Shown: positions 1-64,000, counted from the first letter of the stretch. The stretch: 64,000 nucleotides of DNA from an uncultured Acidobacteriota bacterium (GCA_963827655.1 CAWHCF010000040.1:10472-74471), one strand, 5' to 3'. Numbers and translations are program-made. The notes: a model not told the origin generated them from the sequence alone.

Positions 1-26
1 GGTTTGCCCGGGACCTGATTGATCTT

Positions 27-806
27 ATGTTCCCCCAAAAAGGCGAAGCCGCGCTCGACATCGCCGGCGGTACCGGAGCAGCAGGTTTAAAGGTCGCAGA
101 ACGGATCGGACAAGACGGAAACGTGACCATCACCGATATCTCTCCGGGAATGCTCGAACAGGCCAGGAAGAATGCCGCGGCGCGCGACCTGTCGAATGTA
201 AAAACCCTCGTGATGGATGCGGAGCGCCTCGATTTTCCCGACGCCACCTTCGACATCGTCACCTGCTCGATGGGAATCATGTTTGTTCCAAACGTAAGAC
301 TGGCCATCTTGGAAGCCTGCAGAGTCCTCAAGCCCGGCGGGAGAATAGGTTACACCGTCTGGAGCGTTCCGGAACGGTTTCCTTTCTTCGCCTGTCCCAT
401 GACCGCAGTCATAAAGCGAGCGGCGCCGGCTCCCATTCGCCTTCTGCTGCGCGCGCCGGTTATCGGCTCCGCAGTTCTCAGAAAGCTCCTGGTTTCAAAC
501 CTGGCATCAGGCTTCTCTCCGGCGCGCTTCAGCGCGACGGGGAGTCTGGAAAAACATCTGACCCGCGCTGGTTTTCAATCGGTGCGCCGGGAGCTGCGCG
601 CCTATCCGCTCGAGTTCAGGAGCTTCGAAGAATTCTGGGATACTATTACCAAGGGGACGCCTGCCCGAGCGCTGAGGACCCGGCTGCCGGCCACGATGAT
701 CGCGGAAGTAAAGGAAGAAGTCCGCGCTCATATGATGAATCCGACGACCGGCGCTCTCTACTTTCATAACGAGGCTGCGCTCGTTCTGGCGAGAAAGCCG
801 GCTTAG
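27..806 (+). CDS. Class I SAM-dependent methyltransferase (UbiE-like); frame is open to the window edge, so probably 5'-truncated
   Basis: LDIAGGTG SAM motif I; DISPGML, MDAERLDFPDATFD and RVLKPGG motifs. Confidence 0.85.
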   Translation: MFPQKGEAALDIAGGTGAAGLKVAERIGQDGNVTITDISPGMLEQARKNAAARDLSNVKTLVMDAERLDFPDATFDIVTCSMGIMFVPNVRLAILEACRVLKPGGRIGYTVWSVPERFPFFACPMTAVIKRAAPAPIRLLLRAPVIGSAVLRKLLVSNLASGFSPARFSATGSLEKHLTRAGFQSVRRELRAYPLEFRSFEEFWDTITKGTPARALRTRLPATMIAEVKEEVRAHMMNPTTGALYFHNEAALVLARKPA

Positions 807-1038
807 GGCTCGCGCAGAAATAACTTCACATTCTGGCGCGAGAGTCGGTTGTCAATCATGAACCGGTTTCTGTTTGCTAAGCATGCTGAGGATCGCGCCC
901 CTTCGGGCTGCGGCCCGCAGGCCCGCTGGCTTTGTTGCTCGCTCCTCACGTACCGCACCGGGTACGCATCGTCGCTCGCGCCTCGCCAGCGGGCCTGGGG
1001 GCCTGCAGCAGAATGCGAACTTATTTCTGCGCGAACCC
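806..1038. mobile_element. MITE-like element with ~30-bp imperfect terminal inverted repeats and TTA target duplication
   Basis: GGGCTCGCGCAGAAATAACTTCACATTCTG at 806 is mirrored by CAGAATGCGAACTTATTTCTGCGCGAACCC ending at 1038; TTA at 803-805 and 1039-1041. Confidence 0.75.
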
Positions 1039-1276
1039 TTAGCTTCCATCTTTCCGGTCCGAGAAAATCAACCATAAAATACCAGGGCACGAAGAAACTC
1101 CGAGACCCTCTTGCGAGCGTGGAGACAAAACCCTATCCTTGGACCGGCTTGCCATGAAACGGAATGCCCACGCGCGCAGCGTCGTCTAAGGATGAAGGGC
1201 GCCGTGATGAATCACGGACCCAGTTGGTCGGCGGGGGACCCGTAAGCCTTCTCAATCGCCAGGGAGAAGAGCCCAG

Positions 1277-1624
1277 ATGTACCGAGGGCGTGAGGGGATG
1301 TGGTCGTATTTTTTCCACCGCGTAAGCGGCGTCGGAATACTGATCTTTCTCCTGGCTCACATCGTCGACACGATGCTGCTCGGCTGGGGGCCGGAAGTAT
1401 ATGACAAGGTCGTAAAACTGTACGCGCACCCCGCCTTCATGGTGGGCGAGATCGCGCTGCTGGCGGGCGTCCTCTACCATGCTCTCAACGGCATCCGCAT
1501 CTTCATCATAGACTTTACTTCTTTGGCAAGCCGGATTCAGCAGCGTCTCTTCTGGATCGAAATCGTGGTCTTTTTTATCCTCTTCGTTCCCGCGGCCTAC
1601 ATCATGATACGGTCGGTGCTGTAG
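1277..1624 (+). CDS. sdhC: Succinate dehydrogenase cytochrome b556 subunit
   Basis: MYRGREGMWS..HRVSG and YHALNGIR motifs; three TM helices; operon position. Confidence 0.92.
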   Translation: MYRGREGMWSYFFHRVSGVGILIFLLAHIVDTMLLGWGPEVYDKVVKLYAHPAFMVGEIALLAGVLYHALNGIRIFIIDFTSLASRIQQRLFWIEIVVFFILFVPAAYIMIRSVL

Positions 1625-1643
1625 ATCTTCGGAAGGCGAGCAC

Positions 1644-2042
1644 ATGACGATAGATCAGGGAAGAAGGACACGACCGGCCGGCGGGCTGGAGCTTTACGCA
1701 TGGCTCTTTATGCGCGTCTCGGGACTCACCTTGATTGTCATGGTACTCATTCACTTTGCCATCATGCATGTCATCAACGACATTCAGGACATTAATTTCG
1801 CCTTTGTGGTCAAACGATTCGCTACCCCATTCTGGATTAGCTACGACCTGGTCATGCTGGTCCTGGCCTTGTTCCACGGCCTGAACGGCTTGCGCACCAT
1901 CATCGACGACTACGTGAAGTCGAGGCCCTGGCGCGTGATGTGGCTCTCGGCTCTGTACGTCGTCGGATTGGTTTTTCTTGTCGTTGGTACGGTGACGCTG
2001 GTTACTTTCAGACCCGATGCCGGCCGCGCCATCGGGCAATAG
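1644..2042 (+). CDS. sdhD: Succinate dehydrogenase membrane anchor subunit
   Basis: WLFMRVSG and HGLNGLRTIIDDY motifs. Confidence 0.9.
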   Translation: MTIDQGRRTRPAGGLELYAWLFMRVSGLTLIVMVLIHFAIMHVINDIQDINFAFVVKRFATPFWISYDLVMLVLALFHGLNGLRTIIDDYVKSRPWRVMWLSALYVVGLVFLVVGTVTLVTFRPDAGRAIGQ

Positions 2043-2056
2043 CGTAGAGGATTCCC

Positions 2057-3793
2057 GTGGACGAAGTGACCCTGCACAAGTTTGACGTAGTCATCGTGGG
2101 CGCTGGAGGCGCCGGCCTGATGGCCGCACTGGAGGCTTCCAAGGCTGCGCGCGTTGTCGTGGTGAGCAAGCTCTACCCCACGCGGTCACATACCGGCGCG
2201 GCGCAGGGTGGCATCGGGGCGGCTCTGGGAAATGTCGAACACGACAACTGGGAATGGCACATGTTCGATACCTGCAAAGGCGGCGATTACCTCTGTGACC
2301 AGGATGCCGTGGAGATTCTGGCGCGGGAGGCCATTGAAACCGTATACGACCTGGAACACATGGGGCTTCCGTTCAATCGGACGCCGGACGGGAAAATCGA
2401 TCAGCGCCCCTTTGGCGGGCACACTCGAGACTTCGGTAAAGCGCCCGTGAAACGGGCCTGTTACGCGGCCGATCGCACGGGGCACATGATCCTGCAGACG
2501 CTTTACCAGCAGTGCCTGAAGAACGACGTCCACTTCTTGAATGAATACTACGTCCTGGACCTGATCTTTACCGACAAGGTCTGCAGGGGAATCGTCGCCT
2601 ATCGCCTGGCTACCGGGGACTTGCATATCATTGAAGCCAAGGCGGTCATGTTCGCTACCGGGGGTTATGGCCGCGTCTTCAAGATCACGAGCAATGCCCA
2701 TGCCTCGACCGGAGACGGAATGGCCATTGCCTTCCGCCAGGGGATTCCGCTGGAAGACATGGAGTTCTTCCAGTTTCACCCGACGGGCATCTACAAGATG
2801 GGGATATTGATCACGGAAGGGGCGCGCGGCGAGGGAGGCGTTCTCCTCAACGACAAGGGAGAACGCTTCATGGAAAGGTACGCTCCCACGTTGAAGGATC
2901 TGGCGGCAAGAGACGTGGTATCGCGCGCCATCTATACCGAAATCCAGGAAGGGAGGGGCATCCAAGGAAAGGACTATGTCTACCTCGATCTCCGGCATCT
3001 GGGCCAATCCGTGATTGAGACCAAACTTCCCGATATTGCGGACTTTGTGCGGACCTATATGGGGCTGGAGCCTTCGCGCGATCTGATTCCGACACAGCCG
3101 ACGGCCCACTACTGTATGGGAGGAATACCAACTGACGTAGAGGGCCGCGTGGTGATGGATGAGAAGAATACCGTGGCGCCGGGTTTTTATGCGGCGGGTG
3201 AATGCGCCTGCGTTTCCGTTCATGGCGCGAATCGGCTGGGCACGAACTCGCTCGTCGACATTCTGGTTTTCGGCCGCCGGGCCGGTCGTCACATGCTGAG
3301 ATACCTGCCGCAGGCCGAGCCCCTGCCGCTGCCGTTACAACCCGAAGAAGCGGCACAAGCGAACATCGCAAGACTCCTGAAAGGCAAAGGGAAGGAAAGC
3401 GCCGTGGGAATCCGAGAGAGCCTGCAGGAGAATATGATGAGTCTGGTCGGGGTTTACCGGGAAGAGACGCAGATGAAGCAGATGATCGACAAAATCGGGG
3501 AGCTGCGCTCACGCTACGCCGATGTGAAGGTCCAGAACCAGGGGAAGAAGTTCAATACGGAGCTGGTTCAGGCGGTCGAATTGGGATACTTGATCGATAC
3601 CGCTGAGGCGACTGCGGTAGCGGCGCTGGCGCGCCAGGAGAGCCGGGGCGGGCATTCTCGACGAGACTATCCCAAGCGGGACGATGCCAACTGGCTCAAG
3701 CACAGCCTGGTCTACACCAGCTCGCGGGGAACTGAGCTGAAATACAAACCGGTGGTGATCACACGTTTTCCCCCCAAGGAAAGAGTCTACTGA
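2057..3793 (+). CDS. sdhA: Succinate dehydrogenase flavoprotein subunit
   Basis: [16 protein letters not shown] (covalent FAD His), [17 protein letters not shown]. Confidence 0.96.
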
Positions 3794-3870
3794 TTGCGGA
3801 TTGCGGATTGCGGATTGCAGATTGAAAAGCAAGACAGGCGATTGCGGATTGCAGATTGAAAAGCCGACAG
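3792..3870. repeat. Heptamer tandem repeats (GATTGCG)n with a 25-bp internal direct repeat, between sdhA and sdhB
   Basis: GATTGCG x3, GATTGCA, GATTGAAAAGC; GATTGCGGATTGCAGATTGAAAAGC recurs at 3840. Confidence 0.9.
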
Positions 3871-3895
3871 CGATTCGTAATCCAAACGAGGCCTT

Positions 3896-4594
3896 ATGAA
3901 AATCACGCTTGAAATCCAGCGCTTTGATCCGGAAAAGGACGCTGCCCCGCACATGGCTTCCTATCAGGTGGAAGCAGAGCCGACTGATCTGGTCCTGGAT
4001 GCGCTCCACGAGGTTCTCTGGCATCAAGATGGGACTCTCGCGTTCAGACGGTCCTGCGGTCACGGGGTTTGCGGTAGCGATGCCATGGAGATCAACGGGG
4101 TAAACCGACTGGCCTGTAAGGTCCTGGTAAAGAGCCTCGGGTCGAAGATTACCGTTCGTCCCTTGAGAGGGCTTAAAGTGCTGCGGGACCTGATTGTGGA
4201 TATGGAGTCGTTTTTTGACAAGTACAAAAGAATGAAGCCCTGGCTTATAACCCAAGGAGAAGAACCGGTCAAGGAACGGCTACAGAGCCCGCGTAAGCGC
4301 GCAATTTTCGACGATACGACCAAATGCATTCTCTGCGCAGCCTGCACATCATCCTGCCCGTCTTTCTGGGCCAACGACGAATACGTTGGACCGGCAGCCA
4401 TCGTGGCTGCCCACCGCTTTATCTTTGATAGCAGGGATGAAGCAACCCAAGAACGCCTGGAACTGACGAATGAGAAGACGGGGGTCTGGCGCTGCCGCAC
4501 GGTCTTTAACTGCGTGGAAGCCTGCCCGCGCGATATCGACGTTACCCGGGCGATCGGCGACATCAAACGCGCGATTCTGTACAACAAGACGTAG
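3896..4594 (+). CDS. sdhB: Succinate dehydrogenase iron-sulfur subunit
   Basis: RRSCGHGVCGSD, CILCAACTSSCP, CRTVFNCVEACP. Confidence 0.96.
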   Translation: MKITLEIQRFDPEKDAAPHMASYQVEAEPTDLVLDALHEVLWHQDGTLAFRRSCGHGVCGSDAMEINGVNRLACKVLVKSLGSKITVRPLRGLKVLRDLIVDMESFFDKYKRMKPWLITQGEEPVKERLQSPRKRAIFDDTTKCILCAACTSSCPSFWANDEYVGPAAIVAAHRFIFDSRDEATQERLELTNEKTGVWRCRTVFNCVEACPRDIDVTRAIGDIKRAILYNKT

Positions 4595-4597
4595 AGA

Positions 4598-4686
4598 CAG
4601 CTTTCAGCGATCAGCGTTCAGCTTCTGCTGAACGCCCAGGGTTGCGGGCCGCAGCTGATCGCTGATGGCTGAAAGCTGATTGCTTG
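4598..4686. repeat. Inverted heptamer-repeat hairpin between convergent genes; possible bidirectional terminator
   Basis: CAGCTTT CAGCGAT CAGCGTT CAGC ... GCTGATC GCTGATG GCTGAAA GCTGATT. Confidence 0.7.
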
Positions 4687-4745
4687 AAAGAAATCTGAGA
4701 GATGAATTCTCGGATGACCGGCCTGGAATTGCCTGGAATCCAATA

Positions 4746-5102
4746 TTAGTCGTCCGTGACGGGGCGGGTTACGGGAGCGTCGACGTAGCGCAGGACCGTG
4801 TGATTGGTAACGGAGCCGAACCAGCGTTCCCTGAACTCCTTTCCCTCGTCCGACATGAGCCATTGGCGGAAGTGGTCCGAATGCTGCTGATCCGGCCAGA
4901 ATGCCTCGTTGAGGTACTTCGGACGCCGCTCCGCCTTTCCTCTTTCATAATCACCGCGGATCCCATCGATGAAGACCCAGGTCTTACGCTCGAGGCAGCC
5001 AAAGCGACTGGTGATTTCATCGAGACGGCTGTCGAGCCAGTTGATAAAGGATTCCTCGACGACGCCGGGCTTGAGGTCGAAAGAGTGGATTACTCTGAGC
5101 AT
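4746..5102 (-). CDS. Hypothetical protein, dimeric alpha+beta barrel (EthD/ABM-like)
   Basis: AGGAGG RBS before ATG at 5102; FDLKPGV..F..W N-terminus typical of the fold. Confidence 0.6.
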   Translation of the reverse strand: MLRVIHSFDLKPGVVEESFINWLDSRLDEITSRFGCLERKTWVFIDGIRGDYERGKAERRPKYLNEAFWPDQQHSDHFRQWLMSDEGKEFRERWFGSVTNHTVLRYVDAPVTRPVTDD

Positions 5103-5186
5103 GACACCCTCCTGATGTGGCGAATGCGGCGCACAAATCAGCCGCGAAGACTCCAAGGGGCGAAGAAACGCTCCATCACGAACCTA

Positions 5187-5537
5187 CTAAGGGATGCTCC
5201 ACAACGTCACTGCAGCGGCGACAGTCCCCAGTAGAGCACCGCCGTAGCACATGATCACGATGAGCAAGGTAAGGTGTTTCAGCTTAAGCCCATCATACAG
5301 CGTGTAGCGAAAGCGGTGAGCTCCGTGAAAGAGAGGGAGAGAAATCAGCACGAAGAGATAGATCCGTGCCAGAGGGTGTCTCACCAGGTTCAGAAGAGAT
5401 TCGTAACCTGGCGCTTCTATCCAGCCCAGGGGGAATGCCAGTCCGGTCAGGAAAAGATGGATCGGGAATAATACCGCCGCAACCGTCCCTCCGACACTAA
5501 ACAGAGCCCAAAGGCAGGGTGTTATGTCTCTGCGCAT
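5187..5537 (-). CDS. frdD: Fumarate reductase anchor subunit D
   Basis: WALFSVGG and LFHGAHRFRYTLYDGL motifs. Confidence 0.9.
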   Translation of the reverse strand: MRRDITPCLWALFSVGGTVAAVLFPIHLFLTGLAFPLGWIEAPGYESLLNLVRHPLARIYLFVLISLPLFHGAHRFRYTLYDGLKLKHLTLLIVIMCYGGALLGTVAAAVTLWSIP

Positions 5538-5954
5538 CTAGCCTCGCAGGAAAAACCAGGCCACAGCGACGGAAGCCACGACCCAGGCAAGATAGTTCAG
5601 CGCCACGATAACAAAATCAGGCACCCGCTTGCCGCCGAGGCGCAGCACCATCGCCTTGGGAGCCAGGTTGAACCAGGTAATGGCGTGGAACAGAACAAAG
5701 AAAAACGCGACCACATGGAGAGTGAGGAATAACGGGCTTTCAAGCCGGGCCATGAAATCGGCGTAAGCATCGGGTCCCGAGACCAGGGCTCGAAGCTGCC
5801 ATAGATAGATGATGGCAAAAAAGGCGACGAAGACGCTGGTGATCTCCCGCAAGACAAACTTGGTATAGGACCAGTTCTCGAGCCACCACCACACCGAGAC
5901 GGCGCGGCGGTACCACTTGGGGTGATAGAGGGTGTACTGAACCGGCGCGCTCAT
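5538..5954 (-). CDS. frdC: Fumarate reductase anchor subunit C
   Basis: [12 protein letters not shown] and [11 protein letters not shown] motifs; start MSAPVQ overlaps the frdB stop. Confidence 0.9.
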
Positions 5955-6712
5955 TGACCTCCTTTGGGGAAGAGCCAGGACTTGAACCATTCGGCCGCGC
6001 CCGCCAGTTTATACTGCTGGATGGCCCCGGCCGGGTCGACCCCTTTAGGACAGGCCTTGGTGCATTCGCCGACGAAGGTGCACTGCCAGATGCCGTCGTG
6101 CGCCGAGCAAATCTCCATGCGTTCCTGGGCCGCCTGGTCTCGCGTGTCGTTGTTATACCGTTGAGCCAGCGCGATGGCGGCAGGACCGATGAAGCTCGGC
6201 TCCAATCCATAAACCGGACATGCGGCATAACACAGCGTACAGTTGATGCAGGCGCTGAAGTGCTTGTAGATATCCAACTGGTCGGGTGTTTGCAGGTACT
6301 CTCCCTGGGCGAGCGGCTTCTCTTCCTTTCGAATGATCCAGGGCTTCACTTTCTTGAGCTTTCTCATGAAGTCCGTGATATCGACCACCAGATCCCGAAT
6401 GATGGGGAAGTAGCGCAAGGGTTCGACCCGAATCGGCCCGGGCAGGCTCTCCGAAAGGAAAGCGGCGCACGTCAGTTTCGGCGTGCCGTTCACCATCATC
6501 CCGCAACTGCCGCAAACGCCCATGCGGCACGACCAGCGGTAAGAAAGCGACCCGTCCAGGTTGTCCTTGATGTAGTTGAGGGCATCCAGAACTACCCAGT
6601 CCTTACGAAACGGAACTTCGTACGACTGAAAGGTGGGTTCCGATTCCTCTTCGGGGCGGTAACGCAAAAGAGTGAGTCGTACGGAAGACGCCACTTTTTC
6701 TCTACCTCCCAT
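5951..6712 (-). CDS. frdB: Fumarate reductase iron-sulfur subunit (alternative GTG start at 6694)
   Basis: [42 protein letters not shown]. Confidence 0.94.
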
Positions 6713-8444
6713 ATACCCGTTTTCCGGGTGGCCAGCGTGTGATGGTTACGGGCAAATAGTCGATCCGAGGATACTCACTCTCACTCCGATAGGCGAGCGA
6801 ATGGGCCAGGAACTCGGTGTCGTCCCTCTGAGGATGATCGGTGCGCTGATGCGAGCCGCGGGACTCGGTGCGCTTCAAGGCGGATTGGACGATGGTCTCC
6901 GCCAAATCGAGCATGTAGCCGAGTTCGAGGGCCGCGGTCAATTCCGTGTTGAACGTGTAACTGTGATCGTCCAGCTGGAGGTCAGCGCTTCTTTCCTGCA
7001 GGCTCCGCAGCTTAGCGGCCGCTTGTTCCAGCTCGGCGCCCGATCGATAAATTCCCGCGCTCTCTTCCATGATTCTCTGCATCTCGGCGCGCAGGCCCGC
7101 AATCCGCTCACGGCCCCCGCTCTTGCGCAGAAGATTCGTTTCCAGTCGCTTTTGTTCGTCCCGAGCCAGTGCCAGGGCCGGCACGGTTCGAGCATTGTGT
7201 TCCGAAGCATATGCCGCGGCTGCCTTTCCCGCCCTCGCTCCGAATACCAGGCATTCGGTGAGCGAGTTTGAGCCCAGCCGGTTGGCTCCGTTGATGCTCA
7301 CGCACGCAACCTCACCGGCCGCGTAAAGACCGTGAAGAGGTGTGGCCCCGCGCAGGTCGGTGTGGATCCCTCCCATCATGTAATGGACCACCGGGCGGAC
7401 GGGAATCATTTCTTTGACAGGATCAAGGTTCACATACTTCAGGCACAGTTCCCGGACGAAAGGGAGCTTCTTGTCGATGATCTCGTCTCCAAGGTGGCGT
7501 AGATCCAAATGGACATAGTCTCCGTACGGGCCTTTGAGCGTGCGCCCCTTTTCCTGTTCCTTCACGAAAGCCTGGGACAGCCGATCGCGGGGACCCAGCT
7601 CCATGGAACGCAACACCGGCTTCGGTTCCGGCTTGCCCAGGTCGTAGTCCTGCAGATAGCGATAGCCGTCCTTGTTGAGCAGCCACCCTCCCTCGGCACG
7701 CGACCCTTCCGTAATCAGGATGCCGGTAAACGGAAGTCCGGTGGGATGGTACTGGACAAATTCCATGTCCTTCAGCGGCGCGCCCGCGCGGTAGGCGAGC
7801 GCCATGCCGTCGCCATTCTTGATGTTGGCATTGGTGGTGAATGGAAATACCTTTCCACATCCTCCGGTGCACAGTATGACCGCTCCCGCCGTGATGGCCT
7901 CGATGTGTCCCGTAGCGATCTCGATTGCCACCACGCCATGGCATCGCCCGTCGTCGACCAGAAGCTTGGTGACGAACCATTCGTCGTAACGGTGGATGCT
8001 GTCGTATTTGAGGCAGGTCTGAAACAGAGTGTGGAGCATGTGAAAGCCGGTCTTGTCGGTGGCAAACCAGGTCCGCTCGGCCTTCATTCCGCCAAATGGG
8101 CGCACGGCGACACGGCCATCGGGCTCCCGGCTCCAGGGGCAGCCCCAGTGCTCCAGTTGCAGCATTTCATCCGGAGCTTCCTTGACGAAGACTTCCACTG
8201 CATCCTGATCGCAAAGCCAGTCGCCGCCGGAAATCGTATCGTAGGCATGCTCGTCCAGGCTGTCCCCGGCCTTGATGACGGCGGCGGCTCCGCCCTCGGC
8301 TGAAACAGTGTGGCTGCGCATGGGATAGACTTTGGAAATTACGGCAACGCGCAGCTTGGGATTCGTTTCCGCGACGGCAATCGCGGCCCGCAATCCTGCG
8401 CCTCCCCCTCCAACCACCAGCACGTCGCAAGCGGATGTATCCAT
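6702..8444 (-). CDS. frdA: Fumarate reductase flavoprotein subunit
   Basis: [39 protein letters not shown], as in E. coli-type FrdA. Confidence 0.94.
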
Positions 8445-8460
8445 GGATCTCAGTAAATTC

Positions 8461-8537
8461 GGCGACAGGCTACGCTTTGCCTCTTAGGCTAACCCGAAGT
8501 GCCGGGATGAAATTGGGAAAAGCGTAGCCCTGCCACC
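8461..8537. repeat. REP-like inverted repeat upstream of frdA
   Basis: CAGGCTACGCTTT ... AAAGCGTAGCCCTG. Confidence 0.6.
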
Positions 8538-10198
8538 TAAAAGGCACCGGAGTAGACGTGCGCCTCTTCCCCCCTGTGCCAGTAAGGCGCCGGAATATCC
8601 TCGAGGGGAAGAACCGAATCCGATATGGGCGTACGGCCGAGATGCAGTTTGCGATTGATCAGCCAGCCTGGCAGGTTGGCGAAGTTCATGGCGGGCCAGG
8701 TGAACTGAGGGCCGTGAATTCGCCGGCCTTTCAGGGCCCAGAAAATTGTCATTCCCAACCGGAACCCAAAACGGATTTTGGGGCGTGAGATGGCGATATT
8801 CAGGCTGTACTTCCAGCACGTGAGAATGAATTCCCACTGCAATTCCGAAAGCTCGCGCAGGTGAAGCCCCTTGGCATTGCCGAGCCGCGTCTCTTCGAGC
8901 GGCGTGAAAATAGAGGGGACAAAGAAGAGCTTGTGGTTTCTCAGCTTGTAAATGAGTTCCAACGACTGCTTGACGTCGTCGTCAGTCTCGCCGGGCGATC
9001 CCACCAGGAAAGTACACACCGGATACCACTTGTTCTCGTTCAGGATGGTCAGTCCGTTCACCACGATGTCCTGCCAGTTTTCGACTTTGAACGGGAGAGC
9101 CTTGCCGCGCATGATCTTGTCTGCCAGCCGGGGAGAGCCGGTCTCGATGCCGATCAGGGGACATATGAATCGCTCGTTCGGGTTTGACTTGTGATGCAGG
9201 GCATAAGGCGTCTTGGGCAGGATTATCTGAGAAAGCTCGCGGATCAACTCGGGATCCACCAGCGCAGGCGCGATGGTCGCGTGAGACAGGGCCAGGTACT
9301 CGACGCCCGGGACTCGCGCAATGCTGTCGTAAAGATCGAGGATGGCCTCCCGATTCGGTATGTAAAACGGCATTTTGGCCTGGTAGATGAAAATATCCTC
9401 CGACACCGGAAAGACCATCTTGCCGCCTTCACGAACATTGCCGCGCACCGATTCGAGGATTTTTTCCTTGGGGACCGAGACCCTGGGCTCCAGCGTGGGT
9501 GCGCAGAAGGCGCAGGCGCGACCGCACCCGCGCGTCATCTCCACGATCCCATAGGTGCTGCGCCGTTTCGGCACCACGATTTGTTCCAGCGGCGGATCCG
9601 GCGGCCGGATCACACGGGGAAGGGGCTCGCCGCGCACCGCCTTCAGGAATATGTCTTCGATCACGGCGTCGCCTCGTCCGATCACCACCGTGTCCACACC
9701 CAGTTCCTCGAAGGCGTTCATTTTCTCGATCTGCCAGGCCCCGGCTCCTCCTACGATGACCCGCGGCCGATACTTTTTCATCACGGGGTGCAAGAACATA
9801 GCCCGTGACTCGAGGGCGTTCACCGGGTTCGCGGTCGAGCCCATGATCGAGCTATAGACGCCTGTGGAGAACGACTGGCCGATAGGATTGTGAGCCGCGA
9901 CTCCGACGACCCGGGTTTCCGGACCGACGAACTTGTCGAGATTGTGCGGGTGCGTGACGGCGATGTCTTCAGCGGGGAAGTGCCGCAGCAGAAGTTCCTC
10001 TACAATCCGCAGGCCGTAAGGAACTGCGGAAGCAGTGCCATCCGCATAGTCGTCGGTCAGAAGATCATCCTGATAGAACCGCCGCTTGATGTACTTCGCC
10101 GGTATCGACGCATACATCATCTGGCGCCAGGGAGAAAAGCCTTTCTCGGTGCTTTCAGTCACGGGTGCGGTCAACACGATTTTCTTGCCTTGCGGCAT
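8537..10198 (-). CDS. Radical SAM protein with an N-terminal B12-binding-like domain
   Basis: EMTRGCGRACAFC (CxxxCxxC), IVGGAGAWQ, IGIETGS. Confidence 0.85.
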   Translation of the reverse strand: MPQGKKIVLTAPVTESTEKGFSPWRQMMYASIPAKYIKRRFYQDDLLTDDYADGTASAVPYGLRIVEELLLRHFPAEDIAVTHPHNLDKFVGPETRVVGVAAHNPIGQSFSTGVYSSIMGSTANPVNALESRAMFLHPVMKKYRPRVIVGGAGAWQIEKMNAFEELGVDTVVIGRGDAVIEDIFLKAVRGEPLPRVIRPPDPPLEQIVVPKRRSTYGIVEMTRGCGRACAFCAPTLEPRVSVPKEKILESVRGNVREGGKMVFPVSEDIFIYQAKMPFYIPNREAILDLYDSIARVPGVEYLALSHATIAPALVDPELIRELSQIILPKTPYALHHKSNPNERFICPLIGIETGSPRLADKIMRGKALPFKVENWQDIVVNGLTILNENKWYPVCTFLVGSPGETDDDVKQSLELIYKLRNHKLFFVPSIFTPLEETRLGNAKGLHLRELSELQWEFILTCWKYSLNIAISRPKIRFGFRLGMTIFWALKGRRIHGPQFTWPAMNFANLPGWLINRKLHLGRTPISDSVLPLEDIPAPYWHRGEEAHVYSGAF

Positions 10199-10783
10199 CC
10201 GGAGCCTCCGTAAAACGACAAATGCAATCCCTTCACTGCTTCTTACCTCGAAGCAGCTCTCAACGGGAACCCGACCTGCACAATTTGCGAGATGCTAGCA
10301 TGGTAGTTTGTTAATGCCAAGAACTTGTCTTACATCCCTGATTCGCAGAGTCTTGGGGTCTCTGCCGTCAGTTAACAGAAACACCACCATAGCAGGGCTC
10401 AGGGGCCGCGGCCGCAATCAAAGTGGCGGCCATCCGCGCGCGCCGAAGCGGTCAGCGGTCAGCTGTCAGCGTTCGGGATTACCGACTCGAGCGTTTTGAC
10501 TTCCGTTACATGACGATCGAGTCGAACATCTTCCCTGGCGATCGGATATCCGCAAACGGGCATGGTCATTATAAGCACTACTAAGTGAGCACGACCAGGC
10601 TTCGAGAAGTCAACGTCCTGGAGTTGCCAGCGTAGAACATTGTCCTACAACACGAATTTACAGGTGTGTAATACAACAAGCCAAAGATGCGAGGTCCACC
10701 GGCAGCTATTGTGAAGTCGCGAGGGGTGCTGTATAAGACTGACGGCGATTTCCAACCCAATCTTTGAACGGGAGATCATTCTT

Positions 10784-12658
10784 GTGATAAGCCGCCGGAA
10801 GTTCTTGAGAGGTACCGCGAGCCTGGCCGCGACTTCAGCCGCGGCGGGGCCCTTACTGACCAGTCTTGAGGGCGCCACCAAAAACGGCGCGAGGGAGTGG
10901 CGCTGTTACGGCGGAGATCAGGGTGCAAGCCGGTACTCCCCTCTCGACCAGATCAATCGCTCGAATGTCAAAAACCTCAAAGTTGCCTGGGTGTATCGCA
11001 GCGGGGATGCCATGCAACGACCGGCGACCACGATCGAATGCACTCCGATCGTGGTTGAAGGTGTGATGTATTTGACCACAGCGCAGGTACACGTGCGCGC
11101 GTTGAATGCGGCTACGGGCGCGGTTCTGTGGACTTCCGATCCCTTTGCCGCGAAACGGGGTCGAGGTTCGCCTGGCGTCAATCGCGGCGTCTGCTTCTGG
11201 CAAGACGGGTCGGAGCGGCGAATCTTTCTGATCGTCAGGGATCAGTTCTTCAGCCTGGATGCAGGGACTGGCAAGCTCGTTCCCGGCTTTGGCGAGAACG
11301 GCGTGGTCGATCTGAAGGAGAACTTCGACCACGACATGACCGGGCTTTCTTTCAGAAGTAGCAGCCCTCCGGTCGCCTATCGCGACCTGATTATTGTGGG
11401 CGGGGGCGGCGGTGAGGGCCCATACCCCGAAGCTCCCGGACATATTCGAGGGTACGACGCCCGCACTGGAAAGCGCAGGTGGATATTTCATACGGTCCCC
11501 AAGCCGGGCGAGTTTGGCAACGACACCTGGGAGGGAAACTCGTGGAAGACGGCCGGCGGCACCAACAACTGGGCCGGGATGAGCGTCGATGAAAAGCGCG
11601 GTTTGGTCTTTGCTTCGATCGGGTCGCCCTCATTCGACTACTACGGGGGAGATCGCAAGGGGGCCAATCTGTTCGGCAACTGCGTGCTCGCGCTCAAGGC
11701 CGAGACCGGCGAAAGGGCCTGGCATTTCCAGACCGTGCATCATGACGTCTGGGATTACGACCTGCCCGCCCAGCCGGCATTGATTACGGTCAGGCAACGT
11801 GGCCGCCGCATAGATGCCGTGGCGCAAGTGACCAAAACCGCCATGCTGTTTCTGTTCGACCGCAGCACGGGGAAACCCCTGTTCCCGATCGAAGAGCGGC
11901 CGATTCAGAAGTCTGACGTTCCGGGCGAGGAGTTGTGGCCGACTCAACCTTTTCCGGTCAAACCGCCTCCCTTCAGCCGCCAGGACTTTTCCGAGGACCA
12001 GATCACCGACATCTCTCCCGAAGCTCACGAGGCCGTCAAGAAGATCTACCAGGTCTCACGAATAGGAAAGATGTTCACGCCCCCGAGCAAGGTAGGGACC
12101 GTCGTACACCCCGGTTTTCGAGGAGGCGCGTTATGGGGTGGCTGCAGTTTCGATCCCGCGCTGAACCTGCTGTTCGTCAACTCCGATGAAAACTCGGATC
12201 GGATTACCCTGGCCGACGCCGCCCCGGACCAGCCTTTTCGTTACGCCCTGCCGGAGCGCCGCCGATACGTGGACCCGGAAGGCTACCCCGCGATCAAGCC
12301 TCCCTGGGGCTATCTCACGGCCATCGATCTCGACAAAGGGGAATTTGCCTGGCGGGTCGTGATCGGTGAATTCCCGGCGTTGAAGGCGCGCGGCATTCCC
12401 AAGACAGGGACGCCGACGAATGGAGGTTCGATCGCCACCGCCGGCGGGCTGGTATTCATTGCGGCCACGTTCGACGAAAAGATCCGAGCCTTCGATTCCA
12501 AAACGGGAGAAATTCTCTGGGAGCACCAGCTCAGCGCCGGCGGATACGCCACCCCTTGCACCTATGAAGTCGACGGCCGGCAATACCTGGCGATTGCGGC
12601 CGGTGGTGGAAAAGGCTTCACGAAGCCGGGCGACGAGTTTGTAGTCTTCTCGTTGTAG
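10784..12658 (+). CDS. Tat-exported PQQ-dependent dehydrogenase (quinoprotein glucose dehydrogenase family)
   Basis: SRRKFL twin-arginine signal; RYSPLDQIN, WHFQTVHHDVWDYD and PQQ beta-propeller repeats. Confidence 0.9.
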   Translation: MISRRKFLRGTASLAATSAAAGPLLTSLEGATKNGAREWRCYGGDQGASRYSPLDQINRSNVKNLKVAWVYRSGDAMQRPATTIECTPIVVEGVMYLTTAQVHVRALNAATGAVLWTSDPFAAKRGRGSPGVNRGVCFWQDGSERRIFLIVRDQFFSLDAGTGKLVPGFGENGVVDLKENFDHDMTGLSFRSSSPPVAYRDLIIVGGGGGEGPYPEAPGHIRGYDARTGKRRWIFHTVPKPGEFGNDTWEGNSWKTAGGTNNWAGMSVDEKRGLVFASIGSPSFDYYGGDRKGANLFGNCVLALKAETGERAWHFQTVHHDVWDYDLPAQPALITVRQRGRRIDAVAQVTKTAMLFLFDRSTGKPLFPIEERPIQKSDVPGEELWPTQPFPVKPPPFSRQDFSEDQITDISPEAHEAVKKIYQVSRIGKMFTPPSKVGTVVHPGFRGGALWGGCSFDPALNLLFVNSDENSDRITLADAAPDQPFRYALPERRRYVDPEGYPAIKPPWGYLTAIDLDKGEFAWRVVIGEFPALKARGIPKTGTPTNGGSIATAGGLVFIAATFDEKIRAFDSKTGEILWEHQLSAGGYATPCTYEVDGRQYLAIAAGGGKGFTKPGDEFVVFSL

Positions 12659-12695
12659 TTCATAGTGCCAGGATGGGAAGGCGCCAGGAGATCTC

Positions 12696-13190
12696 ATGCT
12701 GACTGCAAGTTCCTGGGCATGTGCTTTGGTGTTCTCGGTTCTTAGCTCCTTTCTCTCCGACGAGAAACCAGCGCCGCCTCAGCCGATCCCCTTCAGCCAC
12801 AAGACCCACGCAGTGCTGGGCGTGAAGTGTCTTTACTGTCACTCGATCAAGGATCCCGGTTTCAGCGCGGGTTTGCCCGAAGAGGCCCTGTGCATGTCGT
12901 GCCATGAGAGTATCAAGACCGAGAGCGCGGCGATTCAAAAGCTCGCCCAGCATGCCAAATCCGGCACGGCGATCGAATGGGTGAGAATCTACACGGTTCC
13001 TGACTATGTGTGGTTCTCTCATAAGTCGCATCACCGTGGTGCAGGACTCGAGTGCGAGACCTGTCACGGACCGGTTGCCGAGCGCGAGGTTATCGTCAAG
13101 GAGAAACCGACCTCGATGACGGCCTGCATGGACTGCCATGCCAAGCGCCGCGCGTCAAACGACTGCGGCTTCTGCCACAACCCGATGTGA
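12696..13190 (+). CDS. Pentaheme c-type cytochrome (cytochrome c3/c7, ActA-like)
   Basis: Five CxxCH motifs (CLYCH, CMSCH, CETCH, CMDCH, CGFCH); QPIPFSHKTH; N-terminal signal. Confidence 0.88.
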   Translation: MLTASSWACALVFSVLSSFLSDEKPAPPQPIPFSHKTHAVLGVKCLYCHSIKDPGFSAGLPEEALCMSCHESIKTESAAIQKLAQHAKSGTAIEWVRIYTVPDYVWFSHKSHHRGAGLECETCHGPVAEREVIVKEKPTSMTACMDCHAKRRASNDCGFCHNPM

Positions 13191-13263
13191 TCGAAGCTTT
13201 CAGCGAAACAGCAATAGCTCACTGATCGCCGAAGGCACGAAGAAGCGTCATGAAATCTTAACT

Positions 13264-14595
13264 CTAGAGAACCTCGGCGCCGCGGCCCTGCTGCACCAGG
13301 GGCATATAGGTTTCAAGCTCCTGCTGGGTTCCCGGATCCAATAAGTCTACCGTGCGCCGCGATTCGGCGGCCATGTAAGCTGCCATGACCAGCCTGGTTA
13401 TCTCCAGGCCATAACTCCAGGGGAGAAATCCGTCCCGGCCGGCGTTGAAAGCCCGGAGCGCATCTTCATTCTCGTCGGTATAGCCGTACAGGTCAGCCTC
13501 GTTATACTGCACGGCTATCAGCCCGCGCGTTGCCGTGGCCTTTTCGAGCGCGGCCTCGGCATCCTTGATCGCTTCAGCGGCCGCATCGCCGATAAAGAGG
13601 GTCGAAGGCGAAACCAGTGTATTCACCTCGAAGGCGTAGCCCGGCCCCATGCCGTCCATGAACAGGCGCAGCCCCTGCTTTTCGAACATCCAGGAATTTG
13701 TAAACTGGGCTTTGACCTTTTGCCCGGTCTCGGGATTCCGGTAGGTGATTATTCCGGTGGCGAAGTCTTCAGCCGGATGCTTTGAGTAATCGATCCCGCG
13801 TTCATTGAGCAATTTCGCTCGCCAGTTCGGCTGTCCCCATTTCAGGAGCCCGATCTCCGCGGAAACGCTCACAGGCTGCAGGAAGGTTATTTCCTTGCCG
13901 GGCGGGTTGAGCGCGAACCAGCTCGCCGCGATGCTGTGACACCCCATGTCGCTGAGCACTCCGCCCCCCTGGCGCGTGGGATCCCAGAACCAGGCCTCAT
14001 GCGGCCCGGCGTGCTCTTCGGACGATCGGACCAAAGCCAGAGGACCCATGGTTCGCTGGACCGGTTCCAGCTGCGCCAGCTGTGTGCGGATGGGCTTCAT
14101 GAAGACCTGGTTCTCGAAGTAGGCCGTGCGAAGATTCACCGATTGAGAAAGTTGGATCAGGCGCCGGGCTTCCGCGACCGTACGTCCCAAGGGTTTTTCG
14201 CAGATGACCCCCTTCAACTCGGCCCCGGCTTTCACGGCCGCCACGATCTCTTCCATCACCGGAATGCGCGTGTAGTTCGGCGAGAAGATGGCCACGCAGT
14301 CGACCTGCCTGGCCATTTCGTACACGCTGTTGAAGACCCGGGGTTCGCCCAGTCCGAAGTCCCGGGCCATCCGTGCGACGGCCGGTGTGCCTTTGCGCTG
14401 GGTGAGGGCGCAGAATTCCATGCCGCGCACCTGCTTCATCGCTACCGCCTGGAAGCGGGTGATGAATCCCGCTCCCACCACTCCGACCCTCAGGGGATTG
14501 CGGGTTGCGGATTGCGGATTAGGGATCTTTTCGATTGCGGATTGCGGATTGCGGATTGCGGATTTTCTCGATTGCGGATTGCGGATTGAAGGCAT
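13264..14595 (-). CDS. Gfo/Idh/MocA family oxidoreductase with a repeat-derived N-terminal extension
   Basis: LRVGVVGAGFI, ICEKPL, GGGVLSDMGCH; first ~33 aa are SAIRNPQ-type repeats. Confidence 0.85.
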   Translation of the reverse strand: MPSIRNPQSRKSAIRNPQSAIEKIPNPQSATRNPLRVGVVGAGFITRFQAVAMKQVRGMEFCALTQRKGTPAVARMARDFGLGEPRVFNSVYEMARQVDCVAIFSPNYTRIPVMEEIVAAVKAGAELKGVICEKPLGRTVAEARRLIQLSQSVNLRTAYFENQVFMKPIRTQLAQLEPVQRTMGPLALVRSSEEHAGPHEAWFWDPTRQGGGVLSDMGCHSIAASWFALNPPGKEITFLQPVSVSAEIGLLKWGQPNWRAKLLNERGIDYSKHPAEDFATGIITYRNPETGQKVKAQFTNSWMFEKQGLRLFMDGMGPGYAFEVNTLVSPSTLFIGDAAAEAIKDAEAALEKATATRGLIAVQYNEADLYGYTDENEDALRAFNAGRDGFLPWSYGLEITRLVMAAYMAAESRRTVDLLDPGTQQELETYMPLVQQGRGAEVL

Positions 14596-14810
14596 GGCAT
14601 CAATGGATACGCAGGAGGCTCAAGAAAGTCAATCTGTATCTGGTACCCGCTCCCGCACCTGTTTCCCGATTGCCTGGAAGCGGGACCGATTGTCATTTAT
14701 GTCTAATGACAGATGACCAATGACAAGACCAATGAGAAAATCGGATTTCGGATTGAAGGCATTACATCAAGGGATACGCAGAAATTCGACAAGGTCAATC
14801 CGCAATCGTC
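14496..14810. repeat. Heptamer repeat tracts (GATTGCG; AATGAC-type) plus a ~55-bp diverged direct repeat
   Basis: GATTGCG runs at 14496-14590; CGGATTGAAGGCAT..CATCAA.GGATACGCAG at 14582 and 14749. Confidence 0.85.
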
Positions 14811-16428
14811 AAATCGAATGGTTCTGGAATTGAACCCGCAACAGTTTCTTGTCGAATTTTCCCACGCTGGTCTTGGGCACCGACTCAATAAACACCACGT
14901 CATCCGGGAGCCACCAGCGCGCGACCCGCGGCCGCAGGAATTGGAGCACGTGTTCTTTGGTCAGCGTCCCCTTGTACTGCGGCTTGGGCACGACGCAAGC
15001 CAACGGTCGCTCCTGCCACTTTGGATGCGGAACAGCGATAACGGCGGCTTCCAGAACCTGAGGATGCGCCATGATGGCAGTTTCCAGATCAACACTTGAT
15101 ATCCACTCCCCCCCGCTCTTGACCAGGTCCTTGGTTCTGTCCGCGATGTGGATATAGCCATTCTGGTTGATCGACACCACGTCGCCGGTGCGGAACCAGC
15201 CGTCCATGAAGGAATCGGCGCTTCGCGGATCGTTGTAGTAGCTCCGGATGATCCAGGGCCCTCGCACCTGAAGCTCGCCCAGGGTCTTGCCATCCCAGGG
15301 GACCTCCTTTCCGTTCTCGTCGACGGCGCGGATCTCCACTCCGGGCAAGGGCGCTCCCTGAAGCGCGAGGACGCCGTACTGCTCGTCTTCAGGCCAATTC
15401 TTCATGAAGCCGCGAAGCTTCGAGACGGTTCCGAGCGGAGTCATCTCGGTCATTCCCCAGGCCTGGCAGATGTTGATACCGAATTTCTTCCTGAAGCCTT
15501 CGATCATGCTCTGCGGAACAGCCGAACCGCCGCACGGGCATATGCGCAGACTGGACAAATCGTATTGCTCCTGCTCCAGAACAGAAAGGAGGCCGATCCA
15601 GATCGTGGGCACGCCGGCGGCGAGTGTGACCCGCTCCTGCTGAATCAGCTCAGCCAGGGCCTTGGGCTGGAGATTCGGACCGGGAAAAACCTGCTTGGCC
15701 CCCACCATCGTGGCGCAGTAGGGAATTCCCCAGGCGTTAGCGTGGAACATCGGCACTACGGGCATGACCACATCGGTTTCGCAAATGCCGAATGCGTCAG
15801 CCATGGCATGAGCCATGGAATGCAGATAGACGGCGCGGTGGCTGTAAACCGCTCCTTTCGGGTTTCCCGTGGTGCCGGAGGTGTAGCACATCGCGGCAGC
15901 CGAATTCTCGTCGAGCTGCGGCCAATCGAATTCAGAAGAGGCCCGGGCCAGCAGCTCTTCATAATGAAGAATGGGTGAGAGTGAGGTGACGCTCCCGCCG
16001 TCTTCGTTCATGACCACAATGTGCCGGATGCTTGGCACCATAGGGCGGAACTGCTCGAGGAGTGGAAGCAGGTTCTGATCGACAAAGATAACTGCGTCCT
16101 CCGCATGGCTGGCGATGAACCCGATCTGCTCGGGAATGAGTCTCAAGTTCAGGGTGTGCAGGACCGCTCCGTAACAAGGAGCGCCAAAATAGATTTCGAG
16201 GTGACTAAAGGTGTTCCATCCGAGCGTGGCGACACGTTCTCCCGGTTTCACGCCCAACTCCCGAAGCACGTTGGCGAGGCGGCAGACACGATGGTAAAAA
16301 TCGGCATAGCTGTATCGGTGAGTTTCCACGGCGCCTCGGGTAACGATCTCCTGCCGGGGAAAAAGCTGCCGGGCCCGTTGCAGAATCATCGTTAGAGTGA
16401 GCGGAAAATCCATCATCAGGCCTTGCAT
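14809..16428 (-). CDS. Long-chain-fatty-acid--CoA ligase (AlkK/DmdB-like)
   Basis: YTSGTTGNPKG, QAWGMTE, GWFRTGD, KSGGEWISS, PKTSVGK. Confidence 0.92.
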   Translation of the reverse strand: MQGLMMDFPLTLTMILQRARQLFPRQEIVTRGAVETHRYSYADFYHRVCRLANVLRELGVKPGERVATLGWNTFSHLEIYFGAPCYGAVLHTLNLRLIPEQIGFIASHAEDAVIFVDQNLLPLLEQFRPMVPSIRHIVVMNEDGGSVTSLSPILHYEELLARASSEFDWPQLDENSAAAMCYTSGTTGNPKGAVYSHRAVYLHSMAHAMADAFGICETDVVMPVVPMFHANAWGIPYCATMVGAKQVFPGPNLQPKALAELIQQERVTLAAGVPTIWIGLLSVLEQEQYDLSSLRICPCGGSAVPQSMIEGFRKKFGINICQAWGMTEMTPLGTVSKLRGFMKNWPEDEQYGVLALQGAPLPGVEIRAVDENGKEVPWDGKTLGELQVRGPWIIRSYYNDPRSADSFMDGWFRTGDVVSINQNGYIHIADRTKDLVKSGGEWISSVDLETAIMAHPQVLEAAVIAVPHPKWQERPLACVVPKPQYKGTLTKEHVLQFLRPRVARWWLPDDVVFIESVPKTSVGKFDKKLLRVQFQNHSI

Positions 16429-16487
16429 GAAACCTCCTGGCGAAAGTTACCGGCCGTCTTTACGCGCTGACCTGGGAGACACATAGG

Positions 16488-17432
16488 CTATGAATATAAC
16501 AGACCGCGTCCAAGAACCTGTTTCATTCCGGCGCCGAGATCCGGGTATTCCGGTTGCCAGCCTGTCGCCTGTTTGAGTTTCGTGTTGGGGCAGTTAAACG
16601 AGATTGTGGGAAGAACACCCATCACCGGTCCCAGCAGCGGACGCGCCAGGAACTGGGGCCAGTGTCTTGCCGGCTTTGCGCCGAGCAGGGCGGCTATGGT
16701 GTTAACGTAGTCCTTGAAAGCAAGGGGATGGTCGTCTACCACGAAGAACGTTGCTCCCGGAGCGGGTCTCTCGAGCGCCGCAACGAAGGCGCTTCCCATG
16801 TCGTCGACGTGAATCACGCTGATGACGTTATTACCCGAACCGAAGATCGGAAGCCTTCGTTTTCGAATGGCGTCCAGAAGCTGCCGGATCTGAAGACTCT
16901 CCGCGTGGTAGAAAAGTCCGCCCCTGAGAATCATCGTGGCCAGCCCGTGATGCTCATTCGCGCGGCGCACGAGTTCTTCCATCTTGGCTGCGGCAAAGAA
17001 CGGTGATCCCGGGGGCATGGGCAGGGTACAGGGGGCATCATCCCGAAGAACCCGAGCATCCCGTGTCGCCGCCAGGAATGCGATGCTCTGTTGAAGATAG
17101 AGGCGCGCCCCGGCCTTGCGAGCAGCCTCGAGAAGCTTTGCCGTGCCTTCCGTGCGCACTCGGTCGTTCTCACTGAAATCCCGTAGCGAGGGCCGAATCT
17201 TATTCGGGATCTTGGTCGCCAGGTGCAAAACCGCCTCCGAGCCCTCGACCACACGCGCCAGAGCCGGCATGTCGAAAAGATCTCCCGCGGCGGGCTCGGC
17301 ACCCAATTGGCGTATCAGTTTCTCGTTCTGCGCCGACCGGGAAAGGGCTCGAACAAAATGTCCCTTTGCGACCAGCCGCGAGACCACGTTTCGCCCGAGA
17401 ATACCTGTGGCGCCGGCTACGAATATGTTCAT
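16488..17432 (-). CDS. NAD-dependent epimerase/dehydratase family (atypical SDR)
   Basis: IFVAGATGILG and IHVDD motifs. Confidence 0.85.
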   Translation of the reverse strand: MNIFVAGATGILGRNVVSRLVAKGHFVRALSRSAQNEKLIRQLGAEPAAGDLFDMPALARVVEGSEAVLHLATKIPNKIRPSLRDFSENDRVRTEGTAKLLEAARKAGARLYLQQSIAFLAATRDARVLRDDAPCTLPMPPGSPFFAAAKMEELVRRANEHHGLATMILRGGLFYHAESLQIRQLLDAIRKRRLPIFGSGNNVISVIHVDDMGSAFVAALERPAPGATFFVVDDHPLAFKDYVNTIAALLGAKPARHWPQFLARPLLGPVMGVLPTISFNCPNTKLKQATGWQPEYPDLGAGMKQVLGRGLLYS

Positions 17433-17475
17433 GGTGCCGGATCCAGCGCTCTTGAGAATCTGCTGAACAGTCTAA

Positions 17476-17554
17476 GGTTCGTTCGGGGACTTCGCCCCGA
17501 ACGAAGGCCCCTGGTGAACGACCACATATTGGTTTGAACGTTTCACTAAGCGCC
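17476..17554. mobile_element. 79-bp REP/MITE-like element, copy 1
   Basis: TTCGTTCGGGGACTTCGCCCCGAACGAA hairpin; TAA on both sides; near-identical copy at 25293. Confidence 0.75.
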
Positions 17555-17616
17555 TAAGGAGAAGAGGCATCGGCCGTCAGTATCCTGATGAACTCCTCGC
17601 GAAGTGGTCTGCCCTC

Positions 17617-18315
17617 TTACATCCGTTGCTTCTCGAAAATAACAATGTGCTGGCGTGGCAGCAAATCCAGAGTTTCGATATGGCGAAAGCCCATCGGGAC
17701 AATCTCTTCCAGGACCTGCCGCTTGGTCATCTTGTGCAGCGGCTTGATGGGTACCGAGGGGTCCTCGGCGCGGTATTCAACCAGTACCAGCCGTCCCGTG
17801 GTTTTCAATGCGGCGCGTATTTTTTCCATCATCGCGGCCGGCTGAGAGAATTCGTGATAGACGTCGACCAGCAGGGCCAGGTCAATACTGTTGGGCAAGA
17901 GGTTGGGATCGGTTTCGGTTCCCAGGATCGTTTCGATGTTCTGGAGACCCTCGCGGTCCCGAGAGCGGGCCAGGTCATCCAGCATTGCTTGCTGGATGTC
18001 GACCGCCAGAACCTTGCCCGTATTTCCAACCCGCCGCGCGAGGCGCAAAGAGAAGTACCCTACACCTGCGCCAACGTCGGCAACGACGTCACCCGGGCGG
18101 ATTTTCAAGGCTTCGAGCAGTCGCTCCGGCTTTTCTTCCTCTTCTCGTTCGGGCCGGATCAGCCATGGGGCTCCACTCGCGTCCATGACCGGCGCCGGCG
18201 TGCGCCGGATTTGTGGACTCGGGGCTTGCTCGGAAAAGGTTCGGGTATGGCCTGCCGCAAGCAGAATGGCGACAAGGAACCATCTCTGGTGAAGCCCGCC
18301 CGCCCGGCAACTCAT
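17617..18315 (-). CDS. Class I SAM-dependent methyltransferase with signal-like N-terminus
   Basis: VADVGAGVGYF, AVDIQ, LLVDVYHEF, LVEYRAED. Confidence 0.85.
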   Translation of the reverse strand: MSCRAGGLHQRWFLVAILLAAGHTRTFSEQAPSPQIRRTPAPVMDASGAPWLIRPEREEEEKPERLLEALKIRPGDVVADVGAGVGYFSLRLARRVGNTGKVLAVDIQQAMLDDLARSRDREGLQNIETILGTETDPNLLPNSIDLALLVDVYHEFSQPAAMMEKIRAALKTTGRLVLVEYRAEDPSVPIKPLHKMTKRQVLEEIVPMGFRHIETLDLLPRQHIVIFEKQRM

Positions 18316-18666
18316 GAGTCATATTTAATCACAAAGGCTTGCCTCGACGGCAAGGTTCTTCGCGTTTTAGCGAATTGCCCCCACCGCCAGGACGCCTAGT
18401 CCCAAGGTTCCGAGGCTTGTTCATCGAAGGCGGAAATGGTAAAGTCGGACTCGACAAGGAGACTTGCAGGTCGCTGAGTGGTCTGCGAGAAATTGAGCCC
18501 GCCTACACCCTCCCAGGAAGGCGACCTCACTCACGTTGTCTGACTCCTTTTGGGTTGGCGACGCCGGAAGAACCTGCCAGCCATGATACGTGTGGCCAGC
18601 TGGCAATGATTCATCCGAGCATGAGTCAGGGCGCTCCAGATTCATATCAAGGAGGTCATTGGAATA

Positions 18667-19298
18667 ATGTCGTTCTTTGGATTCCCGGTCGGGGGAAAGC
18701 GCTTGCTTTCGACCGCGCTGGTATACTTGCTGTTCTGGCAGACCTGCGGGGCAATGCCGCAGGCGCAGGTTGGTCCTCAGTCAAAGCTGAGGGTTGTCAT
18801 CCTGGAAGGGAACGAGGCGGTCAATGATCTCGGAGCGGGCACTGCGGTCGAACCGGTTGTTCGGATCGAAGATGAGAGCGGCCAGCCGCTCGCGGGCGCC
18901 ATGGTCGTTTTTACCTTGCCCGAGACCGGAGCGGGGGGAGTGTTCGCGGACGGCTCCAAGAGCCTGATCGTCCACACCGACCTCAAAGGCCTGGCGGCCG
19001 CCCGAGGGCTTCGGCCGAACAAAACGGAAGGCCCCTTCGAGATTCGGGTCGATGCTTCCTTCCAGGGACTCACCGCAAGCGCCTCCATCTCTCAGACCAA
19101 TGTCGTTCCGATTGTTGTTCCGGCGGCGGCGGCTAAGCCTCCATCGAAAAAAGGCTTGCTTTTCGTGATTATCGGCGGCGTTGCTGCCGCTGCAGGGGTT
19201 CTCGCGGCCTCGGCCGGAGGGGGTGGAGGGGGTGGAACCCCACCGCCGCCTCCGACAACACGGTCTCGTCGGGCAGCCCAACCGTCGGGCCTCCATAG
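18667..19298 (+). CDS. Exported Ig-like hypothetical protein with C-terminal TM and Gly/Pro tail (frameshift near 19260)
   Basis: AAGGAGG RBS; signal peptide; TM GLLFVIIGGVAAAAGVLAA; shifted frame ends TVSSGSPTVGPP-TAG. Confidence 0.7.
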
Positions 19299-19469
19299 TC
19301 CGTTACGGAGCGGTCATGAGAATTCGGTTCGCGCTACAAGCAAGCAGCGGGATATGAAGGCGCAGCCCTTGCCTGGAGATTGGCCATTTCGCGAGTGCGC
19401 GGCAGCTTGCTACCGCCTTGGTTTGCCGGAGCTTGCGTTCGACATAACCGAAAACACGCGGGGATTGAA

Positions 19470-20615
19470 ATGATTCAACGAGATCTCGCAGGGCGGCTGT
19501 TTTCGCCGTCATCCTTATTCTGGCCCCGACTCTTTCCAGGGGGCAGACCGGTCGCGAGGGAAACAGAGAAAGCGAAACCAGAAGCCGGCCGTGGAACGAA
19601 ACCAGAGACCGTGCGTTACCGTTAAATGAGGAGAATCCGGCCCCTTCAACCGGCGTGGCTGGGCCGGGTCTTGGGACGATATTCGACGCCGCTCGAGGCG
19701 GTCTGCGACCTATCCTGGGATTGCCGGGAGCCGCCACCGTAGGCGGCGTTCTTGATCTGGGTTCGGAATTCTCGCTGGGCTGGATTTCGCCTCGACAGGA
19801 GTATGCCCTCGGACGACTCAAGCAAGGGGCGGACCTTGTCCTGGTAAATCTTGATCGGGACCAGATTTCCGTCGACCCGCTTCCCGGAGCCATGCCGGGA
19901 GTGGACCGGGTAGCCCTCAGTCCAGCCGGGGCTTCAGCGGTCTTGTACGATGCTGAAAGCCGTCGTATGCAGCTGATCAGGGGCTTGCCGCGGGCGTACT
20001 CCGTTGTCGCCGAAGCGGATATCTCAAACCTGGCGGGCGCGGTGGGCGCCATGGCCGTCAGCGATGATGCCGGCGCAGCTTTGTTTTTCATTTCAGAAGG
20101 TGAATCGGGAGCCGTTTATTCGATTGCGGCCGGCGGTGAACTGAAATGGGTCAGCGCGGCCGAAGAGGTTTCGGCCATCTCTTTCTTGACTGATCTTCCC
20201 GACGCGCTGATTGCCGACCGGCGGGCGAATACCGTGCTGCTCCTGCGCGACGTCGCGGGCGCCGCCGGCAAGACGCGTGTTAGCGGCCGAACAGGATGGA
20301 ATTCTGAATCCGGTCGCCGCTCAGATTTCGGATGATCACCGGCGAGTTTTCGTTGCCAACTCAGGATCGGCCACGGTTTCGGTTCTCGACCTGACTGGCG
20401 GCCCGATGACGCAGGTCCCCTGTTCAAGGGTTCCCTCGGGCATGTACCGTCTGACAGGCAGTTCCGTGTTTCGCTTGACTGAATTCTCTGAGGCGCCGCT
20501 CCTCTTGCTGGACGGCGGCGCAGACGAGCCTCGCATATTCTTCATTCCGCCACCGGTCGAGGCTCGCTCTGAAACCGAGGAGCCCGCCGAGCCTCCCAAG
20601 GCTGAAGCGCATTAG
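19470..20615 (+). CDS. Exported beta-propeller-like hypothetical protein (frameshifted; ORFs 19655-20335 and 20211-20615)
   Basis: IFDAARGGLRPILGLPGAA; repeated VALSP/AVSDD/QISDD..VFVANSG blades. Confidence 0.6.
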
Positions 20616-20691
20616 CACGGGGTCTTCGGGCGCGTTGGGCCGCATTGTTAACCTAACTCATAAAGTCACTGGACTGGGGATCGACAGAGGT

Positions 20692-23600
20692 ATGAAGCGA
20701 ATTGGAATACGGCGCGCGCTGGAAGCCGCTTTCGTGTCGCTGGGAGTATGGGTAATTGTGATCTGCTCGGCGATTCCAGCGCGCGCTCAGAGCCCTTATC
20801 AGCAGTATCAGTCCGAACTCAGGCCTCGCCGGAGGCCCGGCTTTCACCCTGACAGTCAACGGTTCGGGATTCAACGGTCCTATGCAGTCGGGAGCAGATT
20901 CGCAGGTCCGCTGGAACGGGAGCGCTCGAACTACGACATTCGTCAGCGTGACCAGTCTCACAGCGACTGATTACCGCCGCCGACATCGCCACTGCGGGCA
21001 CGGCCACCGTTCAGGTTTTCAACCGGGGGGGGCGGGCTTCAAACCCGGTAACCTTCACCATCAATAATCCGCCGCCGGCAATTTCGAGCATTAGCCCGAC
21101 TTCTGCAATAGCCGGAGGTGCGGCTTTCACCCTCACGGTCAATGGTTCAAATTTCATGAGTGGAGCGGTCGTTCGCTGGAACGGGTCCGATCGGACGACG
21201 TCGGGTAGCGGCGGCAGTCAACGTACGGCCTCGATTCCGGCGAGCGACATCGCCGCGGCTGGTACGGCCAGCATTACGGTCGTCAACCCGGGCGGCGGTA
21301 CCTCAAACGCAGCGACCTTTACGATCAATAACCCGTCCCCGACGCTCGCCAGCATCAGCCCTAACTCTGCAACAGCCGGAGGTGGGGCTTTCACCCTCAC
21401 GGTCACTGGCTCGAATTTCGTCAATGGTTCGGTGGTTCGCTGGAACCTTGGAAACCGTATCGACGACGTTCGGTAGCGCCACGAGTCTTACAGCCTCGAT
21501 TCCGGCGAGCGATATCGCCGCGGCAGGAACCGCTTCGGTCACGGTTTTGAATCCGGCTCCGGGGGGCGGGGCGTCGAGCGCCGTAAACTTTACCATCAAT
21601 AACCCCACGCCGGTGATTTCGGGCATCAACCCGAATTCGGCTCTCGCCGGGAGCGCGGGTTTTACCCTTACGGTCGATGGCTCCGGTTTTGTCAGTGGCT
21701 CCATCGTTCGCTGGCAAGGGGGCCGATCGGCCCACCTCGGGTAGCGGCACGAATCAACGTACGGCGACGATACCGGCCAGCGACATTGCCACGGCCGGAC
21801 CGCGCACCGTAACCGTGTTCAATCCAGGCCGGGGGGCGGCACTTCAAACGGCGTGACGTTTAACGTCACGCAGAATCCCACGCCGGCCATTGGCGGCATC
21901 GCTCCGAATTCGGCGACGGCTGGGGGCGGAGATTTCACCCTGACGGTGGGCGGCAACAACTTCATTACGACCTCGGTGGTTCGCTGGAACGGCGCGCCCC
22001 GGCCTACAACTTTCAATAGCAGTTCGGAGCTGACGGCCGTGATTTCGTCCGGCGACATCGCCGCGGCAGGATCGGCGAACGTCACGGTCCTCAATCCGGC
22101 TCCCGGCGGAGGGACGTCGAACGCCGTTAGCTTTGCCATCAACAATCCCTCCCCTCAAATCTCGGCCATCAACCCTTCCTCGGCCACTGCGGGCGGCGCG
22201 GCGTTCACCCTTACCGTAACCGGCGCCGGCTTCGTCCCCGGCTCCGTAGTCCGGTGGAATGGTACCGATCGATCGACAAGCTTCGGCGGCAGCAGTCAAT
22301 TGACGGCATCGATTCCAGCCAGCGATATTGCCGCGGGCGGCTCCGCCGCGGTCACCGTCGTCAATCCTGCCCCCGGGGGTGGCACCTCGAACGATGCGCC
22401 TTTTACGATCAATAACCCGGCCCCTACCCTCGGCAGCATCAACCCGACCTCGGCAACAGCCGGAGGTGCCGGCTTCACCCTCACGGTCAGCGGCTCGAAT
22501 TTTGTCAGCGGAGCCGTCGTTCGCTGGAACGGAGCCGACCGGACGACCACGGGCAGCGGCACTCAGCTTACGGCAACGATACCGGCGAGCGACATCGCCA
22601 CGGGCGGCACGGCCAGCATCACGGTGGTCAAACCCGGGTCCGGGGGGCGGCGCTTCAAACGCAGCGAGTTTTACGATCAATAACCCTGTCCCCGTACTGG
22701 CGAGCATCAACCCGACTTCTGCAACAACGGGAGGGGCGGCTTTCACCCTCACGGTCACGGGCTCGAGTTTCGTCAGCGGCGCCGTGGTTCGCTGGAACGG
22801 AGCCGATCGGCCGACCACGGGCAGCGGCAGTCAACTTGCGGCAACGATACCGGCGAGCGACATCGCCGCGGGCGGCACGGCCAGCATCACGGTGGTAAAC
22901 CCGGGTCCCGGGGGCGGCGCCTCAAGCGCAGCGACGCTTTACCATCAATAACCCCGTACCCGTGCTTGCGAGTATCAACCCGACTTCTGCAATCACGGGA
23001 GGTGCGGCTTTCACCCTCACGGTCACGGGCTCGAGTTTCGTCAGTGGATCCGTGGTTCGCTGGAACGGAGCCGATCGGCCGACCACGGGCAGCGACAGTC
23101 AACTTACGGCAGCGATACCGGCGAGCGACATCGCCGCGGGTGGCACGGCCAGCATCACGGTCTTCAACCCGGCTCCGGCGGGCGGGACTTCAAGCGCAGT
23201 GAGCTTTACCATCAGCAATACTCTGCCAACCATCTCCGCTCTCAATCCGGCCTCGGTGATAGCCGGGGGGCCGGCTTTCAACCTCGCGGTCGCCGGTACG
23301 AATTTTGTCAGTGGATCTATCGTTCGCTGGAACGGGGCCGATCGGCCTACAACGTTCGGCAACAGTACCCAGTTGACGGCAGCGATCCCGGCCAGCGACA
23401 TCGCCGCGGCAGGGACCGCCAACATAACGGTCTCCAATCCTGCTCCCGGCGGCGGCGTCTCCAGTCCCGCAACACTTGCGATTACCAACCCGACTCCCAC
23501 TATCACCGGCATTGCTCCGAATTCAGCGATAAGCGGTGGCGGGCCCTTCACCCTGGTGGTGAACGGAACCAATTTTGTCGGTGGATCCATTGTCCGATGG

Positions 23601-25244
23601 AATGGGTCGGATCGATCGACCGTCTTTGGCACCAATAACCAGATCTCGGCATCGATTCCGGCCAGCGATCTTGCAACCGGAGGAACTTCAAGCGTCACTG
23701 TCTTCAATCCCGGTCCGGGAGGAGGGTCTTCCAATGCAGTAAGCTTCCAGGTCAATAATCCGGTGCCGGCTATCAGCGGGCTCAGCCCCGGTTCTGCAAC
23801 AGCGGGAAGCGGGGCGTTCAGCCTCACGATCAGCGGCACAGGTTTTATATCCGCCTCCGTGGTTCGCTGGAACGGAGCGGAGCGGCCGACGACGTCCACC
23901 AGCGCCACGCTGCTGACGGCGACGATTCCGGCCAGCGATATTGCGGCTCCGGGCAGCGCAGTCATAACCGTATCGAATCCGGCCCCGGTTGGAGGGACTT
24001 CGAATGCGGTGACGTTCACGATCACGAGCGGGAACCCGCTGCCGACGATCACCACCCTCAGTCCGAATTTGGCCGGGGCTGGAGGCCCCGCCTTTACCCT
24101 TACGGTAAACGGCACCGGCTTTGTCTCAAACTCCGTGGTGCGCTGGAACGGGGCAGACCGAACGACAAGTTTTGTGAGCGACACACAGTTGAACGCGGCG
24201 ATTCCGGCCAGCGACATCGCCACGATCGGTACGGCGAATGTGACGGTCGTCAGTCCAGCACCCGGAGGAGGTACGTCGAACGCAGTCACGTTCTCGATCG
24301 TTGCGGCGAACCCCGTGCCGGCGATCACGCGACTCGATCCGGCGTCGACGCCAGCCGGCGGGCCGGCTTTTACCCTGACCGTGATTGGAACCGGCTTCGT
24401 CAACACATCCGCAGTTCGCTGGAACGGCGCGGACCGGCCCACGACCTTCACTAGCGGCACGGAACTGAGAGCCTCGATCCCGGCGAGCGACATTGCCACC
24501 GCCGGCGTCGCAACTATCACTGTCTTCAGCCCCTCGCCTGGCGGGGGGGCTTCGAATGCTCAGAGTTTCACGATTCTGGGCGCCGGCGTCAGTATCAACG
24601 GCCTATCCGACACGCTCGAATCTCTCCAGCAACCGAGTATCAACCTGACGGTTGCCACGCCGCGGCCGGTCGCGGTCTCAGGCCGTATGGTCCTGGTGTT
24701 CACGGGTCCTACCGATGACCCGGCGGTCCAGTTTGAAGGAGGAGGAAGGACGGTCAATTTCACGATTCCGGCTAATGCCACGCAGGCAATATTCTCCGGC
24801 AATGCCACCAGCACTTCGCTTCAGACCGGAACCACCGCCGGAACCATCACCCTGGAGGCTGTTCCTGACGGCATGCTCGGTTCCACTCGGACGGGAACGG
24901 TAAGCCGGCGTGCTCCCCGAATTACCAGCCTCACGATAGGCTCTCGAACGTCCTCGAGCTTCCAGCTGGTCATGGTCGGATTTTCCAACATCCGAAATCT
25001 GACTCAGGGGGTATTTCGCTTTACCGGAAGAGCGGGAACCAATCTGCAGACCAGCTCGCTGACGGTCGACCTTAGCAGTGCGTTCGCCGCCTGGTACCAG
25101 AGCGCAGCCTCCGCGCCGTTCGGAAGCCAGTTCAGGCTGGTGCTCCCCTTCAACGTGCAAGGTGATATAAACGCCATCGGCTCAGTTTCGGTGACGCTGA
25201 CCAATGCGGAGGGAACCTCCGAGCAAGTTACCGTCAACTTCTGA
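20692..25244 (+). CDS. Large surface protein with 14 IPT/TIG repeats and a ~220-aa C-terminal domain (several frameshifts)
   Basis: 14 VRWNG-type repeats ~270 nt apart (20905-24420); signal peptide at 20692; C-terminus [22 protein letters not shown]. Confidence 0.85.
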
Positions 25245-25292
25245 CCCGCAAAACAAATACCACCAAGACACGAAGACGCGAAGAAACACTAA

Positions 25293-25370
25293 GGTTCGTT
25301 CGGGGACTTCGCCCCGAACGAAGGCCCTTGTGAACGAAAACATGTTGGTTTGAACGTTTCACCAAGCACC
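25293..25370. mobile_element. 78-bp REP/MITE-like element, copy 2
   Basis: Same hairpin and TAA flanks as the 17476 copy. Confidence 0.75.
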
Positions 25371-25744
25371 TAAGAATCAGCCAAAACTCTATCAACTGCG
25401 TCGGCCACGTCTCCCAGCGCGAAGGGTCGCGACAAGACAGCTGCCCAGGCAAAATCCCGGACCAGCGGGTCATTCAGCTCCAGAACGCTCGCGAGCGCGA
25501 TCACCGGTATCTTTGAATCAGTCAGCGCTTCCAGAGCGGAAGGGGTGAGAACCTGATCGCGCAGCTCCAGGACGATGGCCCGGGGCTTACGGAGGTCAGA
25601 ACCCTGGACCGCGGCCATAGCCTTGTCGAGTTCCAGAAAACCGACGGCGTCGTACCCGCGTTCGATCAACTCCGCTCTCAAGCAGGCGCGCGGCCACTGC
25701 TCGCTATCAACGATCCATACGATGACTTCGTGTTTCGGGTGCAT
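25370..25744 (-). CDS. Atypical single-domain receiver (CheY-like) protein
   Basis: VWIVDSE, IVLEL, IPVIAL, RPF pattern; phospho-Asp is replaced by Glu. Confidence 0.55.
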   Translation of the reverse strand: MHPKHEVIVWIVDSEQWPRACLRAELIERGYDAVGFLELDKAMAAVQGSDLRKPRAIVLELRDQVLTPSALEALTDSKIPVIALASVLELNDPLVRDFAWAAVLSRPFALGDVADAVDRVLADS

Positions 25745-25806
25745 GAATCGGCTGTCGGAGCTTCCACGGTCGTGGCCGCAGAGACCCGAAGTCTCGTTGC
25801 GCGGGC

Positions 25807-27039
25807 TCACTTGAACATGTTAATGCAAGCGGTGATGATGAGCGCGTTGGTGAAGTCTATGAAGAAAGCGCCCACCATCGGAACGACAAGGAAGGCTCGA
25901 GGGGCCGGGCCAAAGCGCTCGACGAGAGCTTCCATGTTGGCCATGGCATTAGCCGTCGTGCCGAGCATGAAGCCGACAAATCCCCCTCCCATCACTGCCG
26001 CGTCGTAGTCGCGTCCCATCAGTTGAAATATCGGCCAGAAACAAACCAGGGCTACGATCGCGACCTGAACCACCAGTATCAGGAGCAGAGGGATGGCCAG
26101 TCCGGCGAGCTTCCAGAGCTCGAGGGTCATGATCGCGAGAACAAGGAAGAGAGAAAGCGCTACATTGCCGATGTCGTCGATGGTCCGCTGCGAAAGATTG
26201 ATCCAGTGGGTAAGATCATCGAAGTTGCGGATGACGGCGGCCGTCAGCATGGCTCCGATGTATGCGGGCAACGTGACGTTCATAGACGCAAACCAGCCGC
26301 TGACCCACGAACCAATCCACATTGCGATCAGGATCACGACCAGATTCTTCAGGAGCAGGTAGGATTCCTTGTCCTCGCCTGAAGGAGCTGCGGTCGGCGC
26401 TTCCGGCGTCTGGTTTTCGACTATGTTTTCCGCCGTGGGCACTTCGAGATCGAGCGGCCTGGCCCGAGGTTTCCTCAGAGTGTGGCGCTCGATGAGAAAG
26501 GTGCCGACCGGGCCGCCGACCAGGCCTCCCGAGATGATGCCTCCCATCGCGACCGCAACCGCAACGGTAGCGGCACCCGGCACGCCTGCTTGCTCGAAGA
26601 GGGGAGCGAAAGCCAGTCCGGTCGCCGGACCGCCGGTCAGCGTGACCGATCCGGCCAGGATGCCGAAGAGAGGATGCAGCCCGAGCGGCAGGGCAACCAA
26701 AACACCGGCCAGGTTCTGCACGATGGCGAAAACAGTTGCCGCGAGGAAGAACAGAATCACCTGCGGTCCTCCGATGCGGAGCAGCGCCAGGCTGGCGCCG
26801 AAACCGATGGTGGTAAAGAAGGCGATATTCAGCGGATCGCGCAGGGTGGTATCGAACTGAAAGAGTGAAATCTCGAACCGTCGCGCTATCAGGAGCGCGA
26901 CGGCCACGAGCAGGCCGCCGATGATGGGGGCCGGGATGTTGTAACGCGCGAGCGGGCGAATCGCGCGCCGGACTGCATAGCCGATAAAGAGCGCGACGCC
27001 CGCAAAAGCCACGGTATGGACCGAGTTGAGTGTAAGGAT
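25807..27039 (-). CDS. gltS: Sodium/glutamate symporter (start appears to be ATC after AGGAGG)
   Basis: YNIPAPIIGG, FFTTIGF, GTTANAMANM, FLVVPMVGAFFID. Confidence 0.88.
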   Translation of the reverse strand: MLTLNSVHTVAFAGVALFIGYAVRRAIRPLARYNIPAPIIGGLLVAVALLIARRFEISLFQFDTTLRDPLNIAFFTTIGFGASLALLRIGGPQVILFFLAATVFAIVQNLAGVLVALPLGLHPLFGILAGSVTLTGGPATGLAFAPLFEQAGVPGAATVAVAVAMGGIISGGLVGGPVGTFLIERHTLRKPRARPLDLEVPTAENIVENQTPEAPTAAPSGEDKESYLLLKNLVVILIAMWIGSWVSGWFASMNVTLPAYIGAMLTAAVIRNFDDLTHWINLSQRTIDDIGNVALSLFLVLAIMTLELWKLAGLAIPLLLILVVQVAIVALVCFWPIFQLMGRDYDAAVMGGGFVGFMLGTTANAMANMEALVERFGPAPRAFLVVPMVGAFFIDFTNALIITACINMFK

Positions 27040-27136
27040 AACTCCTCCTGGGTAAATGCTCTGATGTTTACATTCGATGTACTTCGAAGATCCTGGATTG
27101 TATTTCTGGCTTGGCAGCGCCAACAATCCGGAGACG

Positions 27137-27667
27137 CTACGGAAGTGAGTTGTCGCTCGTAATTTCATCGATTGCGTCCCGGGCCTTCTGTTCAATCTCG
27201 GCAGAAGTCTGGTCCTGAATTGGGTGGGGAACATAAACGGGGTCATAGTCCGGCCTTCCGAGCGCGCTCCCCTGAGCGCGCGCAGCGGTCGTGAACTCGT
27301 CGGTGGCAACTGATACCGTTGGTATGCCGAGATTCTCGAGCCTGATGGCATCGTGCAAACTGCACGTCGTGCAGGATCCTCAATCGGCCAATGCCTCAAC
27401 GACTGCGTTCGGACGGCTGCTCAGCAGCCGTTGAACCATTTCATCAGGCGCCGGCCTGGTAAACGTCGGCTTGGTTTCTCGGATGACTCGTTCGACATGA
27501 TGGCGCTCCTTGAGCAGCCGCTCGATGGCATCGAGAAAAACCTTCCCACCCGGCTTGCTGATATCCAGCAGCGCGACAGTCTTTCCGCGCAGGCTTTCCA
27601 GGCGAGGCGCCGGACTTGACCGCGCCCGCCTGGTTTCGTCCATCGGGTTCACCAGGATTGTCTTCAT
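27137..27667 (-). CDS. UGSC-family selenoprotein; in-frame TGA at 27380-27382 read as Sec
   Basis: Two ORF-track ORFs join in frame as EALAD-U-GSCTTCSLHDA; GGAGG RBS at MKTILV. Confidence 0.85.
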
Positions 27668-27759
27668 GGTTTTTGTTTCCTTCCTCCGATCATTACGCCG
27701 CCAGAGCAACGCCAAAACCGCCAAGGCACGACGCGTCTCTGGGCCGCAGCCAAATAACA

Positions 27760-27824
27760 GCCACGGATTACACGAATTTCACGAACTCTAGAATTGGCTC
27801 GGTGAAATTCGTGTAATCCGTGGC
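27760..27824. repeat. Perfect 23-bp inverted repeat built from 9-mer units
   Basis: GCCACGGATTACACGAATTTCAC ... GTGAAATTCGTGTAATCCGTGGC. Confidence 0.9.
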
Positions 27825-27903
27825 AGATGCTTTTGCTCCCTGCTTGTGGAAAATCTTGCCCAGACAACAAGATGTTTCCCCTTGTTATACGAAGCCCGCG
27901 CGG

Positions 27904-29512
27904 TCACTGGATGGGATACGTGACCATTTGGCTCCCGCGAGGCCCCGTGGCCCAACTTCCGATCACAGCCGAGAATTTGCCGGCCGTTCCGCCGGCGACG
28001 ACGATCTTGATGCCATTGCGCTCCCGAAACTTTCGATAACACGGCTCGCCGTCGATCGTGATCCGGTCGTAAGATTTTATGGACTGTGTCCCCTCACCGG
28101 TCGACTCGGAGAAGGCCTTCTCGGAGAATCGCGGTATGCTGGAAGAGATAGTCACGCACATCTTCCTTGGTGAAACCGTCTCGCTCTAAGGTCTTGACGT
28201 GTTCGGGGCAGAGCACCACGATGGCTTCATAGCTGGAGCAGACCAGGTAAGTCCCTATGGTGGCCAAAGTGCGGGAAATCGCTTTCAGCACATCCCGGCC
28301 CCGGCGGGCGTTGTGTTCACTTACGCCTCGCGGAGGCTCGGCGCCGAACAGGGTTATTGTGCTCTGGGTTGCCTGGAATCCGAGATCGACGTGGAAAGGC
28401 GGCCAGGGGCTCTCCTCTTCGTTTTCCGCGATACAGTATGAAAACTTACCCGGGTTGCCGAGTGTGGACATGTCGATCTCGCCCGGACGGGCGCCGCCCA
28501 GGTTGACCAGGACCAGTTGCAACGCCCGCCCGAGCGTGCTGTTCGCCCGGGCGACGTTGCTCAAGACGTTGCTGCGACAGGCAAAGCCAAGCTCATCGCG
28601 AATCGGACCATTGACGATGACGAGCGGCGCAGCAAAATGGGTTGTGGCCTGGATGCCGTGCAGGTTGAGTCGCTCGTCGCAGGCGGCCCTGATCGTCGGG
28701 AGCAGAACGCGCATCATTCGGGGATCACATCCGGCCATGACGGCGTTGGCGGCAATCTTCTCAACCGTGGCAGCGCCGTAATTCGGAGGGACGTGGCCCA
28801 CGATCATATCAGGGTCAAGCGTGGTTGCTTCGAGCATGCGCTCGACTCGCTCGACCGTCGGGGGCACCACGGGAAGAGGATCACCAAACGTCCTCATGCA
28901 GTACTCGTAGGGATCGATCGCATCATCCAGCTCGAGCCGCGTTGCCCGTGAGCCGCGGGTCACATGGAAGGGCAGGGTGGCCGGATCAATTTGCGGGAAG
29001 TGTCTGGAGCCTGTCTGCTCCAGATGACGCGAGGCGCAACCCGGCTTGCGATCCGGCGCCCCGTCATGAGCCGATGCGATCGTCACAGGCCTGGCCCCCA
29101 GTTCCTGGCACATCAACGCGGCAGCGGTGTTCAGGCCCTCTTTGTCGAAGCCGACCAGGGAATAGGCAAGTCTTCCGTCGCGATTCACCAGATAGAGTGC
29201 CGGGACTGAAACGGGGTTGTATTGCTGCGAGATAACCAGCTCGGTGTCGAGCGCGACCGGGAACCGAACCTGCGCCTGCTGTATCAGGCGGCGTGTTGCC
29301 GACTCCCCATCCTGGGAGATTGCGACAATCCTTTCCGAGTCATTTCCGAGCGCTTGCGCCAGACGCATCAGATAAGGAAGGGTGAGCTGGCACGTCGGGC
29401 AATCGGTTTCAAAGAACAGGAGGAGGGTTGGCTCGCCGGCCTTGCGCTCCCAGGTACTTCCATCGAGGCGCGGAAGTGAAAAGGAGGGCGCAGGATCGCC
29501 GAGCTGAAGCAT
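27904..29512 (-). CDS. Redoxin (AhpC/TSA, CPTC) fused to a UGSC-associated domain (frameshift near 28125)
   Basis: GDPAPSFSL and FETDCPTC; PLPVVPPT, EKIAANAVMAGC, RANSTLGRAL, AENEEESPW; tail IVVAGGTAGKFS in the other frame. Confidence 0.8.
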
Positions 29513-29866
29513 CGATTTCTTTACCTCTTTGCTCTAAGAGTTCGTGACATGGTCTTTCAGCGCACCGCTGCGCTCGGGGGTTAAAATAACACCAAGACGA
29601 GAGGGCACAAAGCAATTCCGAGGTTCGGGCCAGATGTCCGACGTGGCGAAGCAAGCTTCGCCCTGGAGATTGGACTCTTGGGTATCTTTGATCGAGCTTC
29701 AGAGTACTGTTCATTCAGCGCGCCGAGGGTGTGACACCCGAACCTCGAGCAAGGCAACAGCCGTCGACGAGCCCGTGCACGACCACGTCGACGTCCACGT
29801 TGCCTCAAGGCCCGGGGTAGCAAGCTTCCGCCCGGGTACAAGTACGCAAACCACGCTGGATGGAGT

Positions 29867-31135
29867 TCAGACGTCAACTACTGCATTGCGATTTCCCCGC
29901 GCGAGTGACAGGCTGCTTTCCTTCCTGGAAAGACGCGAGAGACGGTAGGTGAGCCTTTCCTGCCATTTGCCATAATGCTCGGCCGTGAGACGGCGCTGGC
30001 GCAGCGCCGCTTGCAAAACTTCCAGGGCCTCGCGAGTAACGGCGGCGGCGCGTTCGGGCTCGCCGGCGCGGTGCTCGTAGTAAATTGCGAGCTGCTCGTA
30101 GGCATCGAGTCCATCGATATCCTCTCCCAGAAGCTCCTTCCAGAGCGACGTTGCGCGCGCATAATCGCGCTGCCGCTTGGCAAGAAGCGCGAGTTCTCCT
30201 CGAGCGATGCGGTCGATCGCCTCAGGGAGCCCACAGCTAAGCGCGCGCTCGTAGAGAGAACGAGCCGCCGGACCTTCGCCGCGCCGGCCAAGCAGCCTCG
30301 AAAGACAATAGAGATCGAGGGCATCACCCTCGGCTAGTTGCGGCTGCTCGAGGATGGAGAGGATGCGCGCCGCCAGCGCAGCCAGTCCACGCAGGTCCGT
30401 CTGGTTATGCCGGAACACGTCGGCCAGCGGCTCCACGGGTCCCCCTCTGAGGAACCCGAAATACCGGTGAGGAATCAGCTCTGCAGGAACGTCTTGACGG
30501 CGCTTCATTGCCAGCACCCGTGACTCGAGCTCAACCAGCCGGACCGAACCCAGCCGAAGCCGCCAGAGCTGCCTGGCCGGATAGAGGAGATCAAAATGCG
30601 CCAGAGGTTGGGGAAGCGCCGCGGCCCGCGTCATCCGGTAGCGAGTTTCGATCAGGGGCCAATCGAAACTCTTTCCGTTAAATGTAACCAGGATGCGCCG
30701 CTCGCACAGCCGTTCAGAAAGCGCGAGCAAAATCGAAGCCTCCTCGCGATGATCGCGCATGAAAAGCTGTTCCACGATGAGCGAGCCGTTTTCCCACCAG
30801 GCCATGCCGACCAGGAACGCGTAGGTGCCGCTGCCGCCGGACAGGCCCGTGGTCTCGACGTCAAGAAGGAGCCACCGGTGGAGTTCCACAGCCTCTTCTC
30901 CAGCATCGGGGACCAGCAGACGGAGCGCGCGAATTCCAGGCTGGCAGACGGGAGGGTCGCTAAATTGGCTGCGCACGAGCAGGTGCTCGCCAAGGTGGTT
31001 GCTTCGGCAGGCGCCGGCGACCAACCGGGCGAGCCGCTCGGAATGCAGCGGGGACCCGCCGGCGCCGGGACGAATTGCGGGAGCAGCGGGGCGCAGCGCA
31101 GCCAGACGCTGAAGTTTATCGCGTAGTGTGAGCAT
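29867..31135 (-). CDS. YprB/MrfB-like RNase H-fold exonuclease with TPRs
   Basis: DVETTGLSGGSG, VTFNGKSFDWP, HNQTDL, LAIYYEH. Confidence 0.88.
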   Translation of the reverse strand: MLTLRDKLQRLAALRPAAPAIRPGAGGSPLHSERLARLVAGACRSNHLGEHLLVRSQFSDPPVCQPGIRALRLLVPDAGEEAVELHRWLLLDVETTGLSGGSGTYAFLVGMAWWENGSLIVEQLFMRDHREEASILLALSERLCERRILVTFNGKSFDWPLIETRYRMTRAAALPQPLAHFDLLYPARQLWRLRLGSVRLVELESRVLAMKRRQDVPAELIPHRYFGFLRGGPVEPLADVFRHNQTDLRGLAALAARILSILEQPQLAEGDALDLYCLSRLLGRRGEGPAARSLYERALSCGLPEAIDRIARGELALLAKRQRDYARATSLWKELLGEDIDGLDAYEQLAIYYEHRAGEPERAAAVTREALEVLQAALRQRRLTAEHYGKWQERLTYRLSRLSRKESSLSLARGNRNAVVDV

Positions 31136-33491
31136 CCGAGGACAAGAGATTCAGGATAGCGAGCGCAACTTCCTTGGCGTGCTCGCGCGCTTCGCCGGCC
31201 GGCCCCACGCAGGATGGGCATCCTCTCTCGCATGCGCAAGCCGCAATCAAATCGCGTGCCTTTCCAAGCAGCAGCTCGTGCATGGCGAAGAGGGGTTCGC
31301 TAAAACCGATACCCCCCGGATAGGCATCGTAGAGGTACAGGTTCGGTTCAAAGAATTCTCCCGACGGCTCGCGCGCTTCGGAAGATTGCGGCGCGGCGCC
31401 GGTCGCGATCGGAGGCGCGCTTTCCCCGATGGTGGAGTCAAGATCGCGCCGGTCGCACATCAGGAGCAGGGTGGCAATGGTTTCCAGAGCGTAAAGCAAC
31501 CCGAACAGACCGGCCTGGCGCTCCGACCGGGAGAAAGGGAGCGATCCCAGAAGCGAATGCCGCAGCGTCAGCCAAAAGGCTGTTGTGTGCATTTCATTTT
31601 CCGGCAAGTCGAGCTTGCCCGACCCGATATTTTCCAGCGTGAAGAATTTGATCTTCTTGAACCCGACCACCCGGGAGCGCACCAGCACGTCCCCGTGCGC
31701 CTTCATTGCGGGACCCGGTAGTCCGGACGCGGCCGCGAGCTCCAGCACACGCACCTCGGTGTAGCGCACCGCTTGCGTAAAATGATCCACCCGCACGCGG
31801 CGCACGTAGGCCTTGCGCTGCTCGAAGTCCAGCCGTTCGACATGATACTGTTGGCCCTCGTGAATGTAGATTGCCTTGGGATGGACCGAGGAGAGCGCGC
31901 TCGAGAAATCGACTTCGCCGATTACCCGCGGGGTTTCGGTTTCATCGATGATAACAAAATTATCGGACGTTACGGCGCGCAGGCTGATGGCGTCGGCCGG
32001 ATACGACTCATTGGTCCAGTGCCAGAATTCACCACTGCGGTGAAGAAATCCAGCCTCAACCAGGTGCTCATAGATAGGCGACAGATCCATGTCGCCGAAA
32101 CGCTCGCCCGAGGCGAGCGGCAGCTCGAACGCCGCCGCCTTGAGATGATTCACGAGGATTTCGAGATTATCCGGCTGGATGAAAGCATGCTCGGGAGGGC
32201 TGCCGAAAAAGTAATCCGGGTGATTTATGATGAACTGATCGAGCGGCAACGACGAGGCTACCAGAACGGCGCACGACGCGCCCGTGCGGCGCCCCGCGCG
32301 TCCGGCGCGTTGCCAGGTTGACGCAATGGTGCCCGGATAGCCGGCCATCACCGAGACGTCGAGCGATCCGATATCAATGCCCAGCTCCAAGGCATTGGTC
32401 GCGACCACACCGCGAATGCTTCCCTCACGAAGACCACGTTCGATCTCCCGCCGTTCCAGCGGCAGGTAGCCGCCGCGATAACCGCGAATGGTGTCGGGCG
32501 CGCCCGGAGCCCTGGAAGCGGCTTCCTGCAGGTAGGTGAGGATAACTTCGGTATTGAGACGGCTGTTGGCAAACGTGATTGTTTGCAGTCCCCGGATGAG
32601 AAACTCCCTCGCCACCTTGGCGCTTTCATTGATGTAACTGCGTCGAATACCAAGATAACGATTCACGACCGGTGGATTGTAAAAGACGAAAAACTTCTCG
32701 CCCGCCGGGGCTCCATTGCGGTCGAGCACGGTGACATCCGCTTCCAGCAACCGCCTGGCCAGATCGTCGGGATTCGCGATGGTCGCCGAAGAGCAGATGA
32801 ACTGCAGTTCTTTCCCGTAAAAACGGGCGATCCGCCGCAGTCGCCTGAGCAGGTTGGTCACGTGGCTTCCGAAGACGCCACGGTAGGTATGAAGTTCGTC
32901 GAGAACCACGTACCGCAGGTTCTCAAACAAACGGGTCCACTTCGTGTGGTGCGGCAGGATTCCTGTGTGCAGCATGTCGGGATTGGTGATCACGATGTGG
33001 CCTTGCCGGCGGACGGCCTTGCGAGCGTCTCCAGACGTATCGCCATCGTAGGTGTAGACTCCCAATCCGGCGTCCAGGCGCCGACCAATGTCGTGGAGCT
33101 CCGCCAGCTGGTCCTGTGCGAGAGCCTTGGTCGGGAAGAGGTAGAGCGCGCGCGTGTCGGCATTCTCCAGAATGGCATTGATGACCGGCAGGTTGTAACA
33201 AAGGGTCTTTCCGGAAGAGGTGGGAGTAACTACGACGATGTTTTCGCCCCGCCGGACGCGCTCGGCCGCCTCGGCCTGGTGGGTGTAGAGGTGCTTCACT
33301 CCTTTATCCCGGTAGGCCTCGGCTAGTTCGGGCCGCACCCAGGCGGGCAGGGGAATCCATTCGGCCTCGCGGGCGGGAATATGCCGAACGGTTGTGACCT
33401 CATGGGGTTGGCCCGCGGAGGCGAGTTTCTCGACCATCTCTCGTAGACCAACGAGCGAAACATGTCGATGGGACACCGTCGAAGGGGGCAT
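31116..33491 (-). CDS. DEAH-box helicase with DUF1998 (MrfA/SftH/Hrq1-like)
   Basis: TPTSSGKT, DELH, SAT, QRAGRAGR, C-terminal CxCxxGCPSC. Confidence 0.92.
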   Translation of the reverse strand: MPPSTVSHRHVSLVGLREMVEKLASAGQPHEVTTVRHIPAREAEWIPLPAWVRPELAEAYRDKGVKHLYTHQAEAAERVRRGENIVVVTPTSSGKTLCYNLPVINAILENADTRALYLFPTKALAQDQLAELHDIGRRLDAGLGVYTYDGDTSGDARKAVRRQGHIVITNPDMLHTGILPHHTKWTRLFENLRYVVLDELHTYRGVFGSHVTNLLRRLRRIARFYGKELQFICSSATIANPDDLARRLLEADVTVLDRNGAPAGEKFFVFYNPPVVNRYLGIRRSYINESAKVAREFLIRGLQTITFANSRLNTEVILTYLQEAASRAPGAPDTIRGYRGGYLPLERREIERGLREGSIRGVVATNALELGIDIGSLDVSVMAGYPGTIASTWQRAGRAGRRTGASCAVLVASSLPLDQFIINHPDYFFGSPPEHAFIQPDNLEILVNHLKAAAFELPLASGERFGDMDLSPIYEHLVEAGFLHRSGEFWHWTNESYPADAISLRAVTSDNFVIIDETETPRVIGEVDFSSALSSVHPKAIYIHEGQQYHVERLDFEQRKAYVRRVRVDHFTQAVRYTEVRVLELAAASGLPGPAMKAHGDVLVRSRVVGFKKIKFFTLENIGSGKLDLPENEMHTTAFWLTLRHSLLGSLPFSRSERQAGLFGLLYALETIATLLLMCDRRDLDSTIGESAPPIATGAAPQSSEAREPSGEFFEPNLYLYDAYPGGIGFSEPLFAMHELLLGKARDLIAACACERGCPSCVGPAGEAREHAKEVALAILNLLSSDAHTTR

Positions 33492-33603
33492 GGGGCTTCA
33501 CCGTTTATTCACCGGGAGACTAACACGATTGGCGCGGCGAAGCAAATACCTCTAGGACGCAAAGGCGACGAAGAAACACCAAGAATCTTTGCAAAACCCA
33601 AAC

Positions 33604-34173
33604 CTAGTGGTAGCGCAGTTTGTCGTGACTGTGCTCGTGAGGTTCTGGTTGGGCAGGCTTCGTCTGTTCGAGCTCTTCGGGCGTCAGGGCGGGCAAGTGC
33701 CTGATGAACGAGACCAGCTGCCAGATCTCTTCGGGACTGTCCTCTCCGCCCCAGCCGGGCATGCCGGTGAAGCGAATGCCGATCGAGATTATGTAAAAGA
33801 GCTCACCATCTGAACGCTGCTGCGTATCAGGTGCAGCCATATCGGGCGCCTTGGGATAGAGGTTGCGTCCGATGGCCTCATACCCCGGCCATCCGGACCG
33901 TGACAGACTGCGCAGTGGTCTTGAAAATGGCCGCCGTGACGCGCCAGGCGCCGGATCGCCGGCGAGCGGGTTCGTCTGATTCTTTACGCCGGCCGGTATC
34001 GACAGGCTGTGGAGCCGTGTCGCGATGAATTGTTCGAAGGCGCTGGGTTGGGCGCGCAGAGAACCTCTCCGAGCCATTAACCACCGCTGCCCGCTGCAAC
34101 GACAAAATGTTACCGATAAAATGAATGACAAATGACCAATGACGAATGAATTGGTCATCTCATCATTTCTCAT
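33604..34173 (-). CDS. Monoheme cytochrome c (frameshifted)
   Basis: HCAVCHG encoded in an alternate frame near 33900-33920; LYPKAPD, SDGELFYII..GIRFTGMP. Confidence 0.7.
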   Translation of the reverse strand: MRNDEMTNSFVIGHLSFILSVTFCRCSGQRWLMARRGSLRAQPSAFEQFIATRLHSLSIPAGVKNQTNPLAGDPAPGASRRPFSRPLRSLSRSGWPGYEAIGRNLYPKAPDMAAPDTQQRSDGELFYIISIGIRFTGMPGWGGEDSPEEIWQLVSFIRHLPALTPEELEQTKPAQPEPHEHSHDKLRYH

Positions 34174-34206
34174 TTGTCATTGAGACCGGGCCAAGACCAA
34201 AGGACT

Positions 34207-35166
34207 CTATTTCAGCTGTTCTTTCGCTGCCCGCGCAACTTCATCGTGCCGGGCAAACCAAACGCCTTTCCTCGACTTGATATGCTGGACCAGTTTATCG
34301 AGTATGACGATGCGCGACCGGTGTCCGATGACATGAGGGTGCATCGTGAGCAGGAAGAGAGTTCCTTCGTCGTATGCGAGGTCAAACTCTTTCTTCCAGA
34401 TGTCAAAGACATCTTCGGGGGAGATGTGAGGCCGGACCGTGGAGAAGCGGCTCATGCCAAAGTAGGGGTAGTCGTCCAGGATCCATTCCACTGGAAGCTC
34501 GATTACGCCGGTTCGCTTCCCTTCGTGCAAAACTTCATAGGGACGGTCATCTGCCATCAAGCTGCTATCGTAGAGCAGTCCGAGTTCGCGGATGATCTTG
34601 ATCGTGTACGGGCTGTAGTCCCAGGAGGGAGTGCGCACGCCCACGGGGTGCTGGCCGCTAATCTCCGCCAGCGTGGCCGCGGCCTGCTTCATCAACTGTC
34701 GTTCCTGGTCTTCGGTCAAGAGTGAATTGCGCTCGTGAATCCACCCGTGAATGCCGATCTCGTGTCCCCGGGTTGTGATCTGCTTGATAGAGTCGGGATA
34801 GAGTTTGGCTACGATAGCAGGCACGAAGAAGCTGGCCTTGATCTGGTACTTGTCGAGCAGCGTCAATATTCGACCCAGGGCTACGCGACTGCCGTACTCT
34901 CCCTGCGACAGCTCCGATGGACTCTGGGCATTGTCCCGGAGCGAGGGGGTCTCGTTGTCGAGATCGAAACTGAGCGCGACTGCCACCCGGTTATTGCCAG
35001 GCCACGTTTTCGGTGTCAGGTCTTTTCCCGCTCGGACCTTGCCAACCACGCTCTGAACCTTTTCCCAGCTCCACTGCCAGGGCGGAGGCTCTCCCGTTTG
35101 GCCGGGAGGCGGGGTTTGGGAGAATGCCAGAGCAGTCGAAGCGGTCAGGGCGATGTATTTGATCAT
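34207..35166 (-). CDS. Polysaccharide deacetylase (PgdA/PuuE-like) with signal peptide
   Basis: LSFDLD, HEIGIHGWIHE, RTPSW, YDSSLM, LTMHPHVIG. Confidence 0.88.
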   Translation of the reverse strand: MIKYIALTASTALAFSQTPPPGQTGEPPPWQWSWEKVQSVVGKVRAGKDLTPKTWPGNNRVAVALSFDLDNETPSLRDNAQSPSELSQGEYGSRVALGRILTLLDKYQIKASFFVPAIVAKLYPDSIKQITTRGHEIGIHGWIHERNSLLTEDQERQLMKQAAATLAEISGQHPVGVRTPSWDYSPYTIKIIRELGLLYDSSLMADDRPYEVLHEGKRTGVIELPVEWILDDYPYFGMSRFSTVRPHISPEDVFDIWKKEFDLAYDEGTLFLLTMHPHVIGHRSRIVILDKLVQHIKSRKGVWFARHDEVARAAKEQLK

Positions 35167-35346
35167 GGGTCTCCTCCACGAAGAGATCGAATTTCAGGGC
35201 AGGCTGATTATACGCAAGGTTCATGGTATTGCTTAGCGCCTTCGCGGCTCTGAAAAAACTATTCTTCCGCCAACCTGAAACAGCACGAAACGCTTGATCT
35301 ATCCGATCATCGGGACTACCCTCCTCCCTGCGATGAAGGAGAACAA

Positions 35347-36129
35347 TTGATGGCCGAGGAGACAGGCAGTCTGGCGGTGTTCATCGATTTCGAGAACCTG
35401 GCCCTTGGGTTTCGCGGAAAGAAGAAGCGGACGTTCGAGATCAAAAAGGTCCTGGAGCGTCTGGTGGAAAAAGGGAAGATCGTGGTCAAGAAGGCCTACG
35501 CGGACTGGGGGCGTTTCTCGGAATACACACGACCCTTGCACGAGGAAGGGATCGAGCTCATTGAGATCCCGCACAGATCTCAGACAGGAAAGAATTCGGC
35601 CGACATACGGCTGTGCGTGGATGCGATGGATCTGGCCTGGGCGAAAGAGCACATCACCAGTTTTGTAATCGTCTCCGGCGACAGCGACTTTTCTCCCCTG
35701 GTTTCCAAACTGAAAGAGAACGGGAAGCATGTCATCGGTCTGGGGATGAAAGAGTCGACGTCGGATATGCTGCGCGATAGCTGCGATGAATTTATTTACT
35801 ACGAAGACATCGAGCGAGGCCGAACGGCGCCGGTCAAACTGCAGTCCGAAGGGCTTTCAGAGCGGCAGCGGGAAGCATTCTCCATTCTGATGGAATCGAT
35901 CGTGGCTCTGATCCGCGAAAACAAAGAAATACTCTGGCCTTCCATGATCAAGAGCACCATTCGCCGAAAGCGACCGGTTTTCGATGAATCGTACTACGGA
36001 TACCGCACGTTCAGCGCTTTGCTGGAGGATGCCCAGAAGCATGGCCTGATCGAGCTGCGCACGGATCCGCGGCGCGGGTCTTACGTGGTGCCAGATCTGG
36101 GCAAAGACTCTCGCGAACAGGAAAGGTGA
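35347..36129 (+). CDS. NYN (LabA/DUF88) domain protein with OST-HTH/LOTUS domain
   Basis: FIDFEN, KNSADI, SGDSDF, CDEFIYY, FDESYYGY. Confidence 0.88.
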   Translation: MMAEETGSLAVFIDFENLALGFRGKKKRTFEIKKVLERLVEKGKIVVKKAYADWGRFSEYTRPLHEEGIELIEIPHRSQTGKNSADIRLCVDAMDLAWAKEHITSFVIVSGDSDFSPLVSKLKENGKHVIGLGMKESTSDMLRDSCDEFIYYEDIERGRTAPVKLQSEGLSERQREAFSILMESIVALIRENKEILWPSMIKSTIRRKRPVFDESYYGYRTFSALLEDAQKHGLIELRTDPRRGSYVVPDLGKDSREQER

Positions 36130-36172
36130 TCGCTGGCAGCAAAGGCGTCAAGGCGTAAACGAAAGGAGCGTC

Positions 36173-36961
36173 ATGAAAGTGTTTGGGAAGCTGGTATTGC
36201 TCGTCGCTGTCGTTGTCGTGTTCGCTCCGGCAAGTTCCTCCCAGGGGGAACAGAAACTGCTATTTCTGACTCATTCCGCCGGGTTCAAACACGCCGTCAT
36301 TCCGCTTGCAGAAAAGATCATGCCGGAGATTGGGAAGAGCCTGGGAGGCTTCCAGACTACTGTCACGCAAGACTGCTCGGTGATCAATGAGAGCAACCTG
36401 AGGAATTACAGCGCAGTGATGTTCTATACCACGGGTGAACTTCCCATCAGTGAGGAAGGAAAGAAGGCGCTGCTCGACTTCGTCAAGAGCGGAAAGGGGT
36501 TTGTCGGTGTTCACTCGGCCACGGATACTTTCTACAAGTGGCCCGAGTATGGCGAGATGATTGCAGGTTATTTCGACCGACATCCCTGGCACACTGACGT
36601 GACCGTCCGGGTCGAAGATCGGTCATTCCCCGCCACGGCTCATCTGGGAGAGTCTTTCAAGATCAAGGATGAAATCTATCAGTTCAAGAACTGGTCGAGA
36701 GAAAAGACTCACGTCCTGCTCAGCCTGGATCCCAACTCCGTCGACCTGAATGCCAAAGACGTCCATCGAACTGACAAGGACTTCGCGCTTGCCTGGGCAC
36801 ATCCATACGGGAAGGGCAGGGTCTTCTATTCCGCCCTGGGGCATCGCGACGAGGTGTGGCAGGACGAGCGCTTTCAGAAATTTCTCGTGAATGGCATCTT
36901 GTGGGCGATGGGGGTAAAGAAGAGCGAAGTCAAGATCGGAAATCCTCAGCCGTCGCGCTGA
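36173..36961 (+). CDS. ThuA-like (class I glutamine amidotransferase-like) exported protein
   Basis: GFKH, GFVGVHSATD, GRVFYSALGH. Confidence 0.85.
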   Translation: MKVFGKLVLLVAVVVVFAPASSSQGEQKLLFLTHSAGFKHAVIPLAEKIMPEIGKSLGGFQTTVTQDCSVINESNLRNYSAVMFYTTGELPISEEGKKALLDFVKSGKGFVGVHSATDTFYKWPEYGEMIAGYFDRHPWHTDVTVRVEDRSFPATAHLGESFKIKDEIYQFKNWSREKTHVLLSLDPNSVDLNAKDVHRTDKDFALAWAHPYGKGRVFYSALGHRDEVWQDERFQKFLVNGILWAMGVKKSEVKIGNPQPSR

Positions 36962-37024
36962 TCTCAATCTGAACCAGTGGCTCCCCCAACATACTCTAGA
37001 TAAAAGTACGAGGCGACTACTCCT

Positions 37025-38243
37025 ATGCTCAAAGGCCGGATTTCTCGAATTCTGTTCTTTATACCGCTGTTCTTGCTGCTACGCTCGTTTCCCCTCTGGG
37101 CTCACGGCGACAAGGTGATTCCGCAAGTGTTCGACGGGGGCGGGGTTGGTCGCACCAAGTTCGATCTCACCAATTTGAGTCCCGAGTTTCCCATCACCAA
37201 GGTAAGTGTTCTGTTCTTCCGCCAGGATGGCAGCCCCTGGTCCGTAACCACCAATCAAGGTACCGGGACCAGCTTCAATCTGAACATCGGTCCGTTCCAG
37301 ACGATCCGAATCGAGACCACGGGCGCGAGCCCAAGCTTGACGGTCGGGTATGCGATCGTTCGAAACACGGAGCGCACCACACAATTTGCCGAGGACTTCG
37401 AAGTGGCTATCACGGTGTTTTTTGAAATTCTCAATGGGCCGAATGTGGTCGACACCGTCAGCGTTCCGGTTGGTCAGCCTACCGTTTCATTCGCATTTCC
37501 CGTGGAGATGGACAATGCCGTCAATCTGTTCACGGGGTTCGCCATTGTGAACCTCACCGACGCCGACAACAACGTCGCGCTCACGCTCTATGAGTCCACG
37601 ACCTCCGGAAGCAGCGATCCCTCCGCCCGATTCGGGAATGGTGAATCTCACGCTGAACTCGCGACAGCAAAGAGCGCAGTTTCTCAACGAGAGCAACCTC
37701 TTCCCGACCAGGACGAAATTCAAGGGCATGTTGCTTGGCTTTGCCTCCGGGCCGGTTGCCATTCTTGCGCTGCTTCAGACCGGCACGCCCTTTGGTGTTC
37801 AGTTCGCCACGCTGGTGCCTGCGTATCAGGATGCCCTGCGGCGGAACACGCACATGTACCTGCAGCAGGGCCTCCCGCTCGATGCGGATCTCCCGATATC
37901 GGACTATACGGGCAACACCGAGGACAGCGCACCATGGGATATCCTTTACGAGACCCTGAATCCCACGACGCGGCGGCTTGCCCCCCAGGGGAGCGCGATG
38001 GTTGCCCCGATCGGCTTGCGCAGTGACAACCAGTTCGACAACGAAGTCACTCTGGAGTTCCTGCAGGGGCTGACATACAGCTCGACGCCCATCGATATGA
38101 GCAACGGCTCTCCGAACCTGGCAAGCGGCTTTACCTTCGCCATTCAGACCGGACTGAAGCGCTTTGTCAAAGTCCGGGTTTCCGTGTTCGTTACACAGGT
38201 GAATGACCGGCACCTGGTCCTGGAGATGGAAGTGTACCGGTAG
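37025..38243 (+). CDS. Exported hypothetical protein (frameshift near 37620)
   Basis: Signal peptide; IPQVFDG and TGFAIVN motifs; continues in ORF 37590-38243. Confidence 0.6.
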
Positions 38244-38468
38244 GATTTACGATTGACGATTTACGATTGACGATTGAAATAGCGGAGTCCACAATCATCC
38301 GCTTCAATCGGCAATCGTCAATCGTAAATCGTCAATCCTAAGTCAGCCGGCCAGGTTTTGGAGATGGAGGTTTACCGGTAGCGGATTTTACCATTGACGA
38401 TTTTGGCGGGCGGTTATTGTCGACTCTGCAGTTCAATCGTCAATCGTCAATCGTCAATCGTCAATCGT
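38244..38468. repeat. Two inverted heptamer-repeat hairpins (GATTGAC/GATTTAC versus AATCGTC)
   Basis: GATTTAC GATTGAC GATTTAC GATTGAC ... AATCGGC AATCGTC AATCGTA AATCGTC; second set at 38384-38468. Confidence 0.85.
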
Positions 38469-38967
38469 CGTCGGCCAGGTCGCGAAGGATCGATGGCGTC
38501 AGAAGCCATACCATCGTGCCGCGGGGTTGGGGAATCAAAGTTTCAAGGTCTATCGCGCAGCCTCCCCCTTTCTTGAGCTCAACATAACTTTCCGCCGAGC
38601 CCCAGGCGATCTCGCCGGCTATTTCTCCCAGAGAAGGCTGGTGGCCTACAAGCATCAACTCGTCTTCGTCCTTGAAGGACTGAATCGCTTTGTAGACGTC
38701 AGGTCTCTTTCCTGAAGGTGAAAGCGCCTGAAGTTGCTTGAGGTTGGTTTTCGAACCGAGAACTTTGCCGACGATTTCGGCTGTCTGCCACGCTCTTGGC
38801 AAAGGGCTGCTCAATATTGTCCGCGGCGTGATCCCCAATTGGTTCAGACCCGCCGCAGCCTTCTTCATTTTTTTGATGCCGTCAGGAGTCAGGGGCCGGT
38901 CATTCTCCGCCACTCCGCTGGTTCCGTGAGGGACCGCGATGGCGTGGCGGACGATGTATAGTCGCAT
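38461..38967 (-). CDS. sixA: Phosphohistidine phosphatase SixA
   Basis: LYIVRHA, RPLT, SSPL.RA.QTA, LVGHQP. Confidence 0.9.
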   Translation of the reverse strand: MRLYIVRHAIAVPHGTSGVAENDRPLTPDGIKKMKKAAAGLNQLGITPRTILSSPLPRAWQTAEIVGKVLGSKTNLKQLQALSPSGKRPDVYKAIQSFKDEDELMLVGHQPSLGEIAGEIAWGSAESYVELKKGGGCAIDLETLIPQPRGTMVWLLTPSILRDLADDD

Positions 38968-38968
38968 G

Positions 38969-39994
38969 CTATCCCTCGACCTTTTGAGTCGGCTCGGCCT
39001 CGACGGAAACCGGAGAGGATTCATCGGTTTGAAGCATCGCCCGCAATGCTGCTTGAAGCTGGGTCAGGGCGGGCAGCATCTTCTTCCTTAGTTCGGCCCT
39101 CTGATCTTGCGCCTGTGACAGAAGCCTGCCGAGTTGAAAGGCCAGATGAGTAGTCTCTTGTTTCGTGAGCCGGCGAATTTCCTTCTGCAGGGTCTCACGA
39201 AGGACAGACCAGTCGTGGTAATGACCACCGGCGTCCTGCAGCGCTCGCGCGAGCGCGATCTCCTTATCCAGCCCGGAAGGAAATGCCGGACTGAAGATCT
39301 CTAACCCGTAACGAAGTTTCTTGGCGGCGATTCGCAGGTCGTGAAGTTGCTGATCCGTGGCCCCGCGGAAATCGTAACGCGCGCGGAACGAGAGGATGGG
39401 AGCCGAGAGTTCTTCCAGGACACGCCGGCCTCTTCCGGTCGGCTCCTGCTGCAACCGAAACAAACTAAGTTGAGGAGCATTGCCGCGCTTCGCGGCAGGC
39501 CGGCCGCCGGCGTTGGGGAGCGAACCTTCAAGGTCCTCGAAAGGACCTAAGTTTGACAAAAGGAATTGGGTCTTCGAACGGAGCTCGCGCAGATTGATTT
39601 CACGTAAACTCTTTTTGAGTTTCCGCTTCCGTTTCTGGAGTGTCTTTTGAAAGCGCTGTTCCAGATACTCGCGGCAGAGGTTTTCAGCCATGTCGCCCGA
39701 ACCGGTTTGTTCCTTCAGGAGGGACAACGAAACCTCGGTTTCCCGGGCTTTCCCCAGAGCCTTCGTTACCTGGCGCGCGCGGCTGTAGACGGCGTTCCAG
39801 GGATGAGGAGGAAAAAGGTCTTTGAAAGCTTCCAGCGCCGCTCGCATCCGGCGTGATTGGACGCGGGTGTCATGAATCGATTCTTCGTCGGGGCGCCGTT
39901 TGAGGCGGGTCAGTTCTTCGACCAGGGAACCCATGCGCTCACGCAAGATCATGCGCGCAAGAGCCTCCTCGAGTTCTTCCGGGAATGGTTTCAT
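38969..39994 (-). CDS. CHAD domain (polyphosphate-binding) protein
   Basis: IHDTRVQSRRMRA, LHDLRIAAKKLRY, LQDAGGHYHD. Confidence 0.88.
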   Translation of the reverse strand: MKPFPEELEEALARMILRERMGSLVEELTRLKRRPDEESIHDTRVQSRRMRAALEAFKDLFPPHPWNAVYSRARQVTKALGKARETEVSLSLLKEQTGSGDMAENLCREYLEQRFQKTLQKRKRKLKKSLREINLRELRSKTQFLLSNLGPFEDLEGSLPNAGGRPAAKRGNAPQLSLFRLQQEPTGRGRRVLEELSAPILSFRARYDFRGATDQQLHDLRIAAKKLRYGLEIFSPAFPSGLDKEIALARALQDAGGHYHDWSVLRETLQKEIRRLTKQETTHLAFQLGRLLSQAQDQRAELRKKMLPALTQLQAALRAMLQTDESSPVSVEAEPTQKVEG

Positions 39995-40125
39995 GTTCAA
40001 TTCACAAACGTGAAAAAGTCTTGTAACATCATCGGTGGCTGCTGACAAGAAAGTTTCGTGAAATAAAGAGATTTTTAACCTTTCTTTCGCTTTTGCGGCT
40101 ATTCTACCTTCGAAACGGAAAAAAC

Positions 40126-41706
40126 ATGAGAGTTGCAGCTATCGATCTGGGATCAAACTCCTTCCACATGCTTGTGGCGGAAATCCTGGGACCGAACTCG
40201 TTCGAAACCGTGCTGCAGGACAAGATGATGATCCAGCTGGGCAAAACCGCCCTGGTAACCGGACGGCTGGATCCTCAAGCCATGGAGCGGGGCCTGCGCT
40301 GCCTCGACGAGTTTCGGCGCATGGCTCTGGCCCGCAGGGTGGATCGCACCCTCGCCGTCGCTACCAGCGCCATCCGTGAGGCCGAGAACGGAGAGGAATT
40401 TCTGCGCCGGGCGCGCGAGGAAAGCGGACTCTCGGTTCGTCTGATCTCGGGTCGGGAAGAGGCGCGCCTGATCCACCTGGCGGTTTCACGGCACGTGGAT
40501 CTGCGTGAGAAAGCCTTGCTGATCGACATTGGAGGCGGGAGCGTGGAGCTGACGGTCGCCGATGCCTCCAGAATCTACTACTCCACCAGCGTAAAACTGG
40601 GCTTCTTGCGTCTGCAAGGAAGGTTCGTGTCCTCCGATCCAATGACCAAGCGGGAGGGTCGGGCGCTGACATCATTTGTGCGTGACTCGCTGCAGCATCC
40701 GTTCGTGGCCATCCGCAAGCACTCGCCGGGTTTGGTGGTCGGCACGAGCGGCTCCATCACCTCGTTGCTCCGGCTGGCTCAGCAGCGGCGGGGCGAGTCG
40801 GCAGGGGCGAGCGGTGGATCGTCCGAAGTAACCCGCGACGAGTTGAAAGCAATCCTGGCGGACCTTTTAAAGCTTCCGGCCGTGGATCGGGCCAGAAAGT
40901 TCGATCTCGATCCGCTCCGGTCGGAGTACCTGGCCACCGCTCTGGTCTGCCTGGATGGGATACTGGAAGGGGCCGAGATGAAGGCTCTCCAGGTGTGCCA
41001 GGTGGCTCTGAGAGAGGGCCTGATCTACGATTTCATGAGTCGCGCCACACCTGTGTCGGCGGCGCCGCGCGCCGATGGCGATCTGCGCTTTCGCGCCATC
41101 GTCGATCTGGCCAGCCGCTGCGACTACCCCATCGATCACTCGCACCGGGTGGCATCGGTTGCGGTGCAGATCTTCCGCCAGACGACCCATCTCCATGGTC
41201 TGGCGGAAAAGGAAGAACGTCTGCTCGAGTACGCTTGCATCTTGCACGACATCGGCTACCACATCGGTTATTCCAAGCACCACAAGCACGCCTATTATCT
41301 TGTCATGAATTGCGATCTGCGCGGGTTCAGCCCTGAGGAGAGGAGCATTCTGGCAAATCTGGTGCGTTATCACAGGCGAGCCCAGCCGAAGAACAAGCAC
41401 CGTGCTTTCGCCGATTTGCCCGCCAGGGCGCGAAAGATCGTGAAGTATCTCACGTCGATTCTCCGCATTGCCGACGGCCTGGACATGAGTCATTTCTCGG
41501 TCGTGGACGAAATCAAGTGCACGGCGGCGAGAAAGAAGATCAATTTTCAGTTGACGGCGAATGCAAACTATTCCGACGCCGAGCTCGATTTATGGGCGGC
41601 CAAGAAGCACGCGCGTTATTTCGAAAAGTTGTTCAACGTGGAGACCCATTTTGCCGCGCGCACTCCGGCGCGGCGCGTCGTGGCCGAACAGCGCCGCGTT
41701 TCGTAG
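40126..41706 (+). CDS. ppx: Ppx/GppA phosphatase with HD domain
   Basis: AAIDLGSNS, ATSAIREA, DIGGGS, LHDIG. Confidence 0.9.
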   Translation: MRVAAIDLGSNSFHMLVAEILGPNSFETVLQDKMMIQLGKTALVTGRLDPQAMERGLRCLDEFRRMALARRVDRTLAVATSAIREAENGEEFLRRAREESGLSVRLISGREEARLIHLAVSRHVDLREKALLIDIGGGSVELTVADASRIYYSTSVKLGFLRLQGRFVSSDPMTKREGRALTSFVRDSLQHPFVAIRKHSPGLVVGTSGSITSLLRLAQQRRGESAGASGGSSEVTRDELKAILADLLKLPAVDRARKFDLDPLRSEYLATALVCLDGILEGAEMKALQVCQVALREGLIYDFMSRATPVSAAPRADGDLRFRAIVDLASRCDYPIDHSHRVASVAVQIFRQTTHLHGLAEKEERLLEYACILHDIGYHIGYSKHHKHAYYLVMNCDLRGFSPEERSILANLVRYHRRAQPKNKHRAFADLPARARKIVKYLTSILRIADGLDMSHFSVVDEIKCTAARKKINFQLTANANYSDAELDLWAAKKHARYFEKLFNVETHFAARTPARRVVAEQRRVS

Positions 41707-41779
41707 CGTCTTCGTGTCTTGGCGGTGGATGTTGCGTCAGTCGCTCACCGCCAGAATGCCAGCGTGAGATTCAGAATCG

Positions 41780-43333
41780 ATGACAGTTTCCAATAACACT
41801 CTGGTGGCGGCGATCGACATCGGATCGAGCGCCATTCGCATGGATGTGGCCGAGGCGCGGCCTGACGGGTCCCTCCACGTCCTCGACTCGTTGAAGAAGG
41901 GAGTTCAGCTCGGCAAGGACGCCTTCACAGAGGGTCATCTGAGCGAGGAGTCCATCCGGGCTGCCTGTGCCGCGCTGAAGGACTTCAAGAAGGTTCTCGA
42001 CAGCTACGGGGTGCTTCGATATCGAGCCGTTGCCACGAGTGCCGTCCGCGAGTCGAGCAACAGCGACACGTTCCTGGATCGAGTACTGATGAGCACGGGT
42101 CTCGACGTGCAGATCATCGACGGCTCTGAAGAAAACCGCCTCACCTACTCGGCGGTGCTCGAATCTCTCCGAGGAATGCCTGAGATCGAGAAGGAGCCGT
42201 CGCTGCTGGTAGAAATCGGCGGAGGGAGCGCCGACGTCACCCTGTTGAGCAAAGGGGAGCCGGTTCAATCGGGAACCTTTCCGCTGGGCTCCATACGCCT
42301 GCGCGCTTCCGTGGGTTCGCCCACCGGGACGCACGATCAGCAGGTCCGTCTGCTAAAACGCCACATTTCCAATGTGCTTACCAACGTCAAGCGGTCCATT
42401 GCCGTCAAAGAGGCGAGGCACTACATCGCAGTCGGAGGCGACGTGCGTTTTGCTGCGCGGGCCATCAAAGGCGCCACCGAAGACAGCCGGACCTGCATCG
42501 TGGCGCGAGACGCCTTCGCGGAATTCGTCGACTCGGTGACGCGCTTGACGGTCGATGCGCTCGTGCAGAAGCATGCGCTTTCCTACCTCGATGCCGAGAC
42601 TCTGGGGCCGGCTCTGTTGGCCTACCAGCTGCTGCTGAAGGAGACTGAGGCTCCGCAGGTGATCATCGCGGATGCAAATATCCGCGCCGGGATTCTGCAG
42701 GATCTGACTCCCGCGGAAACAGGGAAGCGACTGAAGAAGCTGGCCAATCAGATTCTCTCGGCTGCTCGAAGCCTGGGACGAAAGTACCAGTATGATGAAA
42801 ACCATGCTGAACGCGTTCGGGAGTTGGCCGAGCTTGTCTTTGACGAAGTCAAAGGCGAGCAGCGCTTGACCGACACGCATCGCCTTTACCTGCAGGTGGC
42901 GGCGCTGCTCCACGACATCGGGCTCTTTGTCAGCCCCAGGGCCCATCACAAGCATTCGCAGTATTTGATCGCGTCATCGGAACTCTTTGGACTGAGACAG
43001 CGCGAGCTCGAGATCATCGGCAACGTTGCCCGGTACCATCGCCGGGCGCTGCCGCAGCGGACCCATAGTTCCTTCGTTTCCCTGGAGCGCGATGAACGCG
43101 TCGTGGTCTCCAAGCTTTCCGCCATTGTCAGGGTTGCCAACGCCCTCGATAAAGGACACCTGCAAAAGGTGACGGATTTGCAGTTACTTCGTGAAGGGGA
43201 TCAGCTGGTTCTGGTCGCGCAGAACGTAACCGATCTGACCATGGAAAGAGTTGCTCTCGCAAGTCGCAGTGAACTCTTTGCCGAAGTCTTCGGCAAGAGG
43301 ATTGTCTTGCGGGAGGCGGCCAAAACCGCATGA
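41780..43333 (+). CDS. ppx: Second Ppx/GppA phosphatase with HD domain
   Basis: AIDIGSSA, ATSAVRES, EIGGGS, LHDIG. Confidence 0.88.
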   Translation: MTVSNNTLVAAIDIGSSAIRMDVAEARPDGSLHVLDSLKKGVQLGKDAFTEGHLSEESIRAACAALKDFKKVLDSYGVLRYRAVATSAVRESSNSDTFLDRVLMSTGLDVQIIDGSEENRLTYSAVLESLRGMPEIEKEPSLLVEIGGGSADVTLLSKGEPVQSGTFPLGSIRLRASVGSPTGTHDQQVRLLKRHISNVLTNVKRSIAVKEARHYIAVGGDVRFAARAIKGATEDSRTCIVARDAFAEFVDSVTRLTVDALVQKHALSYLDAETLGPALLAYQLLLKETEAPQVIIADANIRAGILQDLTPAETGKRLKKLANQILSAARSLGRKYQYDENHAERVRELAELVFDEVKGEQRLTDTHRLYLQVAALLHDIGLFVSPRAHHKHSQYLIASSELFGLRQRELEIIGNVARYHRRALPQRTHSSFVSLERDERVVVSKLSAIVRVANALDKGHLQKVTDLQLLREGDQLVLVAQNVTDLTMERVALASRSELFAEVFGKRIVLREAAKTA

Positions 43334-45450
43334 GCTCCCAGCAGCCCCAGGCTCGCTTGTTCCTGAACCGGGAACTAAGCTGGCTGGAGTTCAACAGCCG
43401 CGTTCTTGAAGAATCCCGCAATTCGAGAAACCCGCTTCTGGAGCGACTCCGCTTCTATTGCATCTTTCATTCCAATCTCGATGAGTTCTTCATGGTGCGA
43501 GTGGCTGCTCTAAGCCGCCAGATAAAGGAAGAGGACCATGCCTCGGATCCTGCCGGGTTCACCCCATACGAGCAGCGGGAGCGAATTCTTTCTCGTGTGC
43601 GAGATCTGGAGCACATGAGTTATGCGCTTTACAATACGAAGCTCCGTCGCGCCCTGGCTAAGGAAAAGATAAGGATCCTTCAGGTCGAGGAGCTCAATCC
43701 GGCGCAGCAGAGATACCTGGATGACTACTTCGATCAGCAAGTCTATCCGGTTCTGACCCCGCTGGCCATCGAGCAAAATCAGCCCTTCCCGCCGTTGCTC
43801 AGTCTTTCGGTGAACCTGGCGGTAAGGCTGATCTCCTTGAGGACGACTGACGAAGCCCCGCGGCTTGCCGTGGTTCAGGTGCCGGGAGGGTTGCCGGGGC
43901 TGTGCCGGCTCCCGCACGGAGAAGAGCTCGAGCTGTGCTGGCTCGCCGACGTGATCCGCCGAAGGCTGTCCGGGCTTTTTCCGGGTTACCAGATAGTCGA
44001 AGCCGCAGGATTCAGGCTTACTCGCGATTCCGAGCTGGAATTGGACGATGAAGGCCGCTATGACTACGTGCGCAACCTGGAATACGAATTGAAGAAGCGC
44101 CGTACTGCGGATCCTACGCGCCTGGAATTCCAGGAGCAAATGACGCCGGAGCTCCGGCGGCTTCTCCAGGAAGGGCTGGAGGTCGATGATTCCGCGATGT
44201 TGCCCGTAAAGAGGCCGCTCGATCCCCGTCCTCTTCTTTCCCTGGCGGACATGCCTGGTTACGACAAGTTACACTATCCGCCTCAACCTCCGATGATGCC
44301 GGCGGTCTTCGAACAGGAGCGGAACCTCTTCGATATCATAAGCGATGGCGATATTCTGCTCCATCACCCCTACGATTCTTTTGATCCGGTGGTCGAGTTT
44401 ATTCAATCTGCGGCCGAAGACCCGGATGTTTTGGCCATCAAACAGACACTCTACCGCACGAGCGGAAAGGGATCGCGCCTCCTTCGGTCTTTGGTTGCTG
44501 CGGCGGAGAACGGAAAGCAGGTAACTGTTCTGGTAGAACTGACGGCGCGTTTCGACGAAGAGCGCAACATCGATTGGGCAAGGGACCTCGAGGAGGCGGG
44601 GGCTCACGTGATCTACGGCCTGGCCCGCCTGAAAGTACACGCCAAGGTCGCTCTGGTCGTGCGTCGTGAGCCCGCCGGAATTCGCCGTTACTTGCATCTG
44701 GCGACTGGAAACTACAACGAACGCACGGCTCGATTCTATACCGACTTCGGCCTGCTCACGGCATCCGATGCGTTCGGTGCTGATGCCTCGGGTTTTTTCA
44801 ATTCCCTCACGGGTTACTCCGAGCCTCCTATGTTTCAGAGACTGGTCGTGGCACCCCTCGGACTTCGTGAGCGAATCGTCTCGCTGATTCGGAGGGAGGC
44901 TGATCGCGCCCGGTCCGGCCAGATTTCGGGCATTCTTGCCAAAATGAACTCTCTGGTCGATCCGGTGATCATTCAGGAACTGTCAGCCGCGAGCACGGCT
45001 GGAGTTTCTATTCGGTTGAACGTTCGTGGCATATGTTGCCTTCGACCCGGGTTGCCCGGCGTGAGCGAGCACATCCGAGTTATCTCGATTGTAGATCGAT
45101 ACCTTGAGCATGGCCGCGCTTTTGTGTTTCGCAACGGAGGTAACGCCGAAGTGTATCTTTCCAGCGCGGACTGGATGCCGCGTAACCTCGACCGTCGCAT
45201 CGAGCTGATGTTCCCTGTCCTGGATGAATCCGCCAAGAGAAAGGTGATCGAGGCCCTGGAGGCGCAGTTTGCCGACAATCAGAAAGCTCGTTTGTTACTC
45301 CAGGATGGCAGCTACCAGCGGATCACTCCGGGTCGATCCGACCCGGTCCGGGTCCAGGAATATCTTTACCGGCAACTTCTGGAAGAACGGGAGCGAACTC
45401 GAGCCGTGACTCCGGTCCGTTTTGTTCCGATCGAAGGATCGAGGACTTAA
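43330..45450 (+). CDS. ppk1: Polyphosphate kinase 1
   Basis: NRELSWLEFN, LLHHPYDSF, ARFDEE, KVHAK, SADWMPRNLDRR. Confidence 0.96.
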   Translation: MSSQQPQARLFLNRELSWLEFNSRVLEESRNSRNPLLERLRFYCIFHSNLDEFFMVRVAALSRQIKEEDHASDPAGFTPYEQRERILSRVRDLEHMSYALYNTKLRRALAKEKIRILQVEELNPAQQRYLDDYFDQQVYPVLTPLAIEQNQPFPPLLSLSVNLAVRLISLRTTDEAPRLAVVQVPGGLPGLCRLPHGEELELCWLADVIRRRLSGLFPGYQIVEAAGFRLTRDSELELDDEGRYDYVRNLEYELKKRRTADPTRLEFQEQMTPELRRLLQEGLEVDDSAMLPVKRPLDPRPLLSLADMPGYDKLHYPPQPPMMPAVFEQERNLFDIISDGDILLHHPYDSFDPVVEFIQSAAEDPDVLAIKQTLYRTSGKGSRLLRSLVAAAENGKQVTVLVELTARFDEERNIDWARDLEEAGAHVIYGLARLKVHAKVALVVRREPAGIRRYLHLATGNYNERTARFYTDFGLLTASDAFGADASGFFNSLTGYSEPPMFQRLVVAPLGLRERIVSLIRREADRARSGQISGILAKMNSLVDPVIIQELSAASTAGVSIRLNVRGICCLRPGLPGVSEHIRVISIVDRYLEHGRAFVFRNGGNAEVYLSSADWMPRNLDRRIELMFPVLDESAKRKVIEALEAQFADNQKARLLLQDGSYQRITPGRSDPVRVQEYLYRQLLEERERTRAVTPVRFVPIEGSRT

Positions 45451-45489
45451 CGATTTACGATTGACGATTTACGATTGACGATTGAATCG
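45451..45489. repeat. Heptamer repeats after ppk1, same unit sequence as at 38244
   Basis: GATTTAC GATTGAC GATTTAC GATTGAC GATTGAA. Confidence 0.85.
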
Positions 45490-45540
45490 CATTTGGGATG
45501 GGTCCTGCTCGTTTCACCTTGACCGGGCCATCCAGGTGCG

Positions 45541-45659
45541 CTAGTTCTGGCGTCTTTCCATCAGTAGCGCTCGCAGTTGCTCGTAGACGCTCCGCCGGGG
45601 ACCAACAAAGACGATATCAAGCGTGCTTCAGTTGTGTATCGAACCCGAAAGGTCTTCAC
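45541..45659 (-). pseudogene. RelE/ParE-family toxin remnant with a large internal deletion
   Basis: GTG start overlaps the antitoxin stop; MKTFRVRYTTEA is joined out of frame to LDIVFVGPRRSVYEQL. Confidence 0.6.
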
Positions 45660-45934
45660 ACGGGGCCACGACCAAACACGGCTTCATGGGTAACCCACTG
45701 TCCCGCCTCAGCCTGTTTCAGCGAGCGCCGAAGGGAGCGCATGGCTTGCCGGTCGCTTAGAATTTCGATTGTTTCCATGAGTCCTTCAAACTGATCTATG
45801 CTCAAGAGCACAGCCGCCGGCACACCGTCCCGGGTAATTGCCACAATCTCTTGTCTCGACTTCAGTCCGCGAATCAAATCGAGCAACCGGTTCTTTGCCT
45901 CCGTAACTGACACAAACCGATCCACGTGTGGCAT
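45656..45934 (-). CDS. Phd/YefM family antitoxin
   Basis: VSVTEAKNRL, ITRDGVPAAVLLS, ETIEILSD. Confidence 0.88.
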   Translation of the reverse strand: MPHVDRFVSVTEAKNRLLDLIRGLKSRQEIVAITRDGVPAAVLLSIDQFEGLMETIEILSDRQAMRSLRRSLKQAEAGQWVTHEAVFGRGPV

Positions 45935-46106
45935 CTCAATCTCCAATGGCTTTTTTGATGGTCATTATACTGGCCAGCGAGTGCTGACGCAAGGAACCGG
46001 AGGGAACAGGGCCCGATCCAGTTGCGGCGGTTCCGTCGCTTCGACTGGGGGGGCGGTGTGCTCAGGAAGGCTTTTTTGAGTCTTGGCGTCTTTGCGGTAG
46101 TTTTTG

Positions 46107-47168
46107 TCAGGGAATGATCGCGATCTTGATGTCGCCATTCCGGTTCAGCAGTCGTTCCAAAACGATGCGCAGCGCGGGGAGCCGCTCTTCGCCTGTAATG
46201 AATGTCCGGGCGCGAAACTCGCCGCGATGGATGGCTTCGAGCGCCTCGCGAATGTGACGCGGCGTGTGATGGAAGCTGGCTTTTATCGTGATCTCGGAAT
46301 AATGGATGAGGGTCGTGTCCAGCGGTATGTGCGTTCCCGAGGGGCAGCCGCCAAAGAGATTAATGGTACCTCCGCGCCGGACCATTCCCATGGCTTGCTG
46401 CCAGGTTTCGGTTGTGCCCACGGCCTCCACAACCACATCCGCGCCGCGCCGTCCGTTGGTAACGTTGCGGACCTGCTCCACGATATTACTGTTGGTAGAA
46501 TCCAGGACGTAGTCGGCCCCGATTGCTCCGGCCATCGCGAGTTGCTTCGCCCTTTTGCCTACCGCGATGACGGTCGTTCCCAGCTTCTTGAGCAACTGGA
46601 CGAACATGAGCCCAATAGGTCCCATGCCGATGACGACAACCGTGTCCCCCTCGATGATGGCGGTTTCTTCAATAGCGCGCAGAACGCAAGCTAATGGTTC
46701 TACCAGGGCCGCCTCTTGAAAACTCAACTTGTCCGGAAGAATAAGCAGATTCTGACGCACAATCCGTTCGGGAATTTTTATGAACTCGGCGTAGGCGCCA
46801 TTGATGAATTGGAGATCTTCACAGAGATTGGCCAGGTGTCGCTCGCAAAAAAAACACTGGTTACAGGGACCGGAATTCGCAGAAACCACGCGCATGCCTG
46901 GAGTGAAGCTATCGACTCCTTCTCCTATTTCTTCAATCACGCCGGCCAGTTCGTGCCCGAACACGGCCGGAGGGACGATCATGCGCGCATGGAATCCCTG
47001 GCGGTAGACCTTCAAGTCTGTGCCGCAGGTCAGGGCGGCTTTTATGCGCACCAGAACTTCGCCGGGGCCGATGCGGGGAATGGGGATTTGCTCGATCCGC
47101 ACATCTCGCTTCCCATAGAGCACGGCCGCGACCATTTTCTCTGTGGTGACCTTGATGAGATCTCTCAT
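46107..47168 (-). CDS. Zinc-binding alcohol dehydrogenase (MDR family)
   Basis: CGTD, GHE, CNQCFFC..C, GMGPIG. Confidence 0.9.
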   Translation of the reverse strand: MRDLIKVTTEKMVAAVLYGKRDVRIEQIPIPRIGPGEVLVRIKAALTCGTDLKVYRQGFHARMIVPPAVFGHELAGVIEEIGEGVDSFTPGMRVVSANSGPCNQCFFCERHLANLCEDLQFINGAYAEFIKIPERIVRQNLLILPDKLSFQEAALVEPLACVLRAIEETAIIEGDTVVVIGMGPIGLMFVQLLKKLGTTVIAVGKRAKQLAMAGAIGADYVLDSTNSNIVEQVRNVTNGRRGADVVVEAVGTTETWQQAMGMVRRGGTINLFGGCPSGTHIPLDTTLIHYSEITIKASFHHTPRHIREALEAIHRGEFRARTFITGEERLPALRIVLERLLNRNGDIKIAIIP

Positions 47169-48271
47169 GGGCGTATCATAACCTTCAGCGAGCCCTGGGA
47201 GGGGTGGGCCGCCAAATGGATACCTTCCAACACCCGGTCTAAGTCGAACCGGTGCGTCACGAGTCCTGCCACCTTTACAGTTCTCGAGAAGATGAGTTCG
47301 GCTGCCTTCGCTTGAAGCTCGATCGACGCGCTGTAGCTGCCGATCAGTTTTTTTTCTTCGACGCAGATCCGGGAAAGGTCCACCGGAATCGTCTCGCCGG
47401 GTATCGTTTGCGCGAAGAGGAGAACTCGCCCGCCGCGCCGAACCAGGCGTTGGGCCGAGCCGATGGCACCGGGGTCGGCGGTCGCCACGATGGCCAGATC
47501 CGCTCCGCGGCCGCCGGTCAGGTCTCCTATCTCGCGCTCGATGTTCGTCCGATCGGGGTTCAAAGCCAGTCGCGCGCCCAGCCGCCGCGACATCTCGAGT
47601 CTGGTCTCGAGAAGATCGAGCCCTATCACGTCGGCCCCTTCGCAGGCCGCCGCCTGCAGGAGAAGAAGCCCGATGGGTCCCTGACCCAGGATCGCCACGA
47701 CTTCTCCTCTTTCCATCTGTGCCGTTTCAAGAGCGCGGAGACATGTATTCAGGGGTTCGAGAAAGCTGGCTTCCTCGAACGTAACCTGGTCGGGTATCCG
47801 GACGGTCCCATCATTGACAATCCAGTCCATGACTCGGACGTACTCGGCGAATCCGCCGCCGGCGGGCTCAAAGCCCGCGGTTGTTCCCGTACGCCGGTAA
47901 AACTCGCATTGAGAATAGAGCCGCTTCCGGCAGTAGAAACATCGGCGGCACGGGATGTGGTGATGGACCGCAACACGATCTCCGGGAACGAATTGCGTTA
48001 CTCCTCTCCCGACGGAAACCACGGTTCCCGCGGTCTCGTGTCCGAAGATCCTTGGAGGCTGAACCAGGCCGTATTCAATCTTCTTGATGTCGGTGCCGCA
48101 CACTCCGCAAGTCTGGACCCGGACCAAAAGCTCTCCGTCACCGACCTCCGGTACAGGCACTCTCTCGAGCGCCAGCTGATTCTTTCCGCGATAGACGGCC
48201 GCCCGCATGTCTCCGGAAACGGAGAAGCTCTTTTCCTGGTGTTCGAGAATTGCGGCGTCCATTCGTTTCAT
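47165..48271 (-). CDS. Zinc-binding alcohol dehydrogenase (MDR family)
   Basis: GVCGTD, GHE, CRRCFYC..C, GQGPIG. Confidence 0.9.
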   Translation of the reverse strand: MKRMDAAILEHQEKSFSVSGDMRAAVYRGKNQLALERVPVPEVGDGELLVRVQTCGVCGTDIKKIEYGLVQPPRIFGHETAGTVVSVGRGVTQFVPGDRVAVHHHIPCRRCFYCRKRLYSQCEFYRRTGTTAGFEPAGGGFAEYVRVMDWIVNDGTVRIPDQVTFEEASFLEPLNTCLRALETAQMERGEVVAILGQGPIGLLLLQAAACEGADVIGLDLLETRLEMSRRLGARLALNPDRTNIEREIGDLTGGRGADLAIVATADPGAIGSAQRLVRRGGRVLLFAQTIPGETIPVDLSRICVEEKKLIGSYSASIELQAKAAELIFSRTVKVAGLVTHRFDLDRVLEGIHLAAHPSQGSLKVMIRP

Positions 48272-48342
48272 AAGACGAGCTAGGTTCGGTGTCTGTTCCG
48301 GGCGAGCTGCGTCGTGTCTCCTGGTCCTTGAGTCCTCAGCGG

Positions 48343-49384
48343 TTAAATGGTTTTCTCGCGCAAGTCGGAAATCCGGTCTTGAGCCGAGTCAGGTCTCCAA
48401 TGGTACCGAAAGTAGTCCACGGCTTCCCTGAGGGCTTGTTCCACGGGCCTTGGGCTGAAGCCAAGCTCCCGGCGGGCCTTCTCGCTGCTGACATACATTT
48501 TGTAGCGAGCCATCTTGACCCCTTCCAGCGGAATGATCGGTTCGCGTCGCAGGATGGTTCCCAGGACCAGGTTGTCCATCCAGCCTGCCATGAACGCGAC
48601 GATCCAGGGGATTTGGACTCGCGGCGTCCAACGGCCCGAGATATGAGCCAGGGCGTCGAGAATCTCCTCCACGCGCCAGTTTTCTCCGCCGAGAATGTAT
48701 CGTTCCCCAACCCGGCCTTTTTCTTCTGCAAGCAGGTGTCCGCGCGCTACGTCTTCTACTCCCACGATATTCAATCCGGTATCCACGTAAGCCGGCGCGC
48801 GTCCTTTGATGAAGTCGCGGATCATCTTTCCGATGGGCGTGGGCCTGATATCCCCCGCGCCCACCGGCGTGGTGGGGTTGACAACTATAACCGGAAGCCC
48901 TGAGACGGCAAATTCAAGCGCAACCTGCTCGGCGATGAATTTCGATCTTTCGTAATGACCGATCATGTCATCGAGAGCGATTGGACTGTTCTCGTCGGCG
49001 GGTTGGCGATTGTTGCGCGTCCCTATTGTGCCGGCCGTGCTGGTGTACACAACCTTTTCCACTCCGGGCCTCACAACAAGCCGAGAGCAGGTTTCGCGTG
49101 CCGGCCACGTTGCTGTCATAGATGTCCTGAGGATCCTTTGCCCAAAGACGGTAATCGGCGGCGACGTGATAAACGCGACGGCATCCCTGCACGCAGCGCA
49201 GAAGAGACATGGCATCCTTCAGGTCGCCGATGACGATCTCGCATTCCAACCCTTCGATATTCGCCTTGCGGCTCGAATTACGGGCCAGGATTCGGACCCG
49301 GTCACCGCGCAATCGAAGTAGCCGAACCACATGGCTGCCTAAGAACCCCGTTGCTCCGGTAACGAAAGTCAAGTTGTCTGCCAT
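48343..49384 (-). CDS. hpnA: Hopanoid-associated sugar epimerase (one extra base near 49068)
   Basis: VTGATGFLG, HVAADYRLW, YERSK, VNPTTPVGAGDIRPTP, AYVDTGLN. Confidence 0.8.
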
Positions 49385-49876
49385 GCCGCCATCCGGAAAG
49401 TATTGCCCGATTTTCGATTGAGACCCGACCGTCTCCTTGATTGCGGTCGCGTTTTCTCCGTCAGGGCCGCATCCTTTAGACGCGAGATTGCAGGGAAACC
49501 AGAGGAGAGCGCGTCCTCCGGATCCGCTTTTGCTTCGGTACGTAGCCTCTGATGGAGGCGGTCACAAGACTGGAGATTTCATTGATATGATTCACGCCCG
49601 TCACCAAACCGACTGCAATCCGCTTACTGCGCCCGCCGCAGGTATCGAACGTGCCACCCAAATGCGGATCTGCGAGTATATCCGAAATGACCGGGCTTTT
49701 CCACAATCGGACGGGGCACTTGAGCGTTTCGGGGAACCGTGCTCGTTCCCGTTCCCAGGGTCAAGTTCCTGGCGTTTCTTCCAGTCTTCGTGTCCTGGTG
49801 GTTGGGTTTTGTCCACCGGCACCTTACCACGAAGATTGCGAAGATACTAAGAAGGTGGGACTGGGAACGGCTTGGA

Positions 49877-50848
49877 TCATGCGCGCGTTTTTTCAGTCAC
49901 CCGGACAAGCTCGGGCGGGAGGGCGAATTCAACGTTCTCTACGATGCTCCCGACCGTTTCCACTCGAGGAAAGCCGATAGAGTTCAGGTAGCAGATCACG
50001 CGGTTAACCAGCTCTACGGGAGCCGAAGCGCCCGCGGTGAGACCGATCACCTGTACACCGGCTAACCATTTGTCCTGGATGTCTTCTATATCGTCGATCA
50101 AGTATGCCGGCACTCCCGCGCCCTCGGAAACTTCCGCCAGCCTGCAGGAGTTAGAGCTGTTAGCCGAGCCAACGACCAGGATGACGTCGGATCTCTGGGC
50201 CAGCTCGAGCACGGCGCGCTGTCGGTTCTGAGTTGCGTAACAGATGTCTTCGGAGGCCGGTCCCTGAATCAGAGGAAACCTTTCGCGCAAACGCTCGATG
50301 ATCTCGCGCGTATCGTCGAGGCTGAGGGTCGTCTGGGTTAGATAGGCAACCCGACTGGGGTCACGCACCTGAATTTTGTCGACTTCGCCGACATTCGCGA
50401 CGACGGTCATCGCGTGGGGGGCCTCGCCTGCCGTTCCAATCACTTCATCGTGATCCTGATGGCCGATCAGAATAATCGAGTAGTCTTCGCGAGCGTATTT
50501 TATGGCTTCGGAATGGACTTTGGTGACCAGAGGGCAAGTCGCATCCAAAACTCTAAGCTGCCGGGCGGCTGCAGCTTTTCTGACTTCAGGGGATACTCCG
50601 TGGGCGCTGAATATTACCCGGCTTCCGCGCGGGGCGTCATCGAGCTCTTCTATGAAGACAATCCCTTTAGCGCGCAGCTCGTTGACAACATACTTGTTGT
50701 GAACTATTTCGCGTCTCACGTAAAGAGGGGCGCCATAGACTTCGAGCGCCAGATTGACAATATCGATCGCTCGAACCACGCCGGCGCAGAACCCACGGGG
50801 AGTGGCCAGCAAAACGGTTCGTTCCAGCCCTGCTTCTCCAGTCTTCAT
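49877..50848 (-). CDS. ispH: 4-hydroxy-3-methylbut-2-enyl diphosphate reductase
   Basis: PRGFCAGV, SAHG, DATCPLV, QTTL, ICYATQNRQ, SSNS, TAGAS. Confidence 0.95.
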   Translation of the reverse strand: MKTGEAGLERTVLLATPRGFCAGVVRAIDIVNLALEVYGAPLYVRREIVHNKYVVNELRAKGIVFIEELDDAPRGSRVIFSAHGVSPEVRKAAAARQLRVLDATCPLVTKVHSEAIKYAREDYSIILIGHQDHDEVIGTAGEAPHAMTVVANVGEVDKIQVRDPSRVAYLTQTTLSLDDTREIIERLRERFPLIQGPASEDICYATQNRQRAVLELAQRSDVILVVGSANSSNSCRLAEVSEGAGVPAYLIDDIEDIQDKWLAGVQVIGLTAGASAPVELVNRVICYLNSIGFPRVETVGSIVENVEFALPPELVRVTEKTRA

Positions 50849-50965
50849 ATGAGCCAAATGATAGTCTTCGAACTTCACTGCTGGCAAGGGGTTTCGCCCT
50901 CCCCGGTTGCCGAGCGTCCAGCCGGCACGCGGAATGGTTTCGAAGACCGTGGCGACACCGCAAGA

Positions 50966-51868
50966 TCACGAAGCCTCGGTGCCGCGGTGTTGCAGAAGGG
51001 TAAGTAACGTAACCGAGGTTACCAGGATGATTCCGCCGAAAAGCTGCGAGAGCGTCAAGCGTATGTCGAGCAGAAGCCAGTTTGTGATAACAGCAGTAAC
51101 AGGAAAGGCAAGCTCACCGATGGAGGCCAACGATGCTTTCGTGGAATGCAGGCCAGCGTAGTAGAGGAGCAGGGCCGCGAGTCCGGGTACCAGGGCCATC
51201 GCTGCCAGGCTTGCGCCGGCGGAGAAATCGGCGGGCAGCGATTTTTGATCGGGATGCTGTAGCCAGAAAAGGGCTACCAGCGCAGGTAAGGCAATGACAA
51301 ACCTCAAGCTGGTAAGGACGAGCACAGGAAGCCTGGCGATAAGATATCTTCCGAAAACCGTGGACGTACCCCAAAGAGCCGCGGCGCCCAGGGCCGCAAT
51401 CAGATTCAGGGGCTCGTCGGGATTGATCGCGAAGCCGGACCGCCAATCAGGTACGGAGACCAAGTAAGCGCCGCAAAGTGCTGGAGGCAGCAGGCGCCAG
51501 AACCATATACCGGGACGCTCCTGCAAGAACCAGCGTGCCAGAAGCAGCGTGAATAAAGGCTGCGTCTTCTGGAGCAACACGGTCACGCTCGGGTTGCCAT
51601 GCTTGATTGAGAAGGTGAAAAGACTCGTGGCGGCTACGGACCCGCCCAGGGCTATGAAGACCAAACAGACCCACTCTTTGGGACTGAGGCCGATTATCTT
51701 TCGGCGAGAGCCGACGATTACCGGCAACACCACAATCGAAAGAATGCAGTGTTCCAGATAAACGATCGTGACAGGCGATAGACTGCGGGTCAGGGGGCGC
51801 CGGAAGAGGGAGTCTGTGCCCCAGAGCATGGAACCAAGGACTATGAGGAGAACGCCGTATTTTCTCAA
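50966..51868 (-). CDS. EamA/DMT family transporter
   Basis: About 10 TM helices in two EamA repeats; LWG motifs. Confidence 0.85.
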   Translation of the reverse strand: MRKYGVLLIVLGSMLWGTDSLFRRPLTRSLSPVTIVYLEHCILSIVVLPVIVGSRRKIIGLSPKEWVCLVFIALGGSVAATSLFTFSIKHGNPSVTVLLQKTQPLFTLLLARWFLQERPGIWFWRLLPPALCGAYLVSVPDWRSGFAINPDEPLNLIAALGAAALWGTSTVFGRYLIARLPVLVLTSLRFVIALPALVALFWLQHPDQKSLPADFSAGASLAAMALVPGLAALLLYYAGLHSTKASLASIGELAFPVTAVITNWLLLDIRLTLSQLFGGIILVTSVTLLTLLQHRGTEAS

Positions 51869-52021
51869 GCATCACCCGATCGAGAGTGGCAGATATTAGC
51901 ATAGCGGAGCCTCTGGATTTTCGCGGTTAGTGCCGCTCTTGCCGAAGAGAACCAGCGCGGAGACGCGACGACACGCGGAAAATCGCCGCCCTTGGGATTC
52001 GACCGGCGTTGACGGGGAGTG

Positions 52022-52539
52022 TTAATCCAGCTTCGCGTTTTCCTTGATCAGCAATATCCTCTTATGCGACTTCGGAAGCTTCACGACGTGGAAAAAGTGT
52101 TGTCCTATGCAGCCGCCGCCGATACGCTCTTCTCCGTCCTTCACATGCACAACGAGCCGATCTTCGGTTTCAACGATTTTTGAAACTACGACTGCTCTTG
52201 AGCGCCCTTGCCCCGTGATACCGCCAACATGGAATGTCCCGACTGCGATCGCCATTTGATTCGCAAAATCTGGTTTTTTGGAGGTACTCAGCCCACCCCG
52301 GAATATTTGACGGTCGCACCTGCAGCCCAACGCCTCCACTGTTCGTCTGCTTTGATCACCAGGACGGGTAATGGTCCTGAATCGCCGGCTTCACGGTCGG
52401 CGTCCGTCATGATGAACTCCACTTCTCGACCGATGACCTCGAACTGGAGCTCTCTGGCCGCATCTTTCTCCATCGAAGCCATGACAAGACTGGCTAGCAT
52501 CAAGGGCCCGCAAATCAAGCCTGGAAATCTGGTTGTCAC
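52022..52539 (-). CDS. PrcB C-terminal-domain-like exported protein (frameshifted)
   Basis: PDFANQMAIAV..IVETEDRLVVHV..FHVVKLPKS; signal peptide in ORF 52288-52539. Confidence 0.5.
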
Positions 52540-52717
52540 AAGGCATCTCCCTTTCGCTTAGTCATGTGCACTAGACGCCTTCGGAGCATCGACCTTGCAG
52601 ACTATTTTAGCGCGCCACGCAGTTTAGACCTTCGGGTGGACGCGCGGCCCAACCCTTGCGCCGGACTCCTCAAGATTCTCTTCATAAACCGCGGAGTATC
52701 GGAGGACAGCGGTTTGG

Positions 52718-52747
52718 TTGACGGTGCGGGAACAGCTTTGGTAGTAT
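52718..52747 (+). promoter_or_regulatory. Sigma70-type promoter of tRNA-Glu
   Basis: TTGACG-N18-TAGTAT with an extended TG. Confidence 0.6.
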
Positions 52748-52765
52748 GTGCACCCGAATTTGGAT

Positions 52766-52841
52766 GGCGCTATCGTCTAGGGGACTAGGACGGGTGGTTC
52801 TCAGCCATCAAACCAGGGTTCGAATCCCTGTAGCGCTACCA
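52766..52841 (+). tRNA. tRNA-Glu(CTC)
   Basis: Cloverleaf with GGCGCTA/TAGCGCT acceptor, GGTGG-TTCTCAG-CCATC anticodon arm, GGTTCGAATCC, encoded CCA. Confidence 0.95.
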
Positions 52842-52898
52842 AGACTTACAGGTTTTCCGAAATCGGCAGGAAAGAGCCGGAGCGCCTTCAGGGCCTGT

Positions 52899-52923
52899 TA
52901 ACCGCTGACGCGCCTCCCGCGTT
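52899..52923 (+). promoter_or_regulatory. Candidate ECF-sigma promoter
   Basis: TAACC-N16-CGTT upstream of the ECF operon. Confidence 0.4.
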
Positions 52924-52960
52924 GTATCGGTAAATCTCGTACATGCGAGGAGAAGCGCAG

Positions 52961-53440
52961 ATGGGTCCAGAAATCATCATCGTGCCGGCGGCGTTCCTGC
53001 TGATGGGCTACGTCGTCTTCACAATCGTCGACGGCATCCTGCGGTGGCGCAGGCTCAGAGTATCGACCGAGTTTCAGGGGAAGCTCCTGGAACGGATCGG
53101 CTCCGCCCGGGAATTCGGCGAATTTCTCAACACCGAGGGGGGCGGCCGGTTCATCGACGTCATCGGGACGGAGAGAGGTGGCAGCGCGCACGCACGTATT
53201 CTCCGCGCCGTGCAGATGGGAATCGTCCTCGTCGTTCTCGGTGCGGCGCTGTTCCTGTTCGTCAGGTGGGTCACGCTGCCGTACCCCGTTCCGGAGAACC
53301 TGGGGTTTCTCGCGACTGTTTCGACAGCCATCGGGGTCGGACTGTTGCTGTCCTCCTTCGTCTCGTACCGTCTCTCGAGAAAGATGGGACTGATCGAAGA
53401 TCAGGCGCACCGTGCGCCTCACGTGACAACAGTGTCGTGA
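52961..53440 (+). CDS. Membrane protein with three TM helices (DUF6249-like)
   Basis: GAGGAG RBS; KLLERIGS..EF.EFL motif. Confidence 0.7.
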   Translation: MGPEIIIVPAAFLLMGYVVFTIVDGILRWRRLRVSTEFQGKLLERIGSAREFGEFLNTEGGGRFIDVIGTERGGSAHARILRAVQMGIVLVVLGAALFLFVRWVTLPYPVPENLGFLATVSTAIGVGLLLSSFVSYRLSRKMGLIEDQAHRAPHVTTVS

Positions 53441-53441
53441 C

Positions 53442-53942
53442 ATGCCTGAGTTCACGGAGCTTGCCTTCGGCGAGTTCTACCGCCGTCATGCGCGGGCACT
53501 GTGGTCGTACGTGTATCGGGTGACCGGCAACGCCGCCGATGCGGACGATATCGTTCAGGATGCGTTCTGCCGGGTCTTCTGCGCGGAAGTGTCCGATCTC
53601 AGCGATGAGGACTGCCGGCGATATCTCTTCCGCGTCGCCGGCAATCTGATCACGGATCGATGGCGGCACGCGCAGCGCGAGCTGTCCTGGCTCGCTCGCC
53701 TGCGCCCGCCTCCACCCGAGCCGCCGCCGGCCGGGCACGACGAGGAGGTGGCCCGGACGTTTGCGGCCTTGAAGCCACGCGAGCGCGCGTTGCTGTGGCT
53801 TGCGTACGTCGAACAGCAGGACCATCAGCAGATCGCCGACTCCCTCGGCCTGGCCCGCGGCAGCGTCAAGGTGCTGCTGTCGCGCGCACGAAACAGGCTC
53901 CGGGATCTTCTGAGTTCCGTGCGAATCGTCGCGAGGGCATGA
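53442..53942 (+). CDS. ECF-family RNA polymerase sigma factor
   Basis: ADDIVQDAF, YLFRVA.N, IADSLG..GSVKVLLSRAR. Confidence 0.9.
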   Translation: MPEFTELAFGEFYRRHARALWSYVYRVTGNAADADDIVQDAFCRVFCAEVSDLSDEDCRRYLFRVAGNLITDRWRHAQRELSWLARLRPPPPEPPPAGHDEEVARTFAALKPRERALLWLAYVEQQDHQQIADSLGLARGSVKVLLSRARNRLRDLLSSVRIVARA

Positions 53943-54232
53943 TGTTCGAGCTTTTCAGTGGGAACCTGACGCCTGAGGAAGAGGACGCCGTCGCTGCCTT
54001 CATGGAGCGCGTGGCCGTCCTGCCCGATGCACAGCGGGCGCCGCTTCCGGACCCGACCGTGCTCTGGTGGAGGGCGCAGCTCGTGCGGCGATGGAACAGC
54101 GAGCGGAAGGCGCAGGCGCCGCTCGATGTGATCGATCCGATTCAGATTGTCGCGGGCCTCATCGCCGCCGGACTGCTGCTGGTGTGGACACTGCCGTCGG
54201 TCGTGCGCGCATTTTCTTTCATCGGCCTGTGA
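53939..54232 (+). CDS. Small membrane protein, putative anti-sigma factor
   Basis: Overlaps the sigma stop codon; LPDP..LWWRAQL motif plus one TM helix. Confidence 0.6.
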   Translation: MMFELFSGNLTPEEEDAVAAFMERVAVLPDAQRAPLPDPTVLWWRAQLVRRWNSERKAQAPLDVIDPIQIVAGLIAAGLLLVWTLPSVVRAFSFIGL

Positions 54233-54519
54233 CCTCAGGGGACTCCGCATTAACGCGCTGTCGCCGTCAGAGCTTTATCGAAGATCCGTCGTGACCCTGA
54301 TGGAATCAGAGCCCGTAGTGTCCCACGACTCGGCCAACTACAAACACGGCACGTGTTGCATGATCTAGACTGCCTCCGTGCTCCACGTGGAAGCCTTTCA
54401 GCTGTTGCCCCCTCGTCCTTACCGGCTGGCTGAATCGCCGGGAGCGCTTGACGGTGGACACTCCAAGTGTTCACCACGCCGACCGCTTGGGACAGCGGCC
54501 AAGGCGTTCGCGTATAATC

Positions 54520-54789
54520 CGCCCGCGCTCCGCCAATCTCTCCTGCGGTAGAGGAAGCCGACTGGAGGTATTAATGGGGCATTAGGGCACTCCCTCGCGG
54601 TAGGATTCTTCCGCAAAATCTCACGATTTCACGGCTAGGTTCTTCGCGCTTCCAATGCACCTGGCGTATAATCCGCGGAGTCGGACTCATCCAGGACCGA
54701 CGAACATCGCGCAAAGTTAACATAAGGCCCGTTCTCAGAGCCTGAGTTGCCCCGACTCGAGCCGAAAATGACGCTTGTTTCTCTTATCC
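54520..54789 (+). mobile_element. IS91/ISCR-type right-end remnant 1 (transposase C-terminus, UTR and oriIS-like end)
   Basis: Encodes SARAPPISPAVEEADWRY-stop; ends GACGCTTGTTTCTCTTATCC; ~250 bp shared with 57866-58117. Confidence 0.7.
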
Positions 54790-54845
54790 ACTTACATCGT
54801 CAAGGTGAGCGGAAAAGGATGAGGGACGAGCGGTTGCAGAAGAAT

Positions 54846-54891
54846 TGGAGGCGCCGCCCGGATTTGAACCGGGGATGGAGGTTTTACAGAC
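54846..54891 (-). repeat. tRNA-Cys 3'-half (att-like), copy 1; anticodon reads GTA
   Basis: Minus strand TCTGTAAAACCTCCATCCCCGGTTCAAATCCGGGCGGCGCCTCCA; no 5' half. Confidence 0.8.
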
Positions 54892-55016
54892 TTCGTCGGG
54901 TTCTGCAAGTTGTTGAATGGTCTTGCTCCTGGTCTCTGGTACTCCTCGCGACGCTGCCCGCCGCGCTCATCGACCTCAGGCGAGGTGTCTGATACGCTGA
55001 CCGCGAGGATCATCAA

Positions 55017-55985
55017 ATGAAAAGTGCTCCGCTCGTGCTCGCGGGTCTCGGCGTTGTCATGGGCGTTGCTGTCGGGGCGCAGCAACCGGCCGCCCCGGCG
55101 AGGCCGCTCACCATGCCGGCCGTCAACTCGCAGATCGGCGGCGCCTATCCGATCGACGAGCTGGAACATACGCTCACCTATACGCTGGAGTCAGTCTCGA
55201 TCGCGAGCCGCTTCGCTTCCGCAAACTCCAACGTCGTCGCTACCGGAGGGAAGCGCCTGTTGGTCATCACCTCGAGCCTGACCAATATCCAGAAGTTCAC
55301 GTATCCCCTCAATGCCCAAGCGGTGATGTTCAACGTCTTCAACGAGTCTGGAGAACGATTCCTCAACTCCCTGCACAGCTTCATCCTGCCGGGCCTGACG
55401 TCCTTCCCGACGGATCTCAAGACGAAAGAGAAGCTGCGGTACGTCGCGGTGATGGAGATTCACGGCCAGGGACCAATCACGCGCCTCGCCGCCGTCAAGG
55501 GCGACCGCAAGACCCGCCGCGCGTGGTACGACGTCGAAAAAGACCTGACGATCGCGCCGTCGGTATTCGCGAGCGGTAACGGACTCGTCGATCGCGCCGA
55601 GACACGGATGGGGACGACGTTCGACCTCGGGGCGTTCGACATGACCGTGGAGTCGGCGGGTCCGGTAGCGAGCGCCGGCAGCTACCAGTCCTCGTCGTCA
55701 GGCGAGGTCTACGCCGTCACCGTCAAGGTCACCAACATGCTGAAAGCGCCGGAGAAGTTCGGCTGGCAGTACGGGAAGGCGACGCTGACCGACACGTCAG
55801 GCAAGGACCTGAACTGGACCAGCGACATCATCGATACGGCGACCGGCAAGTCCGTGGTCGGCGAACTGGTCGCCGGGCAGCCATACGTCGTCCAATACGC
55901 CTTCAACGCCGAGCGCGGCCGCGCGCTGAAGACCTTCACGCTGGCGATGAACGGCGGCCGGACGATCGTTGTCGATTTGAAGTGA
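55017..55985 (+). CDS. Exported hypothetical protein with two Ig-like (DUF4352-like) halves
   Basis: Signal peptide; strong GC3 bias; two beta-rich repeats. Confidence 0.7.
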   Translation: MKSAPLVLAGLGVVMGVAVGAQQPAAPARPLTMPAVNSQIGGAYPIDELEHTLTYTLESVSIASRFASANSNVVATGGKRLLVITSSLTNIQKFTYPLNAQAVMFNVFNESGERFLNSLHSFILPGLTSFPTDLKTKEKLRYVAVMEIHGQGPITRLAAVKGDRKTRRAWYDVEKDLTIAPSVFASGNGLVDRAETRMGTTFDLGAFDMTVESAGPVASAGSYQSSSSGEVYAVTVKVTNMLKAPEKFGWQYGKATLTDTSGKDLNWTSDIIDTATGKSVVGELVAGQPYVVQYAFNAERGRALKTFTLAMNGGRTIVVDLK

Positions 55986-56116
55986 TGTCGCCTGCTTGTT
56001 GCGGCCGCGGGCGTAGGGCGGCGCCGAGCGTTTGTTGGGCCCGTACACCAGAACGTACATCCGAAGGGCAGCCCGGTGTTGGCCCGGCTTTCGTTTTGCC
56101 GTTTCGTTAGAAAAAT

Positions 56117-56161
56117 TGGAGGCGCCGCCCGGATTTGAACCGGGGATGGAGGTTTTGCAGA
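56117..56161 (-). repeat. tRNA-Cys(GCA) 3'-half (att-like), copy 2
   Basis: Minus strand TCTGCAAAACCTCCATCCCCGGTTCAAATCCGGGCGGCGCCTCCA. Confidence 0.8.
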
Positions 56162-56414
56162 GCCGTCCCCGGTCCTTTCTCATCGATCGGTGACTCGCGC
56201 GATCGCGCTAGAAATCAAATCGCGTCAATCAGTTGCTTCGATCGACTATTCACCGCGATCGCGTGACGCGTTGCCTGAAATTGGGTGCCGCTGGTTTGCC
56301 GCGGGCACAGTTTGGGCACACCTCGGTAGCTCGCGGGCGACCGAAAAGCCATCCGACCGACGATGGCCTTCATCGATTGATATGGCTCAGTCGAAACGCT
56401 AGACTGCGTCTTCG

Positions 56415-56774
56415 GTGGTCATGCAAATCGAGGAGTGCTACCAAATCTTGGAGACTCCGGCGAAAGAGCACAAGGTTATCGTTGTAAGCAAAGGAGCACC
56501 GACCTATACGGTCGACATCGATGGCACAGCCTATATTAATTCGACCGGCAATGCCGGACTTGCAACCGCCGGCTCGGGCGACATTCTTGCTGAGATGGTC
56601 GTGGGGACATTGGTCCAGATGCGGGACCGAGCGATCGATGCCGCAACGATCGGGACGTACGTTCATGGTCTTGCCGGCGATCTGGCTGCCCAGGACCAAA
56701 CACAGATTGCCATGATCGCGACGGATGTGAACGGATATTTGCCACAGGCATATAAAGCACTAGGGTGTAGGTGA
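56415..56774 (+). pseudogene. nnrD: 3' fragment of NAD(P)H-hydrate dehydratase (NnrD/carbohydrate kinase)
   Basis: KGAPT..INSTGNAGLATAGSGDIL..YVHGLAGD; N-terminal part missing. Confidence 0.75.
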
Positions 56775-56775
56775 T

Positions 56776-57195
56776 ATGGCTAAGAAACCTGAACCCAAGA
56801 CGAGACCGACCGAGGTAAGCCCCGAGGATTTCCTGAACGAGATCAAGGACGAGCAGAAGCGGCAGGATTGTTTTGAAGTGTTGGAGATGATGAGATCGGC
56901 TTCAAAGATGAAACCAGTGATGTGGGGGCCCGCGATCGTTGGGTTCGGTTCTAAACCGATCAAGTATGCGAATGGCAGTGAGCTCGATTGGCCGATGATG
57001 GGGTTCTCGCCACGTAAAGCGAACCTGACGCTCTATCTCATGTCGGACTTCCCGGACTATGAGAAGCTTCTTGGAGAGTTAGGGCCACACACGGTTAGCA
57101 AGGCCTGCCTGTATATCAAGCGGTTGAGCGATATCGACAAGAAGGTGTTGAAGCAGTTGATCGCCGAATCATTCAAAGCTGCGAAAAATAGCTGA
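56776..57195 (+). CDS. DUF1801 domain protein
   Basis: MWGPAIVGFG, GFSPRKANLTLY, CLYIKRL. Confidence 0.85.
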   Translation: MAKKPEPKTRPTEVSPEDFLNEIKDEQKRQDCFEVLEMMRSASKMKPVMWGPAIVGFGSKPIKYANGSELDWPMMGFSPRKANLTLYLMSDFPDYEKLLGELGPHTVSKACLYIKRLSDIDKKVLKQLIAESFKAAKNS

Positions 57196-57203
57196 TACGT
57201 CTC

Positions 57204-57629
57204 ATGGCAAAGAAAGCTGAGATCAAGACAAAACAGAATGAGGGGAGTGTCGAAGACTTTATCAATTCTGTTGGCGATGAGCAGAAGATAAAAGATGCCT
57301 TTGAAGTGCTCGAGATGATGAAGAAAGCGACGAAGCTGGAGCCAAAGATGTGGGGAGCGTCTCTCATCGGTTTCGGGAGTAAGGTCTACAAATCGCCGGC
57401 GTCGGGCCGAGAGGTCGATTGGTTTCTCGTAGGGTTCTCGCCACGTAAGGCGAACTTTAGTTTGTATGTACTCAATGGCTTCGAGAAGCAAGGCGAGTTG
57501 TTGGGCAAGCTCGGAAAGTACACTACCGGTCAAGGCTGTCTCTACATCAAAAAGCTGGAGGACGTCGACAAGAAGATCCTCAAACAGATGATCGAAGCAT
57601 CGCTAAAGAATATCAAGCAACTACCTTAG
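57204..57629 (+). CDS. DUF1801 domain protein (tandem paralog)
   Basis: MWGASLIGFG, GFSPRKANFSLY, GCLYIKKL. Confidence 0.85.
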   Translation: MAKKAEIKTKQNEGSVEDFINSVGDEQKIKDAFEVLEMMKKATKLEPKMWGASLIGFGSKVYKSPASGREVDWFLVGFSPRKANFSLYVLNGFEKQGELLGKLGKYTTGQGCLYIKKLEDVDKKILKQMIEASLKNIKQLP

Positions 57630-57641
57630 TCGAGTATTCGA

Positions 57642-57866
57642 GATGGTAAGCTCCTGGGCAGCAGTTCTTAGAAAGGATCTCCTTGCCATTGCGATGTTCC
57701 TGCTTGTTACCGTCGCCATCGTTCTCTTTTCTCTTCCCGGCGAGCAGATCGCGCCAAGCATGATCAGCGCGCTCTTCTGGATCGCTCTCTTTTTGGCGCC
57801 ATGACGGGCCTCGCCCGCAGCTTTATTTCCGAAGAAGAACGGGGACGTCGTTCCTGCTCCGTATCC
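57642..57866 (+). pseudogene. ccmB: 5' fragment of heme exporter CcmB, truncated at IS91 remnant 2
   Basis: MVSSWAAVLRKDL..LFWIALF then GAMTGLARSFISEEERGT in a shifted frame. Confidence 0.6.
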
Positions 57867-58117
57867 GCGGTAGAGGAAGCCGACTGGAGGTATTAATGAG
57901 GCATTAGGCAGCAGGCACTCCCTCGCGTAGGCTTCTTCCGCAAATCTCACGATTTCACGGCTAGGTTTTTCACGCTGCCAATGCACCTGGCGTATAATCC
58001 GCAGAGTCGGACTCATCCAGGACCGAGGAACATCGCGCAAAGTTAACATAAAGCCCGTTTCTCCAGAACCTGAGTTGCCCCGACTCGAGCTGAAAATGAC
58101 GCTTGTTTATCTTATCC
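57866..58117 (+). mobile_element. IS91/ISCR-type right-end remnant 2
   Basis: PAVEEADWRY-stop plus UTR ending GACGCTTGTTTATCTTATCC. Confidence 0.7.
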
Positions 58118-58139
58118 ACTTCCTTCCGTTGTAGTTTAG

Positions 58140-58237
58140 CCTTATCAGGGAACGACCGAATGACACTCGTGTGGGTGCGGGTTGGAGATACCTGGAAGAT
58201 TACGCACGAACCCGGCTCCCTGTTGAAGGCACGTTAG
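58140..58237 (+). pseudogene. C-terminal fragment of an NTF2/SnoaL-like protein
   Basis: MTLVWVRVGDTWKITHE..-stop just after the oriIS-like end. Confidence 0.45.
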
Positions 58238-58498
58238 AGCAGAATGGCCTCCGCGCGAATCGCCGCCGTGGCGAAACCCTGCAAAATTTCATCCCAGCCT
58301 AAAGGTTTTGGTCTATGATCGGCCAATTGGATGCCGCACAACGGTCGGGGCCGGGCGCTCGAGTTGACATAATGTCTGCCGATCGGAAAGTGGGCCGACC
58401 CCGCAACCGGGGGGACGCGAGGAAAACGGCTCTTGTTCGGCCTCAGGCAGAGCGGTGAAACGCTTTAGATTAGTTGACCCAAGGGAAAGGGACACGAC

Positions 58499-58852
58499 AT
58501 GCGGGCACTGTGGAGCGGACTGGTTCTGGTTATGTTGACTGCGCTGGTAATGGCACAGACGTCGTGGTCCGATTGGAAAACGCCATCAGGCGCGGACAGC
58601 AATCTTGAATACAGGTGGCGACGGACCGCGGCGGTGTGTCCAGCCAACGGCTGTTTCAAAATCTTGCAGTTTCGAAACACCGGTCGCAACACATTAAGTT
58701 TTGATTACACCGTGTGGTCGAAGTCGATTGGCGACGGCAGCGACGACGTAAAGGACACAGGATCGGCCACAGTCCGTCCGGAAGCGACAATCGACAGGAC
58801 CGCCGGCAGCGGTGGTAACCTGGTTCGCGTTGATGCGGATATGCGTCGCTAA
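58499..58852 (+). CDS. Small exported hypothetical protein
   Basis: Signal peptide; Cys pair; beta-rich. Confidence 0.6.
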   Translation: MRALWSGLVLVMLTALVMAQTSWSDWKTPSGADSNLEYRWRRTAAVCPANGCFKILQFRNTGRNTLSFDYTVWSKSIGDGSDDVKDTGSATVRPEATIDRTAGSGGNLVRVDADMRR

Positions 58853-59001
58853 TAAGCGATGATCGGACACTCGTCGATGCGCTCGTTCAGGGAACGGAGA
58901 TGCCCCTCGATCGCCGCCATCCTATTCCGGTCCAGTATCCATGCGGGTCCAAGCGCATCCTTAGGGAATTGAGCAACTTGTCAAAACATGCCCGATAGGG
59001 A

Positions 59002-59045
59002 TTCCTGAACCGTGGGCGGGTGTTCGAGTCACCCCAGGCGCACCA
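59002..59045 (+). repeat. tRNA-Arg(CCT)-like 3'-half (att-like)
   Basis: TTCCTGA loop, perfect T-arm GGGTG-TTCGAGT-CACCC, CAGGCGC-A-CCA. Confidence 0.65.
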
Positions 59046-59060
59046 CCACCGCGCGATCGA

Positions 59061-59573
59061 GTGCGGCTCGAGCGACTCTGCCGTTACTGCGCTCGCCCCG
59101 CGGTGGCCAACGAGCGTCTGTCGGTCTTGCCGGATGGCCGGCTATTGTACCGCCTCAAGCGGCGCTGGCGGGACGGAACCAGCCACGTGATTTTCGAGTC
59201 CATCGAGCTTGTCGAGAAGCTCGCTTCCCTTGTTCCGCCCCCCCGGTTCAACCTCGTCAGGTATCATGGCGTTCTTGCCCCTTCCGCGCGGTGGCGACCG
59301 AGCGTCGTTCCTTCTCACACCGCTGCCGGGGATATCGTTTCTCACCCTGGCTGCGCTGCCAAGAAACTCGATCCTCGTCCCGAGGCGAAGAGTTCCCACA
59401 AGCGACGCGGTTGCCACCCTCGGAACTACTCATGGTCCGAATTGATGCGCCGAGTGTTCGCTGTGGACGTTTTGGAATGCCCTCGCTTCATTAATACCTC
59501 AATACCTCCAGTCGGCTTCCTCTACCGCGGGAGAGATTGGTGGAGCTGAAAATGACGCTTGTTTCTCTTATCC
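59061..59573 (+). mobile_element. Truncated IS91-family (Y2/HUH) transposase 3' part with inverted tail and oriIS-like end (remnant 3)
   Basis: LERLCRYCARPA, PPPRFNLVRYHGVLAP, WSELMRRVFAVDVLECPR; ends GACGCTTGTTTCTCTTATCC. Confidence 0.85.
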
Positions 59574-59816
59574 ACTCCCGCCTGCATCCTGATGAGGGCG
59601 CTGCTCACGCCTCAAACAGCTTCGGATAAAGTTTCCGATAAGTTGCAATATATAGGTTGCCTACGACACGCACCTCAAACCGGAGATGCCTTAGATACCG
59701 GAACCGCATGCGGGTCTGGGCACACGCCTCCCTTTATTGCAGCATTGCGGCGCGAGGGCTAGCCAATCTGAACTTGACTCGCGTAATCTCGTCGCCGTAA
59801 GCTAAGAATTCTTGGT

Positions 59817-60155
59817 ATGGGACGCAAGGCGCAAAAGAACGATTCGTTGCCCGGTTCACTGGACATGTTGATTCTGCGGACGCTGTCGCGGCGCGACCTC
59901 CATGGATACGGCATAGTCCAGTTCATTCAACAATCGTCCGACAACGAGCTCCTCGTCGAGGAGGGCTCGCTGTACCCCGCTCTCCAGCGGCTGGAGCTAA
60001 ACGGCTGGATCGAGGGTGTCTGGGGCGTGACGTCGAATAATCGGCGGGCGAGGATCTACAAGATCACGGCGGCTGGCCGCAAACAGCTGGCCGTTGAAAC
60101 CCGGAAGTACGCCAAACTCACGCTGGCGATCGCGCGCGTGATGGGAGCGGAGTGA
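59817..60155 (+). CDS. Acidobacterial PadR-family regulator
   Basis: GSLDMLIL, HGYGI, VEEGSLYPAL, NNRRARIY. Confidence 0.92.
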   Translation: MGRKAQKNDSLPGSLDMLILRTLSRRDLHGYGIVQFIQQSSDNELLVEEGSLYPALQRLELNGWIEGVWGVTSNNRRARIYKITAAGRKQLAVETRKYAKLTLAIARVMGAE

Positions 60156-62893
60156 CGGACGTGTTACGACGGCTGAGGTATTGGATAGAAAGCGCCAGGC
60201 GCAGCGAGGCGCTGCGTGAGGAAATGGAACTCCACCTTGCGGAAAAAGCCGCGGAACTGGAAGCAGACGGTATGACGGCGGAGCGCGCCCGGGCTGAAGC
60301 GCGCCGGCGATTTGGCAACGTCGGACTGAAGCACGAAGAGTCACGGGAGATTTGGATGACACGGTTTTTGTCGGAACTTGGCCAGGATGTCCGCTATGGC
60401 TGTCGCACCATGACCGCCAACAAGGCATTCAGCGCCCTGGCGGTCTTGTCGCTGGCGCTCGGCATCGGGGCCAATACTGCGATCTACAGCTTCATGGAGT
60501 CGATTCTGTTGCGCTCGCTGCCGGTGGCCGATCCCGAGTCGCTGGTGGTCTTGAATTGGCATAGCCGGCCGCCCCAGGACGGCAGCAAGGAATGGGTCCA
60601 CGTCGTGCACGGGGTACAAGGCATTCTCTGGCCGGGCGACAAAGGCGCCATGGTCAGCGGGATGTTCCCGTACGGCGCGTTCGAGACGCTTCGCGAGGAG
60701 AATCCCGTCTTTTCCACGCTCTTCGGATACTTCAACGGACTAAACCGTAACCTGGCCGTCCGCGGGCAGGCCACGAGCGCCAGCACGGAGTACGTCACCG
60801 GCGAGTATTTTCGCGGCCTGGCAGTGTCGCCGGCCGCGGGACGTCTGATCGACTCCGAAGACGACCGTCCAGGCGCAGCGCCGGTCGCCGTAATCAGTTT
60901 TGCTACAAGCCAGAATCGCTTTGGGGGACCGCCGAATGCGATTGGACAATCGATTCTCGTCGATAACGTGCCCTTCACGGTGATCGGCGTCGCGCCGCCG
61001 GAATTCTTCGGAGTCGACCCTGCGGCGGCGCCGGACCTCTACCTTCCGTTGCACACGAATCTGCTCGTGGACGGTGCCGGAGCGGCTCGTATGTATCGCG
61101 ACGGAAACTTCTACTGGATCGAAATGATGGGCCGTCTGCGTCCCGGCGTAAGCATGGCCCAGGCGCAGGCAGCGCTGGCTCCTCGTTTCCATCAATGGGT
61201 TGCCGCCACCGCGAAGACCGACGGTGAGCGCGCCAAACTGCCCGCGCTGATTCTGAATCCCGGCGCCGCCGGTCTGGGTAGCTTGCGCCGCCAGTATTCC
61301 AAGCCTCTGTACGTGCTCCTGACGATGGTGGGATTGATCCTGGCGATCGCGTGCGCGAACATCGCCAATCTGCTGCTGGCAAGGGCCGCCGCGCGACGCC
61401 GCGAAATGGCTGTCCGGCTCAGCCTGGGAGCGGGACGGTTCCGCGTCGTGCGGCAGTTGCTTACCGAGAGTGTGATGCTGGCGTCGCTCGGCGGAGCATT
61501 AGGGGTCTTGTTTGCGATCTGGGGCGTGCGATCGCTGACGTTTCTGCTCTCCAAGGGGCAGGAGAACTTTACGCTGCACGCGGAATTGAACTGGAACGTG
61601 CTGGGCGTGACGGCGGCGCTCTCCGTGGTTTGCGGCCTGTTATTTGGCCTCGCTCCAGCGATTCAGTCGACGCGTCCGGACGTCATGCCCGCGCTAAAGA
61701 ATGGCCGCGGGGGCGGACCGCGCCGCCGCGCGCAGCACGTTCTGGTGGTCGCCCAAATCGCGATCTCTTTTCTCATCCTGGTCGCCGCGGGTCTGTTTGT
61801 CCGGACACTCAACAAGCTGCACTCCGTCCAACTGGGATACGCCCGCGAGAACATCCTTCTGTTCTCGTTGAATGCGCGCCAGGCCGGGCATCGCGACCCG
61901 GAGATCGCCACTTTTTACGCGGACCTGCGCAAGCGCTTCGAATCGATCCCCGGAGTGAGCAGCGCGACGCTTTCGCAATCCTCGATCATCAGCGCCGGCC
62001 GCGCCGGGCAGGCAATCAGGGGGCCAATGAAGATCGGCGCTGTTACCATCGAAGGCGCACGCGTCCTGGCCGCCGGACCGCGTTTCCTCACGACGATGCA
62101 GATTCCGATCCTGGCCGGGCGTGAGATTGACGACCGCGACCAACCGGGCTCCACGCCGGTTGCAGTGATCAGCGAGCGGCTGGCGCGGACTTACTTCGGG
62201 AACGAGAATCCGGTGGGCCGGCGCATCACGTTCCTGGACGAGAAGCGCGATCTCGAAATCGTCGGCGTGTCGGCTAACCTGCGGTACGGTGGTCTGAAAA
62301 ATGAAGAGGAGAGTCCAATGACCGTGTTCGTAGCGGTCAGCCAGATTTCTCCGGACGGAATGACCTACGCGCTGCGCACTGCGGGTGATCCGCTGAGGTA
62401 TGTCAAGAGTGTGCATGAGATCGTGCGGGAGGCAGATTCACGCATACCCGTCACAAACGTGGTCACACAGGCTGCGGAAATCGATCGGACGATCAGCCGG
62501 GAAATCACGTTCGCGAAACTATGCACGGGTTTCGCGGTTCTCGCTCTCCTGATCGCGTGCGTGGGACTCTACGGGACGATGTCCTACAGCGTCGCGCGGC
62601 AGGTCGGCGAGATTGGAATCCGTATGGCTCTGGGCGCGCAACGCGGCGCCGTGGTATGGATGGTTCTGCGCCGCGTTCTACTACTGGCGGCGGTGGGACT
62701 CGCGATCAGCGTGCCTGCCGCGTTGAGCGCGTCCCAGCTTGTCAAATCGTTTCTGTTCGAGACCCAGCCCAATGATCCGGGAACCCTGGCGCTGGCCGGT
62801 GTCGTCCTCCTAAGCGCCGCGATTCTCGCTGGCTATGCGCCGGCAAGGCGAGCGTCCCGAATTGATCCGCTGGCGGCTCTGCGGCACGAGTAA
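60152..62893 (+). CDS. ADOP-family duplicated ABC permease (MacB/FtsX-like)
   Basis: EARRRFGN, LALGIGANTAI, IACANIANLLLAR, EIGIRMALGA, IDPLAALRHE. Confidence 0.92.
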   Translation: MTDVLRRLRYWIESARRSEALREEMELHLAEKAAELEADGMTAERARAEARRRFGNVGLKHEESREIWMTRFLSELGQDVRYGCRTMTANKAFSALAVLSLALGIGANTAIYSFMESILLRSLPVADPESLVVLNWHSRPPQDGSKEWVHVVHGVQGILWPGDKGAMVSGMFPYGAFETLREENPVFSTLFGYFNGLNRNLAVRGQATSASTEYVTGEYFRGLAVSPAAGRLIDSEDDRPGAAPVAVISFATSQNRFGGPPNAIGQSILVDNVPFTVIGVAPPEFFGVDPAAAPDLYLPLHTNLLVDGAGAARMYRDGNFYWIEMMGRLRPGVSMAQAQAALAPRFHQWVAATAKTDGERAKLPALILNPGAAGLGSLRRQYSKPLYVLLTMVGLILAIACANIANLLLARAAARRREMAVRLSLGAGRFRVVRQLLTESVMLASLGGALGVLFAIWGVRSLTFLLSKGQENFTLHAELNWNVLGVTAALSVVCGLLFGLAPAIQSTRPDVMPALKNGRGGGPRRRAQHVLVVAQIAISFLILVAAGLFVRTLNKLHSVQLGYARENILLFSLNARQAGHRDPEIATFYADLRKRFESIPGVSSATLSQSSIISAGRAGQAIRGPMKIGAVTIEGARVLAAGPRFLTTMQIPILAGREIDDRDQPGSTPVAVISERLARTYFGNENPVGRRITFLDEKRDLEIVGVSANLRYGGLKNEEESPMTVFVAVSQISPDGMTYALRTAGDPLRYVKSVHEIVREADSRIPVTNVVTQAAEIDRTISREITFAKLCTGFAVLALLIACVGLYGTMSYSVARQVGEIGIRMALGAQRGAVVWMVLRRVLLLAAVGLAISVPAALSASQLVKSFLFETQPNDPGTLALAGVVLLSAAILAGYAPARRASRIDPLAALRHE

Positions 62894-63051
62894 GACATGG
62901 TCCTTCGTGCCGCAACGAAGGATGAAAATGTTCCGGGCCCGCGTACGTCAATCACGGTAGCCGCTCGCGATAGATGCCGAGCTACTCTGGCGCATTTTGG
63001 CAGCGCACGAGTATGGCCGGATGCTGCTGACGCACAACGATGGTCGCTTGG

Positions 63052-63315
63052 CTAGACAGGTTGACAAACCTCGCTTCGTCGGTCCGCACTGAAGATGTTG
63101 GCACCGCGGGGTGTATAGCCCACGACCAGCAACCGGGCCTTATTGGACATTCCGATCGCCAGGTATCGGTCTTCCGTTCCGGAATGCTCTTCGTCGAAGG
63201 TTTCGATGCGTCGCGAGTCAGCGAAGACCGTAACCGCTTCTTCGAACGATACGCCGTGCTTCCTCAGATTCTCCGCAGCTTTATCGTCGTCCCACTCGAA
63301 ACCATATTCACCCAT
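63052..63315 (-). pseudogene. brnT: BrnT-family toxin with aberrant C-terminus and no BrnA antitoxin
   Basis: FEWDDDKA..N..KHGVSFEEA..EDRY..IG; RIISAR motif absent. Confidence 0.7.
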
Positions 63316-63364
63316 GCTGCGGATAATTAGCGGATAATTATATGTATAACACGATCGCAGTCAA

Positions 63365-63898
63365 TCAGGCGTTCAGGATAGGGAAGTTCTCGAACCTGGT
63401 GACCCAATGAGCAAGGCGAAAGCTCCCGGAATGAGTACAAGGCCATGCGGATCCTCCAGGCCGCCGGCTGCCGCGAGCCAGAGCCCAGCCCAGGATCAGC
63501 GATAAAGGAAAGGAGCCCGCGAGAGCGGCGCCGAGCTCGAAGTTATTGTAGGCTAACGACCAGCCTCCCAGGAGACCTCGACTGTAAAGAATCTCCGGCG
63601 CGCTTTCAGAGTCTTCAGCGTAGTAGGCGTCCGCCACAATGCTGTGAGCGATGGCCCAGACAGAGACGATAATCATGAGCGTGGTGACGAGCAACGATAC
63701 GTCCGGTATCTGCACACCAAAGAGTCCCACCGTCCAGGCCACAAGTTTCTCAGCCAGGAATGCGCATGACACGCAGGTGCCCAGGTTGACAGTGACCGAA
63801 ACCCACCATCCTGCTCGGCGATAAAACCGGGGCAGTCTCTTTCGTGCTTCTTCCCTGCGTTTCCGCTCGGCCTCTCGTTTGGCTGCCCACTCCTTCAT
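63365..63898 (-). CDS. Hypothetical membrane protein (start uncertain, possibly frameshifted)
   Basis: Charged N-terminus followed by 3-4 hydrophobic segments; GGAGG RBS near 63940. Confidence 0.45.
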   Translation of the reverse strand: MKEWAAKREAERKRREEARKRLPRFYRRAGWWVSVTVNLGTCVSCAFLAEKLVAWTVGLFGVQIPDVSLLVTTLMIIVSVWAIAHSIVADAYYAEDSESAPEILYSRGLLGGWSLAYNNFELGAALAGSFPLSLILGWALARGSRRPGGSAWPCTHSGSFRLAHWVTRFENFPILNA

Positions 63899-64000
63899 CT
63901 GGGGCGCTTGCCGCGGTAGGTTTCTTGGCCATTCCTACGCCTCCCATGCTACGGAGGGTCAATCAAAATGAGTGAACCGATGCGGAGTGTTGAGTACGAG

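What the first reader, a model, noticed from the sequence alone, without database searches (positions are those of the whole stretch)
52900..59600. Array of passenger DNA plus IS91/ISCR right ends beside tRNA-Glu: candidate rolling-circle gene-capture island
Seen: three same-orientation copies of one element end (54520-54789, 57866-58117, ~59545-59573). All finish GACGCTTGTTT(C/A)TCTTATCC and are followed by ACT(T/C). Copies 1 and 2 keep only the last transposase codons (RAPPISPAVEEADWRY) plus ~220 bp containing TATAAT. Copy 3 keeps the IS91 C-terminal half. Each end sits to the right of unrelated cargo: the ECF module, the tRNA-half cassette plus nnrD'-DUF1801x2-ccmB', and a small secreted gene. 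Known: IS91/ISCR elements transpose by rolling circle from oriIS and carry adjacent DNA by reading through terIS. Inference: these are non-autonomous, Helitron-like capture units mobilised in trans that have piled up at a tRNA hotspot, with ACT(T/C) as a possible target site.
Basis: partly seen in the sequence, partly recalled or inferred. Interest (0 to 1): 0.75.

Follow-up and report, generated by a model that had tools for sequence, protein, structure and literature searches.

The report
Transposon end remnants in mosaic island
Three broken right-hand ends of a rolling-circle-type insertion sequence lie in a patchwork of foreign DNA next to a tRNA gene; the ends are real and of a known kind, but nothing found shows that they carried the neighbouring genes in.

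Summary
The three same-orientation ends are real and beyond chance. They are oriIS ends of an unnamed ISCR-type (IS91-related) element: they follow the transposase stop by 216-222 bp and line up with ISCR1/2 termini. Corrections: the terminus is ...TATCCAC, so ACT(T/C) is not a target tetranucleotide; copy 2 keeps 9 codons, not 16; copy 3 holds 146 of about 525 residues, an inverted tail, and only 33 bp of end.

Neighbours are foreign. One is a 1.4-kb chromosome piece of a Kapabacteria-like donor, cut inside nnr at its left and abutting copy 2. But the island also holds three tRNA 3' halves (integrase-type att remnants) and dif-like sites, any of which could have moved DNA.

No second locus, empty site or intact transposase was found: the GTDB scan gave 4 chance-level hits. 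Best reading: 5'-truncated ISCR remnants in an integration hotspot, as known for IS801. Capture in trans is possible, not shown.

The parts
52766..52841 (+). Intact tRNA-Glu(CTC), left edge of the island; no 3' duplicate in the window
52961..54232 (+). ECF module: membrane protein, ECF sigma factor (53442-53942), small anti-sigma-like gene (name inferred from position); GC 62-67%, GC3 0.78-0.81
54489..54518 (+). Sigma-70-like pattern GGGACA-18-TATAAT abutting copy 1; shares 13 bp (54510-54522) with the element's own internal TATAAT region; origin unexplained
54519..54791 (+). ISCR right end, copy 1: last 16-18 transposase codons, stop at 54573-54575, 216-bp 3' region, oriIS terminus ...TATCCAC
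54715..54742 (-). dif-like site inside copy 1: XerD-type arm 10/11, 6-bp centre, weak XerC-type arm 7/11
54846..54890 (-). tRNA-Cys 3' half A (one change in the anticodon region); att-like remnant
55017..55985 (+). 322-aa gene with weak DUF4352 match, inside a 1271-bp unit bounded by the two tRNA-Cys halves; no integrase; GC3 0.85
56117..56161 (-). tRNA-Cys 3' half B, with short direct repeats on both sides (56042-56059, 56303-56320) that look like integrase arm sites (label recalled)
56460..56774 (+). Last about 103 of about 510 codons of nnr (NAD(P)H-hydrate epimerase/dehydratase); 74-82% identical to nearest relatives, one named Ca. Kapabacteria; mildly decayed
56776..57629 (+). Two intact DUF1801 genes, GC 48-51%; native neighbours of nnr in the donor lineage (inferred from shared contig lengths)
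57643..57863 (+). Broken membrane-protein-like reading frame cut by copy 2; ccmB-like by recalled motif only, no tool match
57864..58119 (+). ISCR right end, copy 2: last 9 codons, stop at 57895-57897, 222-bp 3' region with TTCACG-18-TATAAT and a dif-like site (58041-58069, - strand), oriIS terminus
58120..58237 (+). Probable 3' end of a SnoaL/NTF2-like gene whose 5' part was not found; weak assignment
   Evidence: E 0.078; score 0.92
58362..58390 (-). Independent dif-like site: XerD arm identical to Solibacter dif (11/11), 7-bp centre, XerC-type arm 7/11
58499..58852 (+). 117-aa gene of unknown family with a hydrophobic N-terminus (secretion inferred by eye)
59049..59486 (+). ISCR-type transposase fragment, 146 codons, with RLERLCRY tyrosine motif, no HUH motif
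59484..59547 (-). Inverted copy of the transposase tail and stop, with an 8-bp duplication; 3-4 bp microhomology at both joins
59543..59575 (+). ISCR right end, copy 3: last 33 bp only
59817..62893 (+).

Best explanation
This is an integration hotspot beside tRNA-Glu in a probably acidobacterial genome, built from several kinds of mobile DNA. Shown: three oriIS ends of three slightly different copies of one unnamed ISCR-type element; three tRNA 3' halves; foreign gene blocks. Inferred: tyrosine-integrase elements aimed at tRNA-Cys and tRNA-Arg brought in and stacked much of the DNA; ISCR copies entered this dispensable DNA by oriIS-first strand transfer and lost their left parts, either at once by early termination (as IS801 minis do) or later by microhomology deletions. 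Copy 3 was further scrambled by a double template switch. The ends now act at most as outward promoters and as 250-bp recombination repeats; copies 1 and 2 could still be read by a transposase in trans, but most neighbouring genes were not brought in that way.
For: Right ends identical to the base and in ISCR register; left ends at three different places. The unit between the tRNA-Cys halves has its own att-like boundaries and no ISCR sequence. Copy 3 starts 3 bp after a tRNA CCA end and has arm-like repeats 48 bp to its right, as if it sits in an att site with no cargo of its own. Deletion and inversion scars are common here: copy 3, the broken frame left of copy 2, decay of nnr' at 3 of 49 invariant columns against 1 of 74 in DUF1801. 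Precedent: IS801 makes 229-679-nt right-end minis, yet most IS801 fragments in genomes were judged products of rearrangement (PMC3189936, passages); a CR2-sul2 unit moves by an integrase and att sites (PMC9376610, passages).
Against: The Kapabacteria-like block is fused directly to copy 2 inside a reading frame, and the DNA right of copy 2 is not its continuation, so copy 2 is not a simple cargo-free insertion. Three of three remnants keep the oriIS end, all in one orientation, and none keeps the left end. All three left junctions show CCGC (chance 0.003-0.018 in simulation, motif chosen after the fact). No integrase was found among the ORFs scanned in 52.0-63.9 kb. One locus only, so no order of events is proven.
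Confidence: 0.55

Rival explanations
1. One reading: each end is a non-autonomous rolling-circle unit. A terIS-less oriIS end is nicked by a transposase in trans, copies DNA to its left, stops at a target-like word, and inserts; units pile up head to tail. Copy 2 plus the Kapabacteria-like block would be the clearest case.
For: Geometry fits: cargo on the terIS side, intact oriIS on copies 1 and 2, same orientation. Foreign 1.4-kb block cut inside nnr at its left and fused to copy 2. Shared CCGC at the three left junctions, TCCG also at the nnr' cut, and right flanks TTAC/TTCC/TCCC. Mini-IS91 with the last 82 bp moves in trans with 11-53% one-ended events (PMC13181058); IS801 carried adjacent gene fragments in vivo (PMC3189936).
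Against: No second locus: 4 of 4 GTDB pattern hits lack transposase and further homology, against 1.6-5.4 expected by chance; no match in plasmids or phages; the window's DUF1801 cluster is seen on 1 contig. No 5' half of the SnoaL-like gene left of the block in 52 ORFs scanned. Copy 3 has lost most of its end. The only named close transposase relatives are acidobacterial (3 of 120 listed), none from the donor lineage. Rolling-circle movement by an ISCR transposase was described as not experimentally shown (PMC9376610).
Confidence: 0.22
2. Xer-module model: the element's 3' region carries a dif-like site, and host XerCD recombination at these sites (and at the free site at 58362-58390) assembled or reshuffles the segments; oriIS rides along.
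For: The three best dif-like scores of the window all lie in the island, two inside the ends; the free site has the exact XerD arm of Solibacter dif. Two or more such arms arose in 1 of 200 resamples of the island. None of 20 fetched loci, among them the known ISCR ends, has the exact arm pattern.
Against: XerC arms are weak (6-7 of 11). All three sites point the same way, whereas pdif cassettes are flanked by inverted sites (10.1101/2022.12.17.520857, passages). Homology between copies 1 and 2 runs through both sides of the site, so no crossover scar is visible. Copy 3 has lost the site. The motif was noticed after the fact.
Confidence: 0.1
3. Assembly or amplification artefact: pieces of different genomes were joined through the repeated ends or tRNA halves, and the inversion in copy 3 is an amplification chimera.
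For: Blocks of different origin change at repeats; a core gene (hpnA, about 49065) has a one-base frameshift in a short run, so the sequence has errors; microhomology inversions are typical of whole-genome amplification (recalled).
Against: Copies 1 and 2 differ at 13 substitutions, too many for collapse; the left junctions and the nnr' cut are not at repeats; nnr' shows decay expected of a resident pseudogene; hpnA was the only split gene noticed among 40 core ORFs scanned; copy 3 needs two switches that return to the same strand.
Confidence: 0.1

Closest known systems
ISCR elements (ISCR1, ISCR2/ISVsa3; NCBIfam NF052416 'ISCR clade Ia')
   Same: Transposase fragment matches NF052416 at E 9e-35 and has the RLERLCRY motif of ISCR1/2; terminus 216-222 bp after the stop against 232-244 bp; 12-13 of 22 terminal bases shared in register; TATAAT pattern in the oriIS region like ISCR1 outward promoters (PMC6218425).
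   Different: About 45% identical to the nearest plasmid transposases, no DNA-level match; no intact gene or terIS here; a dif-like site inside the end; environmental host and no resistance genes.
IS801 miniature right-end derivatives (229, 360, 679 nt; PMC3189936)
   Same: Intact right end, left end inside the transposase gene, similar sizes (273, 256 bp and a scrambled longer piece).
   Different: IS801 minis start at a tetranucleotide like the target; here that is only suggestive (CCGC at left, T-Y-M-C at right). No parent element in view.
ISCR28 'sandwich' of a remnant oriIS and a second oriIS around a gene (as described second-hand in PMC12772301)
   Same: Successive oriIS ends in direct orientation with unrelated genes between them.
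   Different: Neither flanking copy here encodes a transposase; the enclosed DNA has its own att remnants.
tRNA-targeting integrative elements and integrase-less att cassettes; CR2-sul2 unit moved by the GIsul2 integrase (PMC9376610)
   Same: tRNA 3' halves in direct repeat around a cargo gene; ISCR sequence next to att sites.
   Different: No integrase and no intact tRNA-Cys or tRNA-Arg in the window; the halves do not match the flanking tRNA-Glu.
Helitrons
   Same: HUH rolling-circle family with one fixed end and capture of gene fragments (works-like comparison only).
   Different: Eukaryotic, Rep-helicase protein, different termini (recalled); the protein here is ISCR-type.

Membership tests
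IS91/ISCR | HUH-superfamily transposase (Y2_Tnp domain) | tested here: met
   Fragment hits PF04986 E 8e-19 and NF052416 E 9e-35, below whole-protein cut-off because partial; 30 of 30 relatives of 500 aa or more have an HxH motif.
IS91/ISCR | Intact transposase gene (autonomy) | tested here: not met
   Ten full-length relatives match the window only at 59016-59486. The rest of the genome was not available.
ISCR subgroup | R-x-x-x-Y catalytic motif as in ISCR1/2 (single-tyrosine rule recalled) | tested here: met
   Window RLERLCRY; ISCR1 and ISCR2 KLERLCRY.
IS91/ISCR | oriIS downstream of the transposase gene with a fixed terminus | tested here: met
   Terminus at +216/+222 against +232/+235/+244; same register as the published ISCR1 22-mer. 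Motif likeness alone is modest: one unrelated site ties the score.
IS91/ISCR | terIS left end | tested here: not met
   All three copies are cut inside the transposase gene.
IS91/ISCR | Target tetranucleotide next to oriIS | tested here: inconclusive
   ACT(T/C) is out of register. Flanks are TTAC, TTCC, TCCC (n = 3); ISCR1 flanks in 6 loci show no fixed word.
IS91/ISCR | Subterminal palindromes in oriIS | tested here: inconclusive
   Fold z-scores -0.05 to +1.4, but three known ISCR ends score no better (-0.2 to +1.9).
IS91/ISCR | Rolling-circle transposition | not testable with these tools
   Needs an assay.
Non-autonomous capture unit | Same end with the same cargo at a second site | tested here: inconclusive
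   0 of 4 GTDB hits real; none in plasmids or phages. One narrow pattern; metagenome and viral contigs unchecked.
Non-autonomous capture unit | Empty site: flanks rejoin when the unit is removed | tested here: inconclusive
   No 5' half of the SnoaL-like gene in 52 ORFs; no close relative to map it with.
IS801-type one-ended minis | Left end begins at a target-like tetranucleotide | tested here: inconclusive
   CCGC at all three left junctions (simulation 0.003-0.018, post hoc), not equal to the right-flank words.
Helitron | Rep-helicase protein | tested here: not met
   Close relatives are about 480-560 aa with PF14319 and PF04986 only.
tRNA-targeting integrative element | tRNA 3' fragment as att core | tested here: met
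   Two tRNA-Cys halves and one Arg-like half.
tRNA-targeting integrative element | Tyrosine integrase gene and matching intact tRNA | tested here: not met
   None among ORFs scanned; tRNA-Glu is the only tRNA gene in the window.
pdif/xrs module | XerC arm, 6-8 bp centre, XerD arm | tested here: inconclusive
   XerD arms 10-11 of 11, XerC arms 6-7 of 11.
pdif/xrs module | Inversely oriented sites flanking the cargo | tested here: not met
   All three sites on the - strand.

The most novel reading that the evidence does not exclude
Copies 1 and 2 are transposase-less rolling-circle capture units that cut random pieces out of chromosomes of other phyla (here a Kapabacteria-like nnr'-DUF1801-DUF1801 block), stop at a CCGC-type word, and stack head to tail at a tRNA hotspot. 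Each end also brings an outward promoter and a dif-like site, so host XerCD could excise or reshuffle the stacked units: a hybrid of rolling-circle capture and Xer cassette in environmental bacteria.
Probability: 0.15. Interest if true: 0.68.

Novelty: new member of a known kind. Interest (0 to 1): 0.33.

Why it matters
As remnants in a hotspot this is ordinary: right-end fragments, one-ended transposition and trans-mobilised minis are documented for IS91 and IS801. What is useful is an unnamed ISCR clade outside clinical Gammaproteobacteria, with its terminus fixed to the base, and a clean example of a cross-phylum chromosome piece fused to an oriIS end. If capture were shown it would bear on an open question: ISCR elements are blamed for moving resistance genes, yet their rolling-circle movement was described as not experimentally shown (PMC9376610). 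A dif-like site inside an ISCR end would link two mobilisation systems; I found no such report (listing only).

Tried and rejected
DNA searches of the end and of the transposase fragment in plasmids and phages: no match. ACT(T/C) as target: rejected by register. tRNA-Glu as the att site: no 3' duplicate. Empty-site test for copy 2: the profile search with the 38-aa fragment gave 6 weak hits, 1 SnoaL-like, none close; PDB and plasmid searches gave noise; Pfam found no 5' half. ccmB name: no support from Pfam, NCBIfam, PDB, Atlas or plasmids. Folding of the ends: uninformative, controls equally unstructured. XerC-arm 9-mer count: 13 in the window against 10.8 expected, not enriched. Rfam: nothing beyond tRNA-like matches. 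Region 58238-58498 against plasmids: chance hits. The cluster look-up for ten window proteins could not be made, so near-identical copies of the ECF, DUF4352-like and secreted genes elsewhere stay unchecked. The invariant-column test for the transposase fragment failed in the script and was not repeated.


Full report
Verdict. The three element ends are real ISCR-type oriIS ends in a mosaic island. The claim that they are gene-capture units is possible but unproven; a simpler reading, truncated remnants in an integration hotspot, is more likely (0.55 against 0.22).

The observation. GACGCTTGTTTNTCTTATCCAC occurs exactly three times in the window, all on the + strand (54770, 58098, 59554); 0 of 100 shuffles gave a match even with 3 mismatches. 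Copies 1 and 2 align with 236 matches, 13 substitutions and 5 gap events in 259 columns, so they are different isoforms, not a fresh duplication. Copy 1 begins at about 54519, copy 2 at about 57864 and keeps only AVEEADWRY. Copy 3 is scrambled: 146 transposase codons to VLECPR, then the tail and stop in reverse orientation with an 8-bp duplication, then 33 bp of terminus, with 3-4 bp microhomology at both joins.

The element. The fragment hits Pfam Y2_Tnp and NCBIfam ISCR clade Ia, profile positions 329-461 of 509. It is 41-77% identical to the 120 listed relatives, 3 of which carry an organism name, all Acidobacteria, and about 45% identical to plasmid transposases. Its RLERLCRY motif equals that of ISCR1 and ISCR2; 30 of 30 full-length relatives have the HUH motif, but that half is absent from the window. 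I fixed the terminus with known elements: six ISCR1 loci share TATAC+CC, three ISCR2 loci TATAC+GT, a third type TATAC+GC (3 of 13 loci had no end motif and were left out). This agrees with the published 232-bp ISCR1 oriIS region (PMC6218425, passages) and its 22-bp end (PMC13023784, passages). In that register the window's element ends TATCC+AC, 216 and 222 bp after the stop, and the flanks read TTAC, TTCC, TCCC. ACT(T/C) is therefore not a target word. The terminal motif alone is only modestly like ISCR ends (12-13 of 22; one unrelated site ties the top score); position and the sharp divergence point carry the assignment.

The neighbours. Thirteen core genes have GC 0.57-0.61 and GC3 0.63-0.75; the ECF module has GC3 0.78-0.81, the DUF4352-like gene 0.85, the DUF1801 genes GC 0.48-0.51. 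The nnr fragment is the last about 103 of about 510 codons, 74-82% identical to its nearest relatives, one named Ca. Kapabacteria. Six of the top 11 nnr hits share their contig length with a DUF1801 hit (2171, 2772, 14559, 14619, 22541, 27225; compared by eye), so nnr-DUF1801 is very likely the donor's own gene order: this is a piece cut from a chromosome. nnr' breaks 3 of 49 invariant columns including a Gly to Glu (relatives 0-4), DUF1801 1 of 74: mild decay of the remnant, an intact cargo gene. The host is inferred to be acidobacterial from the PadR and ADOP families and the transposase names; core genes were not placed taxonomically.

The two tRNA-Cys 3' halves bound a 1271-bp unit with arm-like repeats and no ISCR sequence. 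A third tRNA 3' half, Arg-like, ends 3 bp before the transposase fragment. tRNA-Glu has no duplicate and no integrase was seen in the ORFs scanned. The ends also contain a dif-like site, and a free one lies at 58362-58390 with the exact XerD arm of Solibacter dif (PMC3025954, passages and two supplement rows). These are the three best scores in the window; two or more such arms appeared in 1 of 200 resamples. XerC arms are weak, all sites point one way, and the motif was noticed after the fact. The accessory region continues to at least 63.3 kb (PadR-ADOP, BrnT).

Tests of capture. For: copy 2 is fused into a reading frame of the foreign block, and its right flank looks like the 3' end of an unrelated SnoaL-like gene (weak), so the flanks were not contiguous. 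All three left junctions show CCGC (0.003-0.018 by simulation, post hoc). Three of three remnants keep oriIS. Against or empty: the GTDB scan gave 4 hits, none with transposase or further homology, with 1.6-5.4 expected by chance; plasmids and phages gave nothing; the window's DUF1801 cluster is on 1 contig; no 5' SnoaL half was found in 52 ORFs. Non-contiguous flanks also follow from a deletion after insertion or from recombination between two copies. Copy 3, between a tRNA half and arm-like repeats, reads best as a cargo-free insertion into an att site (inference).

Mechanism. Shown: anatomy, register, foreign origin of blocks. Inferred: integrase elements stacked DNA at tRNA-Cys and tRNA-Arg sites; ISCR copies inserted oriIS-first and lost their left parts by early termination or deletion; later deletions and one template-switch inversion eroded the island. 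From the literature: IS801 yields 229-679-nt right-end minis in over 26% of events and can carry adjacent gene pieces, yet most genomic fragments were judged rearrangements (PMC3189936, passages); a mini-IS91 with the last 82 bp moves in trans (PMC13181058, passages); IS91-bounded circles with cargo occur in Sphingobium (PMC5737581, passages); ISCR28 remnant-oriIS sandwiches are cited in PMC12772301 (passages; the primary paper not seen); CR2-sul2 moves by an integrase, and rolling-circle movement of CR elements lacked experimental proof (PMC9376610, passages). PMC13393415, PMC12542671 and 10.1101/2022.12.17.520857 were read as passages.

Novelty. A new member of a known kind. Searches listed no paper on arrays of orphan oriIS ends in Acidobacteria or on a dif-like site inside an ISCR end; these were listings of an open-access library only, and ISfinder was not available. 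It works like IS801/ISCR remnants; membership of the ISCR group is met for protein and oriIS, not for autonomy or terIS; membership of Helitrons is not met.

Limits. One locus, one narrow genome scan, no reads. A core gene has a one-base frameshift, so some small indels in the island may be sequence errors, and an artefact cannot be fully excluded (0.1). Interest 0.33; the most novel reading has probability 0.15 and would deserve 0.68.

Noticed in passing
window 54715-54742, 58041-58069, 58362-58390 (- strand): dif-like (XerCD) sites, two inside the ISCR 3' region and one free; XerD arms near perfect, XerC arms weak, all in one orientation.
   Followed up: partly
window 58999-59045: Arg-like tRNA 3' half ending in CCA, 3 bp before the transposase fragment; probable att remnant.
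   Followed up: partly
window 54846-56161: 1271-bp integrase-less unit with one DUF4352-like gene between two tRNA-Cys 3' halves and arm-like repeats; candidate att cassette mobilised in trans.
   Followed up: partly
window 54510-54522: 13-bp copy of the element's internal TATAAT region right at the left junction of copy 1, forming a GGGACA-18-TATAAT pattern; unexplained.
   Followed up: partly
window 54519, 57864, 59048 and 56456: CCGC at the three left junctions; TCCG at two of them and at the nnr' cut.
   Followed up: partly
window 59621-59643: Direct repeat GGATAAA/CGATAAG 48 bp right of copy 3; arm-like, and also holds an exact XerC-type 9-mer.
   Followed up: no
window about 49065 (- strand): hpnA (hopanoid-associated epimerase) is split by a one-base frameshift in a short C run; probable sequence error.
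   Followed up: partly
window 20800-24570: Long tandem-repeat coding region with a period of about 270-280 bp at 65-70% identity, in several ORF pieces on the - strand; no NCBIfam match.
   Followed up: no
window 38213-38480 and 45442-45492; 3792-3860 and 14495-14590; 17472-17558 and 25289-25374: Short intergenic repeats in several copies and both orientations (REP-like), and an 87-bp repeat at 92%.
   Followed up: no
window 2057-4594 (+) and 5538-8444 (-): Succinate dehydrogenase and fumarate reductase gene sets facing each other.
   Followed up: no
window 63052-63315 (-): BrnT-type toxin-antitoxin toxin gene; suggests the accessory region runs to the window end.
   Followed up: no
L004:9811-10020: One GTDB pattern hit lies 112 bp after a tRNA-Glu in an Omnitrophota genome but has no transposase or further homology; treated as chance.
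   Followed up: yes
proteins P0002 and P0003: Two of the three closest transposase relatives also lose homology right after VLECP, the point where copy 3 inverts; may be chance, frameshift or a fragile site.
   Followed up: no
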